Source: Candidatus Komeilibacteria bacterium
GTDB taxonomy: Bacteria; Patescibacteriota; Patescibacteriia; UBA1558; UBA10009
Assembly (NCBI GenBank): GCA_030688315.1
Contig: JAUYIT010000017.1
Span: forward strand, 2,845-66,844
Length of the DNA stretch: 64,000 bases
Reading direction: 5' to 3'
The notes beneath the pieces are model-generated. The model saw only the letters and a list, made by a program, of their open reading frames with translations. It was not told where the DNA came from and searched no databases. Shown in pieces: positions 1-64,000 of the stretch. Each line of letters opens with the position of its first letter. Within the stretch, counting starts at the first letter, position 1. The translations under genes were made by a program, and so were the position numbers.

Positions 1-92
1 GCGCTGGAATTTTACGCCCGCGTAACCCAGCCCGGCTGAATAAATTAACAGCAACGCCGCTATGATTAAAATTTTTCTATATCTGACGATTA
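1..92 (-). CDS. hypothetical protein, N-terminal fragment with a hydrophobic signal/TM-like N-terminus; the gene continues beyond the window start
   Basis: Reverse-strand ATG at 92 reads MLRIIVRYRKILIIAALLLIYSAGLGYAGVKFQR... and stays open to position 1. Only about 30 aa are visible. Confidence 0.25.
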
Positions 93-114
93 TTCTTAAC
101 ATAACTTGGTTGTT

Positions 115-798
115 TTAATATTCAATATCGTTTTTGGCGCTTAATATTTCCACGTCAAACACGCCTTCAATTTTGTTAAGGTCGCCGATAAATTCCTTAA
201 TTTCGGATGTTTTAATAAATTTAACGTTAAAACTGTAATCCAAAACTTCACCCTTATCGCGGGCCACTACGTTGAGCAGGTTGTTGTAAAGCAGGTAATT
301 TTTAAATAGCGGTTGAACCAGGTCGTTGGAAAATTGGCTGGCGCGGACCGAAAAACTCAACAGGTAATCGTATTTGCGGATTGAGCCAAAATTAAACCTG
401 GTCATTAAATAAATAGCGCTAACGGCAACAACCGTGGTAATCAGGGCAATTAGATAATTGCCGGTGCCACTGGCCAGTCCGATGGCCACCACCAACAATA
501 TAAAGGCGATATCCTTAGTGTCCTTAATGGCGGTTCTAAAGCGGATCAAGGAAAAAGCGCCAAACGCGCCAAAGGCCATGGCCAAGCTGTTGCCGATCAC
601 CATCATAATCACCGCAATCAGCGTGCCGATTAAAACCAGGGTAAAGGTAAATGATTGCGAGTAAGAAAGGCCTTTGTGGGTGTTTTTATAAACCACGGCC
701 ACAACGAGCGATAGTATCAGGGCAAAAGCTATGCTGATTAATATTTGCTTAAAATTGAGCGGACTGGTGGCCAGTCCCAAATTGAGAAGGTTTTCCAT
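115..798 (-). CDS. DUF4956-family integral membrane protein
   Basis: 227 aa with several TM helices (AFGAFGAFSLIRF). It resembles DUF4956 proteins and sits next to a VTC-domain protein, a known pairing. Confidence 0.5.
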   Translation of the reverse strand: MENLLNLGLATSPLNFKQILISIAFALILSLVVAVVYKNTHKGLSYSQSFTFTLVLIGTLIAVIMMVIGNSLAMAFGAFGAFSLIRFRTAIKDTKDIAFILLVVAIGLASGTGNYLIALITTVVAVSAIYLMTRFNFGSIRKYDYLLSFSVRASQFSNDLVQPLFKNYLLYNNLLNVVARDKGEVLDYSFNVKFIKTSEIKEFIGDLNKIEGVFDVEILSAKNDIEY

Positions 799-817
799 TT
801 TTTTGTTAAGTTATTAG

Positions 818-1609
818 TTAATTTAAATTATAATTATTATCATCAAATTCCGGTTTGGCAATCCGCAAACAATTGCAATACTTGGAATAGGCCAAGCGTT
901 GGAGTTGGTATTTTTGGATAATTTTATGGAACCAGCCAGGCATAATGTTATTGAATTTAAGTTCCAAAACCACGGTGCGCGGAAAAACTTTTTTAAGTTG
1001 TCGGGGAACCTGATTAAAATTTTCAAGCAGACCGGTAGTAATGTTATAATCAAAGGTTACGCGGAATTTTTTGTCCCGTTTGCTAATCAGGGCTTTGCGC
1101 TGATAAGACACGAATAACTTGGGCTTTAAGCAGTTGCGTTTTTTAAACCAGCTGATTTCAGAGGCCAAACCGGCGGTTTCAACGGAAGAGTTTAACGCGG
1201 TTAAATAATTATCCAGCCGGCTGTTTAAACAATCGGCAAACTTTAATTGCAGGCGGTCTTTAATGACCAGCGCGTCGTTTTTTCTTTTAATTTCCAAAAA
1301 AACAGGAGAATCCGGCGCTAAATCATTGCTGTAATATCTAAAACGCAGTTTTTTCCGGTCGCTGATGCCGCTTTCCTTATCCCAAAAACAACCGTAATCC
1401 GGGCTGTCATAATACAATGAATTCACCTGATAATAATCCTGGCCGTAACCAAGCGTATGAGGATCCCAGTCCATGTAATTGAGCAAGGCGGGAATAATTT
1501 TATCGGCTTTTGTTTCGGGCAAATAATATTTAAATTCAAAACGCTGAAAATGAAGGGGGATTAATGGCAATTGGCCGTTGTTTAACGAGTTGGCTTTTGA
1601 AAAAATCAT
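818..1609 (-). CDS. VTC (vacuolar transporter chaperone / polyphosphate polymerase, CYTH-like) domain protein
   Basis: 263 aa. The N-terminal RFEFKYYLP matches the E-x-K tunnel motif of CYTH/VTC domains. It is adjacent to a DUF4956 gene. Confidence 0.5.
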   Translation of the reverse strand: MIFSKANSLNNGQLPLIPLHFQRFEFKYYLPETKADKIIPALLNYMDWDPHTLGYGQDYYQVNSLYYDSPDYGCFWDKESGISDRKKLRFRYYSNDLAPDSPVFLEIKRKNDALVIKDRLQLKFADCLNSRLDNYLTALNSSVETAGLASEISWFKKRNCLKPKLFVSYQRKALISKRDKKFRVTFDYNITTGLLENFNQVPRQLKKVFPRTVVLELKFNNIMPGWFHKIIQKYQLQRLAYSKYCNCLRIAKPEFDDNNYNLN

Positions 1610-1614
1610 GCGGT

Positions 1615-2571
1615 TTAAATATGTGTAAGTTTTTTTTGATACCAGTCAAACAGTTTTTTTACGCCTTCTTGATATAAAGTTTTTGGTTCCCAGCCGAGCA
1701 AGCTTTTAGCTTTGCTAATATCGGCGTAGGTCTGATTGACGTCGCCCGGGGGAAAAGGCAAATTTTCTATAATCGCTTTTTTGCCCGTTGTTTTTTCCAA
1801 AACTTCAATCATCCGGTTTAGGGTAATAGTTTGCGAGCCGCCCAGATTGATAATTTCAAAGCCCAAATTTTTATTTAAACAGGCAATAATACCGTCAACA
1901 ATATCATCCACAAATGTGTAATCGCGCCGCGATTCTCCGTCGCCGTACTTGGTAATGGGCTGGCCGTTTATAATACTATCCAACATTTTAAAATGCGCCA
2001 TATCCGGGCGGTTGTTAGGCCCGTAAACCGTAAAAAACCTAAGGCAAATCACGTTTAAATGGTAAAGATGGTGGTAATTAAAGCAAAACAGCTCGCAGGC
2101 CTTTTTGGTGGCCGCGTACGGGCTGATAGGGTAATCCACGTTGTCGGTTTCGGCAAAAGGCACTTTGGTGTTGTTGCCGTAAACGGAGGAGGAAGAGCCA
2201 AAAATTAGGTTTTTAATCCCGTGCTTTTGGCAGGCCTCCAAAACATTAAAGGTGCCAATGATGTTATTAACGCTAAAGCCCTCAGGGTCAATAAGCGAAG
2301 CCCGCACGCCGGCTTTGGCCGCCAAATGGATGACTGTATCGATTTTATGTTGAGTAAAGATTTTTTCCAGGCCAGCTTTATTTAAAATATCTTCGGTTGC
2401 CAGTTCAAAATCGGGATTATTCAAAAAGCTCGCGATGTTGTTTTTTTTGACAATCGGAGAATAGTAGTCGTTAAAATTGTCCAAACAAATAACCTCGTGT
2501 TTTTCTTTGAGCAAGCGTTCGCAGAGGTTTGAGCCGATAAAGCCCGCTCCGCCCGTGACTAAAATTTTCAT
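1615..2571 (-). CDS. NAD-dependent epimerase/dehydratase (UDP-glucuronate 4-epimerase / UDP-glucose 4-epimerase-like SDR)
   Basis: 318 aa with N-terminal TGGAGFIGS Rossmann motif, a YxxxK catalytic motif (SPYAATK) and an extended-SDR fold. Confidence 0.7.
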   Translation of the reverse strand: MKILVTGGAGFIGSNLCERLLKEKHEVICLDNFNDYYSPIVKKNNIASFLNNPDFELATEDILNKAGLEKIFTQHKIDTVIHLAAKAGVRASLIDPEGFSVNNIIGTFNVLEACQKHGIKNLIFGSSSSVYGNNTKVPFAETDNVDYPISPYAATKKACELFCFNYHHLYHLNVICLRFFTVYGPNNRPDMAHFKMLDSIINGQPITKYGDGESRRDYTFVDDIVDGIIACLNKNLGFEIINLGGSQTITLNRMIEVLEKTTGKKAIIENLPFPPGDVNQTYADISKAKSLLGWEPKTLYQEGVKKLFDWYQKKLTHI

Positions 2572-2587
2572 AAGATTGAATGTCCGT

Positions 2588-3958
2588 TTATCTGCCGCCG
2601 CGTTTAAAAATTATGTTAATGGTTTTTAAAACAATGCTTAAGTCAAAAAATAAAGAACGGCGCTTAACGTAATACAGATCGTATTGCAGTTTTTTTAAGG
2701 TGGCTTCCACTGAATCGGCGTAAGCCAGATTTATTTGCGCCCAGCCGGTCAAACCCGGCTTAATTAATAATCGTTCGCGGTAAAAGGGAATTTCTTTTTC
2801 CAGCTGGTCAATAAATTCCGGCCGTTCCGGCCGCGGGCCCACAAAGCTCATATCGCCTTTAAGGATGTTAATCAGTTGAGGGATTTCATCCAGTCGGATT
2901 TTTCTAAAAAACCTGCCGATGTTGGTAACGCGAGGATCGTTTTCCTTGGCCCAGGTTGCTCCGGATTTTTCCGCGTTCTGGTACATGGTTCTAAACTTTA
3001 AGGCCACAAAATTGTTGCCATCTTTGCCTACCCTGATCTGCTTAAAAATCACCGGTCCTTGGCTGGAGATTTTTATTGCCAAAGCGATAAAAGGGGAAAG
3101 GGGCAGAGCCACGAAACCGAAGATTAAAGACAGGATAATATCCAGCAAACGCTTGCCGGATTCGTAAAAAGTTTTACTGCCTTCGGCCAAATTGTCCAAA
3201 AACCAGCCGCGGCTGATGATTTTTAAGGGCACGCGGTAGGTGATGTTTTCGTAAAAATTGGTTAAGCTGACAAAATTGACCCGCAAGGGCAAAATTTTAA
3301 ACAGCAGATTGATAATTTCTTCATTGCCCGGCTCATTAATAACCAGTAAACTTATTTTTTCATTTTTAATGGCCTCGGTCAGCTGGTTAAAAGGGTAGGT
3401 GGTTAAGTTGGTTATTTCCGGGTCAAGAGGAGTATTAGTCACAATGCCTTTGTAAACATAGCCGTAACGCTGTTCAGCTCCGCTTTTGGGCAGAATTTCC
3501 TTGATCAGCGGTTCGTAGCCGATAAACAGAACCGCCGGGTACAACTTTTTTTGGTAGTTGATCCGATGGGCCAGCTTGCGCCAAACAAAGTAAAAAATGG
3601 TAAAAACGCCGATTAAAATAACCAGCACCGTGCGCGGCCGAATTTCATTTTTTGGGTAAAAAGCGTAAAAATAAATAAAACCCAGCCCAAGGTTAATAAC
3701 CGTAACTTTTAAATATTGGTTTAAAAACTGCACGCCCGATTGGGTGGAAGCGGGGTCAAACAGGTTGAAGGAATAAAAAATGATCAGCCATAAAGCGAAC
3801 AGCCAGGTAAACGGTTCAAAGTGCAACTGCCACAGGTTAACGTTATAGTCGCTTTGATAGCGGATAATCAGGGTTAGCCATAAACTTAAGTAAAACAGCC
3901 CAATAGTGCTTAAAAAAGCCGCGATTTTTCTGATTTTTAGACCATTATAGATTTTCAT
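2588..3958 (-). CDS. initiating polyprenyl-phosphate sugar phosphotransferase (bacterial sugar transferase, WbaP/EpsL-like)
   Basis: 456 aa with N-terminal TM helices. The C-terminal Bac_transf core reads LDIILSLIFGFVALPL...KFRTM...DEIPQLINILKGDMSFVGPRPERPEF. Confidence 0.8.
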   Translation of the reverse strand: MKIYNGLKIRKIAAFLSTIGLFYLSLWLTLIIRYQSDYNVNLWQLHFEPFTWLFALWLIIFYSFNLFDPASTQSGVQFLNQYLKVTVINLGLGFIYFYAFYPKNEIRPRTVLVILIGVFTIFYFVWRKLAHRINYQKKLYPAVLFIGYEPLIKEILPKSGAEQRYGYVYKGIVTNTPLDPEITNLTTYPFNQLTEAIKNEKISLLVINEPGNEEIINLLFKILPLRVNFVSLTNFYENITYRVPLKIISRGWFLDNLAEGSKTFYESGKRLLDIILSLIFGFVALPLSPFIALAIKISSQGPVIFKQIRVGKDGNNFVALKFRTMYQNAEKSGATWAKENDPRVTNIGRFFRKIRLDEIPQLINILKGDMSFVGPRPERPEFIDQLEKEIPFYRERLLIKPGLTGWAQINLAYADSVEATLKKLQYDLYYVKRRSLFFDLSIVLKTINIIFKRGGR

Positions 3959-3970
3959 ATATAATTGTAA

Positions 3971-6385
3971 ATGATTATACTGATTAATCTGTTTTTTTAC
4001 AAGCCAGAACCGCTGTTTAAGCGCCCAACCGCGTTTGTCAAAAATTCTAAAATATCATATAATACAACCACTTATTTTGTCATTAACCCGCTTATGAATC
4101 AAAAAACGCTTTACTTGGTGGAAAAGATATTAAAAAACATTGTCATCTTTGGCAGTTTTTTGGTGGTGTTGCTGCCTATCGTGATTGTACCCGGCTCTTA
4201 CTTCCCTTACATCATTCAAAAAACCAACATTTTAAAGATTTTAATTGAGCTGATTTTTTTGGCCTATTTACCGCTGGCTTTATGGAAAGCAGAATACCGG
4301 CCCAAAAAATCTTTTATTTTATGGGCGGTGCTGGCTTTTGCCGGCATTATGATTTTAACCACCTTTACCAGCCAAAGCGTGTACCGAAGCTGGTGGGGCA
4401 ACTGGGAAAGAAGCTTTGGCACATTTAATTACCTCCATTATTTTGCTTGGTTTATCGCTTTGCTCGGTGTTTTTAAAGAAAAAAAATACTGGTATTATCT
4501 GCTTAATTTTTCTCTGATTGTTAGCGCCTTAATCGGGCTTTACGCCGTGGCTCAAAGAATGGATCTGGGCATTACCTTTGAAAGCGGTCTGCAACGGGTT
4601 AACGCTACCATGGGCAACGCTTCTTTTTTATCGGCCTACATGCTGATGCATGTTTTTATCGCCTTGCTGTTTATTACGGAAAAAGTTTCCTTAAAGTTAA
4701 AATTTTGGTATTGGTCGGTTTTTATCCTTGATTTTCTGGTTTTGCAGCTGACCGCCACCAGAGGCGGTTTGCTGGGTTTGGCAGGCGCCTTGGTTTTGTT
4801 TATTATTTTGGTGTTTACCCTTAAGTTGTGGGAAAAGAAAAGCGTCAAGATTTTGGTCGGCTTAACCTTGTTTGTATTTTTGATAGGCGGTTTGGCCATG
4901 GTTTTTAAGGAATCCCCGCTGATTAAAGGCAATTACTGGCTGAGGCGCTTAACCAGTTTTTCCATTAATGACGGCACGGTGCAAACTCGTCTGCGCACCT
5001 GGACTTGGGGTTTGCAGGGTTTTAGGGATAACTTTATTTTCGGCCTGGGGCCCGAAAATTACCACATCGCTTTTAACCAATATTTTGAGCCGGATTTTTA
5101 CCGCTATTCGGCTACGGAAATCTGGTTTGACCGGGCTCATAATAATTTAGTGGATATGGCGTCTACCATGGGCATTTTTGGCCTGCTTTCTTATTTAGGA
5201 ATTTTATGGGCGGTGTTTCACGCTCTGACCATGCTGTATCGTCAGCAGAAAATTTCCAAATTAGCGTTTGTGGTGATAATTTTATTGTTTTTTTCCTATA
5301 CCGTGCAAAACCTGGCGGTTTTTGACTCCTTAAATACCCTGATTATTTTTTATCTCTTGCTGGCTTATGTGGCTTTTCTTTACACCAGCAACAACGTCGG
5401 TCCGGTACAAGAAGGGGATTTGGCTGGCCGCGTCCGGATCAGCCCGCTAGTTAGTTTGCCGGTTTTGACGCTGTTATTTTTACTGTTGTTTTTTGCGGTT
5501 GATTTAAAGCAAATCAAGGAAAATCTTTACGTTTATAACGCTTACATTGCCGGCAAATTGGGCAATTACGCCGAATCAATGTATTGGTACGATAAAACCT
5601 ACAACGATGGCCTTCATAAAATTGACCCGGCTATTTTAAGGTCGTCCAGTATCGGCGAGTTAGTGGAATCAAACAAGGAAAACGCTTCCAAGGAATGGAT
5701 CCTGGAGGATTTAAATAAAGCCATTGATTGGATGGATAAAGCCATTGCCTTGGATCAGCGTAATATGTTTTTGTATTATTTGCAGGCCAAAAATTACGCT
5801 TTGGCGGCGGAACTTTCCGGCGATGCTAAATATTTGGACAAGGGGCTGGCTATGGCCGACAAGGCCCAGGAATTGCGGCCTGGCGAGATCCGTCCTTACT
5901 GGCTGAAAGCGCAAATTTATTTGTTTGGCAGTCAGCCCGAAAAGGCGTTAGAATATCTTAACCAGGCCAACGAATTATATGACCGTTTGCCCGAAACCTA
6001 TTTTTATCTGTCGGTGGTTTACCAGAGTATGGGTAATGAAGAAAAATACCGGGAAGTGGTGGAAGAAATGCTTGACCGCGGTTTTTCGTTTTTTTCCGCC
6101 GATTTGGTTAAAAAAACCATTCCTTATTACGACGCCCAAGGCGACATTAAGCGGCTGATTCAGCTTTATGATGAATTAACCCGGCTGGAATCCAATAACG
6201 CCAATTATTGGCAGGATTATGTTGATTTGCTGGTGCAGGATAAGCAGTACGACCGGGCGTTGCTGGTATTGCAGAAGGCCGCGGAAAAAATTCCGGCCTT
6301 TTCCAGCCGCGCTTATACTCGTTATCAGGAAATTATAAAATTAAAAGACGGTTTGGAAGGCGCTGCCACTTCAACCAATCAATAA
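3971..6385 (+). CDS. O-antigen ligase/polymerase-like (Wzy_C) polytopic membrane protein with C-terminal TPR repeats
   Basis: 804 aa, about 12 TM helices, TATRGGLLGL loop typical of the Wzy_C/O-antigen ligase family, and a C-terminal TPR-like helical repeat region. Confidence 0.6.
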   Translation: MIILINLFFYKPEPLFKRPTAFVKNSKISYNTTTYFVINPLMNQKTLYLVEKILKNIVIFGSFLVVLLPIVIVPGSYFPYIIQKTNILKILIELIFLAYLPLALWKAEYRPKKSFILWAVLAFAGIMILTTFTSQSVYRSWWGNWERSFGTFNYLHYFAWFIALLGVFKEKKYWYYLLNFSLIVSALIGLYAVAQRMDLGITFESGLQRVNATMGNASFLSAYMLMHVFIALLFITEKVSLKLKFWYWSVFILDFLVLQLTATRGGLLGLAGALVLFIILVFTLKLWEKKSVKILVGLTLFVFLIGGLAMVFKESPLIKGNYWLRRLTSFSINDGTVQTRLRTWTWGLQGFRDNFIFGLGPENYHIAFNQYFEPDFYRYSATEIWFDRAHNNLVDMASTMGIFGLLSYLGILWAVFHALTMLYRQQKISKLAFVVIILLFFSYTVQNLAVFDSLNTLIIFYLLLAYVAFLYTSNNVGPVQEGDLAGRVRISPLVSLPVLTLLFLLLFFAVDLKQIKENLYVYNAYIAGKLGNYAESMYWYDKTYNDGLHKIDPAILRSSSIGELVESNKENASKEWILEDLNKAIDWMDKAIALDQRNMFLYYLQAKNYALAAELSGDAKYLDKGLAMADKAQELRPGEIRPYWLKAQIYLFGSQPEKALEYLNQANELYDRLPETYFYLSVVYQSMGNEEKYREVVEEMLDRGFSFFSADLVKKTIPYYDAQGDIKRLIQLYDELTRLESNNANYWQDYVDLLVQDKQYDRALLVLQKAAEKIPAFSSRAYTRYQEIIKLKDGLEGAATSTNQ

Positions 6386-6395
6386 TCAAACTAAT

Positions 6396-7085
6396 ATGAT
6401 TCCTTTAATTCATAAAATTGGTAAAAATAAAGTTTTGATGATTACGGGACTGTTTGTTATCCTGCTGGCAGTCGGGCTGACGCTGTTTTTAAAAAATAAG
6501 GAAGAACAGCTTTATTTGCCGGTTCAGCTGGATGAAGAAACCAGAATTAAAACCAACGAACGAATCGCGCAAAATTTAGAAATGCTAAAACTGTTTCCTA
6601 ATGATTACAATGTGTACATGGACCTGGGCAATTTATCCGCCAATCTGGGTAACGCTTCGGAGGCGATAAAATATTATCAAACGGCCTGGGAAATTATTCC
6701 GAGCAATTCCACGCCCTGGCTGAATATCGGCAATATTTACATCCGGCTGGGAGATTACCGTCAAGCGGAGCAGGCCTTTTTAAAGGCAAAAGAAGTCAAC
6801 CCGGTCTATCATTTTGTTTATTTTAATTTAGCCAAGCTTTATGAAGATTTTTTGCCGGCCAAATCCGATAAAATAAAAGAGATTTATTTGGAAGGTTTAA
6901 AAAACACCAATAACGATTATCAGCTGTTGCAGCCCTTTACGGATTATCTGGTGCGCGCTAATAAATATTCGGAAGCATTGGAATACCTCAATGTTTTATT
7001 GCAAAAAGTGCCTGCCGGCTCTAAGCAGCAGATACTGGACAGAATTAAAGAAGTGAAAAATTTAGCGCAGCAGCCAACCGGATAA
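6396..7085 (+). CDS. TPR-repeat protein with N-terminal membrane anchor
   Basis: 229 aa with an N-terminal TM helix followed by TPR-like repeats (AIKYYQTAWEIIP, AEQAFLKAKEVNP). Confidence 0.55.
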   Translation: MIPLIHKIGKNKVLMITGLFVILLAVGLTLFLKNKEEQLYLPVQLDEETRIKTNERIAQNLEMLKLFPNDYNVYMDLGNLSANLGNASEAIKYYQTAWEIIPSNSTPWLNIGNIYIRLGDYRQAEQAFLKAKEVNPVYHFVYFNLAKLYEDFLPAKSDKIKEIYLEGLKNTNNDYQLLQPFTDYLVRANKYSEALEYLNVLLQKVPAGSKQQILDRIKEVKNLAQQPTG

Positions 7086-7092
7086 AAAAACT

Positions 7093-9162
7093 ATGATAAC
7101 ATATCAGCTTCAACAAAAAATCGCTATTTTTATTTTAGCTTTTTTTGTTTTAAGTTTTTACGGGGCACCGGGCGTTATGGGGCAGGGCCTGACTGTTTCG
7201 GAAGTGACTAATGATCCCAAGCTGGGCAGCCAGTATTATTTAGCTCAAATTAAGGCCCTGCAGGCCTGGTCAACTATTGCCGACGCGCCGGAAATAGTGG
7301 TAGCGGTAATTGATAGCGGCGTGGATATTGACCATCCTGATTTAGCGGCCAACATCTGGAAAAATCAGGATGAAATCGCGGGCGATAAAATTGATAACGA
7401 TAATAACGGCTATGTTGACGACGTTAACGGCTGGGATTTTATTGTTGATTCGTCTGACCCCCGGCCAAAAGTAGCCGCTCCTTACAGCGTGTTGGGCATT
7501 AACCATGGCACGTTGGTGGCCGGCGTAATCGGCGCTGTTGGCAATAACGGCTTTGGCTTAAGCGGCGTGGCCTGGAAAATCAAGATTATGCCCTTAAGAG
7601 TCATGGACGCCCAGGGAGCCGGCAATACCAAAAGCGTTTACCGGGCCATTAGGTACGCCATAGATAATAAGGCCGACATAATTAATTTGAGCATGGTCGG
7701 CGAGGCCTTTGATCCTTCGTTGCAGGATATTATTGCCGAGGCCTACCGCGCCGGTATGATCATTGTGGCGGCGGCCGGCAATGAAACCAACAACGCGTAT
7801 CAAACCGACGACTTTAGTTTGAATTTGGGTATTCATCCACAATATCCGATTTGCCATGACGGATACAAGGAAGGCGATAATTTTATTTTGGGCGTGGGTT
7901 CGGTTAACGGTCAGGATAAAAAATCACGTTTTTCTAATTTTGGTTCCAAATGTTTGGATTTGGTGGCGCCCGGCGAAAGTTTTTACGGCACGCTTTATTT
8001 TTCCCCGGTGTTACCGGAATTTAAGGAATATTTTGGCGGCTGGTGGTCGGGTACTTCCTTGGCCGCGCCCCAAGTTTCGGCGGCCGCGGCTTTGCTAAAG
8101 GCCTATCGGCCGGATCTTAAGAATAGCGAGATTTATGAGATTTTAATAAAATCGGCGGATAATATTGACGCTCGTAACCTTAATTATGTGGGATTGCTGG
8201 GCGGCGGACGGCTTAATTTGCCAGCGGCGTTAGCGGCCGCGGCCGCCGCGTCCGATTCGGCCGCCAAACTGTTGGTGGCACCGGAATACGGTTTTGCTCC
8301 TTTAGTTTCGCTTTATAATTTAAACGGTGAGCTTCGTTCCTCGTTTTTAGCTTACGCCGAAAATTTTAAAGGCGGTGTTAATTTGGCCAGCGCCGATATT
8401 GACGGCGACGGCACTAAAGAAATTATTACCGCGGCCGGCAAAACCGGCGGACCGCACGTTAGGGTTTTTAATAACGACGGCACGGTACTCAAACAATTTT
8501 TTGCTTATGATGCCAAATTTAACGGCGGGGTTAATATCGCGGCGCAAAATATTGATGCCTTTGGACAGGCCAAAATTATTACCGCCCCGCAAAGCAACTA
8601 TCAGCCGCTAATCAGGATTTTTAACGTTGACGGCGAATTGCTTAAGGAATGGCTGGCTTTTGACGCCAAATTTACGGGCGGCGTTAATTTGGCCTTAGGC
8701 GATATTAACGGCGATAACGAGCCGGAAATTATCGCGGCCAGCGGTCCGGGCCAAGCCCCGCTAGTCAGAATTTTTACCCAGCAGGGAAAATTGGTTAAGG
8801 AGTTTTTGGTTGGCGATAAAAACTGGCGCGGCGGCGTTAAAGTGAGCGCTGCCGATTTGTATTTGGATTCGCGGACCGAAATCATCACCATCCCGCAAGC
8901 CGGCGCCAAACCCATGGTCAGGATTTATTCCGCTTCCGGCCAACTGGAACTGGAATGGTCGGCCGGGGAAACAACTAAGGATAAAATCAGCATAACGGCT
9001 TTGCCGCGCGTTTACGCCGAAGAAGCTAAATTATTGATTGCCTTAGCCGACAGCAATCAACGGCCTCAAATAAGCGCGTTTAATTATCGCGGCCAGCTGT
9101 TAAAAAACTTTGTTGCCTTAAGCGAGGGCATTACGGGCGGCGCTAACTTGGCAGGCAAATGA
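7093..9162 (+). CDS. secreted S8 (subtilisin-like) serine peptidase with C-terminal FG-GAP/VCBS-like repeats
   Basis: Signal peptide, then a catalytic triad context: VIDSGVDIDHPDL (Asp), HGTLVAGVIGA (His), GTSLAAPQVSAAAALL (Ser). The C-terminal half has repeated DIDGDG/DINGDN plus hydrophobic blades. Confidence 0.8.
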   Translation: MITYQLQQKIAIFILAFFVLSFYGAPGVMGQGLTVSEVTNDPKLGSQYYLAQIKALQAWSTIADAPEIVVAVIDSGVDIDHPDLAANIWKNQDEIAGDKIDNDNNGYVDDVNGWDFIVDSSDPRPKVAAPYSVLGINHGTLVAGVIGAVGNNGFGLSGVAWKIKIMPLRVMDAQGAGNTKSVYRAIRYAIDNKADIINLSMVGEAFDPSLQDIIAEAYRAGMIIVAAAGNETNNAYQTDDFSLNLGIHPQYPICHDGYKEGDNFILGVGSVNGQDKKSRFSNFGSKCLDLVAPGESFYGTLYFSPVLPEFKEYFGGWWSGTSLAAPQVSAAAALLKAYRPDLKNSEIYEILIKSADNIDARNLNYVGLLGGGRLNLPAALAAAAAASDSAAKLLVAPEYGFAPLVSLYNLNGELRSSFLAYAENFKGGVNLASADIDGDGTKEIITAAGKTGGPHVRVFNNDGTVLKQFFAYDAKFNGGVNIAAQNIDAFGQAKIITAPQSNYQPLIRIFNVDGELLKEWLAFDAKFTGGVNLALGDINGDNEPEIIAASGPGQAPLVRIFTQQGKLVKEFLVGDKNWRGGVKVSAADLYLDSRTEIITIPQAGAKPMVRIYSASGQLELEWSAGETTKDKISITALPRVYAEEAKLLIALADSNQRPQISAFNYRGQLLKNFVALSEGITGGANLAGK

Positions 9163-9605
9163 TTTTTAAAATCGCTGATTTTATTTTAGATAGAATGTTC
9201 CGCAACCAGCCCACTTTAAAGCAGTTTTTTCAGTTTTCCTTGGTGGGCGGCCTTAACGCTATTGTTGATTTTTCGATCTATTTTTCTTTAACAAGAAGTA
9301 TAGATTGGTTTAAAGAAAATTACCTCGTGGCCAACGCTCTGGCTTTTTTAGCTGCCGTAACCTGTAGCTTTTTTTTAAATAACCATTGGACGTTTAAGGA
9401 ACGGGCGGTTAAGCCCTCAGCGGGTATTTATTTTAAGTATCTGGGCTTAGGACTGCTGACCTTGGCCGTGATTGAATTTTTGCTTTATCAACTGGTCAAC
9501 AATTTGGGTGTTTATGATTTGTACGCTAAAATCCTGATTTTGCTGGTCAGCGCGATTATCAATTTCAGCTTAAGCCGGCTGTGGATTTTTAAAAAAACCG
9601 ATTAA
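9159..9605 (+). CDS. gtrA: GtrA-family membrane protein (lipid-linked sugar translocation)
   Basis: 148 aa with 4 TM helices and the GtrA-like N-terminus (QFFQFSLVGGLNAIVDFSIYF). Its start overlaps the upstream stop by 4 nt (ATGA). Confidence 0.65.
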   Translation: MIFKIADFILDRMFRNQPTLKQFFQFSLVGGLNAIVDFSIYFSLTRSIDWFKENYLVANALAFLAAVTCSFFLNNHWTFKERAVKPSAGIYFKYLGLGLLTLAVIEFLLYQLVNNLGVYDLYAKILILLVSAIINFSLSRLWIFKKTD

Positions 9606-9616
9606 TTTCCCAAACC

Positions 9617-9645
9617 TTGATTATAAAGGTTGTTTGGGTTATAAT
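9617..9645 (+). promoter_or_regulatory. sigma70-like promoter: TTGATT (-35), 17-nt spacer, TATAAT (-10)
   Basis: Near-consensus hexamers with ideal spacing sit 85 nt upstream of the GT2 start at 9730. The predicted transcript would include the 9659-9682 hairpin. Confidence 0.4.
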
Positions 9646-9648
9646 TTG

Positions 9649-9693
9649 GAGCGAGGGAGGAAAGAAAGCAAGCTTTCTTTCCGAGCGAGCGAA
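9649..9693. repeat. GC-rich hairpin element flanked by GAGCGAG / CGAGCGAG motifs (copy A of a REP-like family)
   Basis: gGAGCGAGggagg-[ggaaagaaagc aa gctttctttcc]-GAGCGAGCGaa. The 11-bp stem is a perfect inverted repeat. The composition is GC-rich against an AT-rich background. Confidence 0.55.
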
Positions 9694-9729
9694 TAAATTA
9701 TACCCTGTATAATTTATTAAGTTATTTAC

Positions 9730-10449
9730 ATGAAATTAAGCGTTATTATTCCGGCTTTTAATGAAGAAGAACGCCTGCCAGACACTCTGAACCAAGTTTT
9801 TGGCTATTTGGATAAATCCGGCTTAAGCGGCGAAACGGAGGTACTGGTGATTGATGACGGTAGCATTGACAATACCGCCGCAATCGTCCGGGCACGACAG
9901 GAAAAAAATCTAAAGCTGATCGGCACCGGTCGCAACTTTGGCAAAGGAGCCGCCGTTAGAACCGGAGTACGGCAAGCGCGGGGAGAGGCCGTACTATTTT
10001 TAGATGCCGACTATTCCACCGCTTTGGAGGAACTGGAAAAATTTTTGCCAAAACTGGAGCAGGGTTATGATTTGGTGATCGGCTCGCGCGCCATTCGCGG
10101 TGCTAGGGTTTTAGTCAGCCAGAACCTGATTAAGATTTGGCTGGGCAAAACCGGCAATTTGGGCGTCCGTCTAATTTTGGGTTTAAAGGTTAATGATAGC
10201 CAGTGCGGCTTCAAGCTTTTTTCAACAAAAGCGAAAAAAATATTTCAGGAACAAACCATTAACGGCTGGGGCTTTGATTTTGAACTTTTATATTTAGCTA
10301 AAAAAAGGGGACTGATTGTATTGGAATTGCCCGTTACCTGGGTTAATAACAAGCAATCCAAAGTAAAACCCTTGGATTATTTTAAAACTTTAGGGGAGTT
10401 ATTTAAAATCAAATTTAATGACTTAAGAGGAATTTATGAAAAAAAATAA
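9730..10449 (+). CDS. GT2 polyprenyl-phosphate sugar synthase (dolichyl/undecaprenyl-phosphate mannose/glucose synthase, GtrB/DPM1-like)
   Basis: 239 aa with VIIPAFNEEERL...VIDDGSIDNT...LFLDADYS DxD motifs typical of DPM1/GtrB-type GT2. It follows gtrA. Confidence 0.75.
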   Translation: MKLSVIIPAFNEEERLPDTLNQVFGYLDKSGLSGETEVLVIDDGSIDNTAAIVRARQEKNLKLIGTGRNFGKGAAVRTGVRQARGEAVLFLDADYSTALEELEKFLPKLEQGYDLVIGSRAIRGARVLVSQNLIKIWLGKTGNLGVRLILGLKVNDSQCGFKLFSTKAKKIFQEQTINGWGFDFELLYLAKKRGLIVLELPVTWVNNKQSKVKPLDYFKTLGELFKIKFNDLRGIYEKK

Positions 10450-11470
10450 AGCTAACTTAAACGGACGGAAAAATATTCTGGTTACCGGCGGCGCCGGTTT
10501 TATCGGCAGCCGTTTGTGCGAAGAACTGGTCAGGGAAAATAACGTCATCTGCCTGGATAGCTTAATCACCTCCAGTTTGGAAAATATCCGTTTTTTACTG
10601 CAAAATCCCAATTTTGAATTTATCAAGCATGATTTAAACGAACCGCTTGATTTAAAAACCTTGCCCGAATTAAAAAAGTTCGAGGTGGAAGTGTTCGGGA
10701 TTCAGGAAATTTACAATTTGGCTTGCCCCACTTCAGCCAAAAAATTTGATGAACTAACGGTGCAAACCGCGCTGGCTAATTCCATCCTGATTAAAAATGT
10801 TTTGGATTTGGCTTTGGCCAATGATGCCAAGCTGGTGCACGCCTCCTCGGCCGTGGTTTACGGACCGCGCGAAAGCAATAGTTATGTTAATGAAGCTTTT
10901 CACGGTTCGGTCAAAATTGACGGACCGCGCAGCTGTTACGATGAAGGCAAGCGTTTTGCCGAAGCCATGATCGCCACTTACCGGAACTTCTACAAAAAAC
11001 CTTTTAAGGTTGCCAGAATTTTTAGAACTTACGGACCGCGTTTGGCCTTAAACGACGGGCAGATGATTTCCGATTTTATTTTTAACGCCTTGGATAACAA
11101 AGATCTGGTTATTTACGGCACCGAAAATTTTTCCACCTCTTTATGTTATGTGGACGATGTGGTGGACGGCCTGATTAAGCTGATGAAGAGCGACATGGCC
11201 CAGTCGGTAAATTTGGGCAGCAACGTGGATGTGTTGCTTAAGGATGTGGCGCAAAAAATAATTGACCTGACCGGCTCCACTTCCCAAATCATTTATCAGG
11301 GCGCTTTGGAATTTATCACCCCTCTGCCGTTGCCGGATATTGATTTGGCTAAAGTCAGTTTGGGTTGGTATCCGTTGACCACTTTGGATAAGGGCCTGGA
11401 AAAAACTTTGGAATATACCCGGGCCAACAAGAGAGTTTTGAATGAGCTAGCGAATGGTGAATCTTTGTAA
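10436..11470 (+). CDS. NAD-dependent epimerase/dehydratase, UDP-glucuronate decarboxylase (UXS)-like, divergent
   Basis: 344 aa with TGGAGFIGS, a YxxxK motif and a CYDEGKRFAEAM signature close to the UXS family hallmark (YDEGKR). Confidence 0.55.
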   Translation: MKKNKANLNGRKNILVTGGAGFIGSRLCEELVRENNVICLDSLITSSLENIRFLLQNPNFEFIKHDLNEPLDLKTLPELKKFEVEVFGIQEIYNLACPTSAKKFDELTVQTALANSILIKNVLDLALANDAKLVHASSAVVYGPRESNSYVNEAFHGSVKIDGPRSCYDEGKRFAEAMIATYRNFYKKPFKVARIFRTYGPRLALNDGQMISDFIFNALDNKDLVIYGTENFSTSLCYVDDVVDGLIKLMKSDMAQSVNLGSNVDVLLKDVAQKIIDLTGSTSQIIYQGALEFITPLPLPDIDLAKVSLGWYPLTTLDKGLEKTLEYTRANKRVLNELANGESL

Positions 11471-11507
11471 TTTAAATTATCAATAAAAACATTAATCAGT
11501 AAATTTC

Positions 11508-12668
11508 ATGGGTAAATACATTTTTACATCCGAATCGGTGACCGAAGGCCACCCTGATAAGGTCTGTGACCAGATTTCGGACGCTATTTTAGACGAGTTG
11601 CTAAGGCATGACCCTGAATCACGCGCCGGCATTGAGTGTATTGCTACCACGGGTTTAGTAGTTGTGGCCGGTGAAATTAGAACCAATCATTATGTTGATA
11701 TTGCCGGTATTGCCCGCCAAACCATTAAAGACATTGGTTATAACGGAGCTTCGGCCGGTTTTTCGGCGGAGGATTGCGGGGTGATGGTGGCGATTGATGA
11801 ACAGTCGGCTGATATTGCCCAGGGCGTGGATAAGGGCAAAGGCAAATACAAAGAGCAGGGCGCCGGTGATCAGGGTTTAATGTTCGGATTTGCTTGCCGT
11901 GAAACCAAAGAATTGATGCCGTTGCCGATTATGCTGGCTCATAAAATGGCTAGGCGGTTGGCGGCTGTCCGCAAAAGCGGATTATTAAAATATTTGCGCC
12001 CCGACGGTAAAACCGAAATCGCGGTGGAGTATGAAAATGGCAAGCCCCGCCGGGTTGATACGATTGTAATTGCCGCCCAGCATAACGAAACGGTTTCGGA
12101 AAAAAAAGTTGAACGCGATATTATCAATAAAGTTGTTAAACCGGTTTGCGGCAAATATCTTGATGCCAAAACCAAATTCTTTATTAATGCTACCGGCAAG
12201 TTTATTAAAGGCGGCCCGGTGGCTGATACCGGTTTGACCGGGCGTAAAATTATCGTGGATACTTACGGCGGTTATAGCGCTCACGGCGGCGGTTGTTTTA
12301 GCGGCAAGGATCCTTCAAAAGTTGACCGAAGCGCTTGCTACATGGCCCGCTACGTGGCAAAAAATATTGTGGCCGCGGGTTTAGCCGATAAGTGCGAAGT
12401 TCAGCTGGCTTACGTGATTGGGCGCGCTGAACCCGTTAGCGTGCTGGTTAAGTCATTTGGCACTGGCAAATTGCCGGACGAAAATTTGGAAAAAATAGTC
12501 AGACAGGTTTTTCCTCTAAAACCGGCCGAGATAATCAAACACTTAAAATTGAAGCGGCCGATTTACAAAAAAACCGCGGCTTACGGCCACTTTGGCCGAA
12601 CCGAACCGGAGTTTACCTGGGAAAAAACAGATCTAGTAAGCAAGTTGAAGAAGTATTTGGTTAAATAA
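11508..12668 (+). CDS. metK: S-adenosylmethionine synthetase
   Basis: 386 aa. [24 protein letters not shown] and [16 protein letters not shown] are canonical MetK motifs. Confidence 0.95.
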
Positions 12669-12670
12669 AT

Positions 12671-13585
12671 ATGTCCAAAATTTTGGTCACTGGAGGAGCC
12701 GGGTTTATCGGCTCCCATTTGGTTGACCGCCTAATCGCCAAAAATCATCAGGTGGCTGTGGTTGATAATTTATCCACCGGCAAGCTTAGGTTTGTTAACC
12801 GCCGGGCCAAATTTTACAAGGTCAGCGTGACCAGTCCCAAGTTGAAACAGGTTTTTGGCAAATTTAAACCGGAAATTGTTTTTCATTTGGCCGCCCAAAA
12901 AAGCGTGCCTTTTTCGGTTAATGATCCGCTGGCCGACGCCACTACCAACATCTGGGGTTCCTTAAAAACCATTGAGCAGTCAATTAGGGTGGGGGTAAAA
13001 AAGTTTGTGTTAATTTCCACCGGCGGGGCCATTTACGGTGCCACCAAAATCATGCCGACTCCGGAAATTGTGGCGCCTAAACCTGATTCGCCTTACGGCC
13101 TTAGCAAACTGACCGTGGAAAATTATTTGCTGAATTATTACCAACCGTTGCGCAAGCTTAATTTTGTCAGTTTGCGGCTAGCTAACGTGTTTGGCCCCAG
13201 GCAGGATCCGGACGGTGAAGCCGGCGTGGTGGCGATTTTTGTCAAAAATTTACTGGCCAATAAACAGTGTTTTATCACGGGCAACGGCAAACAAACCAGG
13301 GATTTTGTGTTTGTGGATGATGTGGTTGAGGCCTGCTTAAAATCCATCAGAGCGGGGCAGGGGATTTACAACATCGGCACGGGCAAGGAAACTTCCATCA
13401 AAGTTTTGTATCATTTAATTGCCGGCCTTATTTCCAAGCGCGAACCCAAATTCGTGCCGCCGCGGCCGGGCGATGTTTTCCGCAGTGTTTTAAAAAACGC
13501 TTTAGCCAAACGCGACCTGGGCTGGCAGGCGCAAGTTGAGCTGGTGGACGGTCTTAAAAAAACCATTAAGTATTTTAAAGCATGA
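12671..13585 (+). CDS. UDP-glucose 4-epimerase-like NAD-dependent epimerase
   Basis: 304 aa with TGGAGFIGSHLVDRL, a SPYGLSK YxxxK motif and a GalE-like short extended-SDR fold. Confidence 0.65.
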   Translation: MSKILVTGGAGFIGSHLVDRLIAKNHQVAVVDNLSTGKLRFVNRRAKFYKVSVTSPKLKQVFGKFKPEIVFHLAAQKSVPFSVNDPLADATTNIWGSLKTIEQSIRVGVKKFVLISTGGAIYGATKIMPTPEIVAPKPDSPYGLSKLTVENYLLNYYQPLRKLNFVSLRLANVFGPRQDPDGEAGVVAIFVKNLLANKQCFITGNGKQTRDFVFVDDVVEACLKSIRAGQGIYNIGTGKETSIKVLYHLIAGLISKREPKFVPPRPGDVFRSVLKNALAKRDLGWQAQVELVDGLKKTIKYFKA

Positions 13586-15132
13586 AGATTTTAGTTACCG
13601 GCGCCGCCGGTTTTATCGGTTCTCATTTGGTTGATTTTTTATTGAATCAAGGTCACGAAGTAATTGGCCTGGATAATTTTTTTAGCGGCAAAAAGGAAAA
13701 CATCGCCCACAATCTTAGCAACTCCAAATTTAAATTCATCAAACATGACGTGACCCTGCCGTTAAAGATAAAGTTCGGCCACCTCGACAGAATATACAAT
13801 CTGGCCTGCCCGGCTTCGCCCGTGCAGTACCAGTTTGATCCGGTTAAAACCCTTAACACCAGCGTTTTAGGCACGCAAAATATGCTGGAATTGGCGCGTT
13901 TAACCGGCGCTCGGTTGTTGCAGGCCTCAACTTCCGAAGTTTACGGCGATCCGTTGGAGCATCCGCAAACGGAATCTTATTGGGGCAACGTGGATCCGCT
14001 GGGCGAGCGGGCGTGTTACGATGAAGGTAAGCGCGCGGCCGAGGCCTTATGCAAGGATTATCACAAACAATATGGAGTTGACGCGCGAATAATCAGAATC
14101 TTTAACGTCTATGGGCCGCGCATGATGTTCAATGACGGCCGCGTTGTTTCCAACTTTTTATTGCAAGCTCTGCTTGATGAAGATATTACGGTTCACGGCA
14201 CGGGCGGGCAAACCAGAAGTTTTTGCTATGTGGAAGATTTTATTAAAGCAATGACCGGCTGGATGGAACACGTTACCGATTATCTGCCGGTTAACATCGG
14301 TAATCCCGAGGAGCAGTCCATGCTGACATTGGCTGAAACTATTAAGCAGGCCACCCATTCCAAAAGCCGGCTGGTTTTTATTCCTTACCAACAGCTTGCC
14401 GGCCGGCAGGGCGATGTTAAGCAAAGACGAGCTGATATTTCCAGAATAAAAAAAGAATTAAATTGGCAGCCGACCACGGTTTTTGCCGAGGGGCTTAAAA
14501 AAACCATCGCGGATTTTAAACAGCGCCTCAACAATAAACCTCACATTTTGGTTTTTGCCCCGGCCTATCTGCCGTTTAAAGGCCCGGCCGAAGAAACAGT
14601 GGCGGAAATAATTAAAAGATTGCCGGGCTATGAATTTGATATTATCACGGCCAAGCTCGATAAAAAGTTAAAGGATCAAGAGCATTACGATAACGTCCAT
14701 ATTTACCGTTTGGGAGCGGGCTCTGCCGTTGATAAATATCTGCTGCCCTTAAGAGCGGTCAGCTTGGCCAAAAAACTTCATCGCCAAAATAGTTACCAGC
14801 TTTCTTGGGCGATTATGGCTAGCTATGGCGCGGTCGCGGCTTCCTTGTTTTCTTCATTTAACAAGCGCGTGCCGTTTTTACTTAGCGTTTATGAAGGCGA
14901 TTTGACTGCTAAAATGACCAGCCGAGGCAGGTTGTTAAGCCCGGTCTATAAAATGATTTTCAGCAAGGCGCATCGCTGGCAGTTAATCGCCAAGATGAAC
15001 CAACAACAGCGCGCCTGGCTGGAAAACGAACGCCGCGTTCAGGTGGTGCAATTTGAAAAAGATTTTGATTTGCTGGCCAAAAGAACCAAGGAAATGTTTC
15101 AGGAGCTGGAAATTTTATCCGCCAGAATTTAA
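13582..15132 (+). CDS. UDP-glucuronate decarboxylase (UXS) fused in frame to an N-terminal GT4 Rossmann half-domain
   Basis: Residues 1-315 are a canonical UXS (YNLACPASPVQY, ACYDEGKRAAEAL). Residues from about 320 to 516 are homologous to the N-terminal half of the next gene (PGYEFDIITAKL vs PGYEFDLICARL; SWAIMASYGAVAAS vs VWAIMASYGGFAAL) and lack the C-terminal catalytic domain. Confidence 0.7.
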   Translation: MKILVTGAAGFIGSHLVDFLLNQGHEVIGLDNFFSGKKENIAHNLSNSKFKFIKHDVTLPLKIKFGHLDRIYNLACPASPVQYQFDPVKTLNTSVLGTQNMLELARLTGARLLQASTSEVYGDPLEHPQTESYWGNVDPLGERACYDEGKRAAEALCKDYHKQYGVDARIIRIFNVYGPRMMFNDGRVVSNFLLQALLDEDITVHGTGGQTRSFCYVEDFIKAMTGWMEHVTDYLPVNIGNPEEQSMLTLAETIKQATHSKSRLVFIPYQQLAGRQGDVKQRRADISRIKKELNWQPTTVFAEGLKKTIADFKQRLNNKPHILVFAPAYLPFKGPAEETVAEIIKRLPGYEFDIITAKLDKKLKDQEHYDNVHIYRLGAGSAVDKYLLPLRAVSLAKKLHRQNSYQLSWAIMASYGAVAASLFSSFNKRVPFLLSVYEGDLTAKMTSRGRLLSPVYKMIFSKAHRWQLIAKMNQQQRAWLENERRVQVVQFEKDFDLLAKRTKEMFQELEILSARI

Positions 15133-15144
15133 ATTTATTTTGCC

Positions 15145-16284
15145 ATGAAACGAATTTTGATTTTTGCCACTGCCTATTACCCTCACGTGGGGGGAGCGGA
15201 AGTGGCGGTTAAGGAAATTACCGACCGTTTGCCGGGTTATGAATTTGATTTGATCTGCGCCCGATTGGAAAAAAATTTGCCTCAACAGGAAAAAATCGGC
15301 CAGGTCAATGTTTTTAGAGTGGGCTGGGGCCTGCCTCAAATTGATAAAATTTATTTGGCTGTTTGCGGCTATTGGCTGGGCTTAAAACTTCAGCGCCAAA
15401 AAAAATATGATTTGGTTTGGGCGATTATGGCCAGTTATGGCGGTTTTGCCGCCTTGGCCTTTAAACTTAAAACAGGGGTCAAATATTTACTGACTTTACA
15501 GGAGGGCGATTTTAATTTAAAAACCAAGCGCAAAATTTGGCTGGTCAAAAAAAAATTCGCCAACATTTTCAGCCAAGCCGACGGCTTGCAAGCCATCAGC
15601 AATTATTTATTGAACTGGGGTACAGCCATGGGTTTTAAGGGCCTAGCCGAAGTGGTGCCCAACGGCGTGGACGTAAAAAATTTTACCAAAGTTTATGAGC
15701 AGTCGGAATTAAAAAAAGTTAGAGATAGTTGGGGTTTTGATCGGTCAGCGATCATTTTAGTCAGCGCCTCCCGCTTGGTATTAAAAAACGGCCTAGCTGA
15801 CCTGATTAAGGCCCTGCCGTTGCTTCCGGAAAATTTTTGTCTGGTGTTGATCGGTGAAGGCCGGTTAGAAAAAAATTTACGTCAATTGGCCGATAATTTA
15901 GGATTATCTTCACGAATTTATTTTGCCGGTTATCATGATCATCAGGAACTGCCGCGCTTGCTGGCCGCCGCCGATATATTTATTAGGCCATCGTTAAGCG
16001 AGGGCTTGGGCAACGCATTTTTGGAAGCGATGGCTACGCGTTTGCCCACCATCGGAACTTTGGTTGGCGGCATCCCGGATTTTTTGACGGATGGCCAAAC
16101 CGGATTGGTTTGCGAACCGGGTAATCCGCAAAGCATCAGCCAAGCGATTGTTAAAGCGTCCAAATTGTCTGTTCAGGAAAAACAAGCGCTTCATCAAAAC
16201 GCCATGGCGTTGATTGAAAAAAAATACAATTGGGAGTATATTGCTGGTAGAATGGATGCTATTTTTAAGGGTTTAACCGCTTAA
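15145..16284 (+). CDS. GT4 glycosyltransferase
   Basis: 379 aa. The C-terminal EGLGNAFLEAMATRLPTIGTLVGG E-x7-E motif marks a GT4/GT-B retaining fold. Confidence 0.8.
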   Translation: MKRILIFATAYYPHVGGAEVAVKEITDRLPGYEFDLICARLEKNLPQQEKIGQVNVFRVGWGLPQIDKIYLAVCGYWLGLKLQRQKKYDLVWAIMASYGGFAALAFKLKTGVKYLLTLQEGDFNLKTKRKIWLVKKKFANIFSQADGLQAISNYLLNWGTAMGFKGLAEVVPNGVDVKNFTKVYEQSELKKVRDSWGFDRSAIILVSASRLVLKNGLADLIKALPLLPENFCLVLIGEGRLEKNLRQLADNLGLSSRIYFAGYHDHQELPRLLAAADIFIRPSLSEGLGNAFLEAMATRLPTIGTLVGGIPDFLTDGQTGLVCEPGNPQSISQAIVKASKLSVQEKQALHQNAMALIEKKYNWEYIAGRMDAIFKGLTA

Positions 16285-16298
16285 TTTTAATTTATATT

Positions 16299-17588
16299 AT
16301 GAAGATTACTATTGTTGGCACGGGTTATGTGGGTTTGGTTTCGGCCGTTGGTTTGGCCGAACTGGGGCACCGGGTTTTTTGCGTTGATACCGATCCTCAA
16401 AAAATTGAAATTTTAAAAAGCGGTCGGGCAACCTTTTATGAACCGGGTTTGGATAAGCTTTTAAAAAAGAATTTAGCCAATCGTCGTTTAAGCTTTACCG
16501 TTAGTTTAGCGCAAGTTATTGATCAGTCTGAAATTATTTTTATCTGCGTGGGCACGCCGCCCCAGCCCGACGGCAGTGCCGATTTAACTTACGTTAAACA
16601 GGTGGCAGCCAGCATTCAAACTTTATCCAAGCAGGGCAAAATAGTGGTTACCAAAAGCACCGTGCCCATCGGCACCGGCGCCATGCTGGAGCAGATTTTA
16701 AATAAAAAACCCGGCCGGGTTTTTGAAGCCGTTTCCTGTCCGGAATTTTTGCGTGAAGGCCAGGCCGTTTATGATTTTTTTCATCCGGATCGAATCGTAG
16801 TGGGCGCCGATAAGCAGTCAGTCGGCTTTAAGGTAATAAATTTATTTAGCGCGGTTAAAACCCATAAAATGGTCACCAGTCGTGAAACCGCTGAACTCAT
16901 CAAATACGCGGCCAACGCCTTTTTGGCCACCAAGATTTCCTTTATCAACGAAATCAGCAATGTCTGCGAAAAAACCGGCGCCGACGTGGAAGAAGTAGCC
17001 AAAGGTATGGGTCTGGATAAACGTATTAATCCATATTTTTTAAAAGCGGGTATCGGCTATGGCGGCAGTTGTTTTCCTAAAGACGTGCGAGCTCTCCGTC
17101 AGTTATCCGGCGGTAATGGTTACAACTTCCGTTTGTTAAAGGCGGTTATTGAAGTAAATAACAAACAGCGTCAGTTGTTTTTTGAAAAAATCAAAAAAGT
17201 TTTGGGTTCGCTGGAAGGCAAAAAAATCGGGGTTTTGGGCTTGGCGTTTAAAGGCAACACCGATGACGTACGGGAATCGGCCGCCGTTGATTTGATTAAA
17301 AAGCTGGTTAAAGCCAAAGCCAAGGTCAGCTGTTTTGATCCGCAAGCCGTGGCTAACGCCCGTTTGGTGTTAAACGGCCGGATCCGTTATTGCGCTAACG
17401 CTTATGAAACCATGGAGCAGGCCGACGCCCTAATTATCGCCACTGAATGGCCGCAGTTTGCCAAATTGGATTTTAAAAAAGTCAAAAAATTATTACGCCA
17501 GCCGATTATTTTTGATGGCAAGAACCTATTAAATCATCAACTAATTAAAAAAGCCGGCTTTTCATATTATTCCGTCGGCCGCAGCTAA
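16299..17588 (+). CDS. ugd: UDP-glucose 6-dehydrogenase
   Basis: 429 aa with GTGYVGLVSAVGLAELGH N-terminal NAD motif and the catalytic GGSCFPKDV cysteine motif. Confidence 0.9.
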   Translation: MKITIVGTGYVGLVSAVGLAELGHRVFCVDTDPQKIEILKSGRATFYEPGLDKLLKKNLANRRLSFTVSLAQVIDQSEIIFICVGTPPQPDGSADLTYVKQVAASIQTLSKQGKIVVTKSTVPIGTGAMLEQILNKKPGRVFEAVSCPEFLREGQAVYDFFHPDRIVVGADKQSVGFKVINLFSAVKTHKMVTSRETAELIKYAANAFLATKISFINEISNVCEKTGADVEEVAKGMGLDKRINPYFLKAGIGYGGSCFPKDVRALRQLSGGNGYNFRLLKAVIEVNNKQRQLFFEKIKKVLGSLEGKKIGVLGLAFKGNTDDVRESAAVDLIKKLVKAKAKVSCFDPQAVANARLVLNGRIRYCANAYETMEQADALIIATEWPQFAKLDFKKVKKLLRQPIIFDGKNLLNHQLIKKAGFSYYSVGRS

Positions 17589-17592
17589 AAAT

Positions 17593-17967
17593 ATGAATAA
17601 TCAAACAATGTCAAAATTTGAGGATATTATTATTCCTGGCCCCGTTAAGGCAGAAACGGAGCATTTGCCTGTGCTGGAAATAACCCCGGCCATGCGTGAG
17701 ACGTTTACCGATCTTCGAAATAAATTTTATGAGATGAGTAGCGGATACCAACTGCAAAATGATTTAAGTTTTAGCGGACGATGTTCTGATTTTAAACATA
17801 AGATATACGGCGAGTTCGGCATGGACGCTATGACCAATTGCTATTTGAGCCATATTTTTGGCAGTACCGTGCCCGAAGAACTGCTTAACCGTTATGATTT
17901 TGAAGGCGGATGTTCAGTTGAATCCTTTATCAATCAGGAATACGAGAGGTTTAAAAACAAGTTATAA
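17593..17967 (+). CDS. hypothetical soluble protein with four Cys
   Basis: 124 aa with no TM helix, tightly packed between ugd and a GT2 gene. No recognisable family. Confidence 0.35.
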   Translation: MNNQTMSKFEDIIIPGPVKAETEHLPVLEITPAMRETFTDLRNKFYEMSSGYQLQNDLSFSGRCSDFKHKIYGEFGMDAMTNCYLSHIFGSTVPEELLNRYDFEGGCSVESFINQEYERFKNKL

Positions 17968-18629
17968 TGAATAATGTTTTTATTATCATTCCGTGTTATA
18001 ACGAAGCCGAACATTTGGCTAAAGTGATTGAATCGGTTAAACCGTACGGCCGGGTAGTAGTGGTTGACGACGGTTCAACTGACAATTCTTTTCAAATTGC
18101 CGTAAGTAGCGGCACCCTGGTTTTAAAACATCTGGTCAACCGCGGCATGGGCGCGGCTTTGGAAACAGGGGACAGGCTTGCCCGTAGCCAGGGTGCCGAG
18201 ATTGTGGTTCATTTTGACGCCGACGGCCAGCATGTGGCCGAAGAAATCCCACTGTTGATTCAGCCGATAGTCAATAACGAGGCAGACGCGGTTTTGGGTT
18301 CCAGATTTTTAAAGCCCACCAGCGCCATACCGTTTTTTAAAAAGCATTTTATTTTAAAACCCGCTGTGTTTTTTCAGAATTCCATGTTGGGCGTTAAACT
18401 GACCGACGCGCACAACGGTTTTAGGGCCTTATCCTGTCATGCTTTGGAAAAAATCAGGATTACCCAAGACGGCATGGCCCATGCTACCGAAATTATCGAG
18501 CAGATTAAAACCAATAATTTAACTTATCAGGAAGTTCCGGTAACCGTTATTTACCACGAATTCGGCCAAGGATTTTTATCGGGCTTGAAGATTTTAAAGG
18601 ATTTGATTTTTGGTAAAATAAATAAATAA
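17967..18629 (+). CDS. GT2 glycosyltransferase (small, DPM1/DPG-synthase-like)
   Basis: 220 aa with IIIPCYNEAEHL...VVVVDDGSTDNS...HFDADGQH motifs. Confidence 0.75.
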   Translation: MNNVFIIIPCYNEAEHLAKVIESVKPYGRVVVVDDGSTDNSFQIAVSSGTLVLKHLVNRGMGAALETGDRLARSQGAEIVVHFDADGQHVAEEIPLLIQPIVNNEADAVLGSRFLKPTSAIPFFKKHFILKPAVFFQNSMLGVKLTDAHNGFRALSCHALEKIRITQDGMAHATEIIEQIKTNNLTYQEVPVTVIYHEFGQGFLSGLKILKDLIFGKINK

Positions 18630-18631
18630 CT

Positions 18632-18988
18632 ATGGTTTATCTGCCTTTACAAATTATTGTTACCATCTTTGTGGTGTTAGTTGTGTTTCGGCTGACCAAA
18701 AAATACAAAGACAATATTTTAAAAACTTCCGAACTGGTGGGCTGGCTAATGATTTGGACCGTTGTTTTAGTCGTCTTTTGGCTCCCTCAAACCACTTCTT
18801 ATCTGGCAACTTTACTGGGCATCGGCCGTGGCGTGGATTTAGCCGTTTATTCGGCCGTACTGATGATTTTTTACCTCATTTTCCGGCTGTATCTTAAACT
18901 GGATAAACAGCAGAAAGAAATTACCAAAATCGTCCGCCATCTGGCGTTATCGGAAACAAACGAGGACAAGGAACAAAAGTCAAATTAA
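18632..18988 (+). CDS. DUF2304-like small membrane protein (GT2-associated)
   Basis: 118 aa with 3-4 TM helices and a conserved-looking LGIGRGVDLAVY segment. This family commonly follows small GT2 genes. Confidence 0.45.
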   Translation: MVYLPLQIIVTIFVVLVVFRLTKKYKDNILKTSELVGWLMIWTVVLVVFWLPQTTSYLATLLGIGRGVDLAVYSAVLMIFYLIFRLYLKLDKQQKEITKIVRHLALSETNEDKEQKSN

Positions 18989-19018
18989 AAAATAGATTAT
19001 TTGAATAATCCTTGAATA

Positions 19019-20116
19019 ATGAATAACATAATGCCCGCCAAAGGCGGGTCGGCCTCTGGCCGAAAAAAAGTTTGCATCATCATTGTCAACTATAACGGCC
19101 AAAAATACCTCCCCGATTTGTTAGGGAGTATTTTTAGTAATCAGCCAAATAGCGTTTTACAGGAGGTGGTATTGGTTGATAACGCTTCGGTTGATAATTC
19201 CCTTAACTGGCTTAAGCAAAATTATCCGCAAGTTACCGTACTGGCGCAAACGGAAAATTACGGCTTTGCCAAAGGCAACAACATCGGCATAAATTGGGCC
19301 ATGGCCAATGGTTGTGATTACGTTTTTTTGCTTAATAGCGATACGCTTATGGAAGCCGGTTGTTTGGATAAACTGGTCAGCGCTATTGAACAGGATGATA
19401 AAATTGCCGTTATTCAGCCAAAAATATTGTTATGGCCGTTAACCGATTTAATCAACAGCTTAGGAAATGTTATTCATTATTTGGGCTTTGGCTATACTTA
19501 CGGCCATAAAACTCCTACTATGAACCATCAGTTAGGCCGCTCGATTTACCAAGTCAACTATTGTTCCGGTGCCGCGTGTTTGATTAAACTGGAAGCGCTG
19601 GCCAGAACTGGCTTATTTAACGAAGAATTTTTTATGTATCATGAAGATCTGGATTTGGGCTGGCGTTTTTCGCTCATGGGCTATAAAAACATGATTGAGC
19701 CGCGGGCCGTGGTTTACCATAAATACGAATTCAGCCGCAGCATTCAAAAGTATTATTATATGGAACGGAACCGCTGGCTGGTCATGTTGCAAAATTACAA
19801 ATTATTGACCCTCTTGCTGATTTTGCCGGCATTGCTTATGATGGAAGCAGGGCTGGTCTTGCTCTCCATCTTAGGCGGCTGGCATCAGGAAAAATTCAGG
19901 GTTTATTTATATTTTTTACGAGTTTCAAGTTGGAAAAAACTTTGGCTAACCCGAAGGCAAATTCAAAAACAGCGGGTGGTTAGTGATCGGGCGGCGGTTA
20001 AAAAATTCAGCGGTGTAATTGAGCATCAGGACAGCCCGGCCCGCGGGGTGGATAAAATTGCCAACATTTTTTTTAACGCCTATTGGCAGATTATTAGATT
20101 ATTGATTATTTGGTAA
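19019..20116 (+). CDS. GT2 glycosyltransferase with C-terminal membrane region
   Basis: 365 aa with CIIIVNYNGQKYL...VVLVDNASVDNS...LLNSDT DxD motifs and C-terminal TM helices. Confidence 0.75.
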   Translation: MNNIMPAKGGSASGRKKVCIIIVNYNGQKYLPDLLGSIFSNQPNSVLQEVVLVDNASVDNSLNWLKQNYPQVTVLAQTENYGFAKGNNIGINWAMANGCDYVFLLNSDTLMEAGCLDKLVSAIEQDDKIAVIQPKILLWPLTDLINSLGNVIHYLGFGYTYGHKTPTMNHQLGRSIYQVNYCSGAACLIKLEALARTGLFNEEFFMYHEDLDLGWRFSLMGYKNMIEPRAVVYHKYEFSRSIQKYYYMERNRWLVMLQNYKLLTLLLILPALLMMEAGLVLLSILGGWHQEKFRVYLYFLRVSSWKKLWLTRRQIQKQRVVSDRAAVKKFSGVIEHQDSPARGVDKIANIFFNAYWQIIRLLIIW

Positions 20117-20117
20117 A

Positions 20118-21269
20118 ATGACTGAACCAAAAATAAAAATCGCTCAAGTGGTTAACACCTTTCCGCCCTATCGCGGCGGCATGGGCAATGTTTGTTATCA
20201 TTTGGCCGATCAGCTAAGCCGCTTGGGTTACGAAGTCACGGTTTTTACCCCGCGTTATCACTGGGACGAAGCAGATTTAGAAAGTTTTTTTAATATCCAC
20301 AAGCTGACGCCGCAATTTCAGTTTGGCAACTCGGCCATAGTTTTGCAGGCATTTTGGCGACTGCTAAAATTCCAGATCGTGCATTTTCATTATCCGTTTA
20401 TGGGCGCGGCTTTGGCGGTGATGCTGGCTAAGCTAGTTCGCGGCAAAAAAATGAAATTAATCGTTCATTACCATATGGACCTGGTGGGTCAGGGCTGGAA
20501 AAGCTGGGTTTACAAAATTTATAACGCGATTTTTTTAAAAAGTATGCTGGCCCGGGCCGATCAGGTGATTGCTACTTCCGAAGATTATTTGCGCAAGTCC
20601 TTGATTTATCCGCATTATTTAAAAAATCTGGACAAATTCACCATAGTTCCTAATGGCGTGGACATCAATTATTTTCAGCCAGCGCCAAAAAATCAGGGTT
20701 TGGTGGATCAGTATGGGCTAGCCGGTAAAAAAACAATTTTGTTTGTGGGGGCTTTGGATGCCCAGCATTACTTTAAGGGCGTTAACTATTTAATCAAGGC
20801 CGTGGAATTGCTCAAGCGGACGGACGTTAAATTGGTGATTGTGGGCGACGGAGATTTGCGGCCGATCTACGAAGACATGGCCGAATCGTACGGCCTGGCG
20901 GAGCGGGTAATTTTTACCGGTTATCTGCCTGATGCCCAGCTGGTTGATCATTATAATTTATGCGATATCTTTGTGTTGCCGTCTATTGATAAAAGCGAGG
21001 CCTTTGGCATGGTGCTGATTGAGGCCATGGCCTGCGCCAAGCCGGTGCTGGCTTCCAGTTTGCCGGGCGTGCGGGAAGTTGTGGAAGCCAAGGTTAACGG
21101 CCGCATTTTTAAGCCCAAAGATGTTAATAGTTTATCGTTACAGCTGACCTTTATGCTTAATGATACTGCCTTATGCCGAGAGTACGGTTTTAATGGCCGC
21201 GCCAAGGTGGAACAGCAATACAGCTGGGATAAAATTACCCAGAATTTGTTAAAAATATATTTTCCATGA
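20118..21269 (+). CDS. GT4 glycosyltransferase
   Basis: 383 aa with GGMGNVCYHLADQL N-terminus and an EAFGMVLIEAMACAKPVLAS E-x7-E motif. Confidence 0.8.
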   Translation: MTEPKIKIAQVVNTFPPYRGGMGNVCYHLADQLSRLGYEVTVFTPRYHWDEADLESFFNIHKLTPQFQFGNSAIVLQAFWRLLKFQIVHFHYPFMGAALAVMLAKLVRGKKMKLIVHYHMDLVGQGWKSWVYKIYNAIFLKSMLARADQVIATSEDYLRKSLIYPHYLKNLDKFTIVPNGVDINYFQPAPKNQGLVDQYGLAGKKTILFVGALDAQHYFKGVNYLIKAVELLKRTDVKLVIVGDGDLRPIYEDMAESYGLAERVIFTGYLPDAQLVDHYNLCDIFVLPSIDKSEAFGMVLIEAMACAKPVLASSLPGVREVVEAKVNGRIFKPKDVNSLSLQLTFMLNDTALCREYGFNGRAKVEQQYSWDKITQNLLKIYFP

Positions 21270-22450
21270 AATTTTGCCTAATAACTAATTTATATCCGCC
21301 TTACGTGCGAGGGGGTGCCGAGCGGGTAGTGGAATTACTGGTTCAGGGCTTAAGGGCTAGGGGCGAAGTTTTATTGATTACCACTCAGCCCGATGATATT
21401 TTAGACGATGCCACCGAAGAGGGTTTTGAAATTTACCGCATCAATCCCTTAAACAGCTATTATCTGTTGGATGAACAGCCGCGCTCGGTTTGGGATAAAA
21501 TCAAATGGCATTGGAGTGATTTTTTTAATCCCTGGGTGCAAAAAGAAATTTATCACTTGTTAAAAAAACGCCGGGTGGATGTGGTTTTAACCCATAACTT
21601 AAAGGGTCTAAGCTTAGGTCTGCCTAAAGTAATTAGAAAACTGGGTTTGCCGCACATCCATACTTTGCATGATTATCAGTTGTTGGAGCCGCACGGTTCC
21701 ATGTTTAGGTCCGGCCAAAACGTGGATTTAAAAGGAATGGCTTATGTTTTATACCGCTGGCTATCCCGTTATTTTTTTAAAAATCCTGGAGTGGTTATTT
21801 CACCTTCGCGCTTTGCTCTGGATTTGCATCTTAAGTACGGTTTTTTTAAAAAATCCAAGACAATGGTTTTGCCTAACCCCGCGGCCGGCCATGATCAGTT
21901 AAAAATAAAGCCGCGATTAACTTCTGATAAATTACGCTTGTTGTATCTTGGTCAGTTGGAACCGGCCAAAGGCGTGTTATGGCTGGCAGAGAATTTTAGC
22001 CAGTGGGATGATGCGCGGGTGGAGCTGACCATAGCCGGTGAAGGCAGCCAGCTGGCGGAAATAAAAAAAATGGCCGGTCCGCGAATTAAGGTTTTAGGCA
22101 AAGTAACTAGAGAAAATTTAGCCGAACTGTTTGCCCGGTGCGATCTGTTGGTTTTACCATCAATTTGGCAGGAAAATTCGCCTTTGGTAATTTACGAGGC
22201 CTATCAGCACGGCTTGCCTGTTTTAGTTGCTGACGCGGGCGGAGCCAAAGAATTGGTTAAGGAAGGTGAAACCGGCTGGGTTTTTAAAGCTAACAATCAA
22301 GCCGATTTGCTAGCCAAGCTCAAACTGGCTTTGGCTAAAAAAGATTCGCTGTCAGCCATGGGCCAGGCCGGCCGCGCTTATGTTCAGCAGTTTTTTTTGA
22401 ATAATTATTTGACTAAGTTAATCGCCTTATGCGAGAATTTGAAGAAATAA
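21266..22450 (+). CDS. GT4 glycosyltransferase
   Basis: 394 aa with ENSPLVIYEAYQHGLPVLVADAGG E-x7-E motif. Its start overlaps the upstream stop by 4 nt. Confidence 0.8.
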   Translation: MKFCLITNLYPPYVRGGAERVVELLVQGLRARGEVLLITTQPDDILDDATEEGFEIYRINPLNSYYLLDEQPRSVWDKIKWHWSDFFNPWVQKEIYHLLKKRRVDVVLTHNLKGLSLGLPKVIRKLGLPHIHTLHDYQLLEPHGSMFRSGQNVDLKGMAYVLYRWLSRYFFKNPGVVISPSRFALDLHLKYGFFKKSKTMVLPNPAAGHDQLKIKPRLTSDKLRLLYLGQLEPAKGVLWLAENFSQWDDARVELTIAGEGSQLAEIKKMAGPRIKVLGKVTRENLAELFARCDLLVLPSIWQENSPLVIYEAYQHGLPVLVADAGGAKELVKEGETGWVFKANNQADLLAKLKLALAKKDSLSAMGQAGRAYVQQFFLNNYLTKLIALCENLKK

Positions 22451-23322
22451 TCGAGTTTATAAAAACCAAGTCACAAAATTCCCAGGGAGTTTTTTTGTAT
22501 TTACCCAACTTGACCGATTTTCAAAAACAGGAAATGGAGTTTCACGATGCCATTCATCAGGATGAGATAGAGGTTCATCAATTGAACGCCTTAAGAAACG
22601 TTTATTATCATAATTATTTCAAGAAGTTTTTATATCGCTTACCCAAAAGTTCGGTAATTTTGGAAGTTGGCTCCGGCAGCGGTTATGATTTGTTTTCGGT
22701 TTTGGAACAGGGTTATAATCTGATTGCTTCCGATATCAGCCCGGCTTCCGTTGGGTTTATTAAAAAACAGGTTGACGTTAGGTTCAGTTTATTAGCCGAT
22801 AAAATAATATATTTGGTGGCGGACGGACAAAATCTGCCTTTACCTGATAATTCGGTTGACGCGGTTTTTCTGGTGGCTTGTTTGCATCATTTTGAAAATC
22901 AGCACTCGGCTTTAACCGAAATCGCCCGCGTGCTTAAACCGGGCGGACAGATTATTTTGGCCATGGAGCCGTCTAGATTCATGATGTGGTTTACCAAGTT
23001 ATTCAGCTCCGCCAAAGGATTACGGATCCATGACGGCCATTCCGAAGCTGATGAAACCCATCCCGGTTACGGTAGAAGCGATTGGGAAAAAATAATCGCT
23101 GATAATCCTTTATCAATGGTCAGGTTAAAAAGGGTCTGGCTGTTACAAGGTTTTTTGCATTATGGTCTTGAAGCCCTGTTTAGAATTTTTAAATTAAAAA
23201 AGAGGATTAAACTTCCTCTCTTTATTGAATGGCCATTATTAATAATTGACGAGCTTCTCTTAAAAATCCCCATCATCAATCAACTCAATTGGCATTGGAT
23301 AGCGGTTATTTCTCGTATTTAA
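22429..23322 (+). CDS. class I SAM-dependent methyltransferase
   Basis: 297 aa with ILEVGSGSGYDL (motif I), LKPGGQIILAM (post-II) and a Rossmann MTase fold. Confidence 0.75.
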   Translation: MREFEEIIEFIKTKSQNSQGVFLYLPNLTDFQKQEMEFHDAIHQDEIEVHQLNALRNVYYHNYFKKFLYRLPKSSVILEVGSGSGYDLFSVLEQGYNLIASDISPASVGFIKKQVDVRFSLLADKIIYLVADGQNLPLPDNSVDAVFLVACLHHFENQHSALTEIARVLKPGGQIILAMEPSRFMMWFTKLFSSAKGLRIHDGHSEADETHPGYGRSDWEKIIADNPLSMVRLKRVWLLQGFLHYGLEALFRIFKLKKRIKLPLFIEWPLLIIDELLLKIPIINQLNWHWIAVISRI

Positions 23323-25429
23323 AAATGTAGTTTTTACCGTCAATGGCCTGCCAGTCATCGGCGGTTTCTTGTTGTTCGGCAATAACATCAGAGGCGTTAA
23401 GCCAGTAATCATTGATCACAAAATAAACATCGTTAACGCCGGTTAAAAAGCGGACCGTGCCAATTACTTCAGCCACCGGCGTTTTGGCGTAAGCCAGTTC
23501 CTCGTACAGGCCATAGAGGCGGCCGCCGGTGGGAACGGGGTAAAAAAAGAGGTTGTTGTAATAGTATTTAAAGCCCAGTTCTTTGAGGGCGGCCGCCGAA
23601 ACCGGCTGGGCAGCCAGCACCACATACGGCCGGTTGCGTTGGATAGTTTCAATAAAGTTGACGGTTTTAACATCAGTTAAAGACGTGGAGTAACCATGAT
23701 CTTCGGTAATTTTATCCACCCGCGGATACGAAAGATACCAGGAAAAAGTCATGGCCATGGCCAACAGAGTTAACGATAAAATAATCACCGGCCGCGACTG
23801 TTCATTAAGTTTTTTAAAAAACAGGTATAGCACAATCAAAATAAAAGGGGAGAGCAGATACAAACTGATTTCCAGAACACGATTAGGATAATTTATCTGT
23901 TCGTACGAAACCAAAGAGAAAAAGGAAACCATAGCTTTAAGTAGCAGGTAGTTGCCGGCTACCATTAAAAAACCTAAAAAGTAGGCAAAGTATTTTTTAA
24001 ACTGCTGATGGCGCCAGACAAAAATCAATCCCAAGGTTGATAGGATAAATAACAGTAAAACGATGTTTTTGCCGTAGGTATAAATCAAATCAGCCAAAGA
24101 AATAAAGGGCCTAAAATAAAAATCAGGCGGGTGGCTAAACACCAGTTCGCTCAACTTGGCCAGCCAGTTGGTTTGCAAGCCCACCTTAAGTTCGGATAAT
24201 GTCAGTGAGTTGACTATAAAAGCGACCGGCAGGGCAAGGATTCCCAAAATGGCAATTTCCCATAAAATGGACTGGTGCAGAATTTTAGGCAAATTGCTTG
24301 TCCCCGTCAGGGGGAATTTTTGCTGGCGGTGCTGGTAAAAAGCCATAATCACAAAAAAGAAAAATACCGGAATGCCGGCCAAAGGATGAATGGTTAAGGC
24401 CATCAACACTAATAAGCCCAGCGGCCATAACGATACCTTAGGATGATTGATGTAATAAAGCGACAGTAAAATCGCCAGCAAACAGAATAAATTGGCCGTG
24501 GCTTGAGGGGTGGTTACAATCAAGCCCGCAAAGGGGAATAACAATAAGCTTAAGGCGGTTAAAACCACGTTTTGCGGAATGGTTTTAAAATTATCTTTAA
24601 AAGCGTAATAAATGGTGGCGGGCAAATAAATCGCGGCCATAATTGGGATCAGTAGTTTATCCAGCCAGTCAACGGAAACCAACAGCAAACGGTGCAAAAA
24701 AATAATCAAACTGTATTGGCCGATGTAATAAAAGGGTTTAGGCAGTAACGTGCCGTCGCGCAGAATCAAATCCAAATTTAAACGGTGGATAAACGGGTCG
24801 TAATCAAAGCCCAGGCGGTAAATTATTAAAGCCACGCTAAAGCTGATTAAAGCATGCAGGCACACTAGCCAAAGAGTGCTGGCTGTTTTAGCCAGTTTAA
24901 CCAGACAGAACAACAAAAATGTGGCAAAAAAATATAAAAAGAAGATTTTAGCATCAATTACTTCCCACGGACTGCGAATCGCCCGGTCAGTTTGCGCGGA
25001 TTGCAATAAGTAAAAAATAAGACCCACAAACAATAAATAGGTCAGGGCCAAAAAAATCACCTTAACCCGCGGCAGTTCAAATTTAAAGTTAATATTGATG
25101 ATCAATGGGTGTTTTTTAACACCCAAGAGGGCAAATAGGGCTACGCCCGTTAAAGCGGCCGCATAGGCCTGGTAATCCAATTGCCATAAATAAAAACAGG
25201 CCGTGCCCACCAATGAGGCAATCACCACGCTGAACAACAAGCCGTAAATAAATTTGCAAACCCAGGAATTTTTTAAAAACAGCCAGTTGCCAATGGCCAA
25301 AGCGGCCAACAATAAAAACAACGCTCCGCTTAAAGTGTTCAACCATAGCCAAGTCCAGCTGGCATTGTTGACCACGCTTAAAATCAGCAAGGTCAAAATT
25401 AGTTTCCAATGGTTAAAGGTAAAAAACAT
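23306..25429 (-). CDS. large polytopic membrane protein (about 16 TM helices), putative GT-C-like glycosyltransferase/polymerase
   Basis: 707 aa and almost entirely hydrophobic helices. It is divergently paired with a GT39/83-like GT-C gene. No confident family assignment. Confidence 0.45.
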   Translation of the reverse strand: MFFTFNHWKLILTLLILSVVNNASWTWLWLNTLSGALFLLLAALAIGNWLFLKNSWVCKFIYGLLFSVVIASLVGTACFYLWQLDYQAYAAALTGVALFALLGVKKHPLIININFKFELPRVKVIFLALTYLLFVGLIFYLLQSAQTDRAIRSPWEVIDAKIFFLYFFATFLLFCLVKLAKTASTLWLVCLHALISFSVALIIYRLGFDYDPFIHRLNLDLILRDGTLLPKPFYYIGQYSLIIFLHRLLLVSVDWLDKLLIPIMAAIYLPATIYYAFKDNFKTIPQNVVLTALSLLLFPFAGLIVTTPQATANLFCLLAILLSLYYINHPKVSLWPLGLLVLMALTIHPLAGIPVFFFFVIMAFYQHRQQKFPLTGTSNLPKILHQSILWEIAILGILALPVAFIVNSLTLSELKVGLQTNWLAKLSELVFSHPPDFYFRPFISLADLIYTYGKNIVLLLFILSTLGLIFVWRHQQFKKYFAYFLGFLMVAGNYLLLKAMVSFFSLVSYEQINYPNRVLEISLYLLSPFILIVLYLFFKKLNEQSRPVIILSLTLLAMAMTFSWYLSYPRVDKITEDHGYSTSLTDVKTVNFIETIQRNRPYVVLAAQPVSAAALKELGFKYYYNNLFFYPVPTGGRLYGLYEELAYAKTPVAEVIGTVRFLTGVNDVYFVINDYWLNASDVIAEQQETADDWQAIDGKNYIFKYEK

Positions 25430-25477
25430 CTTCTTTATTTTAACATAAAAATGGCATTTTGGGCAGTTTGCCGCGTG

Positions 25478-25506
25478 TTGAAAAATAACCTATAAATTGG
25501 TATAAT
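25478..25506 (+). promoter_or_regulatory. sigma70-like promoter: TTGAAA (-35), 17-nt spacer, TATAAT (-10)
   Basis: Near-consensus hexamers upstream of the GT-C gene. The predicted leader contains hairpin element B. Confidence 0.45.
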
Positions 25507-25530
25507 TTGTATAACTTTATAAGCGACATA

Positions 25531-25579
25531 GAGCGAGTGAAGCAAAAAAGTAAACTTTTTTGCTTCCGAGCCGAGGAGC
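25531..25579. repeat. GC-rich hairpin element flanked by GAGCGAG / CGAGCCGAG motifs (copy B of a REP-like family)
   Basis: GAGCGAGt-[gaagcaaaaaag taaa cttttttgcttc]-CGAGCCGAGGAGC. The 12-bp stem is perfect. Confidence 0.55.
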
Positions 25580-25593
25580 TTATATGTACTCAT

Positions 25594-27234
25594 ATGGTTT
25601 ATTGGTTTAAAAAAATTAAGATTGATTGGGGTCTGCTTGTTGTAATTTTGTTAGGACTGCTTTTTTTATGCACCTATTCATATCTTGCTCGCCAACTGCC
25701 CGCTGATTGGTCGAACGACCCCAAATTGATTTTAAATTCGCCCGATGAAACAGCCAATTTGTTTTTTGCCAGACATTTCGCAGAAACAGGCAGTTTATCA
25801 TTTACTGACCCAGCCAATACCATTGCCGGCGAATTGGTCAGCCCGCGCAGTATGCGGGTGATTAACGGCCAAACCGTGCCCGCCGGCTTTATCGGTTTGC
25901 CTATTGTTTATGGAACATTAGCCAAAGTTTTTGGCTTAAACGCCATCCCGCTTTTTACCCCGATTTTAGCCATAATCGGGATTATTTTTTTCTACCTGAT
26001 AGTTAAAAAATTATTCGGGCACCAAGCGGCCTTATGGTCGTCCGTTTTTGCTTATGTTTTACCGGCTTATTGGTATTACAGCGCCAAAGGCCTAATGCCT
26101 AACATCGCTTTTTTGGTATTTTTTATTATTTCTTTGTATTTTTTCCTTCAATCGCTTGACCAAAAAAAGTTATTTTATTATCTGTTCTTCGGCGTATTTT
26201 TGGGATTAAGTTTAATGATCAGAACTTCGGAAGTTGTTTGGCTCGGTCCGTTGTTTTTACTTTTGACTTTGTTTAACCTTAAAAGAGTTAGTTGGCTTTA
26301 TTTGTTTTGTTCGGTGGTTATGGCGATCTTGTTTTTTACGCCGGTATTGTATTTTAACCAACAGATTTACGGCTCGCCTTTATCCGTCGGTTACTCCTTA
26401 AATAATTTATTGGTTGGACAAACTCCGGTTGAACAGGGGCTTTCGGTGGTCAAACAGATTTTTTTGCCTTTTGGAGCCGATTTTAAAACTTCAGCCATTA
26501 ATTTTTATCACTACACTTACGTTTTATTCCCATTGTGGACAATTTTAGCAGCCGTCAGTTTTTTGCTTTCCATCTTCCTGTTTATTGTTCAAAAAAAATG
26601 GCGATTGTTGGCCTATGCCGGCTTATTCCTTTTATTTAGCGCGTATTTAATTGTTTATTATGGCAGTTGGAGGTTTAACGATAATCCCGATCCAAATGCC
26701 GTTACCATCGGTACGTCTTACGCCAGATACTGGTTGCCGATTTATTTGTTCAGTTTGCCTTTTATCGGCTGGTTCATTTCAAATTTGTTGAAAAAATTTA
26801 CCATTGCCAAACCCGCTTTTGGAATTTTTCTTTTCACTTGTTTATTCTTAGTCAGTTATCCCACCGTCATGCTGGGCTCGCAAGAGGGGGTTTATCAGGT
26901 GGCAAAAAATTTAGAGGAATACCAACGCTTGGGCCAGTCGGTTTTTGATAAAACTGAAGCTAATGCCATAATTATCGCCGGTCGGCTGGATAAAGTTTTT
27001 TTTCCGGTCCGTTCGGTGATTTTTAAATTAAACAATAGCGGGGATTATGATAGAATAAAAGGATTAGTTGAAGGCGGTTATCCGGTTTATTATTTTGATT
27101 TTACTTTACAGCCGGCTGACGTAGCGTATCTTAATCAAACCGTTTACTCCGCTTATGGTTTAAATTTAAGCGATGAACTGCTTAAATTTGGTAAGCAAAG
27201 TTTGTTTCAGATTAAGTTGAAAAGCAATTTGTAA
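25594..27234 (+). CDS. GT-C fold glycosyltransferase, GT39/GT83 (PMT/ArnT)-like
   Basis: Polytopic membrane protein with a first-loop SPDETANLFFARHF DE motif typical of PMT/ArnT. Start chosen at MVYWFKKIK; the ORF track starts at 25507 and would translate the leader hairpin. Confidence 0.6.
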   Translation: MVYWFKKIKIDWGLLVVILLGLLFLCTYSYLARQLPADWSNDPKLILNSPDETANLFFARHFAETGSLSFTDPANTIAGELVSPRSMRVINGQTVPAGFIGLPIVYGTLAKVFGLNAIPLFTPILAIIGIIFFYLIVKKLFGHQAALWSSVFAYVLPAYWYYSAKGLMPNIAFLVFFIISLYFFLQSLDQKKLFYYLFFGVFLGLSLMIRTSEVVWLGPLFLLLTLFNLKRVSWLYLFCSVVMAILFFTPVLYFNQQIYGSPLSVGYSLNNLLVGQTPVEQGLSVVKQIFLPFGADFKTSAINFYHYTYVLFPLWTILAAVSFLLSIFLFIVQKKWRLLAYAGLFLLFSAYLIVYYGSWRFNDNPDPNAVTIGTSYARYWLPIYLFSLPFIGWFISNLLKKFTIAKPAFGIFLFTCLFLVSYPTVMLGSQEGVYQVAKNLEEYQRLGQSVFDKTEANAIIIAGRLDKVFFPVRSVIFKLNNSGDYDRIKGLVEGGYPVYYFDFTLQPADVAYLNQTVYSAYGLNLSDELLKFGKQSLFQIKLKSNL

Positions 27235-27235
27235 A

Positions 27236-28735
27236 ATGAAAACATTTTTTAACAATCTTTATCAAGTCAGCCGAGTGATTATCATTATTGTTCCTTTTAT
27301 TGTCCTTGGTTGGCTGATAAAAAAGGATCTGGCACTAAGCGGTCATTTGGAATTCAACTATGATTTTAACCAGGACTCGCCGGTTATTACCAACTTGTTT
27401 CCGGCCAACCGTTTGACCCAAGTCAATTTTGACCAAACTTCAAAACAGCATTGGCAGACCGTGATTCAGGAACCGGTTTATTTTGAAGCGCGTTTGCCGC
27501 AAAAGTTTGATACGGCCAGAGTGGAGGTTGTATATCAAAATCAGAACCAGCCCCTGATTCAAATGGGTTTAAGAACCCTCGGCAATGACGAATGGAATTA
27601 CAATTTTAAGCCCTTGGAAAATCAGTTATTGGACAAGCTGGATTGGTTCAAATTAACTGACGAACAGGGTACTATCTGGCAGAAAAAGAAAAATTTTTTA
27701 ACCCGGGAGCAGTTTACAGCAGCCGTGCCTTCGCTAAACAATCTGGCCGCTTATGATTACGCCTTGCCCAGAAAATTCTTTTTGCCCAATTACCGTCCGT
27801 CCAACGAGGAGCGGGTTATAACCAAGGCCTTGCGCGGTTCGCATAGTTTTTATACTTACTTAAAAAATGAAACCCTGGATTTTACTTTTATCATCCAGGA
27901 TATTAACCGCACGCTTGGGCCGGATATGTTTGTTGTGGAAGTTTACAACGAAGCCAATAAAAAAGTTTATGACGCCAAACTTAAAGATGACGGCACAGTT
28001 AATAATTTTGACGGCTCAACGCCCCGCCGTGATTTAGCCGTTAAAGTGGCTGGTTTGCCTGAAGGCGTGTACCGTTTGGAACTTAAGGCCGAAGATGATA
28101 TTTTTATCAGAACAATCAGAACCAAGCAACAGTATGTAACTTTTATCAACCGTTTGTATTTGGTTGATAATCCCGAGTATTCGGACGGTTTTTTGGACTT
28201 AACTTATCAGCCGACCGCGATTTACAGCAATATTCCGCGTTTGGGTTTTTACACTTCGCATCCGCAGGGTTTGCAGACCGTGGGCATTAATAAAGATCAG
28301 AGTGTTGAACTAATTGCCACCCACCAGAATTATTTTATTACGGCCAACAGTTTGCCGGCAATTGTTTACTCGCCCAAAAACGATCTTAAAATTTTCGGCC
28401 GGGGCTTAATGGCCTTTTCGCAAGACATGTTTTTTAATCCGGAAATTTACAGTTTGCGCGATTTAACTTTAACGCCGGATATTGAATACATTATCAGTTC
28501 CTATCAAACGCCCGCGCCGCTCGAGCATGGTTGGAAAAAGGGTCAGGTAACTTTTTCTTTGCAAAACGCCCAGATCGTTAACCGCAAATTGCGCTTTGGC
28601 TTAAGCGCGCCGGAAATGAATACGGCTCATGACCTTATTCCCATCCAAAGCATAAAAATTATTTTTGACCGCCAACCAATGAGTTACAGCGAGCTGTTTC
28701 AGAAAATAATTAAATACATTAAAGATAGGATTTAA
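27236..28735 (+). CDS. hypothetical membrane-anchored extracytoplasmic protein, co-transcribed with the GT-C gene
   Basis: 499 aa with a single N-terminal TM helix. The gap to the upstream GT-C gene is 1 nt. Confidence 0.45.
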   Translation: MKTFFNNLYQVSRVIIIIVPFIVLGWLIKKDLALSGHLEFNYDFNQDSPVITNLFPANRLTQVNFDQTSKQHWQTVIQEPVYFEARLPQKFDTARVEVVYQNQNQPLIQMGLRTLGNDEWNYNFKPLENQLLDKLDWFKLTDEQGTIWQKKKNFLTREQFTAAVPSLNNLAAYDYALPRKFFLPNYRPSNEERVITKALRGSHSFYTYLKNETLDFTFIIQDINRTLGPDMFVVEVYNEANKKVYDAKLKDDGTVNNFDGSTPRRDLAVKVAGLPEGVYRLELKAEDDIFIRTIRTKQQYVTFINRLYLVDNPEYSDGFLDLTYQPTAIYSNIPRLGFYTSHPQGLQTVGINKDQSVELIATHQNYFITANSLPAIVYSPKNDLKIFGRGLMAFSQDMFFNPEIYSLRDLTLTPDIEYIISSYQTPAPLEHGWKKGQVTFSLQNAQIVNRKLRFGLSAPEMNTAHDLIPIQSIKIIFDRQPMSYSELFQKIIKYIKDRI

Positions 28736-28750
28736 TCGACTAAACCGTCA

Positions 28751-28786
28751 TTGCGAGGAGTCGAGCTTAGCTCGACGACGAAGCAA
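28751..28786. repeat. GC-rich interrupted hairpin (variant of the GAGCGAGG element family)
   Basis: ttgcGAGGAG-[tcgagc tta gctcga]-cgacgaagcaa. Outer ttgc/gcaa also pair. It lies in the 5' region of the 28800 gene. Confidence 0.4.
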
Positions 28787-28799
28787 TCTCGATGAATTT

Positions 28800-29198
28800 A
28801 TGAGTAGACAGTTTAACAGTTTCATTAAGTACCTTGGCGAATACATCGCCAATATCAGCCCGACGTTTTTTATTGTTTCGTCGCTTTCTTTTATTGTTTA
28901 TTTTGCTTTGGAAAATTTTAAAGTCGGCTTAATCAGTAATTATTTTGATTTGAATTTATTAATGCTGGTGGCGCTGGCTAGCGGCCTAGTGGCCATCTTT
29001 TATTATGAAAACAGGGCTAACCTAAGCGGAAAAAATAAGCCCTATCTCTTTAGCTTGTTCTTTGCTATAATTTTAGGACTGTTTTTGGCTAAATACCTGG
29101 CTGATTTTGGTAAAATCGGCCTGTTTACGGCCGTTTGCGGTTCAATCAGCGTTTATCTCATAATTGATCAAATGTATGATTCACGGCGTCAAAATTAA
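28800..29198 (+). CDS. small hypothetical membrane protein
   Basis: 132 aa with 3-4 TM helices. Confidence 0.4.
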   Translation: MSRQFNSFIKYLGEYIANISPTFFIVSSLSFIVYFALENFKVGLISNYFDLNLLMLVALASGLVAIFYYENRANLSGKNKPYLFSLFFAIILGLFLAKYLADFGKIGLFTAVCGSISVYLIIDQMYDSRRQN

Positions 29199-29652
29199 AG
29201 AATTAAAGCCCATTACCGATGGAAGGGGTTTGTTAATGGAGTTTTTGCGTGATGATGATGAAGTGTTTGAAAAATTCGGTCAGGTTTATCTCACGTTAGT
29301 CAAAAGGGGAACGGTTAAGGCCTGGCATTTTCATGAACTGCAAGATGATTATTTTATTTGCGTGGAAGGCAAGGCGTTGGTGGCGCTGTATGATATGCGT
29401 AAAGATTCACCAACCTACGGCGAGGCGCAGGATTTTGTTTTGTCAGCTCCGGAAGTTGAAGGCGATCATTTGTTAGTTAAAATCCCCAAAGGCGTGGCGC
29501 ATGGTTTTACGGCCGTTGAATGCGATCAGGCCAAAATCGTCAATGTGCCCACGATGCATTACAATTACGATCAGCCCGACGAAATCCGCTTCCCTTGGAA
29601 TGATCCGAATATTAATTATCAGTGGCCCGCTGAAGTTAAAAGTGGTGGCTAG
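29164..29652 (+). CDS. rfbC: dTDP-4-dehydrorhamnose 3,5-epimerase (cupin)
   Basis: RmlC-like cupin with PITDGRGLLMEF...KAWHFH...IPKGVAHGF. The true start is probably MIHGVK at about 29176. Confidence 0.7.
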   Translation: MIKCMIHGVKIKELKPITDGRGLLMEFLRDDDEVFEKFGQVYLTLVKRGTVKAWHFHELQDDYFICVEGKALVALYDMRKDSPTYGEAQDFVLSAPEVEGDHLLVKIPKGVAHGFTAVECDQAKIVNVPTMHYNYDQPDEIRFPWNDPNINYQWPAEVKSGG

Positions 29653-29662
29653 TAAAAAATAT

Positions 29663-30067
29663 ATGGACTGTATTTTCTGCAAAATAATTGAAGGGGAATT
29701 GCCGTGCTATAAGGTTTATGAGGATAAGCGTGCCTTGGCGTTTTTGGATATCAATCCCGTCAACAAAGGTCATGTGTTGATTGTTCCCAAGGAACATCAT
29801 CGTAATTTTTTGGATTTGCCCAAGGATTTGCTAAAGGATTTAACCTCCTTGGCGCAGGATTTGGCGCAGAACATTATGGACGGCGTAGGAGCCACGGCCT
29901 TTAATTTAACCGCCAACAACGGCAAGGAAGCCGGCCAGCAGGTGGAACATTTCCATTGGCATGTTATTCCGCGCTTTGCCAACGATCATTTGCATCATTG
30001 GCCGGGCAAAACTTTTTCGGACGAGGAAATGAAAAGATTTACCATGACTATTAGAAAATCAATATGA
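29663..30067 (+). CDS. HIT-family (histidine triad) nucleotide hydrolase/transferase
   Basis: MDCIFCKII... with the HFHWHVIPR histidine triad. The ORF-track start at 29501 is a spurious 5' extension overlapping rfbC. Confidence 0.8.
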   Translation: MDCIFCKIIEGELPCYKVYEDKRALAFLDINPVNKGHVLIVPKEHHRNFLDLPKDLLKDLTSLAQDLAQNIMDGVGATAFNLTANNGKEAGQQVEHFHWHVIPRFANDHLHHWPGKTFSDEEMKRFTMTIRKSI

Positions 30068-31035
30068 GCATTTTAGTTTCAGGTTCAGTGGTTTATGATA
30101 GGATCATGGATTTTCCGGGCGCTTTTAGCGATCACATTTTACCCGATCAGATCCATAATTTAAATGTCAGTTTTTTGGTGAAGGAATTTAAAGAAACTTT
30201 TGGCGGCGTGGCCGCTAATATCGCTTATAATCTGGCTTTGCTTAATGAACGGCCGCAGATTTATTCAGCGGTGGGCAAGGATTTTTCGCCTTACGCTTTG
30301 AGGTTAAAAAAATATAAGATTGATTTAAGCGGAGTTAAAGTTTATCCCGGGCAATACACTTCCAGCGCTTACATCATGACCGATAAAAATGATAATCAGA
30401 TTACCGGATTTTTTCCGGGCGCGATGAATTTTTTTGGCGCTCGGCCAAAATTGAAAAAAGGGGATATTGCCATTGTGGCACCGGGAAATAAAGATGAGAT
30501 GCTGGCTTTGGCCGATTACTATTTTAAAAATAAAATCTTTTTTATTTTTGATCCCGGCCAGCAGATCGGCCAATTTAATAAACAGCAGTTGACTAAAGCG
30601 CTTACTTCCTGCAATATTTATATTGTTAACGATTATGAACTGGCTTTAACCCAAAAAATAACCGGTTTAAATAAACAAGAATTATTAAAAAAATCAGTGG
30701 TGCTAATTACCACTTTGGGCGCCAAAGGTTCCAGTATTGAAATTTATCATAATAATCAGTTTAAGGCGTTTAGCGTTAAGGCGGTTAAGCCAAACAAAGT
30801 TGTTGACCCTACTGGCGCGGGCGATGCTTATCGAGCGGGTATAATCAAAGGATTATTGATGACAAAAGCAATCGGCCATGCCAATCTATTTGACTGGGAA
30901 TGGCTTAAAATCGGCCAGCTGGGCAGTTTATCGGCAAAGTATGCCGTTGAACAATACGGCACCCAAAATCATTCATACAGTTACAATCAGTTTAAAAAAG
31001 ATTATAATTTTAACTTTAATCAAATAATAAACTAA
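30064..31035 (+). CDS. PfkB-family carbohydrate/nucleoside kinase (possible adenosine kinase)
   Basis: 323 aa with the DPTGAGDAYRAGIIKGL PfkB signature and a ribokinase-like fold. It is immediately upstream of ahcY. Confidence 0.7.
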   Translation: MSILVSGSVVYDRIMDFPGAFSDHILPDQIHNLNVSFLVKEFKETFGGVAANIAYNLALLNERPQIYSAVGKDFSPYALRLKKYKIDLSGVKVYPGQYTSSAYIMTDKNDNQITGFFPGAMNFFGARPKLKKGDIAIVAPGNKDEMLALADYYFKNKIFFIFDPGQQIGQFNKQQLTKALTSCNIYIVNDYELALTQKITGLNKQELLKKSVVLITTLGAKGSSIEIYHNNQFKAFSVKAVKPNKVVDPTGAGDAYRAGIIKGLLMTKAIGHANLFDWEWLKIGQLGSLSAKYAVEQYGTQNHSYSYNQFKKDYNFNFNQIIN

Positions 31036-31038
31036 AAA

Positions 31039-32295
31039 ATGAAATACGACGTCAAGAATGTCAAACTAGCTCCAGCGGGAAAGAAACGAATCCTCTGGGC
31101 CGAAAAGCAGATGGATGTGTTGCGCCAAATCTCGGCTAGGTTTGCCAAACAAAAGCCCTTAAAAGGCGTAAAAATGGCCGCCTGTTTGCATGTAACCGCC
31201 GAAACAGCTAATTTGATGAGAACGCTTAAAGCCGGCGGTGCCAGCGTTGTTTTATGTGCTTCCAACCCTTTATCCACGCAGGATGAAGTAGCGGCTTCGC
31301 TGGTTAAAGATTTTGGCATTCCGGTTTTTGCCAGAAATAATATTGATAGAAAAGGTTATTATCGTCATTTAAATTCAGCTTTGGACACTAAGCCGAATTT
31401 GTCTATGGACGATGGCGCTGATTTAGTTTCATTACTTCATACCAAAAGAAAAGATCTGGTTAAGCATATTTTTGGCGGAACCGAAGAAACCACTACCGGC
31501 GTGATTAGATTGAAAGCGTTGGCGGAACAAAAAAAATTATTGTATCCCATTGTGGCGGTTAATGACGCGCAAACCAAGCACTTTTTTGACAATCGTTACG
31601 GTACCGGCCAATCAACCTTGGACGGCATTATCCGCGCCACCAACATTTTGCTGGCCGGAAAAACCGTGGTGGTGGCCGGTTATGGCTGGTGCGGCCGTGG
31701 GTTCGCGCTTAAGGCCAAAGCTATGGGCGCCAAGGTGATTGTGACCGAAGTTGAGGCGGTTAAGGCCTTAGAAGCAGTCATGGACGGTTTTGAGGTTAAA
31801 ACCATGTTGCAGGCGGCTTCCGTCGGCGATATCTTTTGCACTTTAACCGGCGATATTCACGTGATCCGCAAAGAGCATTTTGCCAAAATGAAAAACAACG
31901 CCGTGGTTTGCAACTCCGGCCACTTTGACGTGGAACTGGATTTGGTCGGCCTTAAAAAAATCAGCAAAAAGGTGGAAACGGTCAGGCCGTTTGTGCAGGC
32001 CTATACTTTAAAAAACGGCCGTGCCGTTAATGTGTTAGCCGAAGGCCGTTTGATTAACCTGGCTTCCGCCGAAGGGCACCCGGCTTCGGTTATGGATATG
32101 AGTTTTGCCAACCAATCTTTGGCGGCCGAATTTGTAGTTAAAAATTACAAGCATTTGGAAAAAAGAGTTTACGATGTGACGCAAAAAACGGATGATTACA
32201 TTGCCACGGCCAAGCTTAAGGCCATGGGCGTCAGCATTGATAAGTTGACCGCTGAACAGCAAAAGTATTTGACCAGTTGGGAAATGGGAACGTAG
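31039..32295 (+). CDS. ahcY: adenosylhomocysteinase (S-adenosyl-L-homocysteine hydrolase)
   Basis: 418 aa with NAD-binding [10 protein letters not shown] and conserved AhcY core motifs. Confidence 0.95.
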
Positions 32296-32301
32296 TTTGA
32301 A

Positions 32302-32412
32302 CTGCTCGGTCGGGCAAGAAAACTTTTTGCCCTCGTCTCCGGCCTTCGCCGCGACAGGCGGCTCGCCCGGTATTTTTCACTCGGTTCAAAAAGTTTTCTT
32401 GCCCTTCCTCGC
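32302..32412. repeat. composite palindromic element in the rfbB leader (18-bp perfect inverted arms around a GC-rich core); reverse-orientation member of the GAGCGAGG family
   Basis: The 18-bp arms gggcaagaaaactttttg (32312-32329) and caaaaagttttcttgccc (32387-32404) are perfect inverted repeats flanking a GC-rich core with an inner gccgc gacag gcggc stem. On the minus strand the flanks read GCGAGGAAGG...CGACCGAGCAG. Confidence 0.5.
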
Positions 32413-32427
32413 ATTAATTAACAAGTT

Positions 32428-33429
32428 ATGAATTTACTAGTAACCGGCGGGGCCGGTTTTGCCGGCTCCAACTTTATCAGGTATATTTTGCGGAAGTATC
32501 CCAACTACCGGATTTTTAATTTGGATAAACTGACCTATGCCGGCAATTTGGACAATCTGAAAGATATTGAAGGCAACGCCAACTATAAGTTCATTAAAGG
32601 CGACATTGTTGATCAGCGCATGGTGTTTAAAATCTGCCGCAACAATAAAATCGACGCCATTCTTAACTACGCCGCCGAAACCCACGTGGACCGATCCATT
32701 TTGGATCCCGCTGATTTTGTTAAAACCGACGTCATCGGCACTTATAACATTCTGGAAGCGGTCAAGGAATTCAAGCTTCAAAAATTCGTGCAAATTTCTA
32801 CCGATGAAGTTTACGGCAGTTTAACCAAGGGCCAGTTTACAGAAGAATCGCCATTTTTACCCAATTCACCTTATAGCGCTTCCAAAGCCGGCGCCGATTT
32901 GCTGTGCCGGTCATATGTTAAAACCTATAAACTGCCGGTGGTTGTTACGCATAGCTGTAATTTTTACGGGCCCTATCAGTATCCCGAAAAAATGATTCCC
33001 TTGTTTGTTACCAACCTGATGGAAGGCAAAAAGGTGCCGTTGTACGGCAAAGGCGAAAACACTCGCGAATGGATTTACGTATTGGATCATTGCCGGGCCA
33101 TTGATTTTTTACTGCATAAGGGCGTCAACGGCGAGGTCTACAATATCGGCACGGGCGTGGAAAAAAAGAATATACAAATCACTCAGATATTTTTGGCTGA
33201 ACTGGGTTTGGATAAAAAAATGATTGAATTCGTCAAGGATCGGCCGGGCCATGACTGGCGCTATGCCGTTAATTCAAATAAATTGAAAAAATTGGGCTGG
33301 AGTCCTGAATATGATTTTGACGACGCAATGAGGGAAACAATCCGCTGGTACCAAAAAAACGAGTGGTGGTGGAAAAAACTTAAGTCCGGCGAGTATCTTA
33401 AGTATTACAAAAAACAGTACGGTCTTTAA
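32428..33429 (+). CDS. rfbB: dTDP-glucose 4,6-dehydratase
   Basis: 333 aa with TGGAGFAGSNF, the YAAETHVDRSI and SPYSASKAGADLL catalytic motifs. Confidence 0.92.
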   Translation: MNLLVTGGAGFAGSNFIRYILRKYPNYRIFNLDKLTYAGNLDNLKDIEGNANYKFIKGDIVDQRMVFKICRNNKIDAILNYAAETHVDRSILDPADFVKTDVIGTYNILEAVKEFKLQKFVQISTDEVYGSLTKGQFTEESPFLPNSPYSASKAGADLLCRSYVKTYKLPVVVTHSCNFYGPYQYPEKMIPLFVTNLMEGKKVPLYGKGENTREWIYVLDHCRAIDFLLHKGVNGEVYNIGTGVEKKNIQITQIFLAELGLDKKMIEFVKDRPGHDWRYAVNSNKLKKLGWSPEYDFDDAMRETIRWYQKNEWWWKKLKSGEYLKYYKKQYGL

Positions 33430-33431
33430 TT

Positions 33432-34250
33432 ATGAAAATATTATTACTTGGTGCGAACGGCATGCTCGGCCACGCGTTGGCCGATGTTTTTGTGGAAGAA
33501 GATTTGGTGCTGGGCGATCTGCCGGATTATGATATTACAAATTATGACGATCTTAATTTAAAGATTGATCAAATTAAACCCGAAGTGATTATCAATGCCG
33601 CGGCCTACACCAATGTTGACGGCTGTGAAACGGATAAAGAATTATGTTTGTCGGTTAACGGTTTGGCCATGGGTAATTTGGCCGCGGCGGCAAAAAAACA
33701 GCAGGCCGTTCTGATTCATTATTCCACCGATTATGTTTTTGATGGGGATAATAAAGACGGCTACGCTGAAGATGAGCCGATTAATCCCGTAAACGCGTAC
33801 GGCGTTAGCAAAGCCAAAGGCGAAGAATTGATCCGACAATCAGGTTGTAATTTTTATTTAATCAGAACGGCCTGGCTGTACGGCAAATACGGCAAGAATT
33901 TCGTGGACACGATTATCGATCTGTCAGTTAAACAGGAAGAAATCAAAGTGGTTAACGATCAATTCGGCAACCCAACTTACGCGCCGGATTTGGCCAAAGC
34001 CACCCGTCAGCTTATGATTGACAAAAAGCCATTTGGCGTTTATCATCAAACCAACGCCAATAACTGTAGTTGGTACGATTTTGCCTTAAGGATTAAGGAA
34101 ATCAAGGGTTTTGAGGCCGTTATCACTCCGGTCAGTTCCGCCGAATTTCCTAGACCGGCCAAACGGCCTAATTATTCAATTTTAATCAATACTAAGTTGA
34201 CTCCTTTGAGGAGTTGGCAGGAGGCCTTGGTCGAGTATTTGAAAAAATAA
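33432..34250 (+). CDS. rfbD: dTDP-4-dehydrorhamnose reductase
   Basis: 272 aa with MKILLLGANGMLG, YGVSKAKGEEL and an RmlD substrate-binding domain. Confidence 0.85.
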   Translation: MKILLLGANGMLGHALADVFVEEDLVLGDLPDYDITNYDDLNLKIDQIKPEVIINAAAYTNVDGCETDKELCLSVNGLAMGNLAAAAKKQQAVLIHYSTDYVFDGDNKDGYAEDEPINPVNAYGVSKAKGEELIRQSGCNFYLIRTAWLYGKYGKNFVDTIIDLSVKQEEIKVVNDQFGNPTYAPDLAKATRQLMIDKKPFGVYHQTNANNCSWYDFALRIKEIKGFEAVITPVSSAEFPRPAKRPNYSILINTKLTPLRSWQEALVEYLKK

Positions 34251-34252
34251 CC

Positions 34253-34684
34253 ATGATCAAAGAAAATTTACCGGAAAAAACCAATCAACAACCTTTAGTA
34301 AAACATGATACGTCTAACGAGGGCTATCTTGCTCATAACAGTGAATTTTTAGACAAGCAACTAGTCGACCAGGCATTAAGAGGTTTATTTGATAAAGCCA
34401 AAAAAGAGGTTGCGGACGAAAGACAAGCCAAGGGCGAACCGCTTGATCCATGGGCGGAATGGCTTAAGGGCCAACAAATCGACGATGCTGAATTTTCTGA
34501 ACTGCCGGACGATCAATTGCCAATCAACCACCCGGTTAGAAAATATTTAGAAGAATTAAGAGATTACTATCAAGGAAAACTAGACGGTTTAACGCCGTCA
34601 GAAACAAAAAACCCCGAGTGGCAAGAGGGGATTGAAATGTTTAAGGGCAGAGTGGCAATGATTGAAAAGCACCTTAATCCATGA
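34253..34684 (+). CDS. hypothetical acidic protein inserted between rfbD and rfbA
   Basis: 143 aa from MIKENLPEK. D/E-rich with no TM helix. The ORF track starts at 34214 in an overlapping frame. Confidence 0.4.
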   Translation: MIKENLPEKTNQQPLVKHDTSNEGYLAHNSEFLDKQLVDQALRGLFDKAKKEVADERQAKGEPLDPWAEWLKGQQIDDAEFSELPDDQLPINHPVRKYLEELRDYYQGKLDGLTPSETKNPEWQEGIEMFKGRVAMIEKHLNP

Positions 34685-34697
34685 TTACAAAGATATT

Positions 34698-35423
34698 ATG
34701 AGAGGAATAATATTATCAGGCGGGTTGGCTACCAGGCTTAGACCCTGCACCACCGTTACCAGTAAACAACTTTTGCCCGTTTACAACCGGCCGATGATTT
34801 ATTATCCCTTAAATACTTTAATTAAGGCGGGGATTAAGGAAATTCTGATCATCGTGGCGCCCGAACGGGCGGGGGATTATTTAAACCTGCTTGGTTCTGG
34901 TAAGCAGTTCGGCGTTAAGCTGACTTATGAAATTCAGGATCATCCCGCCGGTTTGCCCGAGGCGTTTATGATCGGCGAGAATTTTATTGACGATCAAAAC
35001 GTCGCCCTCATTTTGGGCGATAACATTTTTGAAGACGATTTTACGGAAGACATTAAAAACTTCAAAAAGGGAGCAAAGATTTTTGCCAAACAGGTGCCGG
35101 ATCCGGAACGCAGCGGCGTGGTTCAGTTTGACGCCAAGATGAAGGCGATTAAAATCGTGGAAAAACCCAAGGAAAAAATCAGCGATTACGCTATTACCGG
35201 TTTGTATTTATACGATCACCGCGTGATTGAGGCGGCCAAGGGCCTTAAACCCAGCCCCAGAGGCGAACTGGAAATAGTGGATTTGCACAATTGGTATTTG
35301 TCTAAAGGCGAATTGGAGGTCGGTTTTGTTAAGGGTGAATGGATTGATGCCGGTACATTTGACAGTTTGTTGAAAGCGCAAATTTTAGCTAAAGAACGAT
35401 TGCAAGATAAATTGATTATCTAA
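34698..35423 (+). CDS. rfbA: glucose-1-phosphate thymidylyltransferase (short form)
   Basis: MRGIILSGGLATRLRPCTTVTSKQLLPVYNRPMIYYP matches the sugar nucleotidyltransferase N-terminal G-x-G-T-R-L motif. Confidence 0.8.
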   Translation: MRGIILSGGLATRLRPCTTVTSKQLLPVYNRPMIYYPLNTLIKAGIKEILIIVAPERAGDYLNLLGSGKQFGVKLTYEIQDHPAGLPEAFMIGENFIDDQNVALILGDNIFEDDFTEDIKNFKKGAKIFAKQVPDPERSGVVQFDAKMKAIKIVEKPKEKISDYAITGLYLYDHRVIEAAKGLKPSPRGELEIVDLHNWYLSKGELEVGFVKGEWIDAGTFDSLLKAQILAKERLQDKLII

Positions 35424-35427
35424 AAAA

Positions 35428-35480
35428 CGGCCCGCCGCCTGCCTGCCGGCAGGCAGGATTCGGCGGGTCGTTTATTTTTT
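35428..35480. terminator. bidirectional rho-independent terminator between convergent rfbA and the PEGA-protein gene
   Basis: cggcccgccg / cggcgggtcg stem enclosing a perfect 20-bp palindrome cctgcctgccggcaggcagg, with an A-run upstream and a T-run (tttattttttt) downstream. Confidence 0.7.
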
Positions 35481-35486
35481 TACTTT

Positions 35487-36827
35487 CTAAGGTTGAATTT
35501 CAAATTTATAAAAGCCGGGAACATTGTCAATCGTGGCGCTGGCAAACAGCCAGTCGCCTTTTTTATTTGCCGAAACCAGGCCGCTCTGTTCCGGATCAAT
35601 TTCTAAAATGTCATAAACGTTTCTGGCATCGCGGCTGTCCAGTTCGTATAACTTAAGTTGGTTGCCGACTTCCGCGTAAACATAAACGGCATTAGGATGC
35701 CAAAACGCCCGGCTGATTTTTTGGCTGGTTCGTTCCAAAAAAACTTGCTGGTTAAACTCTGGATAATAAACCCAGAGTTCTGCATTGTCCCAGTAGACCA
35801 TGGACCGTCCCAGCCAGCCAAAACCGGCAACGTTTTTCAAAATTGTTTTAACCGGCTGGTTTTTATCTTCCGGACTGATTAGGTAAAGCTGTTTTTCATT
35901 TTGATCGTGCAAAACCACGTCGCCGGCCTGATTTTGGCTAAAATTGTAATCGGTTTGTTCCGGCAAGCTGAAAATAATCCTGTTTTCTCCGGGCAAATAT
36001 GATTTAAGAAAAAAGCCGTCAGGATTTTTAACCAAGGTTAAAGCCCCGTTTTTATAAGGCAAAAAAGTAAAATTCATTTCGGTGTTAACGGGTGTTGCGG
36101 TGTTGGCGGGCAAATTAATCAGCAATAGTTGGCTGCCTGTAAGGCCATATAGCAAATTATCGTTTTGGCTATGCCATTTAACATCGGTCAAAACGCCTTT
36201 GGTTAGGTTTTGCAGATCAGTTGTTAGGCCGGGCGAATCCTTATGGACTGTTAAAAAATGGTTACCGGCCTTAAAAAGGATTTTTTTATTGCTGCTTGAC
36301 CAGCCGACCAACGCCAGTGGTTGTTCTGCCGAAGAATAAAGCCGAGTTATTTTATTATCGCCCGCGTTGTAATGCCATAAAATTTGCTCGTCGCCAAGCT
36401 GTTCAATTAAAGCAAAATTTTCCCGGTTGGAATCCGGCAAAAGTTCCGTAAAGATTCCTTCGACCACCGCCGTTATTTTAGGTGTTTGGTAAATTAAAGA
36501 AACGTCTTCAATAAAAGTCGCGGTTTGCGACTGGATGGCCAAATTTTTAATCCAAGGTAAAAAGCCCTCTTTAGAAATTTTAACTTCGTATATTTTTGGC
36601 AACAGGCGGGTAATTTGGCTGGGCGTGGTTTTTTTGTGCCTGTCGCCGTTTAAAAAAACGTCGGCGTCTTTAGGGAATGATTTAATGAAAAAAACACCGG
36701 TTTTTTCCAGACGGTTTTTTTGCCAGTTGTATTTATAGCCCAGGCCGTACAAAATCAACAAAGGCGAAAGAACCAGAAAAATCAGGGCCAGTCCCAGCAC
36801 TAAAAAGCGGCGCGTTCTTAAATTCAT
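35487..36827 (-). CDS. membrane-anchored PEGA-domain protein with C-terminal beta-propeller-like region
   Basis: N-terminal TM helix, a PEGA-like segment (PKDADVFLNGDRHKKTTPSQI...YEVKISKEGFLP), then repeated beta-strand blades. Confidence 0.5.
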   Translation of the reverse strand: MNLRTRRFLVLGLALIFLVLSPLLILYGLGYKYNWQKNRLEKTGVFFIKSFPKDADVFLNGDRHKKTTPSQITRLLPKIYEVKISKEGFLPWIKNLAIQSQTATFIEDVSLIYQTPKITAVVEGIFTELLPDSNRENFALIEQLGDEQILWHYNAGDNKITRLYSSAEQPLALVGWSSSNKKILFKAGNHFLTVHKDSPGLTTDLQNLTKGVLTDVKWHSQNDNLLYGLTGSQLLLINLPANTATPVNTEMNFTFLPYKNGALTLVKNPDGFFLKSYLPGENRIIFSLPEQTDYNFSQNQAGDVVLHDQNEKQLYLISPEDKNQPVKTILKNVAGFGWLGRSMVYWDNAELWVYYPEFNQQVFLERTSQKISRAFWHPNAVYVYAEVGNQLKLYELDSRDARNVYDILEIDPEQSGLVSANKKGDWLFASATIDNVPGFYKFEIQP

Positions 36828-36908
36828 AATGACTTGTTTTTTTAAGGAAAAAGTATTAGAATACTATGTATATAATTTGGAGTTAAATCAGGTTACCAGT
36901 ATCATACA

Positions 36909-38222
36909 ATGTCTTATTATATAATTCAAGGTAAAAGCAAGTTACATGGCTCGGTTAAGGTAAATTCCACCAAAAACTCCACTTTGGCTCTGTTATGCGC
37001 CTCGCTTTTAAACCGCGGCCAAACAGAGCTTTTTAACTTTCCGGATTTGGAGGAAAACAAAAGGATTATTGAAGTTTTATCCAGTTTGGGGGTTAAATTC
37101 AGCCGGCCCGGCAACAGGCGCCTGCTAATACAACCGCCAAAAAAATTATTAATAAATAAAATAGATTTTAAGGCAGCGTCTAAAACCAGAGCCGTGTTAA
37201 TGCTGCTCGGGTCGCTGATCCATTTTTTCCCCAGTTTTAAACTGCCCAAATCAAGCGGCTGTAAACTGGGTTCCCGCACCATTACTCCTTATATTTTTGC
37301 TTTGGAAAATTTTGGCGTAACCATTAAGTCCAAAACCGGCTGGTTTCAGGTTAAGCGCGATCCTAGGATCCACAATCAGGAAATTATTATGTACGAATCA
37401 GGCGATACGGCTACCGCGGCGGTGTTAATGGCGGCCGCCTTAACGCGCGAGCCGACCGTGATTAAATACGCCTCGGCCAATTATCAGATTCAGGAACTGT
37501 GTTATTATTTGCAAAAACTGGGCGTTAAAATAGAAGGTTTGGGTACTACCACTCTCACTGTTCATGGCGTTAAATCCATCAACAAAAAAGTTCAGTATCA
37601 TTTGGCCGAAGACCCAATTGAAGCTATGCTCTTTATTTCTTTAGCCGCCCTGACTAATTCTTCAATAACCATTAAGGGCTGTCCGATTGATTTTTTGGAA
37701 CTGGAATTGCTGAAGCTTAAAAAAATGGGCTTTAACTACCAGATTTTGAAAAAATACTTTTCCAACAACGGTCAAACGAAACTGTTGGATATTAAAACTT
37801 TGCCCTCTCGCTTAATTGCTCCCAAAGATAAAATTTCCGCCCAACCTTACCCGGGCTTAAATATTGATAACTTGCCCTTTTTTGTGCCTATTGCCACGCA
37901 GGCCAAAGGCCGGACTTTAATCCATGACTGGGTTTATGAAAACCGGGCCATTTATTATAATGAGTTTAATCGTTTGGGCGCCAAAGTCACTTTGGCCGAC
38001 CCGCACCGTGTTTATATAGATGGACCCACCCCGCTTAAGGCCAACGAGATTGTTTGTCCGCCCTCGCTTAGGCCATCAGTAATCATTTTAATCGCCATGC
38101 TGGCCGCCAGCGGCAAATCCATTTTAAGGAATACTTACAACATTGACCGCGGTTATGAAAATTTGCACGAGCGCTTAAAACAGCTGGGAGCCAAAATTGA
38201 GCGGATAGCGGAGAAGGAATAG
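36909..38222 (+). CDS. murA: UDP-N-acetylglucosamine 1-carboxyvinyltransferase
   Basis: 437 aa EPT-family protein. The N-terminal LHGSVKVNSTKNSTLALL and the KSSGCKLGSRTITPY catalytic-Cys loop are MurA-like. Confidence 0.65.
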   Translation: MSYYIIQGKSKLHGSVKVNSTKNSTLALLCASLLNRGQTELFNFPDLEENKRIIEVLSSLGVKFSRPGNRRLLIQPPKKLLINKIDFKAASKTRAVLMLLGSLIHFFPSFKLPKSSGCKLGSRTITPYIFALENFGVTIKSKTGWFQVKRDPRIHNQEIIMYESGDTATAAVLMAAALTREPTVIKYASANYQIQELCYYLQKLGVKIEGLGTTTLTVHGVKSINKKVQYHLAEDPIEAMLFISLAALTNSSITIKGCPIDFLELELLKLKKMGFNYQILKKYFSNNGQTKLLDIKTLPSRLIAPKDKISAQPYPGLNIDNLPFFVPIATQAKGRTLIHDWVYENRAIYYNEFNRLGAKVTLADPHRVYIDGPTPLKANEIVCPPSLRPSVIILIAMLAASGKSILRNTYNIDRGYENLHERLKQLGAKIERIAEKE

Positions 38223-38225
38223 TTT

Positions 38226-39539
38226 TTGCAAAATAATTATCTAATATTTATGATGGAAACAAATAACCAACCGGCTGAATCGGCCGGCTATCAGTTTAAA
38301 AAAGGCAGCCGGCCGTCCGGCCTGATCGCGGTCATTGTTTTTGTAATCATCGCCTTTTTTATCGGCGTCATGTTTGGCCAAAACCGGCAGGTCACCTTAA
38401 ATAACGGCGGCGTCAATACCGACGCCAACGGTGGTAAGGTTTTAAACACCGACAGTTTGCCGGATTATCTGGCCAAGGATGTTAATTTTAAAAATTTTTG
38501 GAAGGTCTGGGATATTATCAAGAACAAACATATTGACCGCGGCCAAATCAGCGATACCCAGCTGTATTACGGCGCTTTAAAGGGCGTAGTTGACGCCTTA
38601 GGTGATCCTTACTCGGTGTTTTTTAACCCCGAGACCTCCAAGGAGTTTAACGATGAACTGCAGGGCAAATTTGAGGGTATTGGCGCCGAAATCGGCCTGC
38701 GTGACGAGCGCTTGACCGTGATCGCGCCCTTACCTGATTCACCGGCCGAAAAAGCCGGCGTCAAGGCATTGGATAAAATTATCGCCATTGACGACAAAGA
38801 TACCACGGGTATAGCTTTGGACGAAGCGGTAAAGCTGATTAGGGGTGATAAAGGCACCACCGTTACCTTAAGCATCATCCATCAGGGTCAAACCGAAGCT
38901 AAAAAAATCACCATTACCCGCGATACCATTAAAATTAAAAGCGTCACTTATCAAAACAAGGACGGTTACGCTTACATAAAAATCAGCAATTTTAACTCCG
39001 ATACCAACGCTTTGTTTTTGGAAGCCGTAAACGAATTGGTTAAAACTTCGCCCAAAGGCGTGATTCTGGATTTAAGAAACGATCCGGGCGGTTATTTGGA
39101 TATGGCCGTGGCCATTGCTGGTTACTGGGTGGAGCGCGGCCAGGTGGTGGTTAAGGAGGAGTTTAGCGACGCCGAATTAAATCAGGATTATAATTCATCC
39201 GGCCTGGCGCAACTTAAAGATTATCCCACCGTGGTTTTGGTTAATGGCGGTTCGGCTTCGGCTTCCGAAATCGTGGCCGGCGCCCTTCAGGATTACGGCT
39301 TGGCCACCATTATCGGCACCACCACTTTTGGCAAGGGTTCGGTACAGGAACTGGAAAAATTGAGCGATGGCTCGTCCATTAAAATTACCATTGCCCGCTG
39401 GCTGACACCCCAGGGCCGGACCATAGAAAAAAACGGTATTACTCCGGATTTGATTGTGGAAATAAAAGAAGAGGATTACGAGGCCAATAAAGATCCGCAA
39501 TTGGATCAGGCCATTGCCACGCTTAACGCAAAGCAGTAA
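38226..39539 (+). CDS. ctpA: carboxyl-terminal processing protease (S41) with PDZ domain
   Basis: TM anchor, PDZ domain and the S41 core VVLVNGGSASASEIVAGALQDYGLATIIGTTTFGKGSVQ. Confidence 0.85.
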   Translation: MQNNYLIFMMETNNQPAESAGYQFKKGSRPSGLIAVIVFVIIAFFIGVMFGQNRQVTLNNGGVNTDANGGKVLNTDSLPDYLAKDVNFKNFWKVWDIIKNKHIDRGQISDTQLYYGALKGVVDALGDPYSVFFNPETSKEFNDELQGKFEGIGAEIGLRDERLTVIAPLPDSPAEKAGVKALDKIIAIDDKDTTGIALDEAVKLIRGDKGTTVTLSIIHQGQTEAKKITITRDTIKIKSVTYQNKDGYAYIKISNFNSDTNALFLEAVNELVKTSPKGVILDLRNDPGGYLDMAVAIAGYWVERGQVVVKEEFSDAELNQDYNSSGLAQLKDYPTVVLVNGGSASASEIVAGALQDYGLATIIGTTTFGKGSVQELEKLSDGSSIKITIARWLTPQGRTIEKNGITPDLIVEIKEEDYEANKDPQLDQAIATLNAKQ

Positions 39540-39568
39540 AATATTAAAGATGGCTGTAAACTAAAAAT

Positions 39569-40018
39569 ATGCTGGTTTTTTTATTAAAAAACATCGCGGG
39601 TCTGGGTTTAAAGGGCGAAATTAAAAACGTATCTGACGGCTATGCCCGCAATTTTTTATTGCCGCAAAAGTCAGCCGAAAGCGTTTCGGCCAAGCAAGGC
39701 GAACAATTAAAGGCCCTGCAAAAATCGCAGGCCAACAAGGCGGTGGCCGCTACCGCCTCGGTTAAATCGGTACTTGGCCAGCTGGAAGGTAAAACCATTA
39801 AAGTAAGCGGACCGGCTTCAGCCAAGGGAACTTTGTATAAAGGAATTTCCGCCCAGCAAATCGTTAAGGCAATCGCGGATCAGCTTAAGCAGGAGATTCC
39901 CGCTGATTATGTAATTTTAGAGGAGCCCTTAAAGGAAGTAGGCAAGCACTCGGTCGGTTTAAAATTTCATAATGAAAAAGTTAAATTAAACATTGAAATA
40001 TTGCCCGGCGACAAATAA
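39569..40018 (+). CDS. rplI: 50S ribosomal protein L9
   Basis: 149 aa. The N-terminus [33 protein letters not shown] matches bL9. Confidence 0.85.
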
Positions 40019-41668
40019 TTGTTTCCGCGCTTTTTAAATAAAATGAATAAACAGATCAAAACCAAACTGATTTTTGTGACCGGTGGCGTTTGCTCGGGCT
40101 TGGGCAAGGGCACGGCTTCGGCGGCTACCGGCGCTTTGCTTAAAGCCAGCGGGTATAGCGTGTTTACCCTTAAACTGGATCCGTATTTAAACGTGGATCC
40201 GGGAACCATGAGCCCGTACCAGCACGGGGAGGTGTTTGTAACCGACGACGGTACCGAAGCGGATTTGGATCTGGGGCATTATGAACGCTTTATTGACGTT
40301 AATTTATCCAAACTATCCAATTTAACCACCGGCCGGGTGTATCAGGATGTTTTAAACAAGGAACGGGTGGGCGACTTTTTAGGCAAAACTATTCAAATTG
40401 TGCCGCATATTACCGACGCCATCAAATTATATATTAACAAAGTGGCCGCGGCCACTAAAGCGGATTTTTTGATGATTGAAATAGGCGGTACGGTCGGCGA
40501 TATTGAAGGCGAACCCTACGTGGAAGCGGCCAGACAGCTGCATAATGAACTGGGCAACGCGGGCGTGATGTTTATCCATGTCACTCTAGTGCCCTACATC
40601 GGCGCTTCCAATGAACTTAAAACCAAACCGACCCAAACTTCGGTCAGAGAACTTCAGCACCGCGGCGTTAACCCCGATATCATCATTGCCCGCAACGATT
40701 ACCAGTTAAGCAAAGCCGAGGTGGAAAAAATCAGCTTGTTTTGCAACGTCAAAAAAGAAGCGGTTATTGACGGCAAAACCGTCAAAAGCATTTACGAAAT
40801 TCCCCTGATGTATGAAAAAAACAACCACTTAACCCGGCAGATCTCCGAGCATTTTGGCCTTAATTACAAAAAACCGGATTTAAAGGACTGGGAAAATCTG
40901 GTTAGAAAAATTAAGGACGGCAAAAAAACCATTGCCATCGGTTTGGTGGGCAAATATACCGAAAATAACGACGCTTATTTAAGCGTAACCGAGGCCTTAA
41001 AAGCCGCCTCATACGATAACAACGTTAAACTGGAGCTGACCTGGATTAATGCCGATAAAATTGAAAAGCACGATAAAAAAGAAATGGGTTTAATGAAGTC
41101 CATGGACGGCCTGCTGATTCCCGGCGGTTTTGGCAAGCGGGGCACGGAAGGAAAAATTTTGGCCGCCAAGTACGCGCGCGAAAGCCAAACGCCTTATTTT
41201 GGCCTGTGCTTGGGCGCGCAACTGATGGCCATTGAATTTGCCCGCAATGTAGTCGGCTTAGCCGACGCCACCTCGGAAGAATTTAACCCCAAGGCCAAAA
41301 ATTTAGTCGTGCATTTTTTACCGGGCCAATCCGAAGGCCGGGCTAAGGGCGGAACTTTGCGTTTGGGATCTTACCCGTGCGTGGTTAAAAAGGGGACCAC
41401 GGCTTACCGCGCCTATAAAACCGCCAGAATTGATGAGCGGCACCGCCATCGCTATGAATTCAATAACGATTACCGCGCCCAACTGGAAAAAGCCGGCCTT
41501 ATTATTTCCGGCGATTCGCCCAAACATAATTTAATGGAAATCGTGGAAATCAAAGGGCATCCGTTTATGCTGGGTACCCAGTTCCATCCGGAATTTAAAT
41601 CACGGCCTTTACGGCCGCATCCCTTGTTTAGGGAATTTATCAAGGCCTGCGCGGTTAAGAAAAAATAA
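40019..41668 (+). CDS. pyrG: CTP synthase
   Basis: TGGVCSGLGKG P-loop-like motif, a glutamine amidotransferase domain (GLCLGAQLM) and a typical length of about 540 aa. Confidence 0.95.
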   Translation: MFPRFLNKMNKQIKTKLIFVTGGVCSGLGKGTASAATGALLKASGYSVFTLKLDPYLNVDPGTMSPYQHGEVFVTDDGTEADLDLGHYERFIDVNLSKLSNLTTGRVYQDVLNKERVGDFLGKTIQIVPHITDAIKLYINKVAAATKADFLMIEIGGTVGDIEGEPYVEAARQLHNELGNAGVMFIHVTLVPYIGASNELKTKPTQTSVRELQHRGVNPDIIIARNDYQLSKAEVEKISLFCNVKKEAVIDGKTVKSIYEIPLMYEKNNHLTRQISEHFGLNYKKPDLKDWENLVRKIKDGKKTIAIGLVGKYTENNDAYLSVTEALKAASYDNNVKLELTWINADKIEKHDKKEMGLMKSMDGLLIPGGFGKRGTEGKILAAKYARESQTPYFGLCLGAQLMAIEFARNVVGLADATSEEFNPKAKNLVVHFLPGQSEGRAKGGTLRLGSYPCVVKKGTTAYRAYKTARIDERHRHRYEFNNDYRAQLEKAGLIISGDSPKHNLMEIVEIKGHPFMLGTQFHPEFKSRPLRPHPLFREFIKACAVKKK

Positions 41669-41686
41669 AGCATTTAAACTAAAACG

Positions 41687-41715
41687 CCTTCAGTTGTAAC
41701 TGAAGGTGTTTTTTG
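41687..41715 (+). terminator. rho-independent terminator after pyrG
   Basis: ccttcagt-tgta-actgaagg hairpin followed by tgttttttg. Confidence 0.65.
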
Positions 41716-41734
41716 ATCAAAATATAAAGTTTGA

Positions 41735-41854
41735 TTATCTGCGCTTTTTGGCGGCCTTGGCTTCCAGCATTACTTTTTTAGCCGCCAACCTTTTGGTGGT
41801 TTTGTCCGAGCTGGATTTTTGCTTGCGGCCAAAGGCCTTTCTGCGTTTTGACAT
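41735..41854 (-). CDS. small highly basic protein (39 aa), not in the ORF track
   Basis: Minus-strand ATG at 41854 and TAA at 41735-41737 encode MSKRRKAFGRKQKSSSDKTTKRLAAKKVMLEAKAAKKRR. It is divergent from the tRNA-Gln promoter region and the terminator hairpin lies downstream. Confidence 0.4.
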   Translation of the reverse strand: MSKRRKAFGRKQKSSSDKTTKRLAAKKVMLEAKAAKKRR

Positions 41855-41907
41855 ATGACTATAAAGTTAATTTTACTATAGTATACTCCTTTTTATGCCT
41901 TTGTCAA

Positions 41908-41936
41908 TTGACATTTGCCTTAAAATACCTTATCAT
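41908..41936 (+). promoter_or_regulatory. sigma70-like promoter for tRNA-Gln: TTGACA (-35), 17-nt spacer, TATCAT (-10)
   Basis: Consensus -35 with ideal spacing. The predicted TSS is about 15 nt upstream of the tRNA 5' end. Confidence 0.5.
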
Positions 41937-41957
41937 TTTATCCTAGTAGGCAATTAT

Positions 41958-42031
41958 TCGGGGATCGTCTAATGGTAGGACAGCGGGTTTTGGTCCCGTC
42001 AATTGGGGTTCGACTCCCTGTCCCCGAGCCA
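41958..42031 (+). tRNA. tRNA-Gln (anticodon UUG), CCA encoded
   Basis: 74 nt folded manually: 7-bp acceptor stem (TCGGGGA/TCCCCGA), D-arm GTCT-AATGGTA-GGAC, anticodon stem GCGGG/CCCGT with loop TTTTGGT (UUG), T-arm TGGGG-TTCGACT-CCCTG, discriminator G and 3' CCA. Confidence 0.85.
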
Positions 42032-42073
42032 ATAAAAAAACACCAACAGCTGTTGGCGTTTTTTTATTGGCTC
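42026..42073. terminator. 48-bp near-perfect palindrome overlapping the tRNA 3' end; bidirectional terminator-like
   Basis: gagccaataaaaaaacaccaacag | ctgttggcgtttttttattggctc. There is one mismatch in the 24-bp arms, with a central stem ccaacag/ctgttgg followed by a T-run. Confidence 0.6.
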
Positions 42074-42248
42074 ATAAAAAGTACATTTTGACTAAATTGT
42101 ACTAATTAGCTATACTTACTTTGTTAGGAATGCTTTAAACGGCAGAGTTACATTGCTAGCATCTTTATTAAATTAATTTATCAGGTTTTAAAGGTCGATC
42201 TACCGTAAAATTACTAAATTTCATGTTTAAAATTAACCATCAAAAACT

Positions 42249-43289
42249 ATGTTAATTACTTTATTTATCGCCACTCTGCTGGCCGTAACCGGCGGCATCA
42301 GCTTGGCGGCCGAGGGTTCTTTGCCCGGCCAAACCCTGTATCCGGTTAAATTAGGGGTCAATGAACAGGTTAAATCGGCCCTGACCTTTGGCTCGGAAAA
42401 TGAAGCCCATTGGTCCATTGAACAAGCCATGAGACGTTTGGGAGAAACGGTCAATTTATCGGCCAACAGCGAGTTGAGCGCTGAAGAAACCCTTTTAATC
42501 TCTCAAAGGTTAAAAGATTATTTGGCCAAGGTTGATTCATTGTCCGATAAGTTGTCGGCGGAAGGCCGAGTGGAAGCGGCTCTGCGAATTAACGCCAAAG
42601 CGTCCGCGTCTTTAAGCACCTATAACGAAATGCTGGCTTCCTTGTCAGTTCAGGCCGAGGCGGACGGCAATTTGGCCCTAAAAACCAACCTGGATTCAAT
42701 TAAAGAGGTTGTGGTTAACGGTCTGTCCGCGTTAGTGGGTCAAGAAGCGGAATTAAAGGCCAAGTTGGAGGCGTCTTCTGATGACAGTAAAATGGAGGCC
42801 ACGGCCGGAGTTAAGGTGGCCGCTAACAACAAGATTAGCGAGGTTAAAAAATACCTTGAACTTAAGTCCAATGATATTTCCGCCGAAGTAGCAGCAGATG
42901 TTAGTATGCATCTGGATTTGGCTGATCAAGCCAAATTGGAAGGCGATAGCAAGCTGGAAGCCAAGGCGTATGCCGAAGCTTTAGTTTTATATCGTTCCGC
43001 CTTTAGGCACGCCCAGGAAGCCAAGGCCATTATTCATGCTGGTTTAAGCATTAAGGCCGCCTTAGGCGACCCCCAGGACAAGGCCAGATTTGAAGGCATT
43101 TCCGAAAGATTCAGGGATATGCTGAAGTTAAGGTTTGACGCCGAAGGCAATACTAATGCCAACGTTAACGTCCAAATGGACGATGACAAGAATGATGTTG
43201 AAGAGGATGAAGACGATAATGAAGAAGATGACCGTGGCGATTTGGAATTAAAACTGGAAGGCAACGTTAACGGTAATCTGGAATTGTAA
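42249..43289 (+). CDS. secreted/membrane-anchored coiled-coil protein with poly-acidic C-terminal tail (DUF5667-like N-terminus)
   Basis: N-terminal TM/signal helix then SLPGQTLYPVKLGVNEQVKSALT, as in DUF5667 proteins. The body is Ala/Glu/Lys-rich and helical, ending in DDDKNDVEEDEDDNEEDDRGD. Confidence 0.45.
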   Translation: MLITLFIATLLAVTGGISLAAEGSLPGQTLYPVKLGVNEQVKSALTFGSENEAHWSIEQAMRRLGETVNLSANSELSAEETLLISQRLKDYLAKVDSLSDKLSAEGRVEAALRINAKASASLSTYNEMLASLSVQAEADGNLALKTNLDSIKEVVVNGLSALVGQEAELKAKLEASSDDSKMEATAGVKVAANNKISEVKKYLELKSNDISAEVAADVSMHLDLADQAKLEGDSKLEAKAYAEALVLYRSAFRHAQEAKAIIHAGLSIKAALGDPQDKARFEGISERFRDMLKLRFDAEGNTNANVNVQMDDDKNDVEEDEDDNEEDDRGDLELKLEGNVNGNLEL

Positions 43290-43293
43290 TTAC

Positions 43294-43409
43294 GGCGCGG
43301 CCTGACGCATTGTTAAAATTATTAATAGATTTTAAAACGTAGAGACACAAAATTTTGTGTCTCTACGTTGTTTTAATTACCGCCTATGTGTAAAGCGTCA
43401 GGCCGCGCC
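43294..43409. repeat. composite palindromic element: 15-bp GC-rich inverted repeats (GGCGCGGCCTGACGC / GCGTCAGGCCGCGCC) flanking a 17-bp-stem AT-rich hairpin that acts as a bidirectional terminator
   Basis: Outer arms are at 43294-43308 and 43395-43409. The inner perfect hairpin aacgtagagacacaaaa/ttttgtgtctctacgtt is at 43336-43369 and is followed by gttttaatt. It lies between the convergent 42249 and yggT genes. Confidence 0.55.
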
Positions 43410-43715
43410 CGCGCCTTTGGTGGTTCGGTTGATTGCCTTAATCAATTCCACAATCAGATAATTGACAATATAGTAAATAATCAGGGCGAACAGCGCGGAA
43501 AATTCAATGGTAAACCGTCCATCCAGCTGGGGCGAGGGGAAAATATTGCTGAACGGATAAAGCAGGGGCGAACTGGTTTCGTAGATCCAAGATACAAAGG
43601 GCGTACTCGGATTGGCCCCAAACAGCTTTAAAATAATTCTCAGGCCGATAATTGTTTCCATAATGCCAAAGAGCACGTTGACTAAGGTGATAAAGAAGGC
43701 CGGTATTTTGCCCAT
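43398..43715 (-). CDS. YggT-family small membrane protein
   Basis: 105 aa with 2-3 TM helices. The motif GLRIILKLFGANPSTPFVSWIYETSSPLLYPFSNIFP resembles the YggT/Ycf19 core. Confidence 0.65.
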   Translation of the reverse strand: MGKIPAFFITLVNVLFGIMETIIGLRIILKLFGANPSTPFVSWIYETSSPLLYPFSNIFPSPQLDGRFTIEFSALFALIIYYIVNYLIVELIKAINRTTKGAGAA

Positions 43716-43754
43716 ATGTTTAGTGGTTATTGCTTAACACGGTTAGCATACCAT

Positions 43755-43785
43755 AAAATGTATATTTTGTAAAATATATACATTT
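43755..43785. promoter_or_regulatory. AT-rich inverted repeat (aaaatgtatat N9 atatacatttt) in a divergent promoter region; candidate operator
   Basis: 11-bp perfect inverted arms separated by 9 nt, lying between yggT (-) and the 43879 gene (+). Confidence 0.3.
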
Positions 43786-43878
43786 TGTCAATTAGTGCTA
43801 TAATTACAGTATCAGCAATAGTTATCCACAGCGCCTAGCGCCAAAGACGGACCAAAGCTATGAAATTAAGGAAATTCT

Positions 43879-44655
43879 ATGAAAACACTTGTATATTTAA
43901 TGGTTTTGTTGGCCGGTTTAACCGGGCTGGGGGCGGGCTGTACTCAAAAGGCCGACTTAAGCTTGATTATGGAACCGGAACCCGAATTACTGGCGGAGGC
44001 CGGTTTAGACGGCCGGGTGGCGGAACAGATGCGCTTAAAGGACCAAATCAGCAAATTGTTGGAATTATCAAGTTCATTGATGGTTGAAATGGAAGCGTCA
44101 GACGCCAAAGCCGGCATAGTAAAAACTGATCTGGTTAAATCCGAGCTGGCCGATAAAATCAACGAGGCCAGGTTAAGCGCGGTTGAGCTGGAGCAGGCCA
44201 GCGGTCCGGACTGGGCAAAAGTTAAAAGCCAAGGCCAGCTGGCCTTAAACGCGTTGGCCGAAACTTATCTTGACTCATTAGTAAAATTCAACCAGAATGT
44301 CGGCGAGGCAAAAAAGATTCAACCGGTTGATCAGGAGGTTAGGATTATGGGTAAAAACGCTTTGGCGGCCCGTTTAAAACAAATCAAGGAAAATCTAGCC
44401 GGCCTGTTGGTGAGGGTGGAGCCCAGAACCAATGGCATGAACCCTGAGGTTCTGGAAGAATGGGATAGGGCCAAGGAAAAATTAGCTGAACAGCTATTCC
44501 TGTCTTACAAAAAAATCAATGAATTATCGTTAAAAAGCGGCAGTTGGGAAAGGTTGTACGTGGCGGCCAAGGATCAGCTAGCTGAGCTAAGCCGGTTATA
44601 CGTCAGCGCCCAAGCCAAGCATGATATTGAGCGCGCCAGCTTAACCATAAAGTGA
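43879..44655 (+). CDS. putative lipoprotein, coiled-coil
   Basis: Signal peptide with the lipobox-like LTGLGAGC, then an Ala/Glu/Lys/Leu-rich helical protein. AAGGAA lies 7 nt upstream of the ATG. Confidence 0.5.
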   Translation: MKTLVYLMVLLAGLTGLGAGCTQKADLSLIMEPEPELLAEAGLDGRVAEQMRLKDQISKLLELSSSLMVEMEASDAKAGIVKTDLVKSELADKINEARLSAVELEQASGPDWAKVKSQGQLALNALAETYLDSLVKFNQNVGEAKKIQPVDQEVRIMGKNALAARLKQIKENLAGLLVRVEPRTNGMNPEVLEEWDRAKEKLAEQLFLSYKKINELSLKSGSWERLYVAAKDQLAELSRLYVSAQAKHDIERASLTIK

Positions 44656-44680
44656 TTTTTTAAGTTCATTAAAACTAAAA

Positions 44681-44700
44681 ACACCCCGAAAACGGGGTGT
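44681..44700. terminator. hairpin terminator (acaccccg aaaa cggggtgt), mainly for the minus-strand Phd/YefM-like gene
   Basis: 8-bp GC-rich stem. On the minus strand it is followed by tttttagtttt. Confidence 0.55.
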
Positions 44701-44724
44701 TTGATACTTGCATCCGGAGACAAA

Positions 44725-45009
44725 TTATTTTGCTTTTTTAATCATAACATGTCTTTTTTGACTAAAGGTTTCACCTTTCAATGAGTGTTTGGAAAATTTG
44801 TTAGCCGTGTTATTGATAACGGGTTGGATTACCACCCAGGGCTTGCCATGCTTGGTAATCATCATATTTTCCTGATTATAATGCACATGATCGATTGTTT
44901 CTTGGAAGCGTTTTCTCGCTTCGGTTGCGGCATTTTGTAGCATATGGTTATCTTGGTTAATGTTTTTAAAAGTCAACTCCAGTATAGTCCGTTTTGTATA
45001 TAATGTCAA
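44725..45009 (-). CDS. Phd/YefM-family antitoxin-like protein (orphan)
   Basis: The core NAATEARKRFQETIDHVHYNQENMMITKHGKPWVVIQPV matches the Phd/YefM fold pattern. The ORF-track start at 45009 is a TTG; an internal ATG at 44943 gives a 72-aa product of typical size. There is no adjacent toxin ORF. Confidence 0.5.
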   Translation of the reverse strand: MTLYTKRTILELTFKNINQDNHMLQNAATEARKRFQETIDHVHYNQENMMITKHGKPWVVIQPVINNTANKFSKHSLKGETFSQKRHVMIKKAK

Positions 45010-45114
45010 ATATGTCTATTATCAGTAATGTCTTAAATAATTTCCTTCATTTTTATTAAAATTATGGGCAAATCAAAAAAGAAGCTGTGGATATCTTTTT
45101 ACTAATTAACAAAT

Positions 45115-45131
45115 CAGGCAATATTTGCCTG
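45115..45131. promoter_or_regulatory. inverted repeat CAGGCAA-tat-TTGCCTG 12 nt upstream of the 45144 start codon; candidate operator or RBS-occluding hairpin
   Basis: Perfect 7-bp arms with a 3-nt spacer immediately upstream of the ATG of the secreted-protein gene. Confidence 0.3.
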
Positions 45132-45143
45132 ACAAATAAACCT

Positions 45144-46088
45144 ATGAACAATAAATTAAGCATGTTTTTAGCCGGTCTGGCCTTGTTTTTAAGTCCGGGC
45201 TTGGTTATGGCGCAAAGCGCGCCCTTAGCGGTCACGGTGAACGGCCGAGTTTTAATTAATGTGGATCAGCGGGGCGAGGCCTGGTACGTTTGGCCCAAAA
45301 GCGTCCAGCGCTATTATTTAGCCAATGGCCAAATTACTCTGGGTGTGATGCAAAAAACCGGCCAAAAAACGACTAATACCGATTTGGCTAAAATAAAAAT
45401 CGGCATTATTAAGGATTCCCGGTTGCCCGACGCCGATATTGACGGCATCTGGGACGGTCAGGAAACGGCTTTGGGTATGAATCCAAACAGCGGCGATTCG
45501 GATAACGATGGCTATGCCGACGGCACCGAAATTGCCAATAATTACAGTCCGCTGGGTGCCGGTAAAATGATTACCGACGACAATTTTGCCAAAAGCAAAG
45601 CCGGTTATATTTTACTGCAATATCAAAATCACGGCGAGGCCTGGTACGTTTGGCCGGCTGACAATAAAAGGTATTATCTGGGTACGGGCGAGCAGGCCTT
45701 TATCGTCTTGACTCGCTTAGGCCTAGGTATTACCAACTCCGACTTGCTTAAAGTTCCCATCGCAGCTGATTCCGGTACGCCAACCGTAATTACCACCGAA
45801 AGCGTGGATATTTTGGCCGGAGAATATTTAATTTACCTTAAAAACGATCGGATTCTGATCGGACGGAATAAAAATTTGGCCATAACTTTTACCAATAAGG
45901 GCAATCAACCGCACCGTTTAATAATTACCGGCTTAGATGTTTTAACCGAACAGTTGCATCCCGGACAAAAGCAAACCATTCTAATTCCGGCCGGCTATCT
46001 GCATTCGGGCAATTATACGGTTGAAGAACTGACCGAAACCGATAGAAGCAAAGGCATGTTATTCAATTTTACCATTCAAATTATTTAA
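45144..46088 (+). CDS. secreted protein with internally duplicated GEAWYVWP module and Asp-rich Ca-binding-like linker
   Basis: Signal peptide MNNKLSMFLAGLALFLSPGLVMA. Two copies of the ...GEAWYVWPxxxxRYYL...G... module are separated by DADIDGIWDGQETALGMNPNSGDSDNDGYADGTE. The ORF-track start at 45087 is a likely 5' over-extension. Confidence 0.5.
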   Translation: MNNKLSMFLAGLALFLSPGLVMAQSAPLAVTVNGRVLINVDQRGEAWYVWPKSVQRYYLANGQITLGVMQKTGQKTTNTDLAKIKIGIIKDSRLPDADIDGIWDGQETALGMNPNSGDSDNDGYADGTEIANNYSPLGAGKMITDDNFAKSKAGYILLQYQNHGEAWYVWPADNKRYYLGTGEQAFIVLTRLGLGITNSDLLKVPIAADSGTPTVITTESVDILAGEYLIYLKNDRILIGRNKNLAITFTNKGNQPHRLIITGLDVLTEQLHPGQKQTILIPAGYLHSGNYTVEELTETDRSKGMLFNFTIQII

Positions 46089-46112
46089 TTTATCCTAAAA
46101 TTTATCCAACCT

Positions 46113-47636
46113 ATGCCGATCAAGTTTTCTCGCAAAACATCAGTCAACGGTTATATTAAAGCGCTCTGGATTTTAGGCGCGCTGTTAATAATTGTTTTAG
46201 TTGTGCAAAGCGCCGGTTTGCCTAAAAAATACGGCAGTTTGTTTTTGGAACAGGTTTTTAAACAACCTCTTAAAATCGCGGCCACTTACGCCCAGCTGGT
46301 AGATTCGTTTGATGAAAATTTAACCGTGATTAAATGGCTCGGGGGGTTTGACAAGGAACGGGTTTATCTGGTGTTTTTTCAAAACACCGCGGAATTAAGG
46401 CCCACCGGCGGCTTTTGGGGCAGTTACGGCCTGTTAAAAGTTAAAGATGGCGCCATCACTTCATTGGTCATCGACGATATTTATCATTTGGACGATAAAA
46501 CCGTTAAGGCCCTGCCCCAAAAGCCGCCTCAGCCCCTGGCCGAGCATTTACAGGTCAAACAGTGGTTTATGCGCGATTTAAACTGGTCGCCGGATTTTGC
46601 TCAAACAGCTCGCTTGGCTTTGGCTTTTTACCGTTACTTGGACCCGCGGGGGAGTGTAATTCAAGAATCGCCTCAATCACAACCGTTGCAAGTAGATGGC
46701 GTGATTGCCGTTAACCCCAGTTTTATTTCCGAGCTGTTAAAAAAATACGGTTCGTTGGAAATTGATAATCAGCTTTATGAAGCCGATAATTTTTTGGCTA
46801 AAACCCAGTTTCAAACCAGCATCGGTTTTAGGGAAAAAAGGGTCAGCGATTGGGAGCGCAAGGAATTTTTACAGGAGTTGGCTGATAAGTTAATCGCTAA
46901 AATCGCGGCCACAAGCGGCGGTTTTAGCCTTGATGACTGGAAGGACTGGCAGCATTTTTGGCTGATGAATACGGCTCAAAAAAATCTTTTGCTTTACAGC
47001 GCGGAGCCGAGCATTCAAAGCTTTTTGGTAGCCAAAAATTGGGCGGGCGCTTTAAGGCAAAATCCGACGGGGGATTACCTGATGGTGGCGGACGCCAATC
47101 TGGCCAGCTTAAAAACCGACCCGGAAATTGAACGAAAAATCGTTCATCAAGTGGAGGTCGGCGATATCGGCCATTTGGTGACCACGCAAATTACCTATGT
47201 CCACCACGGACAGTTTGACTGGCGCACCACTCGGTATCGCACTTATGTCAGAGTTTACGTGCCTTTGGGCGTTGAACTTAAATCGGCTACGGTTAAAAAA
47301 GCTAATCAGGATGTTGTTGTTACCGACTCGATTAAGGTCAGTCAGGAACTTAATAAAACCGTGTTTGGCTATTTTTTATCAACCGAACCGCAAAGCGAAC
47401 AGACATTAATTTTGACCTACGTTTTACCTCAAATGGGTCCGGACAATTATTCTTTGCTGGTTCAAAAACAACCCGGAGCGGGCAGGCAAACAATTAGTTT
47501 GGAATACCAGGGTCCTCAAGCTGTGAGCCAGAACAATTGGCCGGGCCAGTATCACTTGAATCAAAATAAATTTATCGGCGACCCCGTGGACTTTGTACAG
47601 GATTTGGAGTTCAACCTGAATTTAGCGGACCGATAA
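46113..47636 (+). CDS. DUF4012-like membrane-anchored protein
   Basis: 507 aa with an N-terminal TM helix. The ELRPTGGFWGSYGLLKV segment resembles the conserved DUF4012 motif. Confidence 0.45.
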   Translation: MPIKFSRKTSVNGYIKALWILGALLIIVLVVQSAGLPKKYGSLFLEQVFKQPLKIAATYAQLVDSFDENLTVIKWLGGFDKERVYLVFFQNTAELRPTGGFWGSYGLLKVKDGAITSLVIDDIYHLDDKTVKALPQKPPQPLAEHLQVKQWFMRDLNWSPDFAQTARLALAFYRYLDPRGSVIQESPQSQPLQVDGVIAVNPSFISELLKKYGSLEIDNQLYEADNFLAKTQFQTSIGFREKRVSDWERKEFLQELADKLIAKIAATSGGFSLDDWKDWQHFWLMNTAQKNLLLYSAEPSIQSFLVAKNWAGALRQNPTGDYLMVADANLASLKTDPEIERKIVHQVEVGDIGHLVTTQITYVHHGQFDWRTTRYRTYVRVYVPLGVELKSATVKKANQDVVVTDSIKVSQELNKTVFGYFLSTEPQSEQTLILTYVLPQMGPDNYSLLVQKQPGAGRQTISLEYQGPQAVSQNNWPGQYHLNQNKFIGDPVDFVQDLEFNLNLADR

Positions 47637-47640
47637 TTTA

Positions 47641-48852
47641 TTAGTAGTAATTTTTTAGAGTGCTGCTGCTGATGGCCTGGGCATAGATGACCATCAGTTT
47701 TTCGTAATATTTGTCGGCACTGTATTGGCGGGAAGCGTTTAAGCTGTTGGTGGATAAATTAACTGTCAGTTTAGGATTAAAATCAAATTGTTTTAAAATA
47801 CCCGGCAGTTCCTGATAGTTGGCAAATAAAAAGCCGTTGTGTTTATGCCTGATCAATTCTTGGAGTCCGCCTACGTTTTTGGCAATCACCGGGGTGCCTA
47901 GGGCCATAGCTTCCAAAACAATGTAGGGGCAGTTTTCGGGCCAGAGCGAGGGAATAATTACGGCTTTGGCGCGGCTGATCATCATTTTTAAGTCAGCATT
48001 GTCCAGGTGTCCTAGTAGCTCAATGTTTTTGTTTATTGGTCCCGTTAAATCGCCACTGCCGGCGATTTTTAAATTCCAGTTTGGGTGGCTGTTAAAAAAA
48101 TCAATCAGCTGGTTAATGCCTTTTTCGGGAGTCAGCCGGCCGGCGTAAAGGTAAAAATTTTCTTTGGGGGCCAAGCTTAACCCCGCGATTTGGGCCGGTA
48201 AAAAATTAGGCAGATGTTTTATTTTGGCGGGATCAAAACCGAATTGGGTAAATTTTTGAGCCAAATAATAACTGGGCGCGATCAACGCGTCGATTTTTTG
48301 GTAAACTTTCCGCTTATAGTTGTAATAGCTTTCTAGCGCGGCTATCCCGCTTTTAACCCAGGACGACTGGTAACAGCGGTGGGTAAAGCAGGCGCCGAAT
48401 TTTTTTCTTAAGGCGGCCTGCCAGCAATCATGTTTAGGGGAGTACAGGTTGTAATTGGGGCTGATCAACTGGTAATCGTGCAAAGTCATTACTTGTGGGA
48501 TTTGTTTTTTAAAAAAGTAATCAATAATGCCCGTACCGATTTGGTAGTTGATGTTGTTTAAATGCGCCAAATCTGGTTGCCACCAGCGGGTTAATTGGTC
48601 AAGCTTGGTTTTTATTTCCGAACGGTAAAAAATTTTGGGCAATTCGGCAATTTTTTGGAGTAAAGGCAGGGCTTCTAAATTATCATGGCCGATAAAAAAA
48701 CTACTGTCGGCGTGTGGCAGGTTAACTGTACTGTTGGCGGCGATAACTCTGACTTCATGGCCCTGATCAGTCAGCATTTTTTCCAACGACAGGACGTATT
48801 TTTCAGCACCGCCCTTAAGGTAGTAAAATTTGTTGACCAATAATATTTTCAT
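47641..48852 (-). CDS. GT4 glycosyltransferase
   Basis: 403 aa with ENCPYIVLEAMALGTPVIAKNVGG E-x7-E motif. Confidence 0.8.
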   Translation of the reverse strand: MKILLVNKFYYLKGGAEKYVLSLEKMLTDQGHEVRVIAANSTVNLPHADSSFFIGHDNLEALPLLQKIAELPKIFYRSEIKTKLDQLTRWWQPDLAHLNNINYQIGTGIIDYFFKKQIPQVMTLHDYQLISPNYNLYSPKHDCWQAALRKKFGACFTHRCYQSSWVKSGIAALESYYNYKRKVYQKIDALIAPSYYLAQKFTQFGFDPAKIKHLPNFLPAQIAGLSLAPKENFYLYAGRLTPEKGINQLIDFFNSHPNWNLKIAGSGDLTGPINKNIELLGHLDNADLKMMISRAKAVIIPSLWPENCPYIVLEAMALGTPVIAKNVGGLQELIRHKHNGFLFANYQELPGILKQFDFNPKLTVNLSTNSLNASRQYSADKYYEKLMVIYAQAISSSTLKNYY

Positions 48853-49948
48853 AGTATAACTTTAAGTACATATTTTCGTGGTGCTTAACGGTTTTTTTAA
48901 TATCAAATTGCTTAAGCGCTTTGCGTCTGGCATTTTTTCTGACTTTTTCCAGAAGGCCGGTTTCCTGGCGTAAATTATTAATCAGCCGAGCCAGGTCCAG
49001 ATAATCGCCGTTTTTGAAAAAAAAGCCGGTTTGATAATCGCTGATTACGCTCATTAAACCGCCGGTTCTGGCGGCAATAACCGGAATGCCGCAGGCCATG
49101 GCCTCGGCCGCCACCAAACCAAAACCTTCCCATTTTGAAGGAATAATTAAAAAATCCAACTGGTGGAAAAAGTCCCTGACTTTTACTCCTGGGGTTTCCC
49201 AAATCAACTGGCGTTGAACGTTTAAATCGGCCGCTAGCTGGGTTAAGGGCTCTTTTAATGATCCTTCGCCCTTAATGATTAAATGCGCCTTAAGGCCCAT
49301 TTTTTTTAGCTCTAGCAGGGCTTTAAAGGCCACCTCATGGCCTTTTTGCTCTTCCAGCCGGCCAAGGATCCCTAGCCGCACAGGATTTTGCGGGCAATAG
49401 TCGTTTTTATAGGGGAAGCGCGAAAAATCAATGCCGTTATGAATGACGGTTATTTTTGATTCTTTAATTTTTTCGTGGCAGATTTGGTAATCTTTGACTT
49501 CGTCGGAAACGGCGATAATTTTATCCGAAACCAAACTTAGAATTTTTTTGAGGATTTTTTTGGACCGGCCTTCATCAAGATTAATGTTATGTTCGGTGGA
49601 AACGATAATCGGTATTTTAGCCAGCCAGGCCGCCAAACGGCCCCAGGTATCGCCGGCAAACAAGTGGGTATGGACCACGGCAATGCGCTGGGCCTGCAGA
49701 TATTTTTTAATTTGCCATAAGGTACCTAGGCCCAGTTTGCTGGTTTTATGGAAAATTTTTACGGTCACGCCTGTTTTGGTAAACCAAGGCAGCAAATCGC
49801 CCGAACCCATTACGGTCAGCAAATGGATCTCGTAGATCTCTTTAGGCAGGTGCTTGATAATATCCAAAACCATTCGTTCGGCGCCGCCCCACGATAAACC
49901 GCAAACAATAAAAGCAAGTTTAATTTTGTCGGGCATTTTTTGTACCAT
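48815..49948 (-). CDS. GT4 glycosyltransferase
   Basis: 377 aa with EGFGLVAAEAMACGIPVIAARTGG E-x7-E motif. Confidence 0.8.
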   Translation of the reverse strand: MVQKMPDKIKLAFIVCGLSWGGAERMVLDIIKHLPKEIYEIHLLTVMGSGDLLPWFTKTGVTVKIFHKTSKLGLGTLWQIKKYLQAQRIAVVHTHLFAGDTWGRLAAWLAKIPIIVSTEHNINLDEGRSKKILKKILSLVSDKIIAVSDEVKDYQICHEKIKESKITVIHNGIDFSRFPYKNDYCPQNPVRLGILGRLEEQKGHEVAFKALLELKKMGLKAHLIIKGEGSLKEPLTQLAADLNVQRQLIWETPGVKVRDFFHQLDFLIIPSKWEGFGLVAAEAMACGIPVIAARTGGLMSVISDYQTGFFFKNGDYLDLARLINNLRQETGLLEKVRKNARRKALKQFDIKKTVKHHENMYLKLYYENIIGQQILLP

Positions 49949-51353
49949 ATATGTTAATTGCGGCCGCTAAAATTCCCAGTGGCAGCCACATTTTGGCGGT
50001 AAAGTATGAAGTAGTAAATAATTGCAGGGTGACGGCGCTGGCCGCGGCAATTAGGGCGTAGCCAATGATAATCTGGCAGGATAAATTTTTTCGCTTAATA
50101 AAGATCTTTATCTTTTTGCCAAAAAACCAGATCAAAAAAATTATAAACGTGGCTAGGCCCAGCCAGCCGGTTTCGGCTAAAATTTTTAACGGCCAGCCGT
50201 GCGCTTCCAGATTGCCGCCAAATTCCCTTACAAAAAACGGATCGCGGTTGATAATTTCCATAAAACTGCCCGGACCCGCTCCTAAATAAGGGCTAAATGA
50301 TAAGGTGTCCCAGCCGATTTGCCATTGCAATAACCGGTTGGTGTTGGATAAACTAACTTCATTGCTGGTTAAAAAGGGGATAGCGATTAGAATTACGACC
50401 AATAAAGTTAACAAAACCGGCCGGGCCAATTTTTTATAAACATTTTTAAGGCGGTTTTTTAAATTGAACTGATGTTTAGCTTCAATGTTTAACAAAATTA
50501 CCGTCAGGCCGATTACCAGTGCTAAGGCCAGCCAGCCGCCCCGGGATAGGGTCAACAAACTGACTAGGCCTATAAAAATTACCGCGGCCAACAGTTTGTT
50601 TTTTAATTTGGGTTGGTAACCTCTTAGTTTTATCAGAATCATACCCAAGGGAATGGCGGGAATCAGTAGTTCCGCCAACAAATTATGATTGCTGCCCAGA
50701 GGGGCGAAGTTGTTTAAAAAAAACGGGGTTAGGCGTGGAATACTGTGCCAGTCAAAATTGTATAAATATTGTAAAAAACTTAAAACCGCTATTAAAAGGC
50801 AAGTAAAGAAATAAATTTTAATCAGGCGGATAAAATGCTGATGTTGGGTAATTACGTTAACGATCAAAAAAATATAGACCAGGTAGCTTAAAATGATAAA
50901 TCTGGTTAAGTATTTTAAACCTTCCGGAATAAAAAAGCTTTGAGTGGCTGAAATTACGGCAATTACCAAAAATAAACCAAACGCGCCTAGCGCGGGCCAG
51001 TTAATTTTTTTTATGGTTTTAAGTTGATTGTGGCCGTAGTTTTCCCTGATGATTTTCCACAACCAGGCTAATAAAATAACTATGCCTAGTAAATCGGCTG
51101 GCGGCGCGCTGACGGTTGAGGTCAAATGGATCTGCCAGTTGATAAAAGGGGAAAGGGCAATTAAAGCCAGAACCGCTTGGGGTAAATAATAGCTTATCCA
51201 GCGCGTAATAAAAATTAACAGCAATAATAGGATTAAAAAGGTTTTTACTTCAGCATTCAAAAAAAATAAAATAAAACTAAATAAAACCAGGCCGATTAAA
51301 ATCAACCAAGTATGTTTGTTAAAAAGGTTTTCCGTAAAATAGTTTGCTAGCAT
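49920..51353 (-). CDS. O-antigen ligase/polymerase-like (Wzy_C) membrane protein
   Basis: 477 aa, about 12 TM helices, with a LSRGGWLALALVIGL loop typical of Wzy_C. Confidence 0.6.
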   Translation of the reverse strand: MLANYFTENLFNKHTWLILIGLVLFSFILFFLNAEVKTFLILLLLLIFITRWISYYLPQAVLALIALSPFINWQIHLTSTVSAPPADLLGIVILLAWLWKIIRENYGHNQLKTIKKINWPALGAFGLFLVIAVISATQSFFIPEGLKYLTRFIILSYLVYIFLIVNVITQHQHFIRLIKIYFFTCLLIAVLSFLQYLYNFDWHSIPRLTPFFLNNFAPLGSNHNLLAELLIPAIPLGMILIKLRGYQPKLKNKLLAAVIFIGLVSLLTLSRGGWLALALVIGLTVILLNIEAKHQFNLKNRLKNVYKKLARPVLLTLLVVILIAIPFLTSNEVSLSNTNRLLQWQIGWDTLSFSPYLGAGPGSFMEIINRDPFFVREFGGNLEAHGWPLKILAETGWLGLATFIIFLIWFFGKKIKIFIKRKNLSCQIIIGYALIAAASAVTLQLFTTSYFTAKMWLPLGILAAAINIYGTKNARQN

Positions 51354-51369
51354 ATGTTTTGAAAAAAAG

Positions 51370-51407
51370 TGCCGACTGAAAGTTGTTGTTGAACAACTTT
51401 CAGTCGG
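51370..51407 (-). terminator. strong rho-independent terminator (17-bp perfect stem) for the minus-strand 3-gene block
   Basis: gccgactgaaagttgtt gttg aacaactttcagtcggc. On the minus strand it is followed by actttttttc. Confidence 0.7.
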
Positions 51408-51437
51408 CTTGATGCTTGCGTGTTCTGCTCAAGATGA

Positions 51438-52247
51438 CTATTCGCCACCAAAGTAGATGGTAATTTCTTCCTGATTCATTAGCCCTGTTGGCTGGGAAAT
51501 TGAACCGTCGGCGTTAAAGGTGTATGATGGCTGGATGATTTCATTGTCATCCAAACTGTACCACCTAACCTGGTAGGTCCCGATGATGTTTTCCGTGTTG
51601 TAGCGCCTGACCAGAGCGTAAATGAGCAGATCTTCAGGATTAAGAGGTTCCTGGTACTGTTCATCCACATCCCGAGACACTACAAAGTATTTACCCGGTA
51701 CACAGCCGAACCAGGCGCCGTGTTCAGATTCGTCCCAGTTGTTAACGGATCCTTGCCAGCGGTCGCTTTGTTCTTGCTGATCCCAGAAAAAGGTAACTTC
51801 GTGAGTTGGACCGGTTACGTCCTGTCGCAAAACCTCTCTGTCTCTGTTGATGCGAAATCTAAAGTAACTGCCGTTGCGGTCAATCTGTTCGTTGGTTAGG
51901 CGCGTGTTGCCGCCGCCAAAGTTGACGTAGATAGTTCTTAGTAGTTCGCCTTGCAGACCTTCGTACTTTAAAGAGACAAAGATCCATGAACCTGTGCGGA
52001 CGCGATAGCCGCCGTTACTTAGCAGTTGATAACTGCTGTATTTGGGATTGGTTATTGATCCCGCGATTACAATCGGCTCGTCGGCCTGATTGATTTCGAT
52101 CGGGTTTCCGTATTTATCCTCGATCAGCAGTTTCATGCCTTCGACCTCGTCCTCCTGCGGCTCCGTGCCCCAGTCGCTTTTGTTGCAACCGGTGGTGGTT
52201 GCGAGTAGGACTGCCAGCATTAGCAGTCCAAGTGTGAATCGTAACAT
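51438..52247 (-). CDS. putative lipoprotein of unknown function (GC-rich island gene 3)
   Basis: Start chosen at MLRFTLGLLMLAVLLATTTGC (signal peptide plus lipobox) with GAGG 8 nt upstream. The ORF track extends to 52346. W/Y/G/R-rich, no recognised family. Confidence 0.45.
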   Translation of the reverse strand: MLRFTLGLLMLAVLLATTTGCNKSDWGTEPQEDEVEGMKLLIEDKYGNPIEINQADEPIVIAGSITNPKYSSYQLLSNGGYRVRTGSWIFVSLKYEGLQGELLRTIYVNFGGGNTRLTNEQIDRNGSYFRFRINRDREVLRQDVTGPTHEVTFFWDQQEQSDRWQGSVNNWDESEHGAWFGCVPGKYFVVSRDVDEQYQEPLNPEDLLIYALVRRYNTENIIGTYQVRWYSLDDNEIIQPSYTFNADGSISQPTGLMNQEEITIYFGGE

Positions 52248-52278
52248 TTTGTTACCTCGTGTTTGGTGTGGTTGGTGG

Positions 52279-52848
52279 TCAATTCGACGGTTTTGAGTAG
52301 AATCTGGAATTTCCACGTCGGTTTTTGGAATCGGGTTCGTTGACATCGGTCAACGTTTGAAGAGGATCAGGGGTCCAGAGCACGCCTGGTCCGTCCGAAA
52401 TTATGATCTGGTAGTCATACAAAATATCGTACCAGATTGGCACGTTATCTATCCCGTATAGACCATTACCCAGGTGGGTGAGTTTGTACCAGCGGTCTTT
52501 GTTCCAATTTAGACCGTACACGTCAATTACGCCATCGGGTTTGGCAAAACGATGACCGGCCAGATAGATTTCCGTTTTGGCCGGGTCAAAACCCGTTACC
52601 AGCGGTTTACCATCGGGAGAGATTCGCACCTTTGTGCGAAAGTCCGAACTTGCCGGAAGTGATTTGTTATCCAGCGCATTTTTTAGGTCATATCGGAACG
52701 TGATTTTGATCACGGGTCCTTCGGTTCCAGTGCCAATTTCACCGAAGGTGATTGAAGCCGGGGTTGCGGGCCGGCTTTGAGCCTGCAGATTGTCCGCTCC
52801 GCTGATTAGCAAAGCGAACGCCAGTGAGAGTGCGTAGAATATACGCAT
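52279..52848 (-). CDS. secreted protein of unknown function (GC-rich island gene 2)
   Basis: 189 aa with signal peptide MRIFYALSLAFALLISGADNLQA. A strong SD (AAGGAG) lies 7 nt upstream. Confidence 0.45.
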   Translation of the reverse strand: MRIFYALSLAFALLISGADNLQAQSRPATPASITFGEIGTGTEGPVIKITFRYDLKNALDNKSLPASSDFRTKVRISPDGKPLVTGFDPAKTEIYLAGHRFAKPDGVIDVYGLNWNKDRWYKLTHLGNGLYGIDNVPIWYDILYDYQIIISDGPGVLWTPDPLQTLTDVNEPDSKNRRGNSRFYSKPSN

Positions 52849-52865
52849 GTTGTTCTCCTTCAGTT

Positions 52866-54239
52866 TTAGTTTTTGATTTCTGTTCGTTTGTAGAACTGGA
52901 AGCCCAGGCAGAATTCAACGCCGACGTATCCGCCGAAGTAGCCGTAGCCGGCTTCTCCGATCAATGATAGCCAATTATCTCTGCCCCAAGGCCTAAAGTA
53001 CTCGATTAATGCTCCCGCTCGGCGGTAAGAGTAATCGGGTTCAAAAGTTTTGCCGCCGCCTTCATGAAAGAATTCGGCGCCAAGATAGATATCACCGCCG
53101 GCCTTGTGCCACATCAAGCGCTCTAAGCGGGCGCGATCCCAAAAGTAACCGTAAAAGTTATTTTGGGGATCTTCGGTCAGCTTAAAGAAGATGAGGCCAA
53201 GTTTCCACTTGCCGCGAATGATAATGGCCTCAAGTTCTGTATCCAGGCCATCATTTTTTCTGCCATCATACCAGCTTTTGCCGGCATTAAAGTAGAAAAT
53301 ATGCAGGGGAATCGGTTCCAGGCGCAAGCCAAGCTTGTAGCCATAGGTTCGATTCATACCCCGGTAGCTGAAGTCGCCCGGGTGGCCAGAGGGATCATAG
53401 CTTGCCTGCCCGCTATTAAAAGCTTTAGCCGACAAACTCAAAATCCTTGAGCAAACCGGATACCAAATAACTCTACCGCCAGGAATCTGGAGGTAAGGAT
53501 AGTTGCCTACTATTCCCGTAGAGTTATAAAATTCCATCTCCCACCTTAAACATTCCTTGATCTGCGGTGTAAACACCGGCGGTTCAATGAATGTGGATAT
53601 AGCGGGTTTGGGTACAATTACTGGCGGTGGAGGTGGCGGAGCCACATAGACAAAAAAGGTTTCTCGGGCGGTTTTTGACCACCCGATGTTGTTGCACGCC
53701 TTAAAGTGAAGCAACGTCCAAGTGGTTTTGCTTACCACCCAGCCGCTATCCACCCTAAGTGAGTCCGTTTGCCAGACCAGATAGGCCACTGCCCACAGTT
53801 TCTGGTCAGGAATATTGATCCAGGCGCAAACAACGCTGTCCTTGATATCACGGACGGTTCCGTCATCCCTTAACCCAAACGATAGCTGTTCCAAATAGCC
53901 ACCGTTGGGGATGGAGACGGAATCGATCGCTTGGCTATGCGCCAGATGGGTGATAAACCCTCTGGTTTCCGCCTCGGGGTATCTTTCCACTCGACCCAGT
54001 TCGCTTAACTGGTCTTTGGCGTTTTTAGGCGCGTAAGGCAAGTCGGGCGCGTCCAGGCCGATGGCTAGGCACCATTCGGCTTTGATTTGCGGCGGCACGC
54101 GCAAGTTTCTGACCTCGGCTACGCCCAGGCCGGATTTGTTGCCGCCAACTACTTTCCAGGGGTAAAGCTTTGCTTCAGCTGTTGACCCAAGAAAGGCCAA
54201 AGCCAGGCAAACCAGTCCTCCTGTTTTTAGAACTTTCAT
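52866..54239 (-). CDS. secreted protein with poly-proline linker and beta-barrel-like aromatic-rich C-terminal domain (GC-rich island gene 1)
   Basis: 457 aa with a signal peptide and a PPPPPPVIVPKP linker. The C-terminal 200 aa have alternating hydrophobic/aromatic patterns (GYGYFGGYVGVEFCLGFQF). GAGGA lies 5 nt upstream. Confidence 0.45.
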   Translation of the reverse strand: MKVLKTGGLVCLALAFLGSTAEAKLYPWKVVGGNKSGLGVAEVRNLRVPPQIKAEWCLAIGLDAPDLPYAPKNAKDQLSELGRVERYPEAETRGFITHLAHSQAIDSVSIPNGGYLEQLSFGLRDDGTVRDIKDSVVCAWINIPDQKLWAVAYLVWQTDSLRVDSGWVVSKTTWTLLHFKACNNIGWSKTARETFFVYVAPPPPPPVIVPKPAISTFIEPPVFTPQIKECLRWEMEFYNSTGIVGNYPYLQIPGGRVIWYPVCSRILSLSAKAFNSGQASYDPSGHPGDFSYRGMNRTYGYKLGLRLEPIPLHIFYFNAGKSWYDGRKNDGLDTELEAIIIRGKWKLGLIFFKLTEDPQNNFYGYFWDRARLERLMWHKAGGDIYLGAEFFHEGGGKTFEPDYSYRRAGALIEYFRPWGRDNWLSLIGEAGYGYFGGYVGVEFCLGFQFYKRTEIKN

Positions 54240-54435
54240 GGGTTCCTCGCTTTCTGGATTGTTTTTGGTGAGTTGATCGCTTTAACTATCTCCTAGACAC
54301 GCTAAGAAATAGTTTAGCAACCAACTCAATGTCAATGTGCTTTTTGCGCGTAGTAAAAAATAAAATTTTACCGCCCGCAAATGGCGCATTGGAAGTTTTA
54401 TGCATAATTGCAATTTAATGAAAATTACCGCCTTA

Positions 54436-55044
54436 TCATTTTAAAGACCGGTTAAAATTCAAGTAAATATGAAGATAGGCCAAAGCCAGGCCAGTTAGCC
54501 CCGCAAGGATTAAATTTAAAAGAAAATTGGGACGGGCCGGATAACGCGAGGAAAGGGGAGGGTTAACCAGTTTTAGGCGGATGTTTTCGCCTCCGCCATG
54601 AAACTCATCGCCTTGTGCCAGTAGGGTTTGGATAATGGCATAATTAAGATTGACCGCGTTTTGCGGCACCGGGTCATAAACGCTTATTTCCAGCAAGGAA
54701 TTAACGGCCCTAGCTTCAACTTTTCTTTCCCATTGCTGTCTTTTTTTAGCTTCATCAACCTCTAAAAAATTTAAAGGCACAATGGGCTGGGTTTCCTGCA
54801 AAACAGCCACAAATGAAGCGGTGCCGATAATTTCGGCCAGATTTTGGCTTAATTTTTCGGAAGCGCGCGCCGCCGAATACGCGTCCAAATTGGGCAAAAT
54901 TTTATGAATTACCAAAATTTGCGAATTAGCCCGGTATTCCAACGGCTGCAGCAAAGTTAAACCAACCGCTAAAACAGCTGCGATCAACGGATAAACCAGG
55001 TAAATCCTCCACCAATTCCTGTTAGGTTCTAAAAATTCGCTCAT
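54436..55044 (-). CDS. short polysaccharide co-polymerase (Wzz/chain-length determinant)-like protein
   Basis: 202 aa with TM helices at both ends, a soluble middle domain and a proline-rich PPLSSRYPARP motif before TM2 as in PCP proteins. Confidence 0.45.
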   Translation of the reverse strand: MSEFLEPNRNWWRIYLVYPLIAAVLAVGLTLLQPLEYRANSQILVIHKILPNLDAYSAARASEKLSQNLAEIIGTASFVAVLQETQPIVPLNFLEVDEAKKRQQWERKVEARAVNSLLEISVYDPVPQNAVNLNYAIIQTLLAQGDEFHGGGENIRLKLVNPPLSSRYPARPNFLLNLILAGLTGLALAYLHIYLNFNRSLK

Positions 55045-55069
55045 ATTAGATAAAAATCTTTACAATTTC

Positions 55070-55097
55070 ATTTTACACTTAATGTATATATTGTCAA
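55070..55097 (-). promoter_or_regulatory. sigma70-like promoter (TTGACA, 16-nt spacer, TAAAAT) for the Wzz-like gene
   Basis: The hexamers are read on the minus strand in the divergent intergenic region. Confidence 0.35.
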
Positions 55098-55108
55098 ATA
55101 AGTAACTT

Positions 55109-55137
55109 TTGTACATTTTATCAATTTGCGCTATACT
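55109..55137 (+). promoter_or_regulatory. sigma70-like promoter (TTGTAC, 17-nt spacer, TATACT) with a leader of about 125 nt for the 55269 GT gene
   Basis: Good hexamers with ideal spacing. The long GC-containing leader has unknown structure. Confidence 0.4.
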
Positions 55138-55268
55138 AACTTCAGTGGCGATCCGGGTAAAAATGCGGTCGGCCCGATAATGGCTAAGGTAGGCGGTTAT
55201 AAGGTAAAAGTTTTGGGGTTAAGCGTGATTTAAGTAAAAACAAGCATAAAATTTAGAGTGTATAAGCT

Positions 55269-56438
55269 GTGTATATGATAAATAAAACAATTGCCATTTT
55301 AGGCCACCGGGGGATTCCGGCCAGTTACGGCGGGTTTGAAACGCTGGCGGCTGAAATTAGCCCTTTACTAGCGCAACATGGGCTGATTGTGACTAATTAC
55401 TGTCGCGGCTACTTAAACACGGGTTTAAAATCCTATCTGGGTAGCCGCTTGATTTATTTACCGGCTTGGCGGTTTAAATCGTTGGAAACCTTAAGCCATA
55501 CTTTTTTTGCTACTATCCACTTATACCTGCATCCAACCGATTGCGCTCTAGTGCTTAACGTGGGTAATGCCTTGTTTGCCTGGCTGTTAAAATTAAGGGG
55601 GATTAAGGTTTTACTCAATGTGGACGGCCTAGAATGGCGACGAAAAAAATGGGGACCGCCCGCTCGCGCTTATTTTAAATTTTCCGCCTGGCTGGCCACT
55701 AAGGCGGCTCACGCTTTAATTACCGATTCGGAACAGGTTAAAAACTTTTATTTAAAAAGATTCAATAAAGAAAGTTTAATGATTCCTTACGGCGCTACAC
55801 AGGCGGAAACCGAAAATGATCAGGAAATATTGGCTGAATACGGGCTGGAACCCAAAAAGTACTTCTTATTTTTAGCCAGGTTTGAACCGGAGAATAATCC
55901 TTTGCTGGTCAGGCAGGCCTATGAAAAATCAGCGACCAAAATGCCTATAGTAATGGTGGGCGACGCGCCTTACGCTCAAAATTATATTAGCCGCGTTAAA
56001 AAAACCGCTGACCAGCGGGTAAAATTTTTAAGCGCGGTTTACGGGGCTAAAGCCAAAGTTTTAATGAAGAACGCCCTGGCCTATATCCGGGCCAGTGAAG
56101 TGGGCGGGATTTCTCCGGCTTTAGTGGAAACTATGGGATTAGGAACTTGCGTAATTGCCAATGACACCGGGGCCAATCATCAAGCCGCCGGCGCTGACGG
56201 CATTTACTACCAATTAGGCGACGGTTCATTGACTGAAATTCTGGATTTTATTTCCATAAATCCTCATTTGGCCGTTGACTTAGGTGTAAAACTCAAAAAA
56301 ACCGCCAGAATCAAATTTGCCTGGCCTAAAATAGCCGAACAATATTTTAAATTAATCAATTCGGTCGTGGCGCCGGATAAGGCGGTTTCCGTCAAAGCGA
56401 TTCCTAAATCGCCCTTACGCCAGGCATCAAGAACCTAA
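55269..56438 (+). CDS. GT1/GT4-type glycosyltransferase with DUF1972-like N-terminal domain
   Basis: 389 aa. The N-terminus IAILGHRGIPASYGGFET resembles the DUF1972 domain and the C-terminus is a GT-B glycosyltransferase half. Confidence 0.6.
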   Translation: MYMINKTIAILGHRGIPASYGGFETLAAEISPLLAQHGLIVTNYCRGYLNTGLKSYLGSRLIYLPAWRFKSLETLSHTFFATIHLYLHPTDCALVLNVGNALFAWLLKLRGIKVLLNVDGLEWRRKKWGPPARAYFKFSAWLATKAAHALITDSEQVKNFYLKRFNKESLMIPYGATQAETENDQEILAEYGLEPKKYFLFLARFEPENNPLLVRQAYEKSATKMPIVMVGDAPYAQNYISRVKKTADQRVKFLSAVYGAKAKVLMKNALAYIRASEVGGISPALVETMGLGTCVIANDTGANHQAAGADGIYYQLGDGSLTEILDFISINPHLAVDLGVKLKKTARIKFAWPKIAEQYFKLINSVVAPDKAVSVKAIPKSPLRQASRT

Positions 56439-56449
56439 CCCAAATTTAT

Positions 56450-57451
56450 ATGGTTAATAATAAATCCAGCAATAAGATATTAATTACCGGCGCCGGCGGC
56501 ATGCTTGGCCAGTCGGTCTACCGGCATTTTTCCAAAAACAATCAGGTTTGGGCCACGGATATTGATTTAAACGAGTGGTGGCTGGAATATTTGGACGTTA
56601 AAAATTTTGCCAGTTATGAAAATTGGGTCAGAAAAACAAAACCCGACTATATTTTTCATCTGGCCGCCGAAACCGATCTGGAAAAATGCGAAACAAATCA
56701 GTCCGAAGCCCTGGGCAATAATTTTTTAGGCGTTAAAAACGGTGCTTTAATTGCCAAAAAATACGGGATTAAATTTATTTATACTTCAACGGCCGGCGTG
56801 TTTGGCGGCGGCCAGGCCAGTTTTACCGAGCAAGATCGGCCCTGTCCGCTTAATTTTTACGCCAAAACCAAATATTGGGGCGAACTAGCTGTGCAATCAA
56901 CTTTGCGGGATTATTTAATTATCAGACCCGGTTGGATGATGGGCGGCGGCCAGGCCAAAGATAAAAAATTTATTTCTAAAATTATCAAAAAAATCTCCTT
57001 GGGTGAAACGGAGCTTAAAATTGTGGATGACCGCCAGGGCACGCCCACTTACACCGAGGATTTGGCTAAAAATTTGGATTTACTGCTTAATAAAAATCAG
57101 CGCGGTTTGTGGCATATGGTTAATCAGGGCAGTTGTTCGCGCTTTGAGGTGGCTCAAGCCATGGTTGAAGAGCTTGGATACGCGGAACAAATAAAAGTAA
57201 CTAAGGTCAAATCCGATTACTATCAAAAAGAATATTTTGCCGCGCGGCCTGATTCGGAAGCGCTGGTTAACCGCCGGCTGATAGATAACAATTTGCTGTT
57301 AATGAATCATTGGCGGGTTGCCGTTAAGAGTTATTTAAAAAATGATTTTACATCCTATTACGCTAAATCCGCGCCAACTTTATATCGGTTGGTCAATAAA
57401 ATGAGTTTAAACAAAAAAACGTCTTTTAAAAAAAACGTTTTTACCACCTAG
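56450..57451 (+). CDS. RmlD-like NAD(P)-dependent sugar-nucleotide reductase/epimerase (SDR)
   Basis: 333 aa with ILITGAGGMLGQSV and an RmlD substrate-binding-like fold. Confidence 0.6.
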   Translation: MVNNKSSNKILITGAGGMLGQSVYRHFSKNNQVWATDIDLNEWWLEYLDVKNFASYENWVRKTKPDYIFHLAAETDLEKCETNQSEALGNNFLGVKNGALIAKKYGIKFIYTSTAGVFGGGQASFTEQDRPCPLNFYAKTKYWGELAVQSTLRDYLIIRPGWMMGGGQAKDKKFISKIIKKISLGETELKIVDDRQGTPTYTEDLAKNLDLLLNKNQRGLWHMVNQGSCSRFEVAQAMVEELGYAEQIKVTKVKSDYYQKEYFAARPDSEALVNRRLIDNNLLLMNHWRVAVKSYLKNDFTSYYAKSAPTLYRLVNKMSLNKKTSFKKNVFTT

Positions 57452-57461
57452 CCAATAATCC

Positions 57462-57785
57462 TTATTGCTGCGGCGTTGAGGTGGGGGAGATGATTATTTC
57501 GGGCGATTCTTCTTCCTGGCTGAAAATTCTAAAAGGATTATGATTAATGGTTAGGGTGCTGGTGGAGTTTTGCGCTTGGGCCAGCCAATTTTCCAAATCC
57601 CGGGCGTTGTTTATATCCACCTGTTTGACGGAAACGTATTCCAAAAGGCCGCTGACCTGGTCGGACATAATTTTTGTTTCACCGCGCTTGGCATAAGCGC
57701 TAAAAACCAGCCAACCGGCCGAAAGCAAAATCAGGCCGGTAAACGAAAGCAGTAAAAAATGGTAGGCGATTGTAATTTTTTTCAT
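57462..57785 (-). CDS. small membrane-anchored protein at the PilP position of the pilMNO operon
   Basis: 107 aa with an N-terminal TM helix. It is the last gene after pilO and is assigned by context only. Confidence 0.35.
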   Translation of the reverse strand: MKKITIAYHFLLLSFTGLILLSAGWLVFSAYAKRGETKIMSDQVSGLLEYVSVKQVDINNARDLENWLAQAQNSTSTLTINHNPFRIFSQEEESPEIIISPTSTPQQ

Positions 57786-57792
57786 TCGATTA

Positions 57793-58335
57793 TTATCTTA
57801 ACCAATAGGTATTTATCAGCAGCATTGCTTCTATCTGTCCGGCGCTTTCAGTTAAAACTTTGGGTTTTACGGTTACTGAATCAACGGTCAGCTGAAAATT
57901 TAATTTTTCCAGTTCAGAGAGATAAGCGATCAGATCGGAAAACTGGCCCGTTAATTTGGCGCTTAAACCAAGTTGATCAATCTTTTCCGACCAGGCCTGG
58001 TAATCCTGACCCAAAGTAAGTTCCTGATCAAGTTGATATTTTGCGGCGATTGCTTCCAGCTGTTTAATCAACTCCAGTTCCTGGCCGCGGGGCATAAGCA
58101 ATTCGGCGGGCACGGGTAGTTTTTCGCTGAATTGCTGCCAATCCAGCGTGGCCTTGGTAAAACTATTGCCCTGCTCGCTGTTTGCTTCCAAATTGGCAAT
58201 TTCGGCTTTGACTGTTGCGTGAAATTTATTGATTTTGCCTAAAATCGGCCGATCGTAAATTAAAACAACCAAAACCAGCAGCAAGCTTATTACGCTTATT
58301 TTAACGGTTTCGGATTGGTTAAAAATCTTTTTCAT
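57793..58335 (-). CDS. pilO: type IV pilus assembly protein PilO-like
   Basis: 180 aa with an N-terminal TM helix and coiled coil, downstream of pilN. Confidence 0.55.
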   Translation of the reverse strand: MKKIFNQSETVKISVISLLLVLVVLIYDRPILGKINKFHATVKAEIANLEANSEQGNSFTKATLDWQQFSEKLPVPAELLMPRGQELELIKQLEAIAAKYQLDQELTLGQDYQAWSEKIDQLGLSAKLTGQFSDLIAYLSELEKLNFQLTVDSVTVKPKVLTESAGQIEAMLLINTYWLR

Positions 58336-58856
58336 CGTTTTAATTTACCTGTGATTTGAAAAGTAACCTCGTCCTTTTGTAAATAGTTTTCCAAAGGAGA
58401 ATCAATTTCCTCAAAAAAGGACGACCCGTTTAGCTTATTTTGAAAAACAATCAAAGCGTCGCGGGTTTTAGCAAAACCCTTAAGGGTAAAAATACCGTTG
58501 GAGGCAGAACCGTTAAATTCCAGCAGGGCAATTTCGGCGGGTGCCAGGCCGGCCAGTTCATTAATGGTCGCGCTCCAGCTGTAAAGCTGGTTTTTTATTT
58601 TAATCAAATCGCCGATTTCAGAATTAAGAACGTTTATTTTTTCGGTCAGTTCGGAGTTGCTGGCTAAAATCGCCGTTTTTAGGGCCTCATTAGCCAGTTG
58701 CTGGCCGTTGATTTGCTGGTCCAAGGGAATTAACCAGATTGCCGTTACCACCGCGGCCAGCAATAAAACACCGGCGCAATTTTTTATCAGCGTTTGCCAA
58801 TATTTAAGCTTTAGATTATGTTGTTGTTCCGGTGAAATCAGGTTTAAGGAAATCAT
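58332..58856 (-). CDS. pilN: type IV pilus assembly protein PilN-like
   Basis: 174 aa, of which residues 1-20 are cytoplasmic, followed by a TM helix and a periplasmic domain. It overlaps pilO by 4 nt. Confidence 0.6.
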   Translation of the reverse strand: MISLNLISPEQQHNLKLKYWQTLIKNCAGVLLLAAVVTAIWLIPLDQQINGQQLANEALKTAILASNSELTEKINVLNSEIGDLIKIKNQLYSWSATINELAGLAPAEIALLEFNGSASNGIFTLKGFAKTRDALIVFQNKLNGSSFFEEIDSPLENYLQKDEVTFQITGKLKR

Positions 58857-58859
58857 AAA

Positions 58860-59900
58860 CTAGGGGTAAAATTGCCTTAAGGCCAGGCCGATGGCCGCGT
58901 TGTAAGATTGGATTTTATCTTCGGTCAGGGATAATTTTCCCATGGTCAGGTTAACCAGCGGATTGCCGATAACAACTTCCGTTTGCGTTTGCTCGGCCAG
59001 GTTTTCCGCCAGGTTTTTTAAACTGGAACCGTTGCCGGTCAAAATTATTTTGGAAATAAGGCCCTGCGGCTCTACGTGTTCGGCGTAAAAATATTTGGCT
59101 TCGCGGATTTCTTCCGCTAATTTGGCAATAACGGGCGCCAGAATTTTTTTGACTCCGCCTTGGGCCAAATCATTGCTTAAGCCGATTTTTCTTTTGGCCG
59201 TTTCCGCCTCCTCCAAGCTCAAGTTTAAACTGCTTTTTAGCAGTTTAGTCAGTTCATTGGAGGCAAAAGCCACCGATAAGTTGGCAACGATGTTGTTTTT
59301 TTTGTAAATAAACAAGCCGGTCCGGCTAAAACCCAAGTCAATCACCATTGTGGCTTGATCAATTTGTTGATTAGGTTTAAACAAAGCCCGCGCCAAAGAC
59401 ATGCTTTCCACTTCCAGCACCGCCGGCGTCAAGCCGGCACTGCTTAAAACAGTTTGAAAATTATCCACGATTTCTTTGGGGCAAACCGCGATAATCGCCT
59501 TGTTTTTGGAGGCGTCGGTAAATTGCCAATCAAGATAGGTTTTTTCCAGCGGATAGGGAATGTGGTTTTTGGCTTCGGCAATAACCTCCTCCACCGCGTT
59601 TTTATTTTTAGGGTAGGTTAAGTTAATTATTTTAATAAAGGTTTTGGGTTCAGGCAAACAGGCGGCAACGTAATGCGAAGACGATTTTGCTCCCACTACG
59701 TTTTGCAAAAGTTTTTTAAACAGCGCCACCGCCTTTTCCTGGCTGGCAAATTTACCGTCCTTAATTATGCCGGGCGGAACGCTGATTTCGCCGTAAGCGT
59801 CCAAAAACAGCTGGCCGCCGTTTTTTTTAAGACGGGCCAATCTAAAACAGCGTTCGCTGATATCCAGGCCAAAAGAATTTTGAATAAAGTTTGCCAGCAT
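58860..59900 (-). CDS. pilM: type IV pilus assembly protein PilM (actin-like ATPase fold)
   Basis: 346 aa. GLDISERCFRLARLKKNGG and an overall ASKHA-fold pattern are typical of PilM. Confidence 0.8.
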   Translation of the reverse strand: MLANFIQNSFGLDISERCFRLARLKKNGGQLFLDAYGEISVPPGIIKDGKFASQEKAVALFKKLLQNVVGAKSSSHYVAACLPEPKTFIKIINLTYPKNKNAVEEVIAEAKNHIPYPLEKTYLDWQFTDASKNKAIIAVCPKEIVDNFQTVLSSAGLTPAVLEVESMSLARALFKPNQQIDQATMVIDLGFSRTGLFIYKKNNIVANLSVAFASNELTKLLKSSLNLSLEEAETAKRKIGLSNDLAQGGVKKILAPVIAKLAEEIREAKYFYAEHVEPQGLISKIILTGNGSSLKNLAENLAEQTQTEVVIGNPLVNLTMGKLSLTEDKIQSYNAAIGLALRQFYP

Positions 59901-59940
59901 CTACTAGTTAATTAATTAATATATTATACCATATCTTACT

Positions 59941-61164
59941 CTAATATTCTTCTTCCCAATGGTTGACGTTGATTAAGGGCGAGGCAGCGGACAAACCTAG
60001 GGTTCTAAATACCCGGTTGGCATTGTAGTTGACGGATATGGCCTCCCATAAACTGCTTAAGGAAAAATTTCTGGCATAAACCGCTCCGCTGACGCTAAAA
60101 TCAAGGCCGCTGGCCGTTACGGTTATATCGCTATTGGCGTAAATAACCCCGTTAACGCTGATTTGGCTGGCATAACTGCCGATGTTAATATCGTGTTTGG
60201 CAAACAAGCCGACCGGTCCGTTGCCCGGATCGCTTAAGGAAACCGAGGCCTTATTAAGCCAATACGGCCACCAGCTGGTGCCGATGTTGATATTGTTTTT
60301 AGCGGCCAAAAAGCCGCTGACGCTGACCGTGGAACCGCGCGGTACGGTTATTTCGCCCTTTACGTAAACAGAGCCGTTTAAAACCAAATTGGGATTATCG
60401 GCCAGTAAATCTGCAAATTGATTTTGCGTGTAAACAAAATCGGCCTGATTAAGAAGTGAGTCGGGATCATTGGAGTCAAAGTCCAGTTGGGGCATGCTTA
60501 CGGTATCCGGCCGCGGCGGATAATTTTTAGCCAGTATTTCTTCAGCGTTAAGTTCGGAAAGCCAGGAAACGCTGACGTTATTAAAAGCCAGGGCTTTTTT
60601 GTCCACGTTTAAAACGCTGAAAAAATCCAGGTTAATTTGGTTGTTGGAAAAAACCGCGCTATCGTTGACCGACAAATTGGCGCCGCTTAAATCAAAGTTG
60701 TTGTTGGTAAAAACGCCGATTGAAGATGTGGCGGTTTCGCCTTGGGCCTGAAAAATAGTGGTTTTAACCACGCGCCGCGAAGTTTGGGCGCCGACCGTAA
60801 TGGTGCCGGTAGCGTGGATAACGGCTTCGCCCGCCAGCACGTTTTTAACGCCGACTTCGTATGATTGGCCGGTAACAAACAAATCTTCGCGCTCTATGGC
60901 GGCCTGCCAGGCGGGGTTGTTTTTAAAGTTATCGTTCCAGACCGGGTCGTGGTTGATTTTCCAAATGGCTTCCTGAACCCCGGCTTCGGTTAAATAATAA
61001 GTTTGGGCGGCTAAAATGTGGCTCTTGGCGATTTTTCTTTCGCTGATTATAAAATCAAAAAAATAATTCAACAGCAAAACCAGGCCCGACATGACAATCA
61101 TGACCAGGATGAGCACCGTTCCTTGCGGCTGATTTTTATGTGTAGAATTCATTCTCATTAGCAT
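59941..61164 (-). CDS. pilus-associated protein, PilX-like (N-terminal hydrophobic segment)
   Basis: 407 aa with an N-terminal TM helix (GTVLILVMIVMSGLVLL) but no canonical G-F/T-x-x-E prepilin cleavage site. It lies between pilM and the pseudopilin genes. Confidence 0.4.
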   Translation of the reverse strand: MLMRMNSTHKNQPQGTVLILVMIVMSGLVLLLNYFFDFIISERKIAKSHILAAQTYYLTEAGVQEAIWKINHDPVWNDNFKNNPAWQAAIEREDLFVTGQSYEVGVKNVLAGEAVIHATGTITVGAQTSRRVVKTTIFQAQGETATSSIGVFTNNNFDLSGANLSVNDSAVFSNNQINLDFFSVLNVDKKALAFNNVSVSWLSELNAEEILAKNYPPRPDTVSMPQLDFDSNDPDSLLNQADFVYTQNQFADLLADNPNLVLNGSVYVKGEITVPRGSTVSVSGFLAAKNNINIGTSWWPYWLNKASVSLSDPGNGPVGLFAKHDINIGSYASQISVNGVIYANSDITVTASGLDFSVSGAVYARNFSLSSLWEAISVNYNANRVFRTLGLSAASPLINVNHWEEEY

Positions 61165-61336
61165 GGATTTAGTTCCGACAAAATTATTATTTTTTTCGCC
61201 TCATGAAGATGGGCAACAACAACTTTCTGTTCAAGTTAGCCAAACGCTCACGATCATCCTTTGTTGATTCAAGTCAGTCGCGCTGCAGGACACTCGGCTT
61301 CAAAAAACAATAACTTTGCCGGAACTACCTCTTCAA

Positions 61337-61930
61337 TCAATTCCTGGTATTTCTTCCCCAAATGCTGGTTAAAAAATGGCTGGCATTGTTGTTTTTTTTC
61401 AAGTTAATTTCAATGGTGGTCAGGTCAGCGCCGTAAAACCTAATTTGTTCAACGTATTCGGCGATAATTTTTTGTTCAATAACGGATTGTTCGGGCGGCT
61501 GGCCGAAGGAATCAACGGCGTTCCATTTAACCTTAGTGCCGGGCTCTTCGTTAAAATAGTAATACAATCTTTGCCGGTAAACCGCGCTTTGATCAAGGTA
61601 ATAGCGCAAATAAACTATTTCCGGCTGATCATGGCCATCTTGAAACATAATTTCCGCGGCTGGCGGCCAGCCGACCTGGTTTTTATCCGGCGGCAGATCA
61701 GTGGCGATTTCCGGTGTTTGCCTTAGTTCACGGCTCAAGCGGTCAAGTAAAATTCTGGCATTTTGGGAAATTTCCAAAAAATTATCGCCGGCCATAAAAA
61801 CCCGTTGGGAAACAATAAAGATATTATAAACCATAATCATGACCGCGACGGAAATAGTTAACACGCTGACTATTTCCGTTAGGGTAAAGCCGGCTTTAGA
61901 GCGAATCAATTTTTTTAACAACTTCGTCAT
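61337..61930 (-). CDS. prepilin-type N-terminal cleavage/methylation domain protein (minor pilin/pseudopilin)
   Basis: The KAGFTLTEIVSVL class-III signal carries the G|FTLTE cleavage motif. Confidence 0.7.
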   Translation of the reverse strand: MTKLLKKLIRSKAGFTLTEIVSVLTISVAVMIMVYNIFIVSQRVFMAGDNFLEISQNARILLDRLSRELRQTPEIATDLPPDKNQVGWPPAAEIMFQDGHDQPEIVYLRYYLDQSAVYRQRLYYYFNEEPGTKVKWNAVDSFGQPPEQSVIEQKIIAEYVEQIRFYGADLTTIEINLKKNNNASHFLTSIWGRNTRN

Positions 61931-62355
61931 TAATAATCGTTGATTAAACTAAACAGGTTTAAGCTGGAAGTGGCCTGGCTAAGGTTATTAAGCCAGCTGA
62001 CCGTGACGCTGATTTTTTTTAGGCCCAAATCAGCGGCCGAAGGATCCAAATTACCGTCAACGTAACTGACCACGGTGGTCCGGCTAAAACCGGAAAAATC
62101 AGCGTCCAAGCCGCTTAAATTGCTTTCCACGGTCGTGGCCGTTGGCGTTTCGGCATAATTGGCGCTGATCAGCTCTTCAATTTTGGCCTGGGCCAAAAAA
62201 GCGGCAATGGTTTCTTCCTGGCTAAGCGTGGAAATTTTTAGGCCGTGAGGAAACAGCGACGCCAAAAAAGTCACGGCCAATGTCAGAATGGCTAAAGCCA
62301 AAATAGTTTCCACCAGAGTTAGCCCTGATTGGTTAATTGTTTTCCCACGAAACAT
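61930..62355 (-). CDS. prepilin-type N-terminal cleavage/methylation domain protein (minor pilin/pseudopilin)
   Basis: QSGLTLVETILAL carries the G|LTLVE motif. It overlaps the downstream gene by 1 nt. Confidence 0.7.
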   Translation of the reverse strand: MFRGKTINQSGLTLVETILALAILTLAVTFLASLFPHGLKISTLSQEETIAAFLAQAKIEELISANYAETPTATTVESNLSGLDADFSGFSRTTVVSYVDGNLDPSAADLGLKKISVTVSWLNNLSQATSSLNLFSLINDY

Positions 62356-62785
62356 AGCCGGAAGGATGAATGGTTATTTTGATTTGCTGTCCGCTTTGAA
62401 GTGATTCCAAAATGATTTCGCCGCTTTGATCCGCGGCGCCGGTCGGGTTAAACACCACCTGATTGAGTAAAATACCGGTGGTGGAGGCAAAAAAAACCTG
62501 ATCGCTTAAGCTGTATTCTTCCGTAACTTGATTGGGCTGGATTAATTTTAGTTGGCGGTAATCGCCGGTTTGCAAATCCAGTTCTACGGCGAATTTGATT
62601 TGCCGGGTAACTGTTTCCTGCTGGGCCTGCTTTACCCGAGAGACAAAAATTTTGGCGCTGTTTTTTAAATCCTGATATTTGAGGTAGCCGTTAAAACTGG
62701 GAAAGGAAATGGCGGCGATTATAAAAATGATGGCCACGGCCACCGTCAGTTCCAATAATGATACGCCTTGGCGTTGACTGAACAT
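62333..62785 (-). CDS. prepilin-type pilin/pseudopilin (GspH/FimT-like)
   Basis: RQGVSLLELTVAVAIIFII carries the G|VSLLE motif. Confidence 0.7.
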   Translation of the reverse strand: MFSQRQGVSLLELTVAVAIIFIIAAISFPSFNGYLKYQDLKNSAKIFVSRVKQAQQETVTRQIKFAVELDLQTGDYRQLKLIQPNQVTEEYSLSDQVFFASTTGILLNQVVFNPTGAADQSGEIILESLQSGQQIKITIHPSGYVSWENN

Positions 62786-62795
62786 AGATAATCTA

Positions 62796-63944
62796 CTAGC
62801 TGATATGTTCGGTTAAACTGTACATAGGCATAATAATGGCCACGGCCATGGCGCCCACGCCCACGCCCAACAGCAGCAACAACACCGGTTCAATTACGGT
62901 GGGCAAGGTTTTCATGATCTGATCGATTTCGTCTTCATGAAAATCCGCCAAATCGGTCAAAATTTCATCCACCCTGCCGGTTTCTTCGCCCGCCGCCACC
63001 ATCTGTATGATGACTGGAGGATACAGGTTCGGGTATTTTTGCAGCACCTGAGTCAGGCCCACGCCCTCCTTAAGTTCATTAAGGGAGCTTAACAAGGAGC
63101 GCCGGTACAAACTGTTGCCTAATATCTGCGCCGTAATTTCAAAGGATTTAACCAGAGAAATATCTGTTTTTAACAGCGAGCTTAAAGTGCGGGCAAATTT
63201 GGCAATATTAATTTTTTTGACAATCCCGCCCAAAATGGGGGTTTTTAAAAAAAGATAATGATAGTAATACTTGGTTTTTTCATTTTTGATGGTATAAATA
63301 ATCAGCCCGATAAACAAAATGGCGGCCAGTCCGGTTAACAAGCCGTTGTTTAAAATAAAGTTGGAAATGCCGATTAAAACTTTGGTCGGCAATGGTAGTT
63401 CGGCCTTCATTTCTACAAAAATAGCGGTAATTTTAGGCACCACAAAAATCATCATGCCAATGCCGATCAGCACCATGGCTGTAATAACAATAACCGGGTA
63501 AATCATGGCGCCGATAATCCGGCTTTTAAGCTCATGAGCTTTTTTGATTTGCAGATAAATCTGCTTGAGCACGTCTTCCAGTTTGCCGGAAATTTCCCCG
63601 GCTTGCACCATGCTGATGAACAAATGGCCAAAAACTTGCTCGTATTTGGACAAACTATCGGTAAAGGCCAGGCCTTTTTCGGTGCTGGCAGCCAAATCGG
63701 CAATGATTTTTTTGAATTTTTTATTACTGACCTGCTCGGCTAAAGTTTTTAAGGACCGGTCCAGGGGCAGGCCGCTGCGGATCATCACCTGTAAATTTTG
63801 GGTAAAAAAGATTTTTTCCTTATCGCTGACTGTGCCAATATCGTTCAGCTTGGCTAAAAATTTGGCTAACCAAGGTTTTTCCCTGGTTTTTTCCATACTT
63901 TGATGGCGTTGGTCGACTTTTTCCAAATCAATAGACATATTCAA
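62796..63944 (-). CDS. pilC: type IV pilus / type II secretion platform protein (GspF/PilC family)
   Basis: 382 aa with two T2SSF repeats and 3 TM helices. The ATG at 63938 is the likely start; the ORF-track start at 63944 is a TTG. Confidence 0.85.
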   Translation of the reverse strand: MNMSIDLEKVDQRHQSMEKTREKPWLAKFLAKLNDIGTVSDKEKIFFTQNLQVMIRSGLPLDRSLKTLAEQVSNKKFKKIIADLAASTEKGLAFTDSLSKYEQVFGHLFISMVQAGEISGKLEDVLKQIYLQIKKAHELKSRIIGAMIYPVIVITAMVLIGIGMMIFVVPKITAIFVEMKAELPLPTKVLIGISNFILNNGLLTGLAAILFIGLIIYTIKNEKTKYYYHYLFLKTPILGGIVKKINIAKFARTLSSLLKTDISLVKSFEITAQILGNSLYRRSLLSSLNELKEGVGLTQVLQKYPNLYPPVIIQMVAAGEETGRVDEILTDLADFHEDEIDQIMKTLPTVIEPVLLLLLGVGVGAMAVAIIMPMYSLTEHIS

Positions 63945-63957
63945 AAATTATTAATTA

Positions 63958-64000
63958 TTCCTGTGTTACTCTTAATACTTCTTCCACGGTAGTTACGCCC
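63958..64000 (-). CDS. type IV pilus ATPase (PilT/PilB, GspE family) C-terminal tip; the gene continues beyond the window end
   Basis: The minus-strand reading gives ...GVTTVEEVLRVTQE*, the characteristic C-terminal tail of PilT/PilB-type ATPases, with a TAA stop at 63955-63957. Confidence 0.45.

Follow-up and report, generated by a model that had tools for sequence, protein, structure and literature searches.

Patescibacteria have genomes of about 1 Mb that are extremely compact, and the question raised by the locus described here is why similar hairpins recur in the spacers of one gene cluster of such a genome. The stretch of DNA that was analysed (64,000 nucleotides, called the window in this study) comes from Candidatus Komeilibacteria (Patescibacteria), and at 1-35 kb and 47-57 kb it carries a large cluster of glycan-biosynthesis genes that leaves hardly any intergenic DNA. 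Three loci in this cluster, named A, B and C, share an architecture in which a hairpin stands on the foot GAGCGAGG...CCGAGCGA, and together with a fourth hairpin, D, they account for nearly all glycan-cluster spacers of more than 60 nt. An earlier note on this DNA had suggested either a lineage-specific REP/MITE-like element or a shared cis-regulatory RNA motif. The analysis reported here suggests that A, B and C probably represent a lineage-restricted family of small palindromic REP/BIME/MITE-like insertion elements in a subclade of Komeilibacteria, ultra-small bacteria of groundwater. This is a familiar kind of genomic repeat; what is unusual is the G·A-mismatched foot and the regularity of its tandem loops.

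Results

Hairpins A, B and C share an architecture that recurs beyond chance

Element A has the sequence that was first described for it, a perfect stem of 11 bp (GGAAAGAAAGC/GCTTTCTTTCC) closed by the loop AA and flanked by direct GAGCGAG motifs at 9649-9655 and 9683-9689, but the stem is not GC-rich as had been claimed, since G-C makes up only 5 of its 11 pairs. The near-consensus promoter reported in front of it was recovered as well (P1 in Table 1), and from this promoter onward the order is GAGCGAGGGA, the 11-bp stem, GAGCGAGCG, an AT-rich hairpin and the ATG of a GT2 glycosyltransferase gene at 9730. In element B a perfect stem lies between GAGCGAGT and CGAGCCGAGGAGC, with GAGCGAG at 25531-25537 on one side and CGAGCCGAG downstream of the stem on the other. 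Element C has arms of 17-18 bp (32312-32329 and 32388-32404) that are separated by 58 nt, and on the minus strand its flanks read GCGAGG...CCGAGC.

Table 1. Coordinates of the hairpin elements and of the neighbouring promoter-like sites, counted from the first nucleotide of the window
Feature	Position	Strand	Details
Promoter-like site P1, TTGATT-17 nt-TATAAT	9617-9645	+	10/12 matches; directly upstream of A
Element A	9646-9693	+	core hairpin 9659-9682; foot TTGGAGCGAGG / CCGAGCGAGCGAA paired through tandem G·A loops
AT-rich 12-bp hairpin, AATAAATTATAC cct GTATAATTTATT	9692-9718	+	
Promoter-like site, TTGAAA-17 nt-TATAAT, preceded by TG	25478-25506	+	11/12 matches; upstream of B
Element B	25518-25584	+	13-bp core hairpin 25539-25566; foot with GA/GA loops reaches TATAAGC/GCTTATA
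Element D	28744-28791	+	GTCATTGCGAGG...CGAAGCAATC hairpin family; 46.7 bits, E = 2.8e-10
Element C, long form	32302-32412	- (GA strand)	foot GCGAGGAA.../...GACCGAGCAG, arms GGGCAAGAAAACTTTTT

When the window was scanned for GCGAG-(0-6 nt)-hairpin-(0-4 nt)-CGAG, the scan returned A, B and C and nothing else; in Markov simulations the mean was 0.2 raw hits, where one real locus gives several raw hits. A stricter scan (CGAG...CGAG with a stem of at least 6 bp) found the same three loci against a simulated mean of 0.32. Three loci where about 0.1-0.3 are expected indicate that the recurrence is real and not a product of chance, and the claim that the architecture of A is repeated at 25531-25579 and, inverted, at 32302-32412 is thereby upheld.

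These results bear on the simplest alternative, which is that the loci are independent hairpins (terminators or chance palindromes) with coincidental low-complexity GAGCGAG flanks. The window does contain other perfect palindromes without such flanks, and GAGCGAG alone is not over-represented, with 4 occurrences on both strands compared to 2.5 expected. However, three of the four occurrences abut the hairpins of A and B, the number of loci that follow the full grammar exceeds expectation as described above, and the same foot and arm core are found at other sites in relatives. An intrinsic terminator was rejected for all four elements because neither a U-tract nor a T-run follows A, B, C or D; in the terminator scan the cores of A and B were unflagged, and the one call within B was a 5-bp stem in the 3' foot (25562-25579). 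Independent hairpins are thus a very improbable explanation, and one that is already contradicted by the homologous copies in relatives.

The foot pairs through tandem G·A mismatches and folds on one strand

The foot flanks GAGCGAGG and CCGAGCGAG pair antiparallel even though they are direct repeats, which is why they had looked like unpaired 'motifs'. In the foot, G-C pairs alternate with 2x2 loops that have GA on each side; each such loop is a tandem G·A mismatch, and its context, C-GA-G, is a favourable one. RNAfold predicted the identical '((..((..((' foot in A, B, C and related elements from other genomes. The foot consensus in the L003 lineage is 5'-(A)GTGAGCGAGG ... CCGAGCGAAC(T)-3', other readings of the foot are TTGGAGCGAGG and ATAGAGCGAG, and the 3' end is CCGAGCGAGCGAA(T/C) in A and GAGCGAAC in the copy of A found in the relative L098.

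The arms share the core GGGCAAGAAAA, which appears as GGGCAAGAAAAC in C, GAAGCAAAAAAG in B and GGCAAAGAAAGC in the L098 copy of A, and as GGGCAAGAAAAA in E1 and GGGCAAGAA in E3 and E4, three of the copies from relatives. With flanks that pair through tandem G·A and arms that share a core, the possibility that the flanks are chance low-complexity matches, which the earlier note had considered, does not hold. Where A, B and C differ in their perfect stems, the opposite arm always compensates for the change. As judged from their sequences, A, B, C, E1, E3, E4 and the L098 copy of A are homologous in foot and arms, beyond having a similar shape. About nine family members were found in total, all non-coding and roughly 45-150 nt in length, at a density of about one element per 7-20 kb over the 64-kb window and the approximately 80 kb from relatives; in a 7-sequence alignment of the family the arms were too inconsistent for a covariance model.

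Two variations on this plan were seen. In the long forms C and E1, which are homologous to each other, an inner hairpin (GC-rich in C) is again bounded by CCGAG/CGAGG. In E4 the 3' end TTGCCCTTGCTCAC is the Watson-Crick complement of the 5' end GTGAGCGAGGGCAA, which gives a near-perfect 14-bp terminal inverted repeat and a fully Watson-Crick foot without GA loops, whereas the ends of the other copies pair only with G·A mismatches.

The GA/GA interior loops (13 across nine elements) occur on one strand only, and the complement has UC/UC in their place. With RNA parameters, the GA strand of these nine elements folds better than the complement by 0.5-11 kcal/mol, and in seven of them the advantage is about 4 kcal/mol or more. 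Folding with DNA parameters, which have no terms for sheared G·A pairs, gave no strand asymmetry, so the argument for asymmetry relies on how stable tandem sheared G·A pairs are known to be, and not on DNA-parameter folding. The GA strand is the plus strand for A, B and D and the minus strand for C.

Several known structures were considered for these folds and rejected. A K-turn would need a 3-nt bulge, which is not present at the tandem G·A loops, and no conserved cores of hammerhead or other ribozymes or of group II intron domain V were recognised on reading the sequences, which also had no Rfam match; Rfam returned nothing at A-D or at the elements of relatives even at E <= 10. The peptides that could be read from A and B (ERGRKESKLSFRASE and ERVKQKSKLFCFRAEE) are alike, but they have no usable start and their likeness mirrors the shared nucleotides.

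Occupancy of orthologous sites differs among relatives

Syntenic loci were available from the lineage L002/L235 (PMT_2 78% and AhcY 93% identical to the window), the lineage L003/L090/L101 (PMT_2 73%, AhcY 93%), L098 (GT2 71%) and the more distant L006/L091 and L099 (52-59%). Site B is empty in all three relatives compared (L002, L003 and L006), which indicates that B is an insertion specific to the window lineage. In these relatives TATAAT stands 10-15 nt from the ATG, so their mRNA would be leaderless or short-leadered. The promoter upstream of B is also kept in L002, and in the window the B helix begins about 4-5 nt after the predicted transcription start. The gene adjoining B encodes a PMT_2-family protein that is 100% identical to a Candidatus Komeilibacteria database protein, and its start at 25594 is confirmed by a 546-aa database protein. 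An SD-like GAGGAG within B (25574-25579) lies 4 nt ahead of an 8-codon ORF that is out of frame and overlaps this true start codon.

Element A is absent from three of four relatives. In L091 and L099 this site is a spacer of 58-59 nt with a single promoter, where 16-17 nt lie between the -10 box and the ATG, and L090 has kept P1 with an unrelated palindrome of 15-bp arms directly after it. The fourth relative carries an orthologous copy of A (L098:19-68). At site C the outer end CTGCTCGGTCGGGCA is identical in the window and L235 while the interiors are wholly different, and L101 has a cluster of three other hairpins, one of which has a GCGAGG-CGAAG-CCGAGC core on the minus strand as in the window.

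Three further copies occupy sites where the window has only a gene junction of 1-2 nt. E1 (L003:3025-3149) separates a GT2 gene from DUF2304, E2 (L003:11629-11767) follows PMT_2, where GTGAGCG of the element supplies the stop codon of the upstream gene, and E4 (L101:3663-3804) lies between rmlB and rmlD. E3 (L090:2330-2455) is another family copy, and at the E2 site L002 has a hairpin of the D type that is cut by the contig end. E2, E3, E4 and L235 hold D-type modules in inverted pairs and form a mosaic like that of BIMEs or REPINs. All family copies are intergenic and five of six are co-oriented with the flanking genes; C is antisense to the genes around it. Sister lineages have gained elements at different sites, copies occur in both orientations and interiors have been swapped, all of which suggests dispersed repeats and not a conserved leader.

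When JGI metagenomes were searched with the exact termini of E1 and E2 (AAAGTGAGCG...CCGAGCGAACTAA, gap 66-126), the matches were E1 and E2 themselves and three chance matches without a hairpin. This suggests a family that is either small or heterogeneous and in this respect differs from classical REPs. Beyond chance matches in GC-rich coding DNA, the foot-plus-hairpin pattern did not occur in viral contigs or in 1.2 Mb from 80 other genomes of other phyla, whose matches to the GT2 protein of the window are at most 47% identical, an arm/foot 17-mer gave only chance matches in coding DNA of viral contigs, and looser foot patterns over all loci gave only chance matches in GC-rich DNA. No member of the A/B/C family turned up outside one Komeilibacteria subclade. 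This restriction, together with the homologous foot and arms, presence and absence at orthologous sites, both orientations and nested or mosaic copies, bears out the first suggestion of the earlier note, a lineage-specific REP/MITE-like element.

Element A is conserved in a predicted leader position

Over 50 columns, the copies of A in the window and L098 are 88% identical; they differ by one G>A, by an indel of 1 nt, by T/C at both termini and in the loop, which is CAAG in one and its reverse complement CTTG in the other. For the GT2 genes beside them, identity is 71% at the protein level and only 56% at third codon positions, which suggests that A is older than B and has been maintained. P1 is kept in L098 as it is in L090, and the proximal TATAAT with its short leader is kept in L091, L099 and L098. 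In the window this ancestral -10 sequence and leader of the GT2 gene form the 3' arm of the AT-rich hairpin, the 5' arm is an inverted copy of the same sequence, and an 8-bp repeat (TATAATTT) brackets the element and the inverted copy. The predicted transcript start of P1 (approximately 9651-9653) falls inside the foot of A, so that the mRNA would begin with the hairpin if P1 is active. A 5'-terminal stem-loop is a classical stabiliser of mRNA, and A may have been co-opted as a 5' leader hairpin.

A shared cis-regulatory RNA is an alternative explanation of the elements. In such a model the GA-looped foot would be a platform for a protein or ligand that co-regulates the leaders of envelope-glycan operons. 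Both A and B start a few nucleotides from the predicted transcription start of a near-consensus promoter, A is conserved in L098 at a distance where synonymous sites are saturated, tandem G·A loops are common as protein-binding RNA motifs, and the co-orientation of most family copies would fit. However, three relatives lack B before the orthologous gene and three of four lack A, C runs antisense to the genes beside it, and E1, E2 and E4 lie between cistrons, with E2 contributing a stop codon. In addition, the interiors are unrelated or swapped, the foot of E4 lacks GA loops, Rfam had no match, and the loci examined are those of the glycan cluster only. A shared regulatory RNA is therefore unlikely as a general account of these elements, and what is left of that suggestion is the leader function that A may have.

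The earlier note had also stressed that all copies lie in 5' regions of envelope-glycan genes. This pattern follows from the content of the window, which is mostly glycan cluster with almost no other spacers, and all sequence examined, including the loci of relatives, is glycan cluster. The association with glycan genes is thus not evidence of function.

Element D belongs to a separate and widespread hairpin family

The sequence at 28751-28786, first taken for a degenerate version of A, is part of a well-formed member of a different family (element D in Table 1) with the sequence GTCATTGCGAGG-AGTCGAGCTTAGCTCGAC-GACGAAGCAATCTC. A covariance model built from copies on viral contigs (R1) matches D, which has the invariant ATTGC/GCAAT foot, the GAG.../...CGAAG loops and the inner hairpin of that model, whereas A, B and C do not score. 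Modules inside E3 and E4 and the D-type element of L003 score 28-54 bits. Site D is empty in L006 and holds a longer D-type element in minus orientation in L003, while the orientation is plus in the window.

The pattern GTCATTGCGAG-N10-40-CGAAGCAATC was found on more than 120 IMG/VR contigs in at least 163 copies, where about one match is expected by chance. Among the matches listed, the contigs range in GC from 0.36 to 0.72 with up to 7 relaxed matches per 10 kb, and the commonest form is the 32-mer GTCATTGCGAGGAGCGAAGCGACGAAGCAATC. This 32-mer reads ATTGC-GA-G-GA-GC-GAA-GC-GA-C-GA(A)-GCAAT, a grammar that we call a 'GA-zipper', and its centre, GCGAAGC, is a known DNA mini-hairpin of exceptional stability. 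In D-type copies the GA/GA positions alternate with Watson-Crick pairs. Covariation in the inner helix of 70 distinct copies was 0.220 compared to 0.062 after shuffling, a value that 0 of 500 shuffles reached, and it was at most 0.052 when the partners were slid. The D-type hairpin had no Rfam match, and a literature search with its literal sequence found no description of it.

Many of the contigs that carry D-type hairpins are related phages with common structural genes, and the hairpins lie there in tight intercistronic gaps in either orientation. An excess of D-type hairpins antisense to long ORFs may exist (16 vs 2, for ORFs of at least 200 aa under a crude gene call).

The D-type and A/B/C hairpins are alike in having an invariant foot helix, GA/GA loops that alternate with G-C pairs and a variable inner hairpin that covaries, and D-type hairpins are physically nested inside E2, E3, E4 and L235. 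However, the foot sequences are different, and more than 120 viral contigs stand against one Komeilibacteria subclade. It is possible, though we consider it rather doubtful, that the two are branches of one 'GA-zipper' superfamily, either moved by a single-strand enzyme or serving some general RNA or DNA function. Under that tentative proposal, 'GA-zipper' modules would use both intergenic DNA and one another's loops as insertion sites in Patescibacteria, many other bacteria and their phages.

Ends, flanks and interiors of the elements

The left flank of every copy is TAA(A/T) or TATA, and the right flank is T(A/T)A-rich. E1 is bracketed by TAAA on both sides and B by TTATA, direct repeats that are AT-rich and in part palindromic. 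Two to three of four positions match at A, E2, E3 and E4, and the flanks of the L098 copy of A do not match. The flanks possibly reflect insertion into TA-rich targets (-10 boxes, stop-codon regions) with a short duplication, though such AT-rich repeats could also belong to the element or be due to chance and not be target duplications.

The shape of the elements raises the question of whether they are mobile at all or are functional sites of folded DNA, such as attC-type recombination sites, priming or replication signals or nucleoid-protein sites. Their conserved ends around a variable palindromic interior are attC-like, and GA/GA loops on one strand together with frequent 3-nt loops make very stable DNA hairpins. 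The change of the A loop from CAAG to CTTG between lineages would also be expected, as it is a signature of hairpin-mediated DNA events and of a loop whose sequence is unconstrained. However, an integron attC site was rejected because RYYYAAC/GTTRRRY cores are lacking and the ends instead read GTGAGCG...GAGCGAAC, the genes on either side belong to conserved syntenic operons and are not cassettes, and no integrase or recombinase is encoded in the window. Positions that differ between sister lineages are also unlike a fixed chromosomal function, and fixed sites of this kind are quite improbable.

Since the A loop differs by inversion between lineages, and arms of 15-18 bp flank 73-85 nt beside glycan genes in the long forms (C and the site-A palindrome of L090), a further model is that these forms flank a flippable segment and act as invertible-promoter switches in glycan phase variation. 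However, the interior of C is GC-rich and showed no -35/-10-like hexamers when read, the invertons that have been described are far longer than these segments, there is no recombinase gene nearby, and the loops of A and B are only 2-4 nt. Promoter inversion is hardly credible on this evidence, and dispersed insertion elements remain the preferred explanation.

Discussion

Taken together, the evidence argues well for a spread of the elements as DNA, in a manner like that of REP/BIMEs or MITEs. They would land in TA-rich targets, for example -10 boxes and stop-codon regions, and because such targets are almost the sole dispensable DNA of a compact genome, the elements would come to appear in 'leaders'. 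The enzyme might be a Y1/HUH (RAYT/IS200-like) transposase that is specific for single strands and recognises the mismatched hairpin; the strand-specific fold, the 2x2 mismatches, the frequent 3-nt loops and the recurrent left flank point to this route. The alternative candidate is a TA/TAA-targeting DDE transposase, and the terminal inverted repeat of E4 and the TA/TAA-like flank repeats are points for this MITE-like route. Against both routes, the scanned ORFs of the 64-kb window and the relatives' loci examined encode no transposase of any kind, and no Y1/HUH (RAYT) domain was detected in the scanned ORFs of the window or in the pre-annotated loci of relatives. In E. coli REPs, a 2x2 stem mismatch (C:A/A:G) is essential for RAYT binding and strand choice (PMC3479197), which makes the analogy to a RAYT concrete.

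After insertion, an element would be transcribed along with its host gene. We infer functional consequences for the leader hairpins of A and B, in that the leaderless or short-leader mRNA of relatives would be turned into an mRNA that starts with a stable stem-loop. In the case of A, selection appears to have acted in two lineages, plausibly on a 5' stabiliser or a modulator of translation.

If this is a REP/MITE-like family that is still turning over, then selfish or semi-domesticated DNA is tolerated even in the compact genomes of Patescibacteria. The elements would serve well as strain markers, and they would explain why operons that otherwise have no gaps contain some long spacers. New 5' UTR regulation could also arise by a simple route, in which an element inserted between a -10 box and a start codon gives a structured leader to a leaderless or short-leader gene. 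The tandem-G·A foot is an unusually clean example of a structure that forms on one strand only, and it links A, B and C to the widespread D-type hairpin. That link is the higher-value lead, and the D-type hairpin merits a separate study. Literature searches on Patescibacteria and the candidate phyla radiation found no description of dispersed repeat families there, and searches by topic and by literal sequence strings found neither the A/B/C nor the D family described.

Three known systems come close to the A/B/C family. The subterminal hairpins of IS200/IS605 elements and of PATEs, which are miniature forms derived from them, are likewise imperfect, strand-specific hairpins with a single-strand logic, and the family copies adjoin a recurrent short left flank (TAAA or TAAT). 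However, IS200/IS605 elements have two different end hairpins where the family has one global palindrome, and no TnpA/TnpB is found near the family copies.

The second system is that of bacterial MITEs such as Correia/NEMIS of Neisseria. These have in common with the family a non-coding length of 50-150 bp, a terminal inverted repeat (in E4), TA-rich direct-repeat flanks, insertion by promoters and between cistrons, a hairpin in the mRNA and a presence that varies among strains. Polymorphism at orthologous sites, small size and the lack of coding capacity were all found here as expected of a MITE. However, the ends of most copies pair only through G·A mismatches, which a transposase that binds double-stranded DNA does not need, and the short forms (48-67 nt) are below the usual size of MITEs. 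We know of no parent IS with ends that match the A/B/C family.

The third comparison is with REPs and their composites. Here the differences are that the foot is of the GTGAGCGAGG type and has no GTAG, the conserved 5' motif of REPs (PMC3479197), that the mismatches form a regular tandem series of G·A, that the interiors differ strongly between copies, and that a handful of copies were seen compared to the tens to hundreds per genome of REPs. In addition, no RAYT gene is present in the sequence examined, and the host belongs to the Patescibacteria. However, the family members are short extragenic imperfect palindromes with internal mismatches (stems of 11-18 bp, 2x2 GA/GA loops in the foot), and like REPs, BIMEs and REPINs they have a conserved 5' foot motif and a strand-specific fold by way of a 2x2 mismatch. 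Their occupancy differs among relatives, co-transcription with neighbouring genes is possible, and the mosaics of inverted units in E3, E4 and L235 resemble BIMEs and REPINs (PMC3116915).

Site of element A and the PMT_2 junction

Element A is one of the window copies of the probably lineage-restricted palindromic family. At its site in the L003 lineage (locus L090), there is a palindrome unrelated to A, which is located directly 3' of the same TTGATT-17-TATAAT promoter. About 75 nt lie between the arms of this palindrome, and part of them is the ancestral -10/leader, copied in inverted orientation. Palindromic rearrangement seems to have a hot spot here, just 3' of the -10 box. Hairpin A also differs in its loop: the window (9669-9672) has CAAG, and the L098 copy (columns 46-49 of alignment A1) has CTTG. 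Each of these is the reverse complement of the other, so the loop is flipped, in a way that hairpin-mediated events in DNA produce.

The junction downstream of PMT_2, the gene next to element B, was also found to vary. In the closest relative (L002), a hairpin of the separate, cosmopolitan D-type family starts directly 3' of the PMT_2 stop codon and is interrupted by the contig end, while the window has a 1-nt gap and L003 carries E2, a member of the A/B/C family. This gives three different states at one site.

Leaders of the glycan genes

The start codons of the relatives' glycan genes lie only 10-17 nt 3' of TATAAT boxes, and no Shine-Dalgarno sequence is present at those starts in the five loci tabulated. 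Taken together, these sequence features suggest that the mRNAs are leaderless or have very short leaders. The 3' foot of element B supplies an SD-like GAGGAG, with an out-of-frame ATG (25584) 4 nt downstream that begins a short ORF of 8 codons, and this ORF overlaps the true start codon (25594). It is possible that the insertion of B created a translational-coupling arrangement.

Coordinates of palindromes, hairpins and leader features in the window and relatives
Feature	Locus	Coordinates	Details
Palindrome at site of A	L090	9875-9990	15-bp arms CCAGCACCACTTTTT/AAAAAGTGGTACTGG
D-type hairpin after PMT_2	L002	6559-6586	
TATAAT close to start codon	L003	9975-10003	
TATAAT close to start codon	L006	9935-10003	
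TATAAT close to start codon	L002	4900-4925	
TATAAT close to start codon	L091	9942-10003	
TATAAT close to start codon	L099	9943-10003	
B 3' foot and starts	window	25574-25610	
D-type hairpin, copy D	window	28744-28791	family consensus GTCATTGCGAGGAGCGAAGCGACGAAGCAATC
Perfect palindrome	window	43336-43369	16-bp stem
Perfect palindrome	window	51371-51408	17-bp stem
Perfect palindrome	window	35438-35457	9-bp GC-only stem
Element E4	L101	3663-3804	14-bp terminal inverted repeat GTGAGCGAGGGCAA/TTGCCCTTGCTCAC

The D-type hairpin family

Window copy D belongs to a cosmopolitan family in which the foot is invariant and the inner helix covaries strongly. The matches listed include more than 120 viral contigs, with GC contents of 0.36-0.72. 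In related phage contigs the hairpins are located in tight intercistronic gaps, and their orientation is mostly shared within one contig. They were antisense to flanking genes in 16 cases versus 2, a count based on crude gene calling (ORFs of at least 200 aa). The hairpin has no Rfam family, and literature queries with literal sequence strings found no description of it.

Other palindromes and element E4

The three perfect palindromes tabulated for the window, all in intergenic spacers, lack the GAGCGAG foot and are probably terminators or unrelated elements. Separately, the 2-kb bin 52001-54000 has a GC content of 0.50, compared to 0.39-0.47 elsewhere in the window. Four ORFs between 51438 and 55044 have no Pfam match, and the non-coding gaps at 52347-52576 and 54240-54435 are unusually long. 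The region 52000-54440 may be foreign or decaying DNA.

E4, a relative's member of the A/B/C family, may be made up of two left ends, one inverted relative to the other. Its terminal inverted repeat is fully Watson-Crick and occupies the place where its paralogues have their G·A-mismatched foot.

Follow-up and report, generated by a model that had tools for sequence, protein, structure and literature searches.

The window analysed here, a stretch of 64,000 nucleotides from a tiny uncultured bacterium (Patescibacteria/CPR), carries a gene in which a UDP-glucuronate decarboxylase (UDP-xylose synthase, UXS) continues in frame into a domain, called EXT below, that is related to the N-terminal half of the next gene, a GT4 glycosyltransferase. 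Only 12 nt separate the stop of the fusion reading frame from the start of the GT4 gene. The features of the locus are as follows.

13582..15132, + strand: whole fusion gene, UXS plus GT4-derived A-domain (EXT), 516 aa (open reading frame list)
13582..14529, + strand: UXS domain, residues 1–316 (similarity to human UXS1; Pfam PF16363/PF01370)
14530..14541, + strand: NNKP linker, residues 317–320 (DNA read directly)
14542..15129, + strand: EXT, non-catalytic GT4 A-domain, residues 321–516 (BLASTP, hhalign, AF2, Foldseek, dN/dS)
14542..15129, + strand: predicted fold of EXT, a 7-stranded N-Rossmann domain plus terminal helix (AF2)
14581..14592, + strand: β1–α1 loop of EXT, G334-P335-A336-E337, with GP in place of the parental GG (column counts)
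15064..15126, + strand: terminal helix of EXT, residues 495–515, DLLAKRTKEMFQELEILSARI (AF2, 6LDQ fold match, weak sequence support)
15145..16284, + strand: partner GT4, complete, 379 aa, sharing the N-domain subfamily of EXT (Pfam PF00534, PF13692 and PF13439; motif counts)
16299..17588, + strand: UDP-glucose 6-dehydrogenase (UGD), in the operon of the fusion gene (NCBIfam TIGR03026)

The 516-aa fusion frame described from the sequence in a preliminary description is real, since it appears in the open reading frame list and was found identical in an independent Logan assembly of SRR13727534. The four-residue NNKP linker was also where it had been placed, and in the full-length AF2 model it lies between a helix (residues 301–317) and a strand (residues 321–325). 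The claimed UXS identity of the N-terminal part was borne out as well: residues 1–319 aligned over their full length with human UXS1 (PDB 4gll/2b69) with E=5e-103 and 348 bits, whereas the matches to other classes were far weaker (epimerases, 1e-39; UAXS, 2e-16; ArnA, PDB 1z7e, about 1e-17 to 2e-16). The SDR families PF16363/PF01370 covered residues 1–310. Compared with 4gll, the motifs GAAGFIGSH (GxxGxxG), ASTSEVYGDP (STSEVYG), RACYDEGKRAAE (CYDEGKR) and NDGRVVSNF were identical or conserved, and the NAD-binding GxxGxxG, the catalytic Ser/Thr-Glu and the Tyr-x3-Lys motifs were all present. Judged by its sequence, the segment formed by residues 1–316 is a bona fide, active-looking UDP-glucuronate decarboxylase. 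UGD makes UDP-GlcA, the substrate of UXS. The UGD assignment scored 471 bits with TIGR03026, above the cutoff, and 538 bits as TuaD-like, and the presence of this gene within the operon is consistent with the predicted conversion of UDP-GlcA to UDP-Xyl by the UXS half.

Residues 321–470 of the fusion aligned with residues 3–152 of the neighbouring GT4 at 44% identity (67/151; BLASTP, E=4e-35), and all three peptide pairs quoted earlier as evidence of homology fell within this alignment. A profile–profile comparison of the two families with hhalign gave E=5e-46 and a probability of 100% over positions 3–188 of EXT and 1–186 of the GT4. EXT had no counterpart of GT4 residues ~187–355, so that both the E-x7-E motif (EGLGNAFLE, residues 286–294, nt 16000–16026) and the whole C-domain are absent, as had been claimed for the motif-bearing half. 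No match to Pfam Glycos_transf_1 or to Alg14 was found in EXT. An origin of EXT in the Alg14/MurG (GT28/GT1-like) lineage was rejected on the lack of an Alg14 match and because its nearest relatives were GT4 enzymes.

The AF2 model of EXT alone (pLDDT 84, pTM 0.82) ended in a helix at positions 178–198, the terminal helix that occupies residues 495–515 in the full-length model. The top Foldseek match was 6LDQ (E=8e-8, target-normalised TM 0.67, sequence identity ~19%), followed by the GT-B N-domains of TeSPS (6KIH), MshA (3c48), archaeal glycogen synthase and BshA. Profile support for the terminal helix was weak, with a mean score above all 20 shuffles and AKRTKEMFQEL paired with akrMreiFnkL; going by the models, this helix probably corresponds to the C-terminal helix of GT-B enzymes, which folds back against the N-domain. 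The conservation of the helix indicates that EXT is a complete GT-B N-domain unit rather than a mere truncation. Of the earlier term 'truncated N-terminal half', the N-domain homology and the missing C-domain therefore stand, but a complete unit with a long conserved helix at its end is not truncated: an internal excision removed the C-domain and left the terminal helix in place.

Motifs of the parent family within the N-domain were altered as well. The second Gly of the GG loop, found in 62/62 members of the neighbour GT4 family, was replaced in the EXT family by Pro (41/60), Leu (7) or Lys (3). In the QEGD motif after β6, Q and G were present in 62/62 GT4 sequences and variable across EXT; this position is the place of an active-site residue in typical GT4s. 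EXT therefore shares N-domain homology with GT4 enzymes and lacks both their donor-binding E-x7-E Rossmann domain and the GG and QEGD motifs, and with the donor-binding C-domain excised and the active-site motifs of its parent lost, it cannot be a glycosyltransferase. Other motifs were kept or gained. DKYLLP and ASYGA were near-invariant and sat at helix starts after β-strands in the AF2 model, and together with GPAE they form a set of conserved cleft-face motifs. Both EXT (pI 9.76, net charge +11) and the GT4 N-domain (pI 9.6) were strongly basic.

When orthologous loci were compared, the SDR+EXT architecture, which is new and undescribed, recurred in 63 Patescibacteria loci from about 60 species. 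The peptide pattern W[AS][ILV][MF]ASYGA was used to collect the loci, and the invariance of the ASYGA motif across the set is thus partly by construction. The SDR half of the most distant tier was not a UXS, so 'UDP-xylose channelling' cannot be what EXT does in general. A search for free-standing EXT genes found none, as its two candidates proved to be fragments at contig edges. In four unsaturated pairs, the dN/dS of EXT was 0.024–0.088, compared with 0.03–0.11 for the SDR half, values that point to strong purifying selection on EXT. Its divergence was similar to that of the GT4; between the window and locus L007, identity was 68% for EXT, 65% for the GT4 N-domain and 58% for the GT4 C-domain. 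All EXT sequences grouped together in a clade separate from the N-domains of the neighbour GT4s, a pattern that suggests a single ancient origin, and EXT was no closer to its own neighbour GT4 (28% identity) than to the GT4s of other genomes (29%). At the DNA level, the similarity between EXT and the neighbouring GT4 was vestigial and confined to short motif patches. These sequence relationships indicate that the subfamily of the downstream GT4 gave rise to EXT in a single, ancient event. Only two loci were disrupted, the L002/L009 orthologue with an in-frame TAA in its UXS half and L019 with an apparent frameshift in EXT.

The GT4 was the only consistently conserved neighbour of the fusion gene. 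A full GT4 of the matching subfamily began no more than 90 nt downstream in 38 of the 63 loci, many with −4/−1 overlaps. In 14 further loci, it began within 2 kb. In 11 of the 63, no downstream GT4 was present: eight of these reach the contig end within about 1.5 kb, one has a PMT_2 gene after the fusion on a contig that ends about 1 kb downstream, and L018 and L041 have ample downstream sequence yet no adjacent GT4 of the subfamily. In Magasanikbacteria, a PMT_2 gene lies directly after the fusion, between it and the GT4. The operon and related loci also encode a PpgS-like polyprenyl-P GT2, DUF2304, PMT_2 GT-C and Wzy_C proteins. In P0122, SDR, EXT and a full GT4 form a single chain of 876 aa that was identical in JGI and Logan assemblies; this Rosetta-stone fusion is rare, accounting for a single cluster at 50% identity in the best 150 matches. 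In P0248, an SDR runs straight into a full GT4 of the subfamily. The best family match of the partner GT4 was TuaC, below the cutoff, and its donor might accordingly be UDP-GlcA rather than UDP-Xyl.

If the 5′ half of the GT4 gene had recently been duplicated in tandem and the UXS stop lost, a possibility that the preliminary description had considered, or if sequencing or assembly had joined two genes in error, the extension would be functionless. The NCBI record MDP2586455.1, in which only the final 177 aa are named, as a 'glycosyltransferase' of their own, and the two disrupted loci could be read in this way. However, this explanation was refuted by the identical frame in the independent assembly, the architecture common to 63 loci of different species, a dN/dS of 0.02–0.09 with a divergence rate about that of a real GT4, the monophyly of EXT with its own neighbour no closer than other GT4s, and the vestigial DNA similarity; moreover, the retained terminal helix requires an internal deletion and not a truncation. 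We give it next to no credence, and on the same dN/dS values, the intact frames and the occurrence in about 60 species, a pseudogene or decaying fragment was rejected. The public annotation mis-describes the fusion gene, and automatic pipelines would count EXT as an extra GT4. It is also very improbable that EXT is the acceptor half of a split transferase, completed in trans by a separately encoded donor-binding C-domain or by that of the neighbouring GT4, even though EXT, a GT-B N-domain, has no C-domain attached and split GT-B enzymes such as Alg14/13 and EpsE/EpsF exist (PMC8993221). A C-domain-only reading frame was found neither in the window nor conserved across the loci, and the neighbour GT4 is complete and has both an N-domain and a terminal helix of its own. 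The terminal helix of EXT is in cis, whereas that of Alg13/14 comes from the C-domain subunit (PMC8993221), the GG and QEGD invariant in the parent are lost, and the A and B domains of TeSPS expressed separately gave no reconstituted activity (PMC7264703). The Alg13/Alg14 analogy drawn in the preliminary description is therefore unsupported.

Two further explanations give EXT a non-catalytic role that does not depend on the GT4. As an allosteric sensor, EXT would bind a UDP-sugar or acceptor-like metabolite and regulate the fused SDR by feedback from the UDP-Xyl or UDP-GlcA pool. Binding of UDP and UDP-Glc has been reported for an isolated SPS A-domain (cited in PMC7264703), the very short linker suggests a fixed inter-domain geometry, and loop motifs are conserved in EXT, but the Gly-to-Pro change lies in the β1–α1 loop, the UDP-stabilised loop 1 of TeSPS (PMC7264703), and the GT4 synteny would be left unexplained, making this role improbable. 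A membrane or acceptor anchor, in which EXT keeps the lipid or acceptor binding of a peripheral-membrane GT4 N-domain and localises the SDR at the membrane near the enzymes of polyprenyl-phosphate glycosylation, much as eukaryotic UXS1 is brought to the Golgi by its N-terminal anchor, is a better candidate that we nevertheless consider unlikely. It agrees with the strongly basic charge, the conserved cleft-face motifs, the polyprenyl-P GT2 and its companions in the operon and related loci, and the PMT_2 gene directly after the fusion in Magasanikbacteria. In contrast, an anchor alone explains neither the close link to one particular GT4 subfamily, whose gene often overlaps the fusion, nor the triple fusion in P0122, and QEGD, at the place of the typical GT4 active-site residue, is unconserved across EXT. 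Anchoring and the adaptor role proposed below are not mutually exclusive.

The preliminary description had also considered a bona fide two-domain protein with the GT-B N-domain as an accessory module, and that view is supported. With moderate confidence, we propose that EXT is a non-catalytic adaptor linking the synthesis of the UDP-sugar to the partner GT4, to the membrane, or to both. Because the fusion is kept under strong selection and a matching GT4 is nearly always next to it, EXT would be a built-in docking module and not a decaying fragment. In this adaptor model, the UXS half would draw its UDP-GlcA from UGD, whose gene is the second one downstream, and EXT, via surfaces inherited from the GT4 N-domain, would dock the synthase onto the GT4, with which it is translationally coupled, by imitating a contact that a GT4 makes through its N-domain. 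Through EXT, the enzyme may in addition attach to the anionic membrane or to the acceptor where the GT4 works, and with either kind of docking the UDP-sugar would be made at its place of use. Conserved adjacency and the triple fusion in P0122 lend indirect support to a complex of EXT with the GT4, and the basic charge common to EXT and the GT4 N-domain agrees with the model. Against it weigh the rarity of the Rosetta-stone fusion, the GT4-less surroundings of L018 and L041, the PMT_2 gene inserted in Magasanikbacteria and the possible use of UDP-GlcA by the partner GT4. More speculatively, and with distinctly less confidence, EXT could represent an unrecognised class of pseudo-glycosyltransferase adaptors, natural A-domain-only GT4s that heterodimerise with a paralogous GT4 and hard-wire an SDR to a transferase, in what would be a minimal UDP-sugar-channelling glycosylation metabolon that is SDR-portable and Patescibacteria-specific. 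The reduced genomes of Patescibacteria may favour physical coupling of an SDR to a transferase. If the adaptor model is true, the fusion is a clean bacterial case of sugar-nucleotide synthesis physically coupled to glycosyl transfer, and it offers a way into the cell-surface glycan pathways of CPR/Patescibacteria, which have hardly been studied.

The closest structural counterpart, 6LDQ, is an engineered A-domain of the Thermosynechococcus sucrose-phosphate synthase, a GT4, comprising residues 27–220 and 406–426, which folds autonomously and is catalytically inactive (PMC7264703). 6LDQ and EXT both lack the donor-binding domain and have a GT4 N-Rossmann domain followed immediately by the C-terminal helix, but 6LDQ is an unfused laboratory construct while EXT is natural and fused to an SDR. 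Nature has thus made what structural biologists engineered, a GT-B N-domain stabilised by a C-terminal helix, and has kept it for a non-catalytic job over long evolutionary time. In streptococcal accessory-Sec glycosylation, the inactive GT-B paralogues GtfB and Asp1 partner the GT4 enzyme GtfA, and Asp1 binds anionic phospholipids (bioRxiv 10.1101/219105). Like EXT, they are non-catalytic relatives next to an active transferase, with catalytic residues lost and the fold retained, and they serve it as substrate-binding or partner subunits. Unlike EXT, which consists of an N-domain and a helix fused to a sugar-nucleotide synthase, they are separate polypeptides with both Rossmann folds and an extra β-sheet domain (DUF1975). 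Alg14/Alg13 and EpsE/EpsF likewise have a GT-B N-domain whose chain lacks the C-domain, but they are MurG-like (GT28/GT1-type), whereas EXT is GT4-derived with its helix in cis and degenerate active-site motifs; in Alg13/14, the C-terminal helix of the C-domain subunit docks on Alg14 in a trans contact, and activity requires that subunit (PMC8993221). ArnA (UDP-GlcA decarboxylase/formyltransferase) resembles the fusion in combining a decarboxylating SDR, homologous to the one described here, with a second domain of the pathway. That domain of ArnA is an N-terminal, active formyltransferase, whereas here it is C-terminal, GT-derived and non-catalytic, and the SDR of the fusion is of the UXS type (E=5e-103 to UXS1) and not of the ArnA type. 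Finally, eukaryotic UXS1 is a type II Golgi membrane protein localised by an N-terminal membrane anchor. Its catalytic domain is orthologous to that of the fusion, and in both proteins a non-catalytic segment is appended; in UXS1 this segment tethers the enzyme near the xylosyltransferases that use its product. The tether of UXS1 is an N-terminal transmembrane helix, whereas the segment appended in the fusion is a C-terminal pseudo-glycosyltransferase domain.

The fusion gene lies in an operon that contains a second UXS-like SDR, and a complete GT4 gene follows it directly. The features of the fusion and the SDR genes of the window are as follows.

13582-15132, forward strand: fusion gene, a 516-aa ORF
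14530-14541, forward strand: four-residue linker NNKP, joining the UXS to the extension
15145-16284, forward strand: partner GT4 gene, a 379-aa ORF, 12 nt after the fusion gene
10436-11470, forward strand: second UXS-like SDR, 344 aa, in the same operon
1615-2571, reverse strand: further extended SDR
12671-13585: further extended SDR, GalE-like
32428-33429: further extended SDR

Human UDP-xylose synthase (PDB 4gll/2b69) matched residues 1-319 of the fusion end to end (E=5e-103), and the GxxGxxG, STSEVYG, CYDEGKR and NDGRVVSNF motifs were all found in the N-terminal half. Other classes matched far more weakly (epimerases 1e-39, ArnA 1e-17 and UAXS 2e-16). The N-terminal half, called a UDP-glucuronate decarboxylase in the preliminary description, is thus a genuine UXS and apparently active. 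The second UXS-like SDR is 36% identical to it and carries the CYDEGKR motif. The public NCBI protein MDP2586455.1 covers only the last 177 aa of the fusion (14602-15132, from an internal GTG start) under the name 'glycosyltransferase', and the full 516-aa product is on record solely from a Logan assembly.

Beyond the NNKP linker, which was located where the UXS and GT4-like parts had been said to join, the 196-aa extension (residues 321-516) was compared with the partner GT4. Residues 321-470 aligned with GT4 residues 3-152 at 44% identity (E=4e-35), and every peptide match quoted in the preliminary description falls inside this alignment. The partner is a complete enzyme with Glyco_transf_4 and Glycos_transf_1 domains and an E-x7-E motif. 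Its C-domain has no counterpart in the extension, so the catalytic C-terminal half is indeed missing from the fusion. Taken together, the UXS match, the alignment, the complete neighbour and the absent C-domain confirm the fusion of a UXS to a GT4 N-domain far beyond chance.

The AlphaFold2 model of the extension family was confident (pLDDT 84, pTM 0.82); in it, helices alternate with seven beta-strands and a long terminal helix comes last. The same layout was seen in the model of the full-length fusion. The best PDB match was 6LDQ (E=8e-8), followed by the N-domains of full-length Thermosynechococcus sucrose-phosphate synthase (TeSPS, 6KIH), MshA, archaeal glycogen synthase and BshA. 6LDQ is an engineered form of the GT4 enzyme TeSPS that joins residues 27-220 to 406-426, that is, the N-domain and the C-terminal helix packed back against it (PMC7264703). 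This construct, called the 'entire A-domain', folds and crystallises alone and showed no activity, even with the B-domain added (PMC7264703). The model layout and this best match show that the extension derives from a GT4 by excision of the C-domain, with the terminal helix retained. The earlier term 'truncated N-terminal half' was thus right about the GT4 N-domain and the loss of the C-domain, but the retained helix means that this is no simple truncation. That the terminal helix corresponds to the GT-B C-terminal helix rests mainly on fold evidence, because an alternative hhalign alignment was not significant and real extension tails outscored all 20 shuffles in a helix profile by a small margin only.

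In the beta1-alpha1 GG loop, column counts gave the second Gly in 62/62 neighbour GT4s and mostly Pro at its place in the extension; in the QEGD motif, Q and G are likewise 62/62 in the neighbours and variable in the extension. DKYLLP and ASYGA are near-invariant motifs that the extension family kept or gained, although the near-invariance of ASYGA means less since it was part of the locus retrieval pattern. The extension therefore fails the defining features of an active GT4, being without a C-domain and without E-x7-E and having degenerate N-domain motifs.

An independent Logan assembly of run SRR13727534 contained the identical 516-aa product in the identical gene order. A search with the junction region retrieved junction-spanning SDR-extension proteins of 48-62% identity and a more distant set of SDR+extension proteins of 480-487 aa. 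A locus scan with one genome per GTDB species yielded 78 loci, essentially all from Patescibacteria MAGs with a few under other taxonomic labels. When orthologous loci were compared, combining the scan with loci fetched for the junction-search proteins, an SDR+extension ORF of about 470-535 aa was present in 63 non-redundant loci. Identity to the nearest species was 68% for the extension, 78% for the UXS and 65% and 58% for the two GT4 halves. The dN/dS estimate is limited to the four locus pairs whose synonymous sites were unsaturated; it was 0.024, 0.067, 0.088 and 0.084 for the extension and 0.03-0.11 for the SDR half. The extension is under strong purifying selection.

Only two loci were disrupted. 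One (L002/L009; GCA_038065155.1, JBBTRO010000112.1) has a single in-frame TAA at about 5940 of L002, where orthologues have Glu (NPD*QR versus NPEEQS), and its fusion is annotated as two genes, of 244 aa and 253 aa; either a genuine nonsense mutation or an error of sequencing accounts for the stop. In the other, L019, an apparent frameshift spreads the extension over two overlapping ORFs (5152-5661; 505 aa and 169 aa), probably by a frameshift or an assembly error in that MAG. The suggestion that the fusion arose by loss of a stop codon and is decaying, or is an artefact, is barely credible given the identical ORF in the independent assembly, the 63 loci and the low dN/dS of the extension. The gene very probably encodes a genuine, conserved fusion that includes a pseudo-GT A-domain.

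The preliminary description had also proposed a tandem partial duplication. A recent event of this kind was ruled out by a DNA repeat scan, a tree and the identities to neighbours. In the scan, the paralogous window segments were similar only in patches of motif size, 609-612 nt apart. A neighbour-joining tree was built from the extension domains (63) and GT4 N-domains (71) of the same loci, with two GT4s as outgroup. All extensions formed one clan; 57% of bootstraps recovered this split exactly and 85% did so to within two taxa. Extensions were 28% identical to their own neighbour and 29% to the neighbours of other genomes. Because of the single clan, and because an extension is no closer to its own neighbour than to others, these comparisons fit one ancient event and not repeated local duplications. 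The fusions fall into three tiers by SDR identity to the window UXS, namely 58-78% (Komeili- and Magasanikbacteria), 40-50% (still UXS-like) and 25-32% (not assignable to UXS). Given the distant tier, the extension thus occurs with nucleotide-sugar SDRs of more than one kind. In this tier, a lamin-tail-domain (LTD) gene precedes the fusion with a 4-nt overlap (L005 5282-6004, L085 3887-4636), and in L068 the longest ORF (2436-5549) combines LTD, PKD, SDR and extension in 1037 aa.

A full-length GT4 of the same N-domain subfamily starts at most 90 nt after the fusion stop codon in 38 of the 63 loci, frequently with overlaps of 4 or 1 nt, and lies within 2 kb in 14 more. The remaining 11 loci were without such a GT4. 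In eight of these the contig ends within about 1.5 kb; in L002 a PMT_2 gene follows the fusion and the contig ends about 1 kb downstream, and only L018 and L041 are real exceptions. Magasanikbacteria-type loci (L010 5606-7267, L013 1329-2993, L002 6819-7826) have a PMT_2 GT-C gene between the fusion gene and the GT4. Within 5 kb on either side there were no other conserved neighbours, with UDP-glucose 6-dehydrogenase (UGD), PpgS-like GT2 and DUF2304 in only 1-2 of the 63 loci.

The extension subfamily is narrow, as a search of 1.84 billion cluster representatives with its profile matched only 788 proteins. One of them, P0122 (876 aa), joins SDR, extension and full GT4 in a single chain and is identical in JGI and Logan assemblies.

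L085, 4633-7263: P0122 triple fusion
L086, 653-3283: P0122 triple fusion

Downstream of it lie a further two GT4 genes and one UGD-like gene. In P0248 (705 aa), no extension domain separates a GalE-like SDR from the complete GT4 to which it is fused, which belongs to the same N-domain subfamily. No stand-alone extension was found among the profile matches; two candidates of about 195 aa (P0128, P0148) were contig-edge fragments with open upstream frames. Many Patescibacteria proteins of 640-940 aa carry an N-terminal GT4 of this subfamily and about 260-540 aa in addition, a recurrent architecture (P0134, P0141, P0142 and others; L027 4995-6935, L034 4995-6914, L041 1690-3924 on the reverse strand, L028 1078-3789).

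Other genes of the window operon code for UGD, a PpgS-like polyprenyl-phosphate GT2 with DUF2304, further GT2 and GT4 genes, a methyltransferase, MetK, a PMT_2 GT-C and a Wzy_C/TPR protein, and this combined content indicates a surface-glycan pathway.

17967-18988, forward strand: PpgS-like polyprenyl-phosphate GT2 with DUF2304
25507-27234, forward strand: PMT_2 (ArnT-like GT-C)
3971-6385, forward strand: Wzy_C+TPR protein
11508-12668, forward strand: SAM synthetase MetK, inside the sugar-nucleotide/GT operon
22429-23322, forward strand: class I SAM methyltransferase, closing the operon
23306-25429, reverse strand: 707-aa ORF at the operon end, without a Pfam match

The first three together are the components of a glycosylation route, here in a CPR genome, that is extracytoplasmic and depends on a lipid carrier. 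MetK and the methyltransferase hint at a product glycan with a methylated sugar. Promoter and terminator scans of the operon gave counts no different from those of shuffled sequences.

The extension is a non-catalytic A-domain of GT4 type, able to fold autonomously, and genetic coupling links it to a full GT4 that is its paralogue. From these domain-level facts, which are solid, we infer a mechanism in which the A-domain would tether the SDR to the GT4, to the membrane or acceptor, or to both, and the UDP-sugar would be made where it is used. We give such an adaptor about an even chance, and the tight synteny, the Rosetta-stone fusion P0122 and the direct SDR-GT4 fusion favour docking on the partner. 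A variant in which the adaptor binds only the membrane is less likely, at perhaps half that chance; the high pI of the extension (9.8, compared to 9.6 for the GT4 N-domain) and the polyprenyl-phosphate enzymes encoded nearby would suit membrane or acceptor binding. That the extension acts as an allosteric sensor appears improbable. An enzyme split in the manner of Alg13/Alg14, the analogy drawn in the preliminary description, is more improbable still: no C-domain-only GT ORFs were found in the window or conserved in the loci, and the extension differs from Alg14 in its GT4 lineage, in being without a C-domain in trans and in carrying the helix in cis (PMC8993221).

Our literature search found no description of an SDR/GT-N-domain fusion and nothing relevant on UXS in CPR bacteria. 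The known system with the same layout is the engineered A-domain of TeSPS. The extension may work like GtfB and Asp1, inactive GT-B partners in the accessory-Sec pathway, but it is no member of their family: it has a single Rossmann fold, whereas they have two and an additional domain (bioRxiv 10.1101/219105). In ArnA, a known precedent, a UDP-GlcA decarboxylase is likewise fused to a further domain of its pathway, although that domain is an active formyltransferase, unlike the pseudo-GT extension. The fusion is real and conserved, and it belongs with kinds that are already known, namely multidomain sugar-nucleotide enzymes and pseudo-glycosyltransferase partners.

Follow-up and report, generated by a model that had tools for sequence, protein, structure and literature searches.

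Within the 64-kb stretch of Komeilibacteria DNA that we analyzed (the window), a stable hairpin lies between a promoter-like site and the start codon of a GT-C glycosyltransferase gene, and a comparable hairpin, copy A, occupies the leader of a GT2 gene. The question is whether the hairpin of the GT-C gene, copy B, is a regulatory device shared by the two genes, as the initial annotation suggested, or a sequence that arrived there for other reasons. We argue that copy B is probably a member of a family of short, non-coding REP/MITE-like palindromes, dispersed in this Komeilibacteria genome and its close relatives, and that it landed in a short leader. The features of the GT-C locus are as follows.

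25478–25506, forward strand: promoter-like site TTGAAA-17-TATAAT, matching 11 of 12 consensus positions, with a TG extension; kept in relatives
25518–25584, forward strand: whole extended hairpin of copy B (RNAfold MFE -26.7 to -26.9 kcal/mol, z -4.6 to -5.0)
25531–25537, forward strand: 5' clamp of copy B, GAGCGAG, pairing with 25567–25574 through GC pairs and tandem G.A mismatches (RNAfold)
25539–25566, forward strand: inner perfect stem-loop of copy B, GAAGCAAAAAAG / taaa / CTTTTTTGCTTC, from the sequence
25567–25579, forward strand: 3' clamp of copy B, CGAGCCGAGGAGC, containing the Shine-Dalgarno-like GAGGAG at 25573–25578
25584–25610, forward strand: out-of-frame 8-codon uORF MYSYGLLV* overlapping the start of the GT-C gene, read off the sequence
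25594–27234, forward strand: GT-C (PMT_2 / GT39) glycosyltransferase gene; 25594 is its true start codon

Structure of copy B

Positions 25531–25579 read GAGCGAG-t-GAAGCAAAAAAG-taaa-CTTTTTTGCTTC-CGAGCCGAGGAGC, with a perfect inner stem of 12 bp and a loop of 4 nt, exactly as first described. The GAGCGAG and CGAGCCGAGGAGC boxes that had been taken to bound the hairpin are correct in their letters, but in the RNAfold model they turn out not to be separate boxes: the flanks are the two predicted arms of one longer helix (25518–25584). TATAAGC (25518–25524) pairs with GCTTATA (25578–25584) to form an outer stem, and from there to the 12-bp stem the fold passes through a GC/GC dinucleotide, single G-C or C-G pairs and 2x2 internal loops of GA/GA, three of them in the extended helix. 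The complete layout is TATAAGC-GA-C-aua-GA-GC-GA-G-t-[12 bp stem, 4 nt loop]-C-GA-GC-c-GA-G-GA-GCTTATA. Because 5'-CGAG-3' opposite 5'-CGAG-3' is the classic context of stable tandem G.A pairs in both RNA and DNA, the GA/GA loops probably continue the helix. The clamp design is strand-specific, since the complement would have UC/UC mismatches, and the fold energy is -26.7 kcal/mol for the GA strand versus -22.5 kcal/mol for its complement.

We compared the hairpin content of the window (43.6% G+C) with 20 dinucleotide shuffles. Four perfect hairpins in the window have a stem of 12 bp or longer, versus a mean of 0.1 and a maximum of 1 in the shuffles, and eight have a stem of 10 bp or longer, versus a mean of 1.0. 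Given this excess, the copy B hairpin is not a product of chance. No second exact or near-exact copy of B was detected in the window at up to three mismatches. An intrinsic terminator, which would need a GC-rich stem and then a U tract, was ruled out: no T run lies 3' of the hairpin, and the only match in a terminator scan was a weak 5-bp stem within the 3' clamp.

Other hairpins were noted in the window. A 24-bp near-perfect palindrome at 42026–42073 (GAGCCAATAAAAAAACACCAACAG / CTGTTGGCGTTTTTTTATTGGCTC) begins at the 3' end of a tRNA-Gln gene (41958–42031) and is probably a terminator. Long perfect hairpins at 43336–43369 and 51371–51408 (stems of 15 and 17 bp, 4-nt loops) are intergenic and have neither a clear T tract nor a GA clamp.

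Copy B lies in an insertion in an ancestrally short leader

The GT-C gene and its divergent 707-aa neighbor are syntenic in three relatives, with 78%, 73% and 59% protein identity. In these relatives the -10 box (TATAAT) is kept but lies only 10–15 nt from the ATG, and 75 nt of the window (~25519–25593) face a clean gap when the sequences are aligned. The GA hairpin was found in none of eleven more distant orthologous GT-C leaders, nine of which have TATAAT 0–23 nt before the ATG. With the element missing from all 14 orthologous GT-C leaders from related Patescibacteria, we conclude that copy B lies within a lineage-specific insertion of ~75 nt. The short distance between -10 box and ATG in the relatives further implies that the ancestral GT-C 5' region was very short or leaderless and that the hairpin came in the lineage of the window.

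The near-consensus promoter that had been placed upstream of the hairpin is well founded, and so is the start codon at 25594, which follows from the length of the NCBI protein (546 aa) and from the N-termini of the orthologues. The ATG at 25584 is in a different frame from the GT-C gene. GAGGAG in the 3' clamp is partly paired in the RNAfold model and is probably not a working ribosome-binding site; we dropped it as an element-borne Shine-Dalgarno (SD) sequence, SD-like motifs (GGAG/GAGG/AGGA) being found upstream of only 3 of 53 genes in the window. This scarcity, together with the observation that many -10 boxes of this clade lie 6–23 nt from the ATG, suggests that translation initiation is SD-independent and often leaderless.

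Copy A and the GT2 leader

The second copy reported by the initial annotation was found in the GT2 leader.

9649–9693, forward strand: copy A, GA-GC-GA-[10 bp stem]-GA-GC-GA(G)-CGAA, starting 3 nt past the TATAAT at 9640–9645

Its core (9649–9689) reads GAGCGAG-gga-GGAAAGAAAG-caag-CTTTCTTTCC-GAGCGAG and folds as AUUUG-GA-GC-GA-[10 bp]-GA-GC-GAG-CGAAU, the same design as in copy B. Of the architecture that the two copies were said to share, the GA clamp around a perfect stem holds, but only this generic clamp is common, as the stems and loops differ. Upstream lies TTGATT-17-TATAAT (9617–9645), and the gene that follows encodes a GT2 enzyme, named dolichyl-phosphate beta-glucosyltransferase in the records of relatives.

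Copy A is missing from both orthologous GT2 leaders of L010 and L011, which read TTATAAT-tt(g/a)...TAAGTTCTT-cat-ATG. Compared with these, the GT2 leader of the window has additional sequence between TATAATTTG and TAAGTT; copies of the direct repeat TATAATTT (9640–9647 and 9707–9714) mark its two borders. The second copy of this repeat is half of another perfect hairpin (9692–9718), and the repeat around copy A could be an 8–9 bp target duplication of the -10 box or the product of a fold-back event. That other hairpin, AATAAATTATAC-cct-GTATAATTTATT, has a perfect 12-bp stem and lies right after copy A; its 3' arm includes TGTATAAT, which aligns with the ancestral -10 box of the relatives.

A third GT2 leader, from a relative at 70% identity (L009), carries an unrelated palindromic insert of ~105 nt at the spot of copy A. 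As a side observation, the 70–73% relatives (L009 9870–9985, L002 9918–9962) have a further palindromic family, unrelated to that of copies A and B. Its ends are TCCAGCACCACTTTTTA / TAAAAAGTGGTACTGGA, a related CCCCTTACCACTTTTTAAA hairpin accompanies it, and the insertions are in the GT2 leader and 5' of the GT-C promoter.

A family of GA-clamped elements with common ends

Elements longer than copies A and B, with ends in common among themselves, were found at other sites. In the 73% relative (L002), insertions of 120–140 nt occupy sites that are empty in the window, between the GT2 and DUF2304 genes and between the GT-C gene and the next ORF. A scan of metagenomes for both ends of this type (T-type) recovered the L002/L009 loci and a fourth locus. 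The same-ended elements, (GT)GAGCGAGGGCAAG... and ...CCGAGCGAAC, thus come from four loci: three in the L002/L009 population, the third of which adjoins an HTH_17 gene, and one on other metagenomic contigs. The three L002/L009 elements have 5' (GT)GAGCG(A/G)(G/T)GG and 3' CCGAGCGAAC and form rods or branched folds closed by GA-GC-GA clamps. The fourth (L097) is a 135-nt rod with several GA/GA loops, antisense between two genes, with TTAA on either side. The window itself has one long member.

32299–32415, reverse strand: long T-type member, a rod of ~115 nt with GA/GA loops, flanked by forward-strand genes for AdoHcy hydrolase and a sugar dehydratase

This element has 74% mean column identity to the L002 element (nhmmer E = 1e-24). 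Its rod has 18-bp arms (MFE -58.9 kcal/mol, z -6.3), and the neighboring dehydratase is dTDP-glucose dehydratase-like. A related element (16016–16125) is present at the AdoHcy hydrolase / dehydratase site of L019, a Komeilibacteria relative at 52–57% protein identity; such an element kept at this site could reflect long-term retention, hence function.

Copies A and B are tied to this family by their arms and ends. Copy B and the L002 element have almost identical 3' arms (TTTTTGCTTCCGAGC and TTTTTGCTTGACCGAGC), and the ends of copy A, GAGCGAGGG... and ...CCGAGCGAGCGAATAAAT, are compatible with the family termini, so A and B look like minimal versions from which the interior has been lost. Three to four family members were found in the 64 kb, as extragenic palindromes. 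Rigid rule-based scans for GA clamps missed A and B owing to bulges and alternative registers, and we used RNAfold loop counts instead. In the MFE folds of ten elements, 20 of 26 2x2 internal loops are GA/GA. The GA strand is more stable than the complement in nine of the ten; the exception, from L019, has no GA/GA loop. The ends repeat each other in inverted form apart from the systematic GA/GA positions (for example, GTGAGCGAGGGCAAG matches the reverse complement GTTCGCTCGGTCAAG at 10 of 15 positions).

Filled and empty orthologous sites were found for copies A and B and for the L002 elements at 3027–3149 and 11628–11767, and the flanking genes are syntenic in relatives whether or not the element is present. 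We regard the insertion polymorphism of copy B, its family kinship and its structure as demonstrated. Flanking repeats, all in AT-rich DNA and perhaps due to chance or to the stem itself, are TTAA/TTAA (L097), TAAA/TAAA and TAAA/TAAG (L002), TTATA/TTATA (copy B) and TATAATTT/TATAATTT (copy A). Relative to the flanking genes, T-type elements are sense in five cases and antisense in two, the latter being 32299–32415 and the L097 element, which are antisense to their operons.

Several further observations concern individual loci. In L002 the TGA stop of the GT-C gene falls within the first bases of the element (GTGAGCGA, 11628–11632), so the insertion reshaped the 3' end of the gene. L009 2301–2822, compared with window positions 2571–2588, has an extra 95-aa HTH_17 (excisionase-like) gene and a composite GA-clamped element between the epimerase and Bac_transf genes. 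Contig L001 ends inside an element, at an assembly break. A 15-mer scan of viral contigs for the T-type end gave matches that look like chance, none with a proper 3' end; the loose matches lie mostly in GC-rich coding DNA. One metagenome match (L095) was likewise discarded as a chance match in GC-rich coding DNA.

X-type sister elements

A second type of GA-clamped unit, the X-type, has the ends GTCATTGCGAG...CGAAGCAATC and follows the same clamp logic as the T-type.

28747–28790, forward strand: X-type element GTCATTGC-GA-G-GA-[GTCGAGC tta GCTCGAC]-GA-C-GA-a-GCAATC, between co-directional ORFs of 499 and 132 aa

At the orthologous site in the 73% relative (L002 13271–13387), a larger element with the same ends lies in the opposite orientation. 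The two types also occur together: in L009 (2320–2455), X-type units form an inverted pair nested within a T-type clamp. X-type elements are abundant in other CPR loci (L022, L042, L047, L067, L076, L080 and L091, the last with at least 10 copies within 21 kb). The unit GTCATTGCGAG-N-CGAAGCAATC is also found on more than 120 viral-classified IMG/VR contigs (L099–L218) spanning 36–72% G+C, with up to four or more copies per contig and a 32-nt modal form, GTCATTGCGAGGAGCGAAGCGACGAAGCAATC. Copies between co-directional ORFs are sense in 29 cases and antisense in 42. Clustering of the ORFs beside 224 X-type copies yielded mostly structural proteins of phages and spurious ORFs, and no transposase recurred among them. 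The unit is familiar as a source of spurious small ORFs, its translations including VIASEAKQS, SLRG...RSNL and LAMT. We know of no formal name for it.

We consider it possible, although rather doubtful, that A, B, the T-type rods and the 32-nt GTCATTGCGAGGAGCGAAGCGACGAAGCAATC form one cross-phylum superfamily of strand-specific hairpins defined by stacked tandem G.A pairs (GCGAG...CGA(A)GC). Such a superfamily might be propagated or kept self-complementary by an uncharacterized single-stranded mechanism, or recognized by a GA-helix-binding protein.

How the elements may spread and act

The signature of the family is the GA clamp, whose arms pair by Watson-Crick dinucleotides in alternation with tandem G.A/A.G mismatches (5'-CGAG-3' opposite 5'-CGAG-3'). 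What lies inside the clamp varies: A and B have a simple perfect stem there, and the other extreme is a branched structure of 100–150 nt. Insertion into the nearly leaderless GT-C 5' region moved the conserved promoter ~75 nt further from the ATG. The elements may have spread as non-autonomous mobile sequences, REP/REPIN-like or MITE-like, and a single-stranded intermediate is probable because the full helix is formed by the GA strand only. The strand-specific GA mismatches suggest recognition while single-stranded. The short AT-rich direct repeats at the borders weakly suggest target duplication, and these two hints point to different transposition chemistries.

Copy B would be transcribed as the first ~70 nt of the GT-C mRNA, as a generic 5'-proximal stable hairpin: the predicted transcript starts ~5 nt before the hairpin, and the stem-loop ends 10 nt before the ATG. 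There, by analogy with REP and Correia elements and with other 5' stem-loops, it could alter the GT-C mRNA by raising its stability or hindering ribosome access. We infer that the element is not a specific sensor or co-regulation device. The presence of elements in both orientations (X-type 29 sense and 42 antisense, T-type 5 and 2) argues against a purely RNA-level role.

Several findings speak against the mobile reading. No transposase or other mobilizing enzyme was identified in the visible parts of the genomes. In addition, the copies in one genome have different stems that are each perfectly self-complementary. This is unlike simple copy-and-decay and may be a sign that the fold is under selection or that some mechanism restores both arms. 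The element kept at the AdoHcy hydrolase / dehydratase site of L019 also counts against this reading, as does the position of A and B just after -10 boxes of glycosylation genes, which could be more than coincidence.

Comparison with known systems

REP, BIME and REPIN elements are mobilized by RAYT tyrosine transposases (PMC3116915, PMC3337134). The elements described here resemble them in being short imperfect extragenic palindromes, dispersed as singletons or inverted doublets (here the X-type pair of L009 2320–2455), with conserved nucleotides flanking the hairpin and one strand alone that appears to matter. However, a conserved 5' GT(A/G)G tetranucleotide is lacking, the ends being GAGCGAG / CGAGC in the T-type and GTCATTGCGAG / CGAAGCAATC in the X-type. 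The conserved feature is the CGAG/CGAG tandem-G.A clamp, and stem sequences vary greatly from copy to copy. The ORFs beside the 224 X-type copies included no recognized RAYT gene, and the host is a CPR bacterium, not a proteobacterium. The earlier label "REP-like" is fair.

Correia elements (CREE/NEMIS) of Neisseria and other bacterial MITEs (PMC2649163, PMC10969869) are likewise inverted-repeat elements of 50–150 nt in AT-rich intergenic DNA beside promoters. Shared with them are the hairpin folds, the altered 5' regions of neighboring genes and the presence or absence between related genomes; Correia elements are co-transcribed, as is predicted here. Correia elements differ in that their copies are almost identical, their terminal inverted repeats measure 26 bp, and a TA duplication is clear and an IHF site present; the elements here have arms that differ systematically at GA/GA, ambiguous duplications and highly variable interiors. 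No insertion sequence was noticed at any of the loci that we inspected.

TIGR units of CPR bacteria and phages form regular tandem arrays beside a tas gene, with two 8–12 nt spacers between box C/D motifs (PMC12045711). As in the present elements, their hairpins are palindromic and variable, carry short conserved motifs and occur in CPR genomes, but the elements here are dispersed singletons that form no array. A TIGR array was rejected: no tas (Nop-domain) gene lies nearby, and those neighbors that we checked encode glycosyltransferases or are syntenic genes that lack annotation.

Similarities also exist to motifs of nucleic-acid structure, as opposed to families of genomic elements: tandem sheared G.A motifs, the d(GCGAAGC) mini-hairpin and kink-turns. 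The CGAG/CGAG context recurs in the elements here, and GCGAAGC is present in some X-type units (7 of 150 distinct interiors); unlike in kink-turns, the bulge-plus-GA arrangement is not conserved across copies. The attC core sites R''/R' of integrons (RYYYAAC ... GTTRRRY) bound cassettes. An attC identity was rejected, as the element ends do not fit this consensus and the flanking genes are syntenic with or without the element.

At the gathering threshold, Rfam (release 15) detected only a tRNA in the whole window, and permissive scans of copy B, L009 2280–2490 and window positions 28700–32450 gave only sub-threshold chance matches. Literature searches with the element sequence returned no description, only unrelated primers, and a 2024 review of prokaryotic MITEs makes no mention of Patescibacteria or candidate phyla. 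We read the element as a REP/MITE-like palindromic repeat marked by a periodic tandem-G.A clamp.

Alternative explanations

We assign a low but appreciable probability to the possibility that the element is a generic RNA module for protein binding or processing (a tandem-G.A or kink-turn-like site, or an RNase III site or antideterminant), retained by the host for mRNA stabilization or operon processing whatever its mobile origin. The conservation of the GA/GA loops across diverged copies, the retention of the related element in L019 at the AdoHcy hydrolase / dehydratase site and the sense orientation of five of the seven T-type elements are all in its favor. The predicted fold of copy B also contains a kink-turn-like pattern, with the pair C25527–G25575, an AUA bulge, and G25531 and A25532 opposite G25573 and A25574. 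However, this bulge is missing from copy A and most other copies, the X-type has no sense bias (29 versus 42), the 32299–32415 and L097 elements are antisense to their operons, and no binding protein was identified. Tandem G.A pairs are, moreover, equally stable in single-stranded DNA, which we count against an RNA module.

A dedicated cis-regulatory RNA leader, common to the GT2 and GT-C genes and co-regulating one glycosylation pathway, is in our estimate unlikely. In favor of this proposal, which is that of the initial annotation, are the sense orientation of both copies just downstream of strong promoter-like sites, their significantly stable folds and the plausible participation of the two genes in one pathway. 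Several observations speak against it. The element is missing from every orthologous leader examined (14 GT-C and 2 GT2), and members of the family lie between unrelated genes, some of them antisense. The loops and stems of A and B are not conserved, only the generic clamp being common, and Rfam has no match.

It is very unlikely that the 12-bp inverted repeat is a DNA operator at which a dimeric transcription factor forms a roadblock downstream of the promoter. The perfect palindrome is suitably placed, at ~+26 to +53 from the predicted transcription start, but A and B do not have the same stem sequence, conservation falls on the GA-mismatched flanks, which are non-palindromic in duplex DNA, and the site is missing in relatives. 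Finally, the segment has next to no chance of coding for an N-terminal extension from the TTG at 25507, as in the ORF track: a frame is open from there into the gene, but the NCBI model and all orthologues start at the equivalent of 25594, translation across the hairpin is very unlikely because the entire segment is missing from the orthologues, and with the -10 box (25501–25506) directly adjoining the TTG, initiation there could only be leaderless.

Implications

A dispersed mobile palindrome, our preferred reading of copy B, has consequences at several levels. For this locus, the gene start is corrected, and GAGGAG should not be taken as a ribosome-binding site where SD sequences are scarce. 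The CGAG/CGAG clamp is an unusually clear signature, usable for annotation and for the removal of spurious small ORFs, and it could direct a search for the enzyme or protein that recognizes the elements. CPR genomes are very small and are regarded as poor in repeats. A dispersed hairpin family that reshapes leaders close to promoters would supply regulatory variation to the surface-glycosylation clusters of these bacteria.
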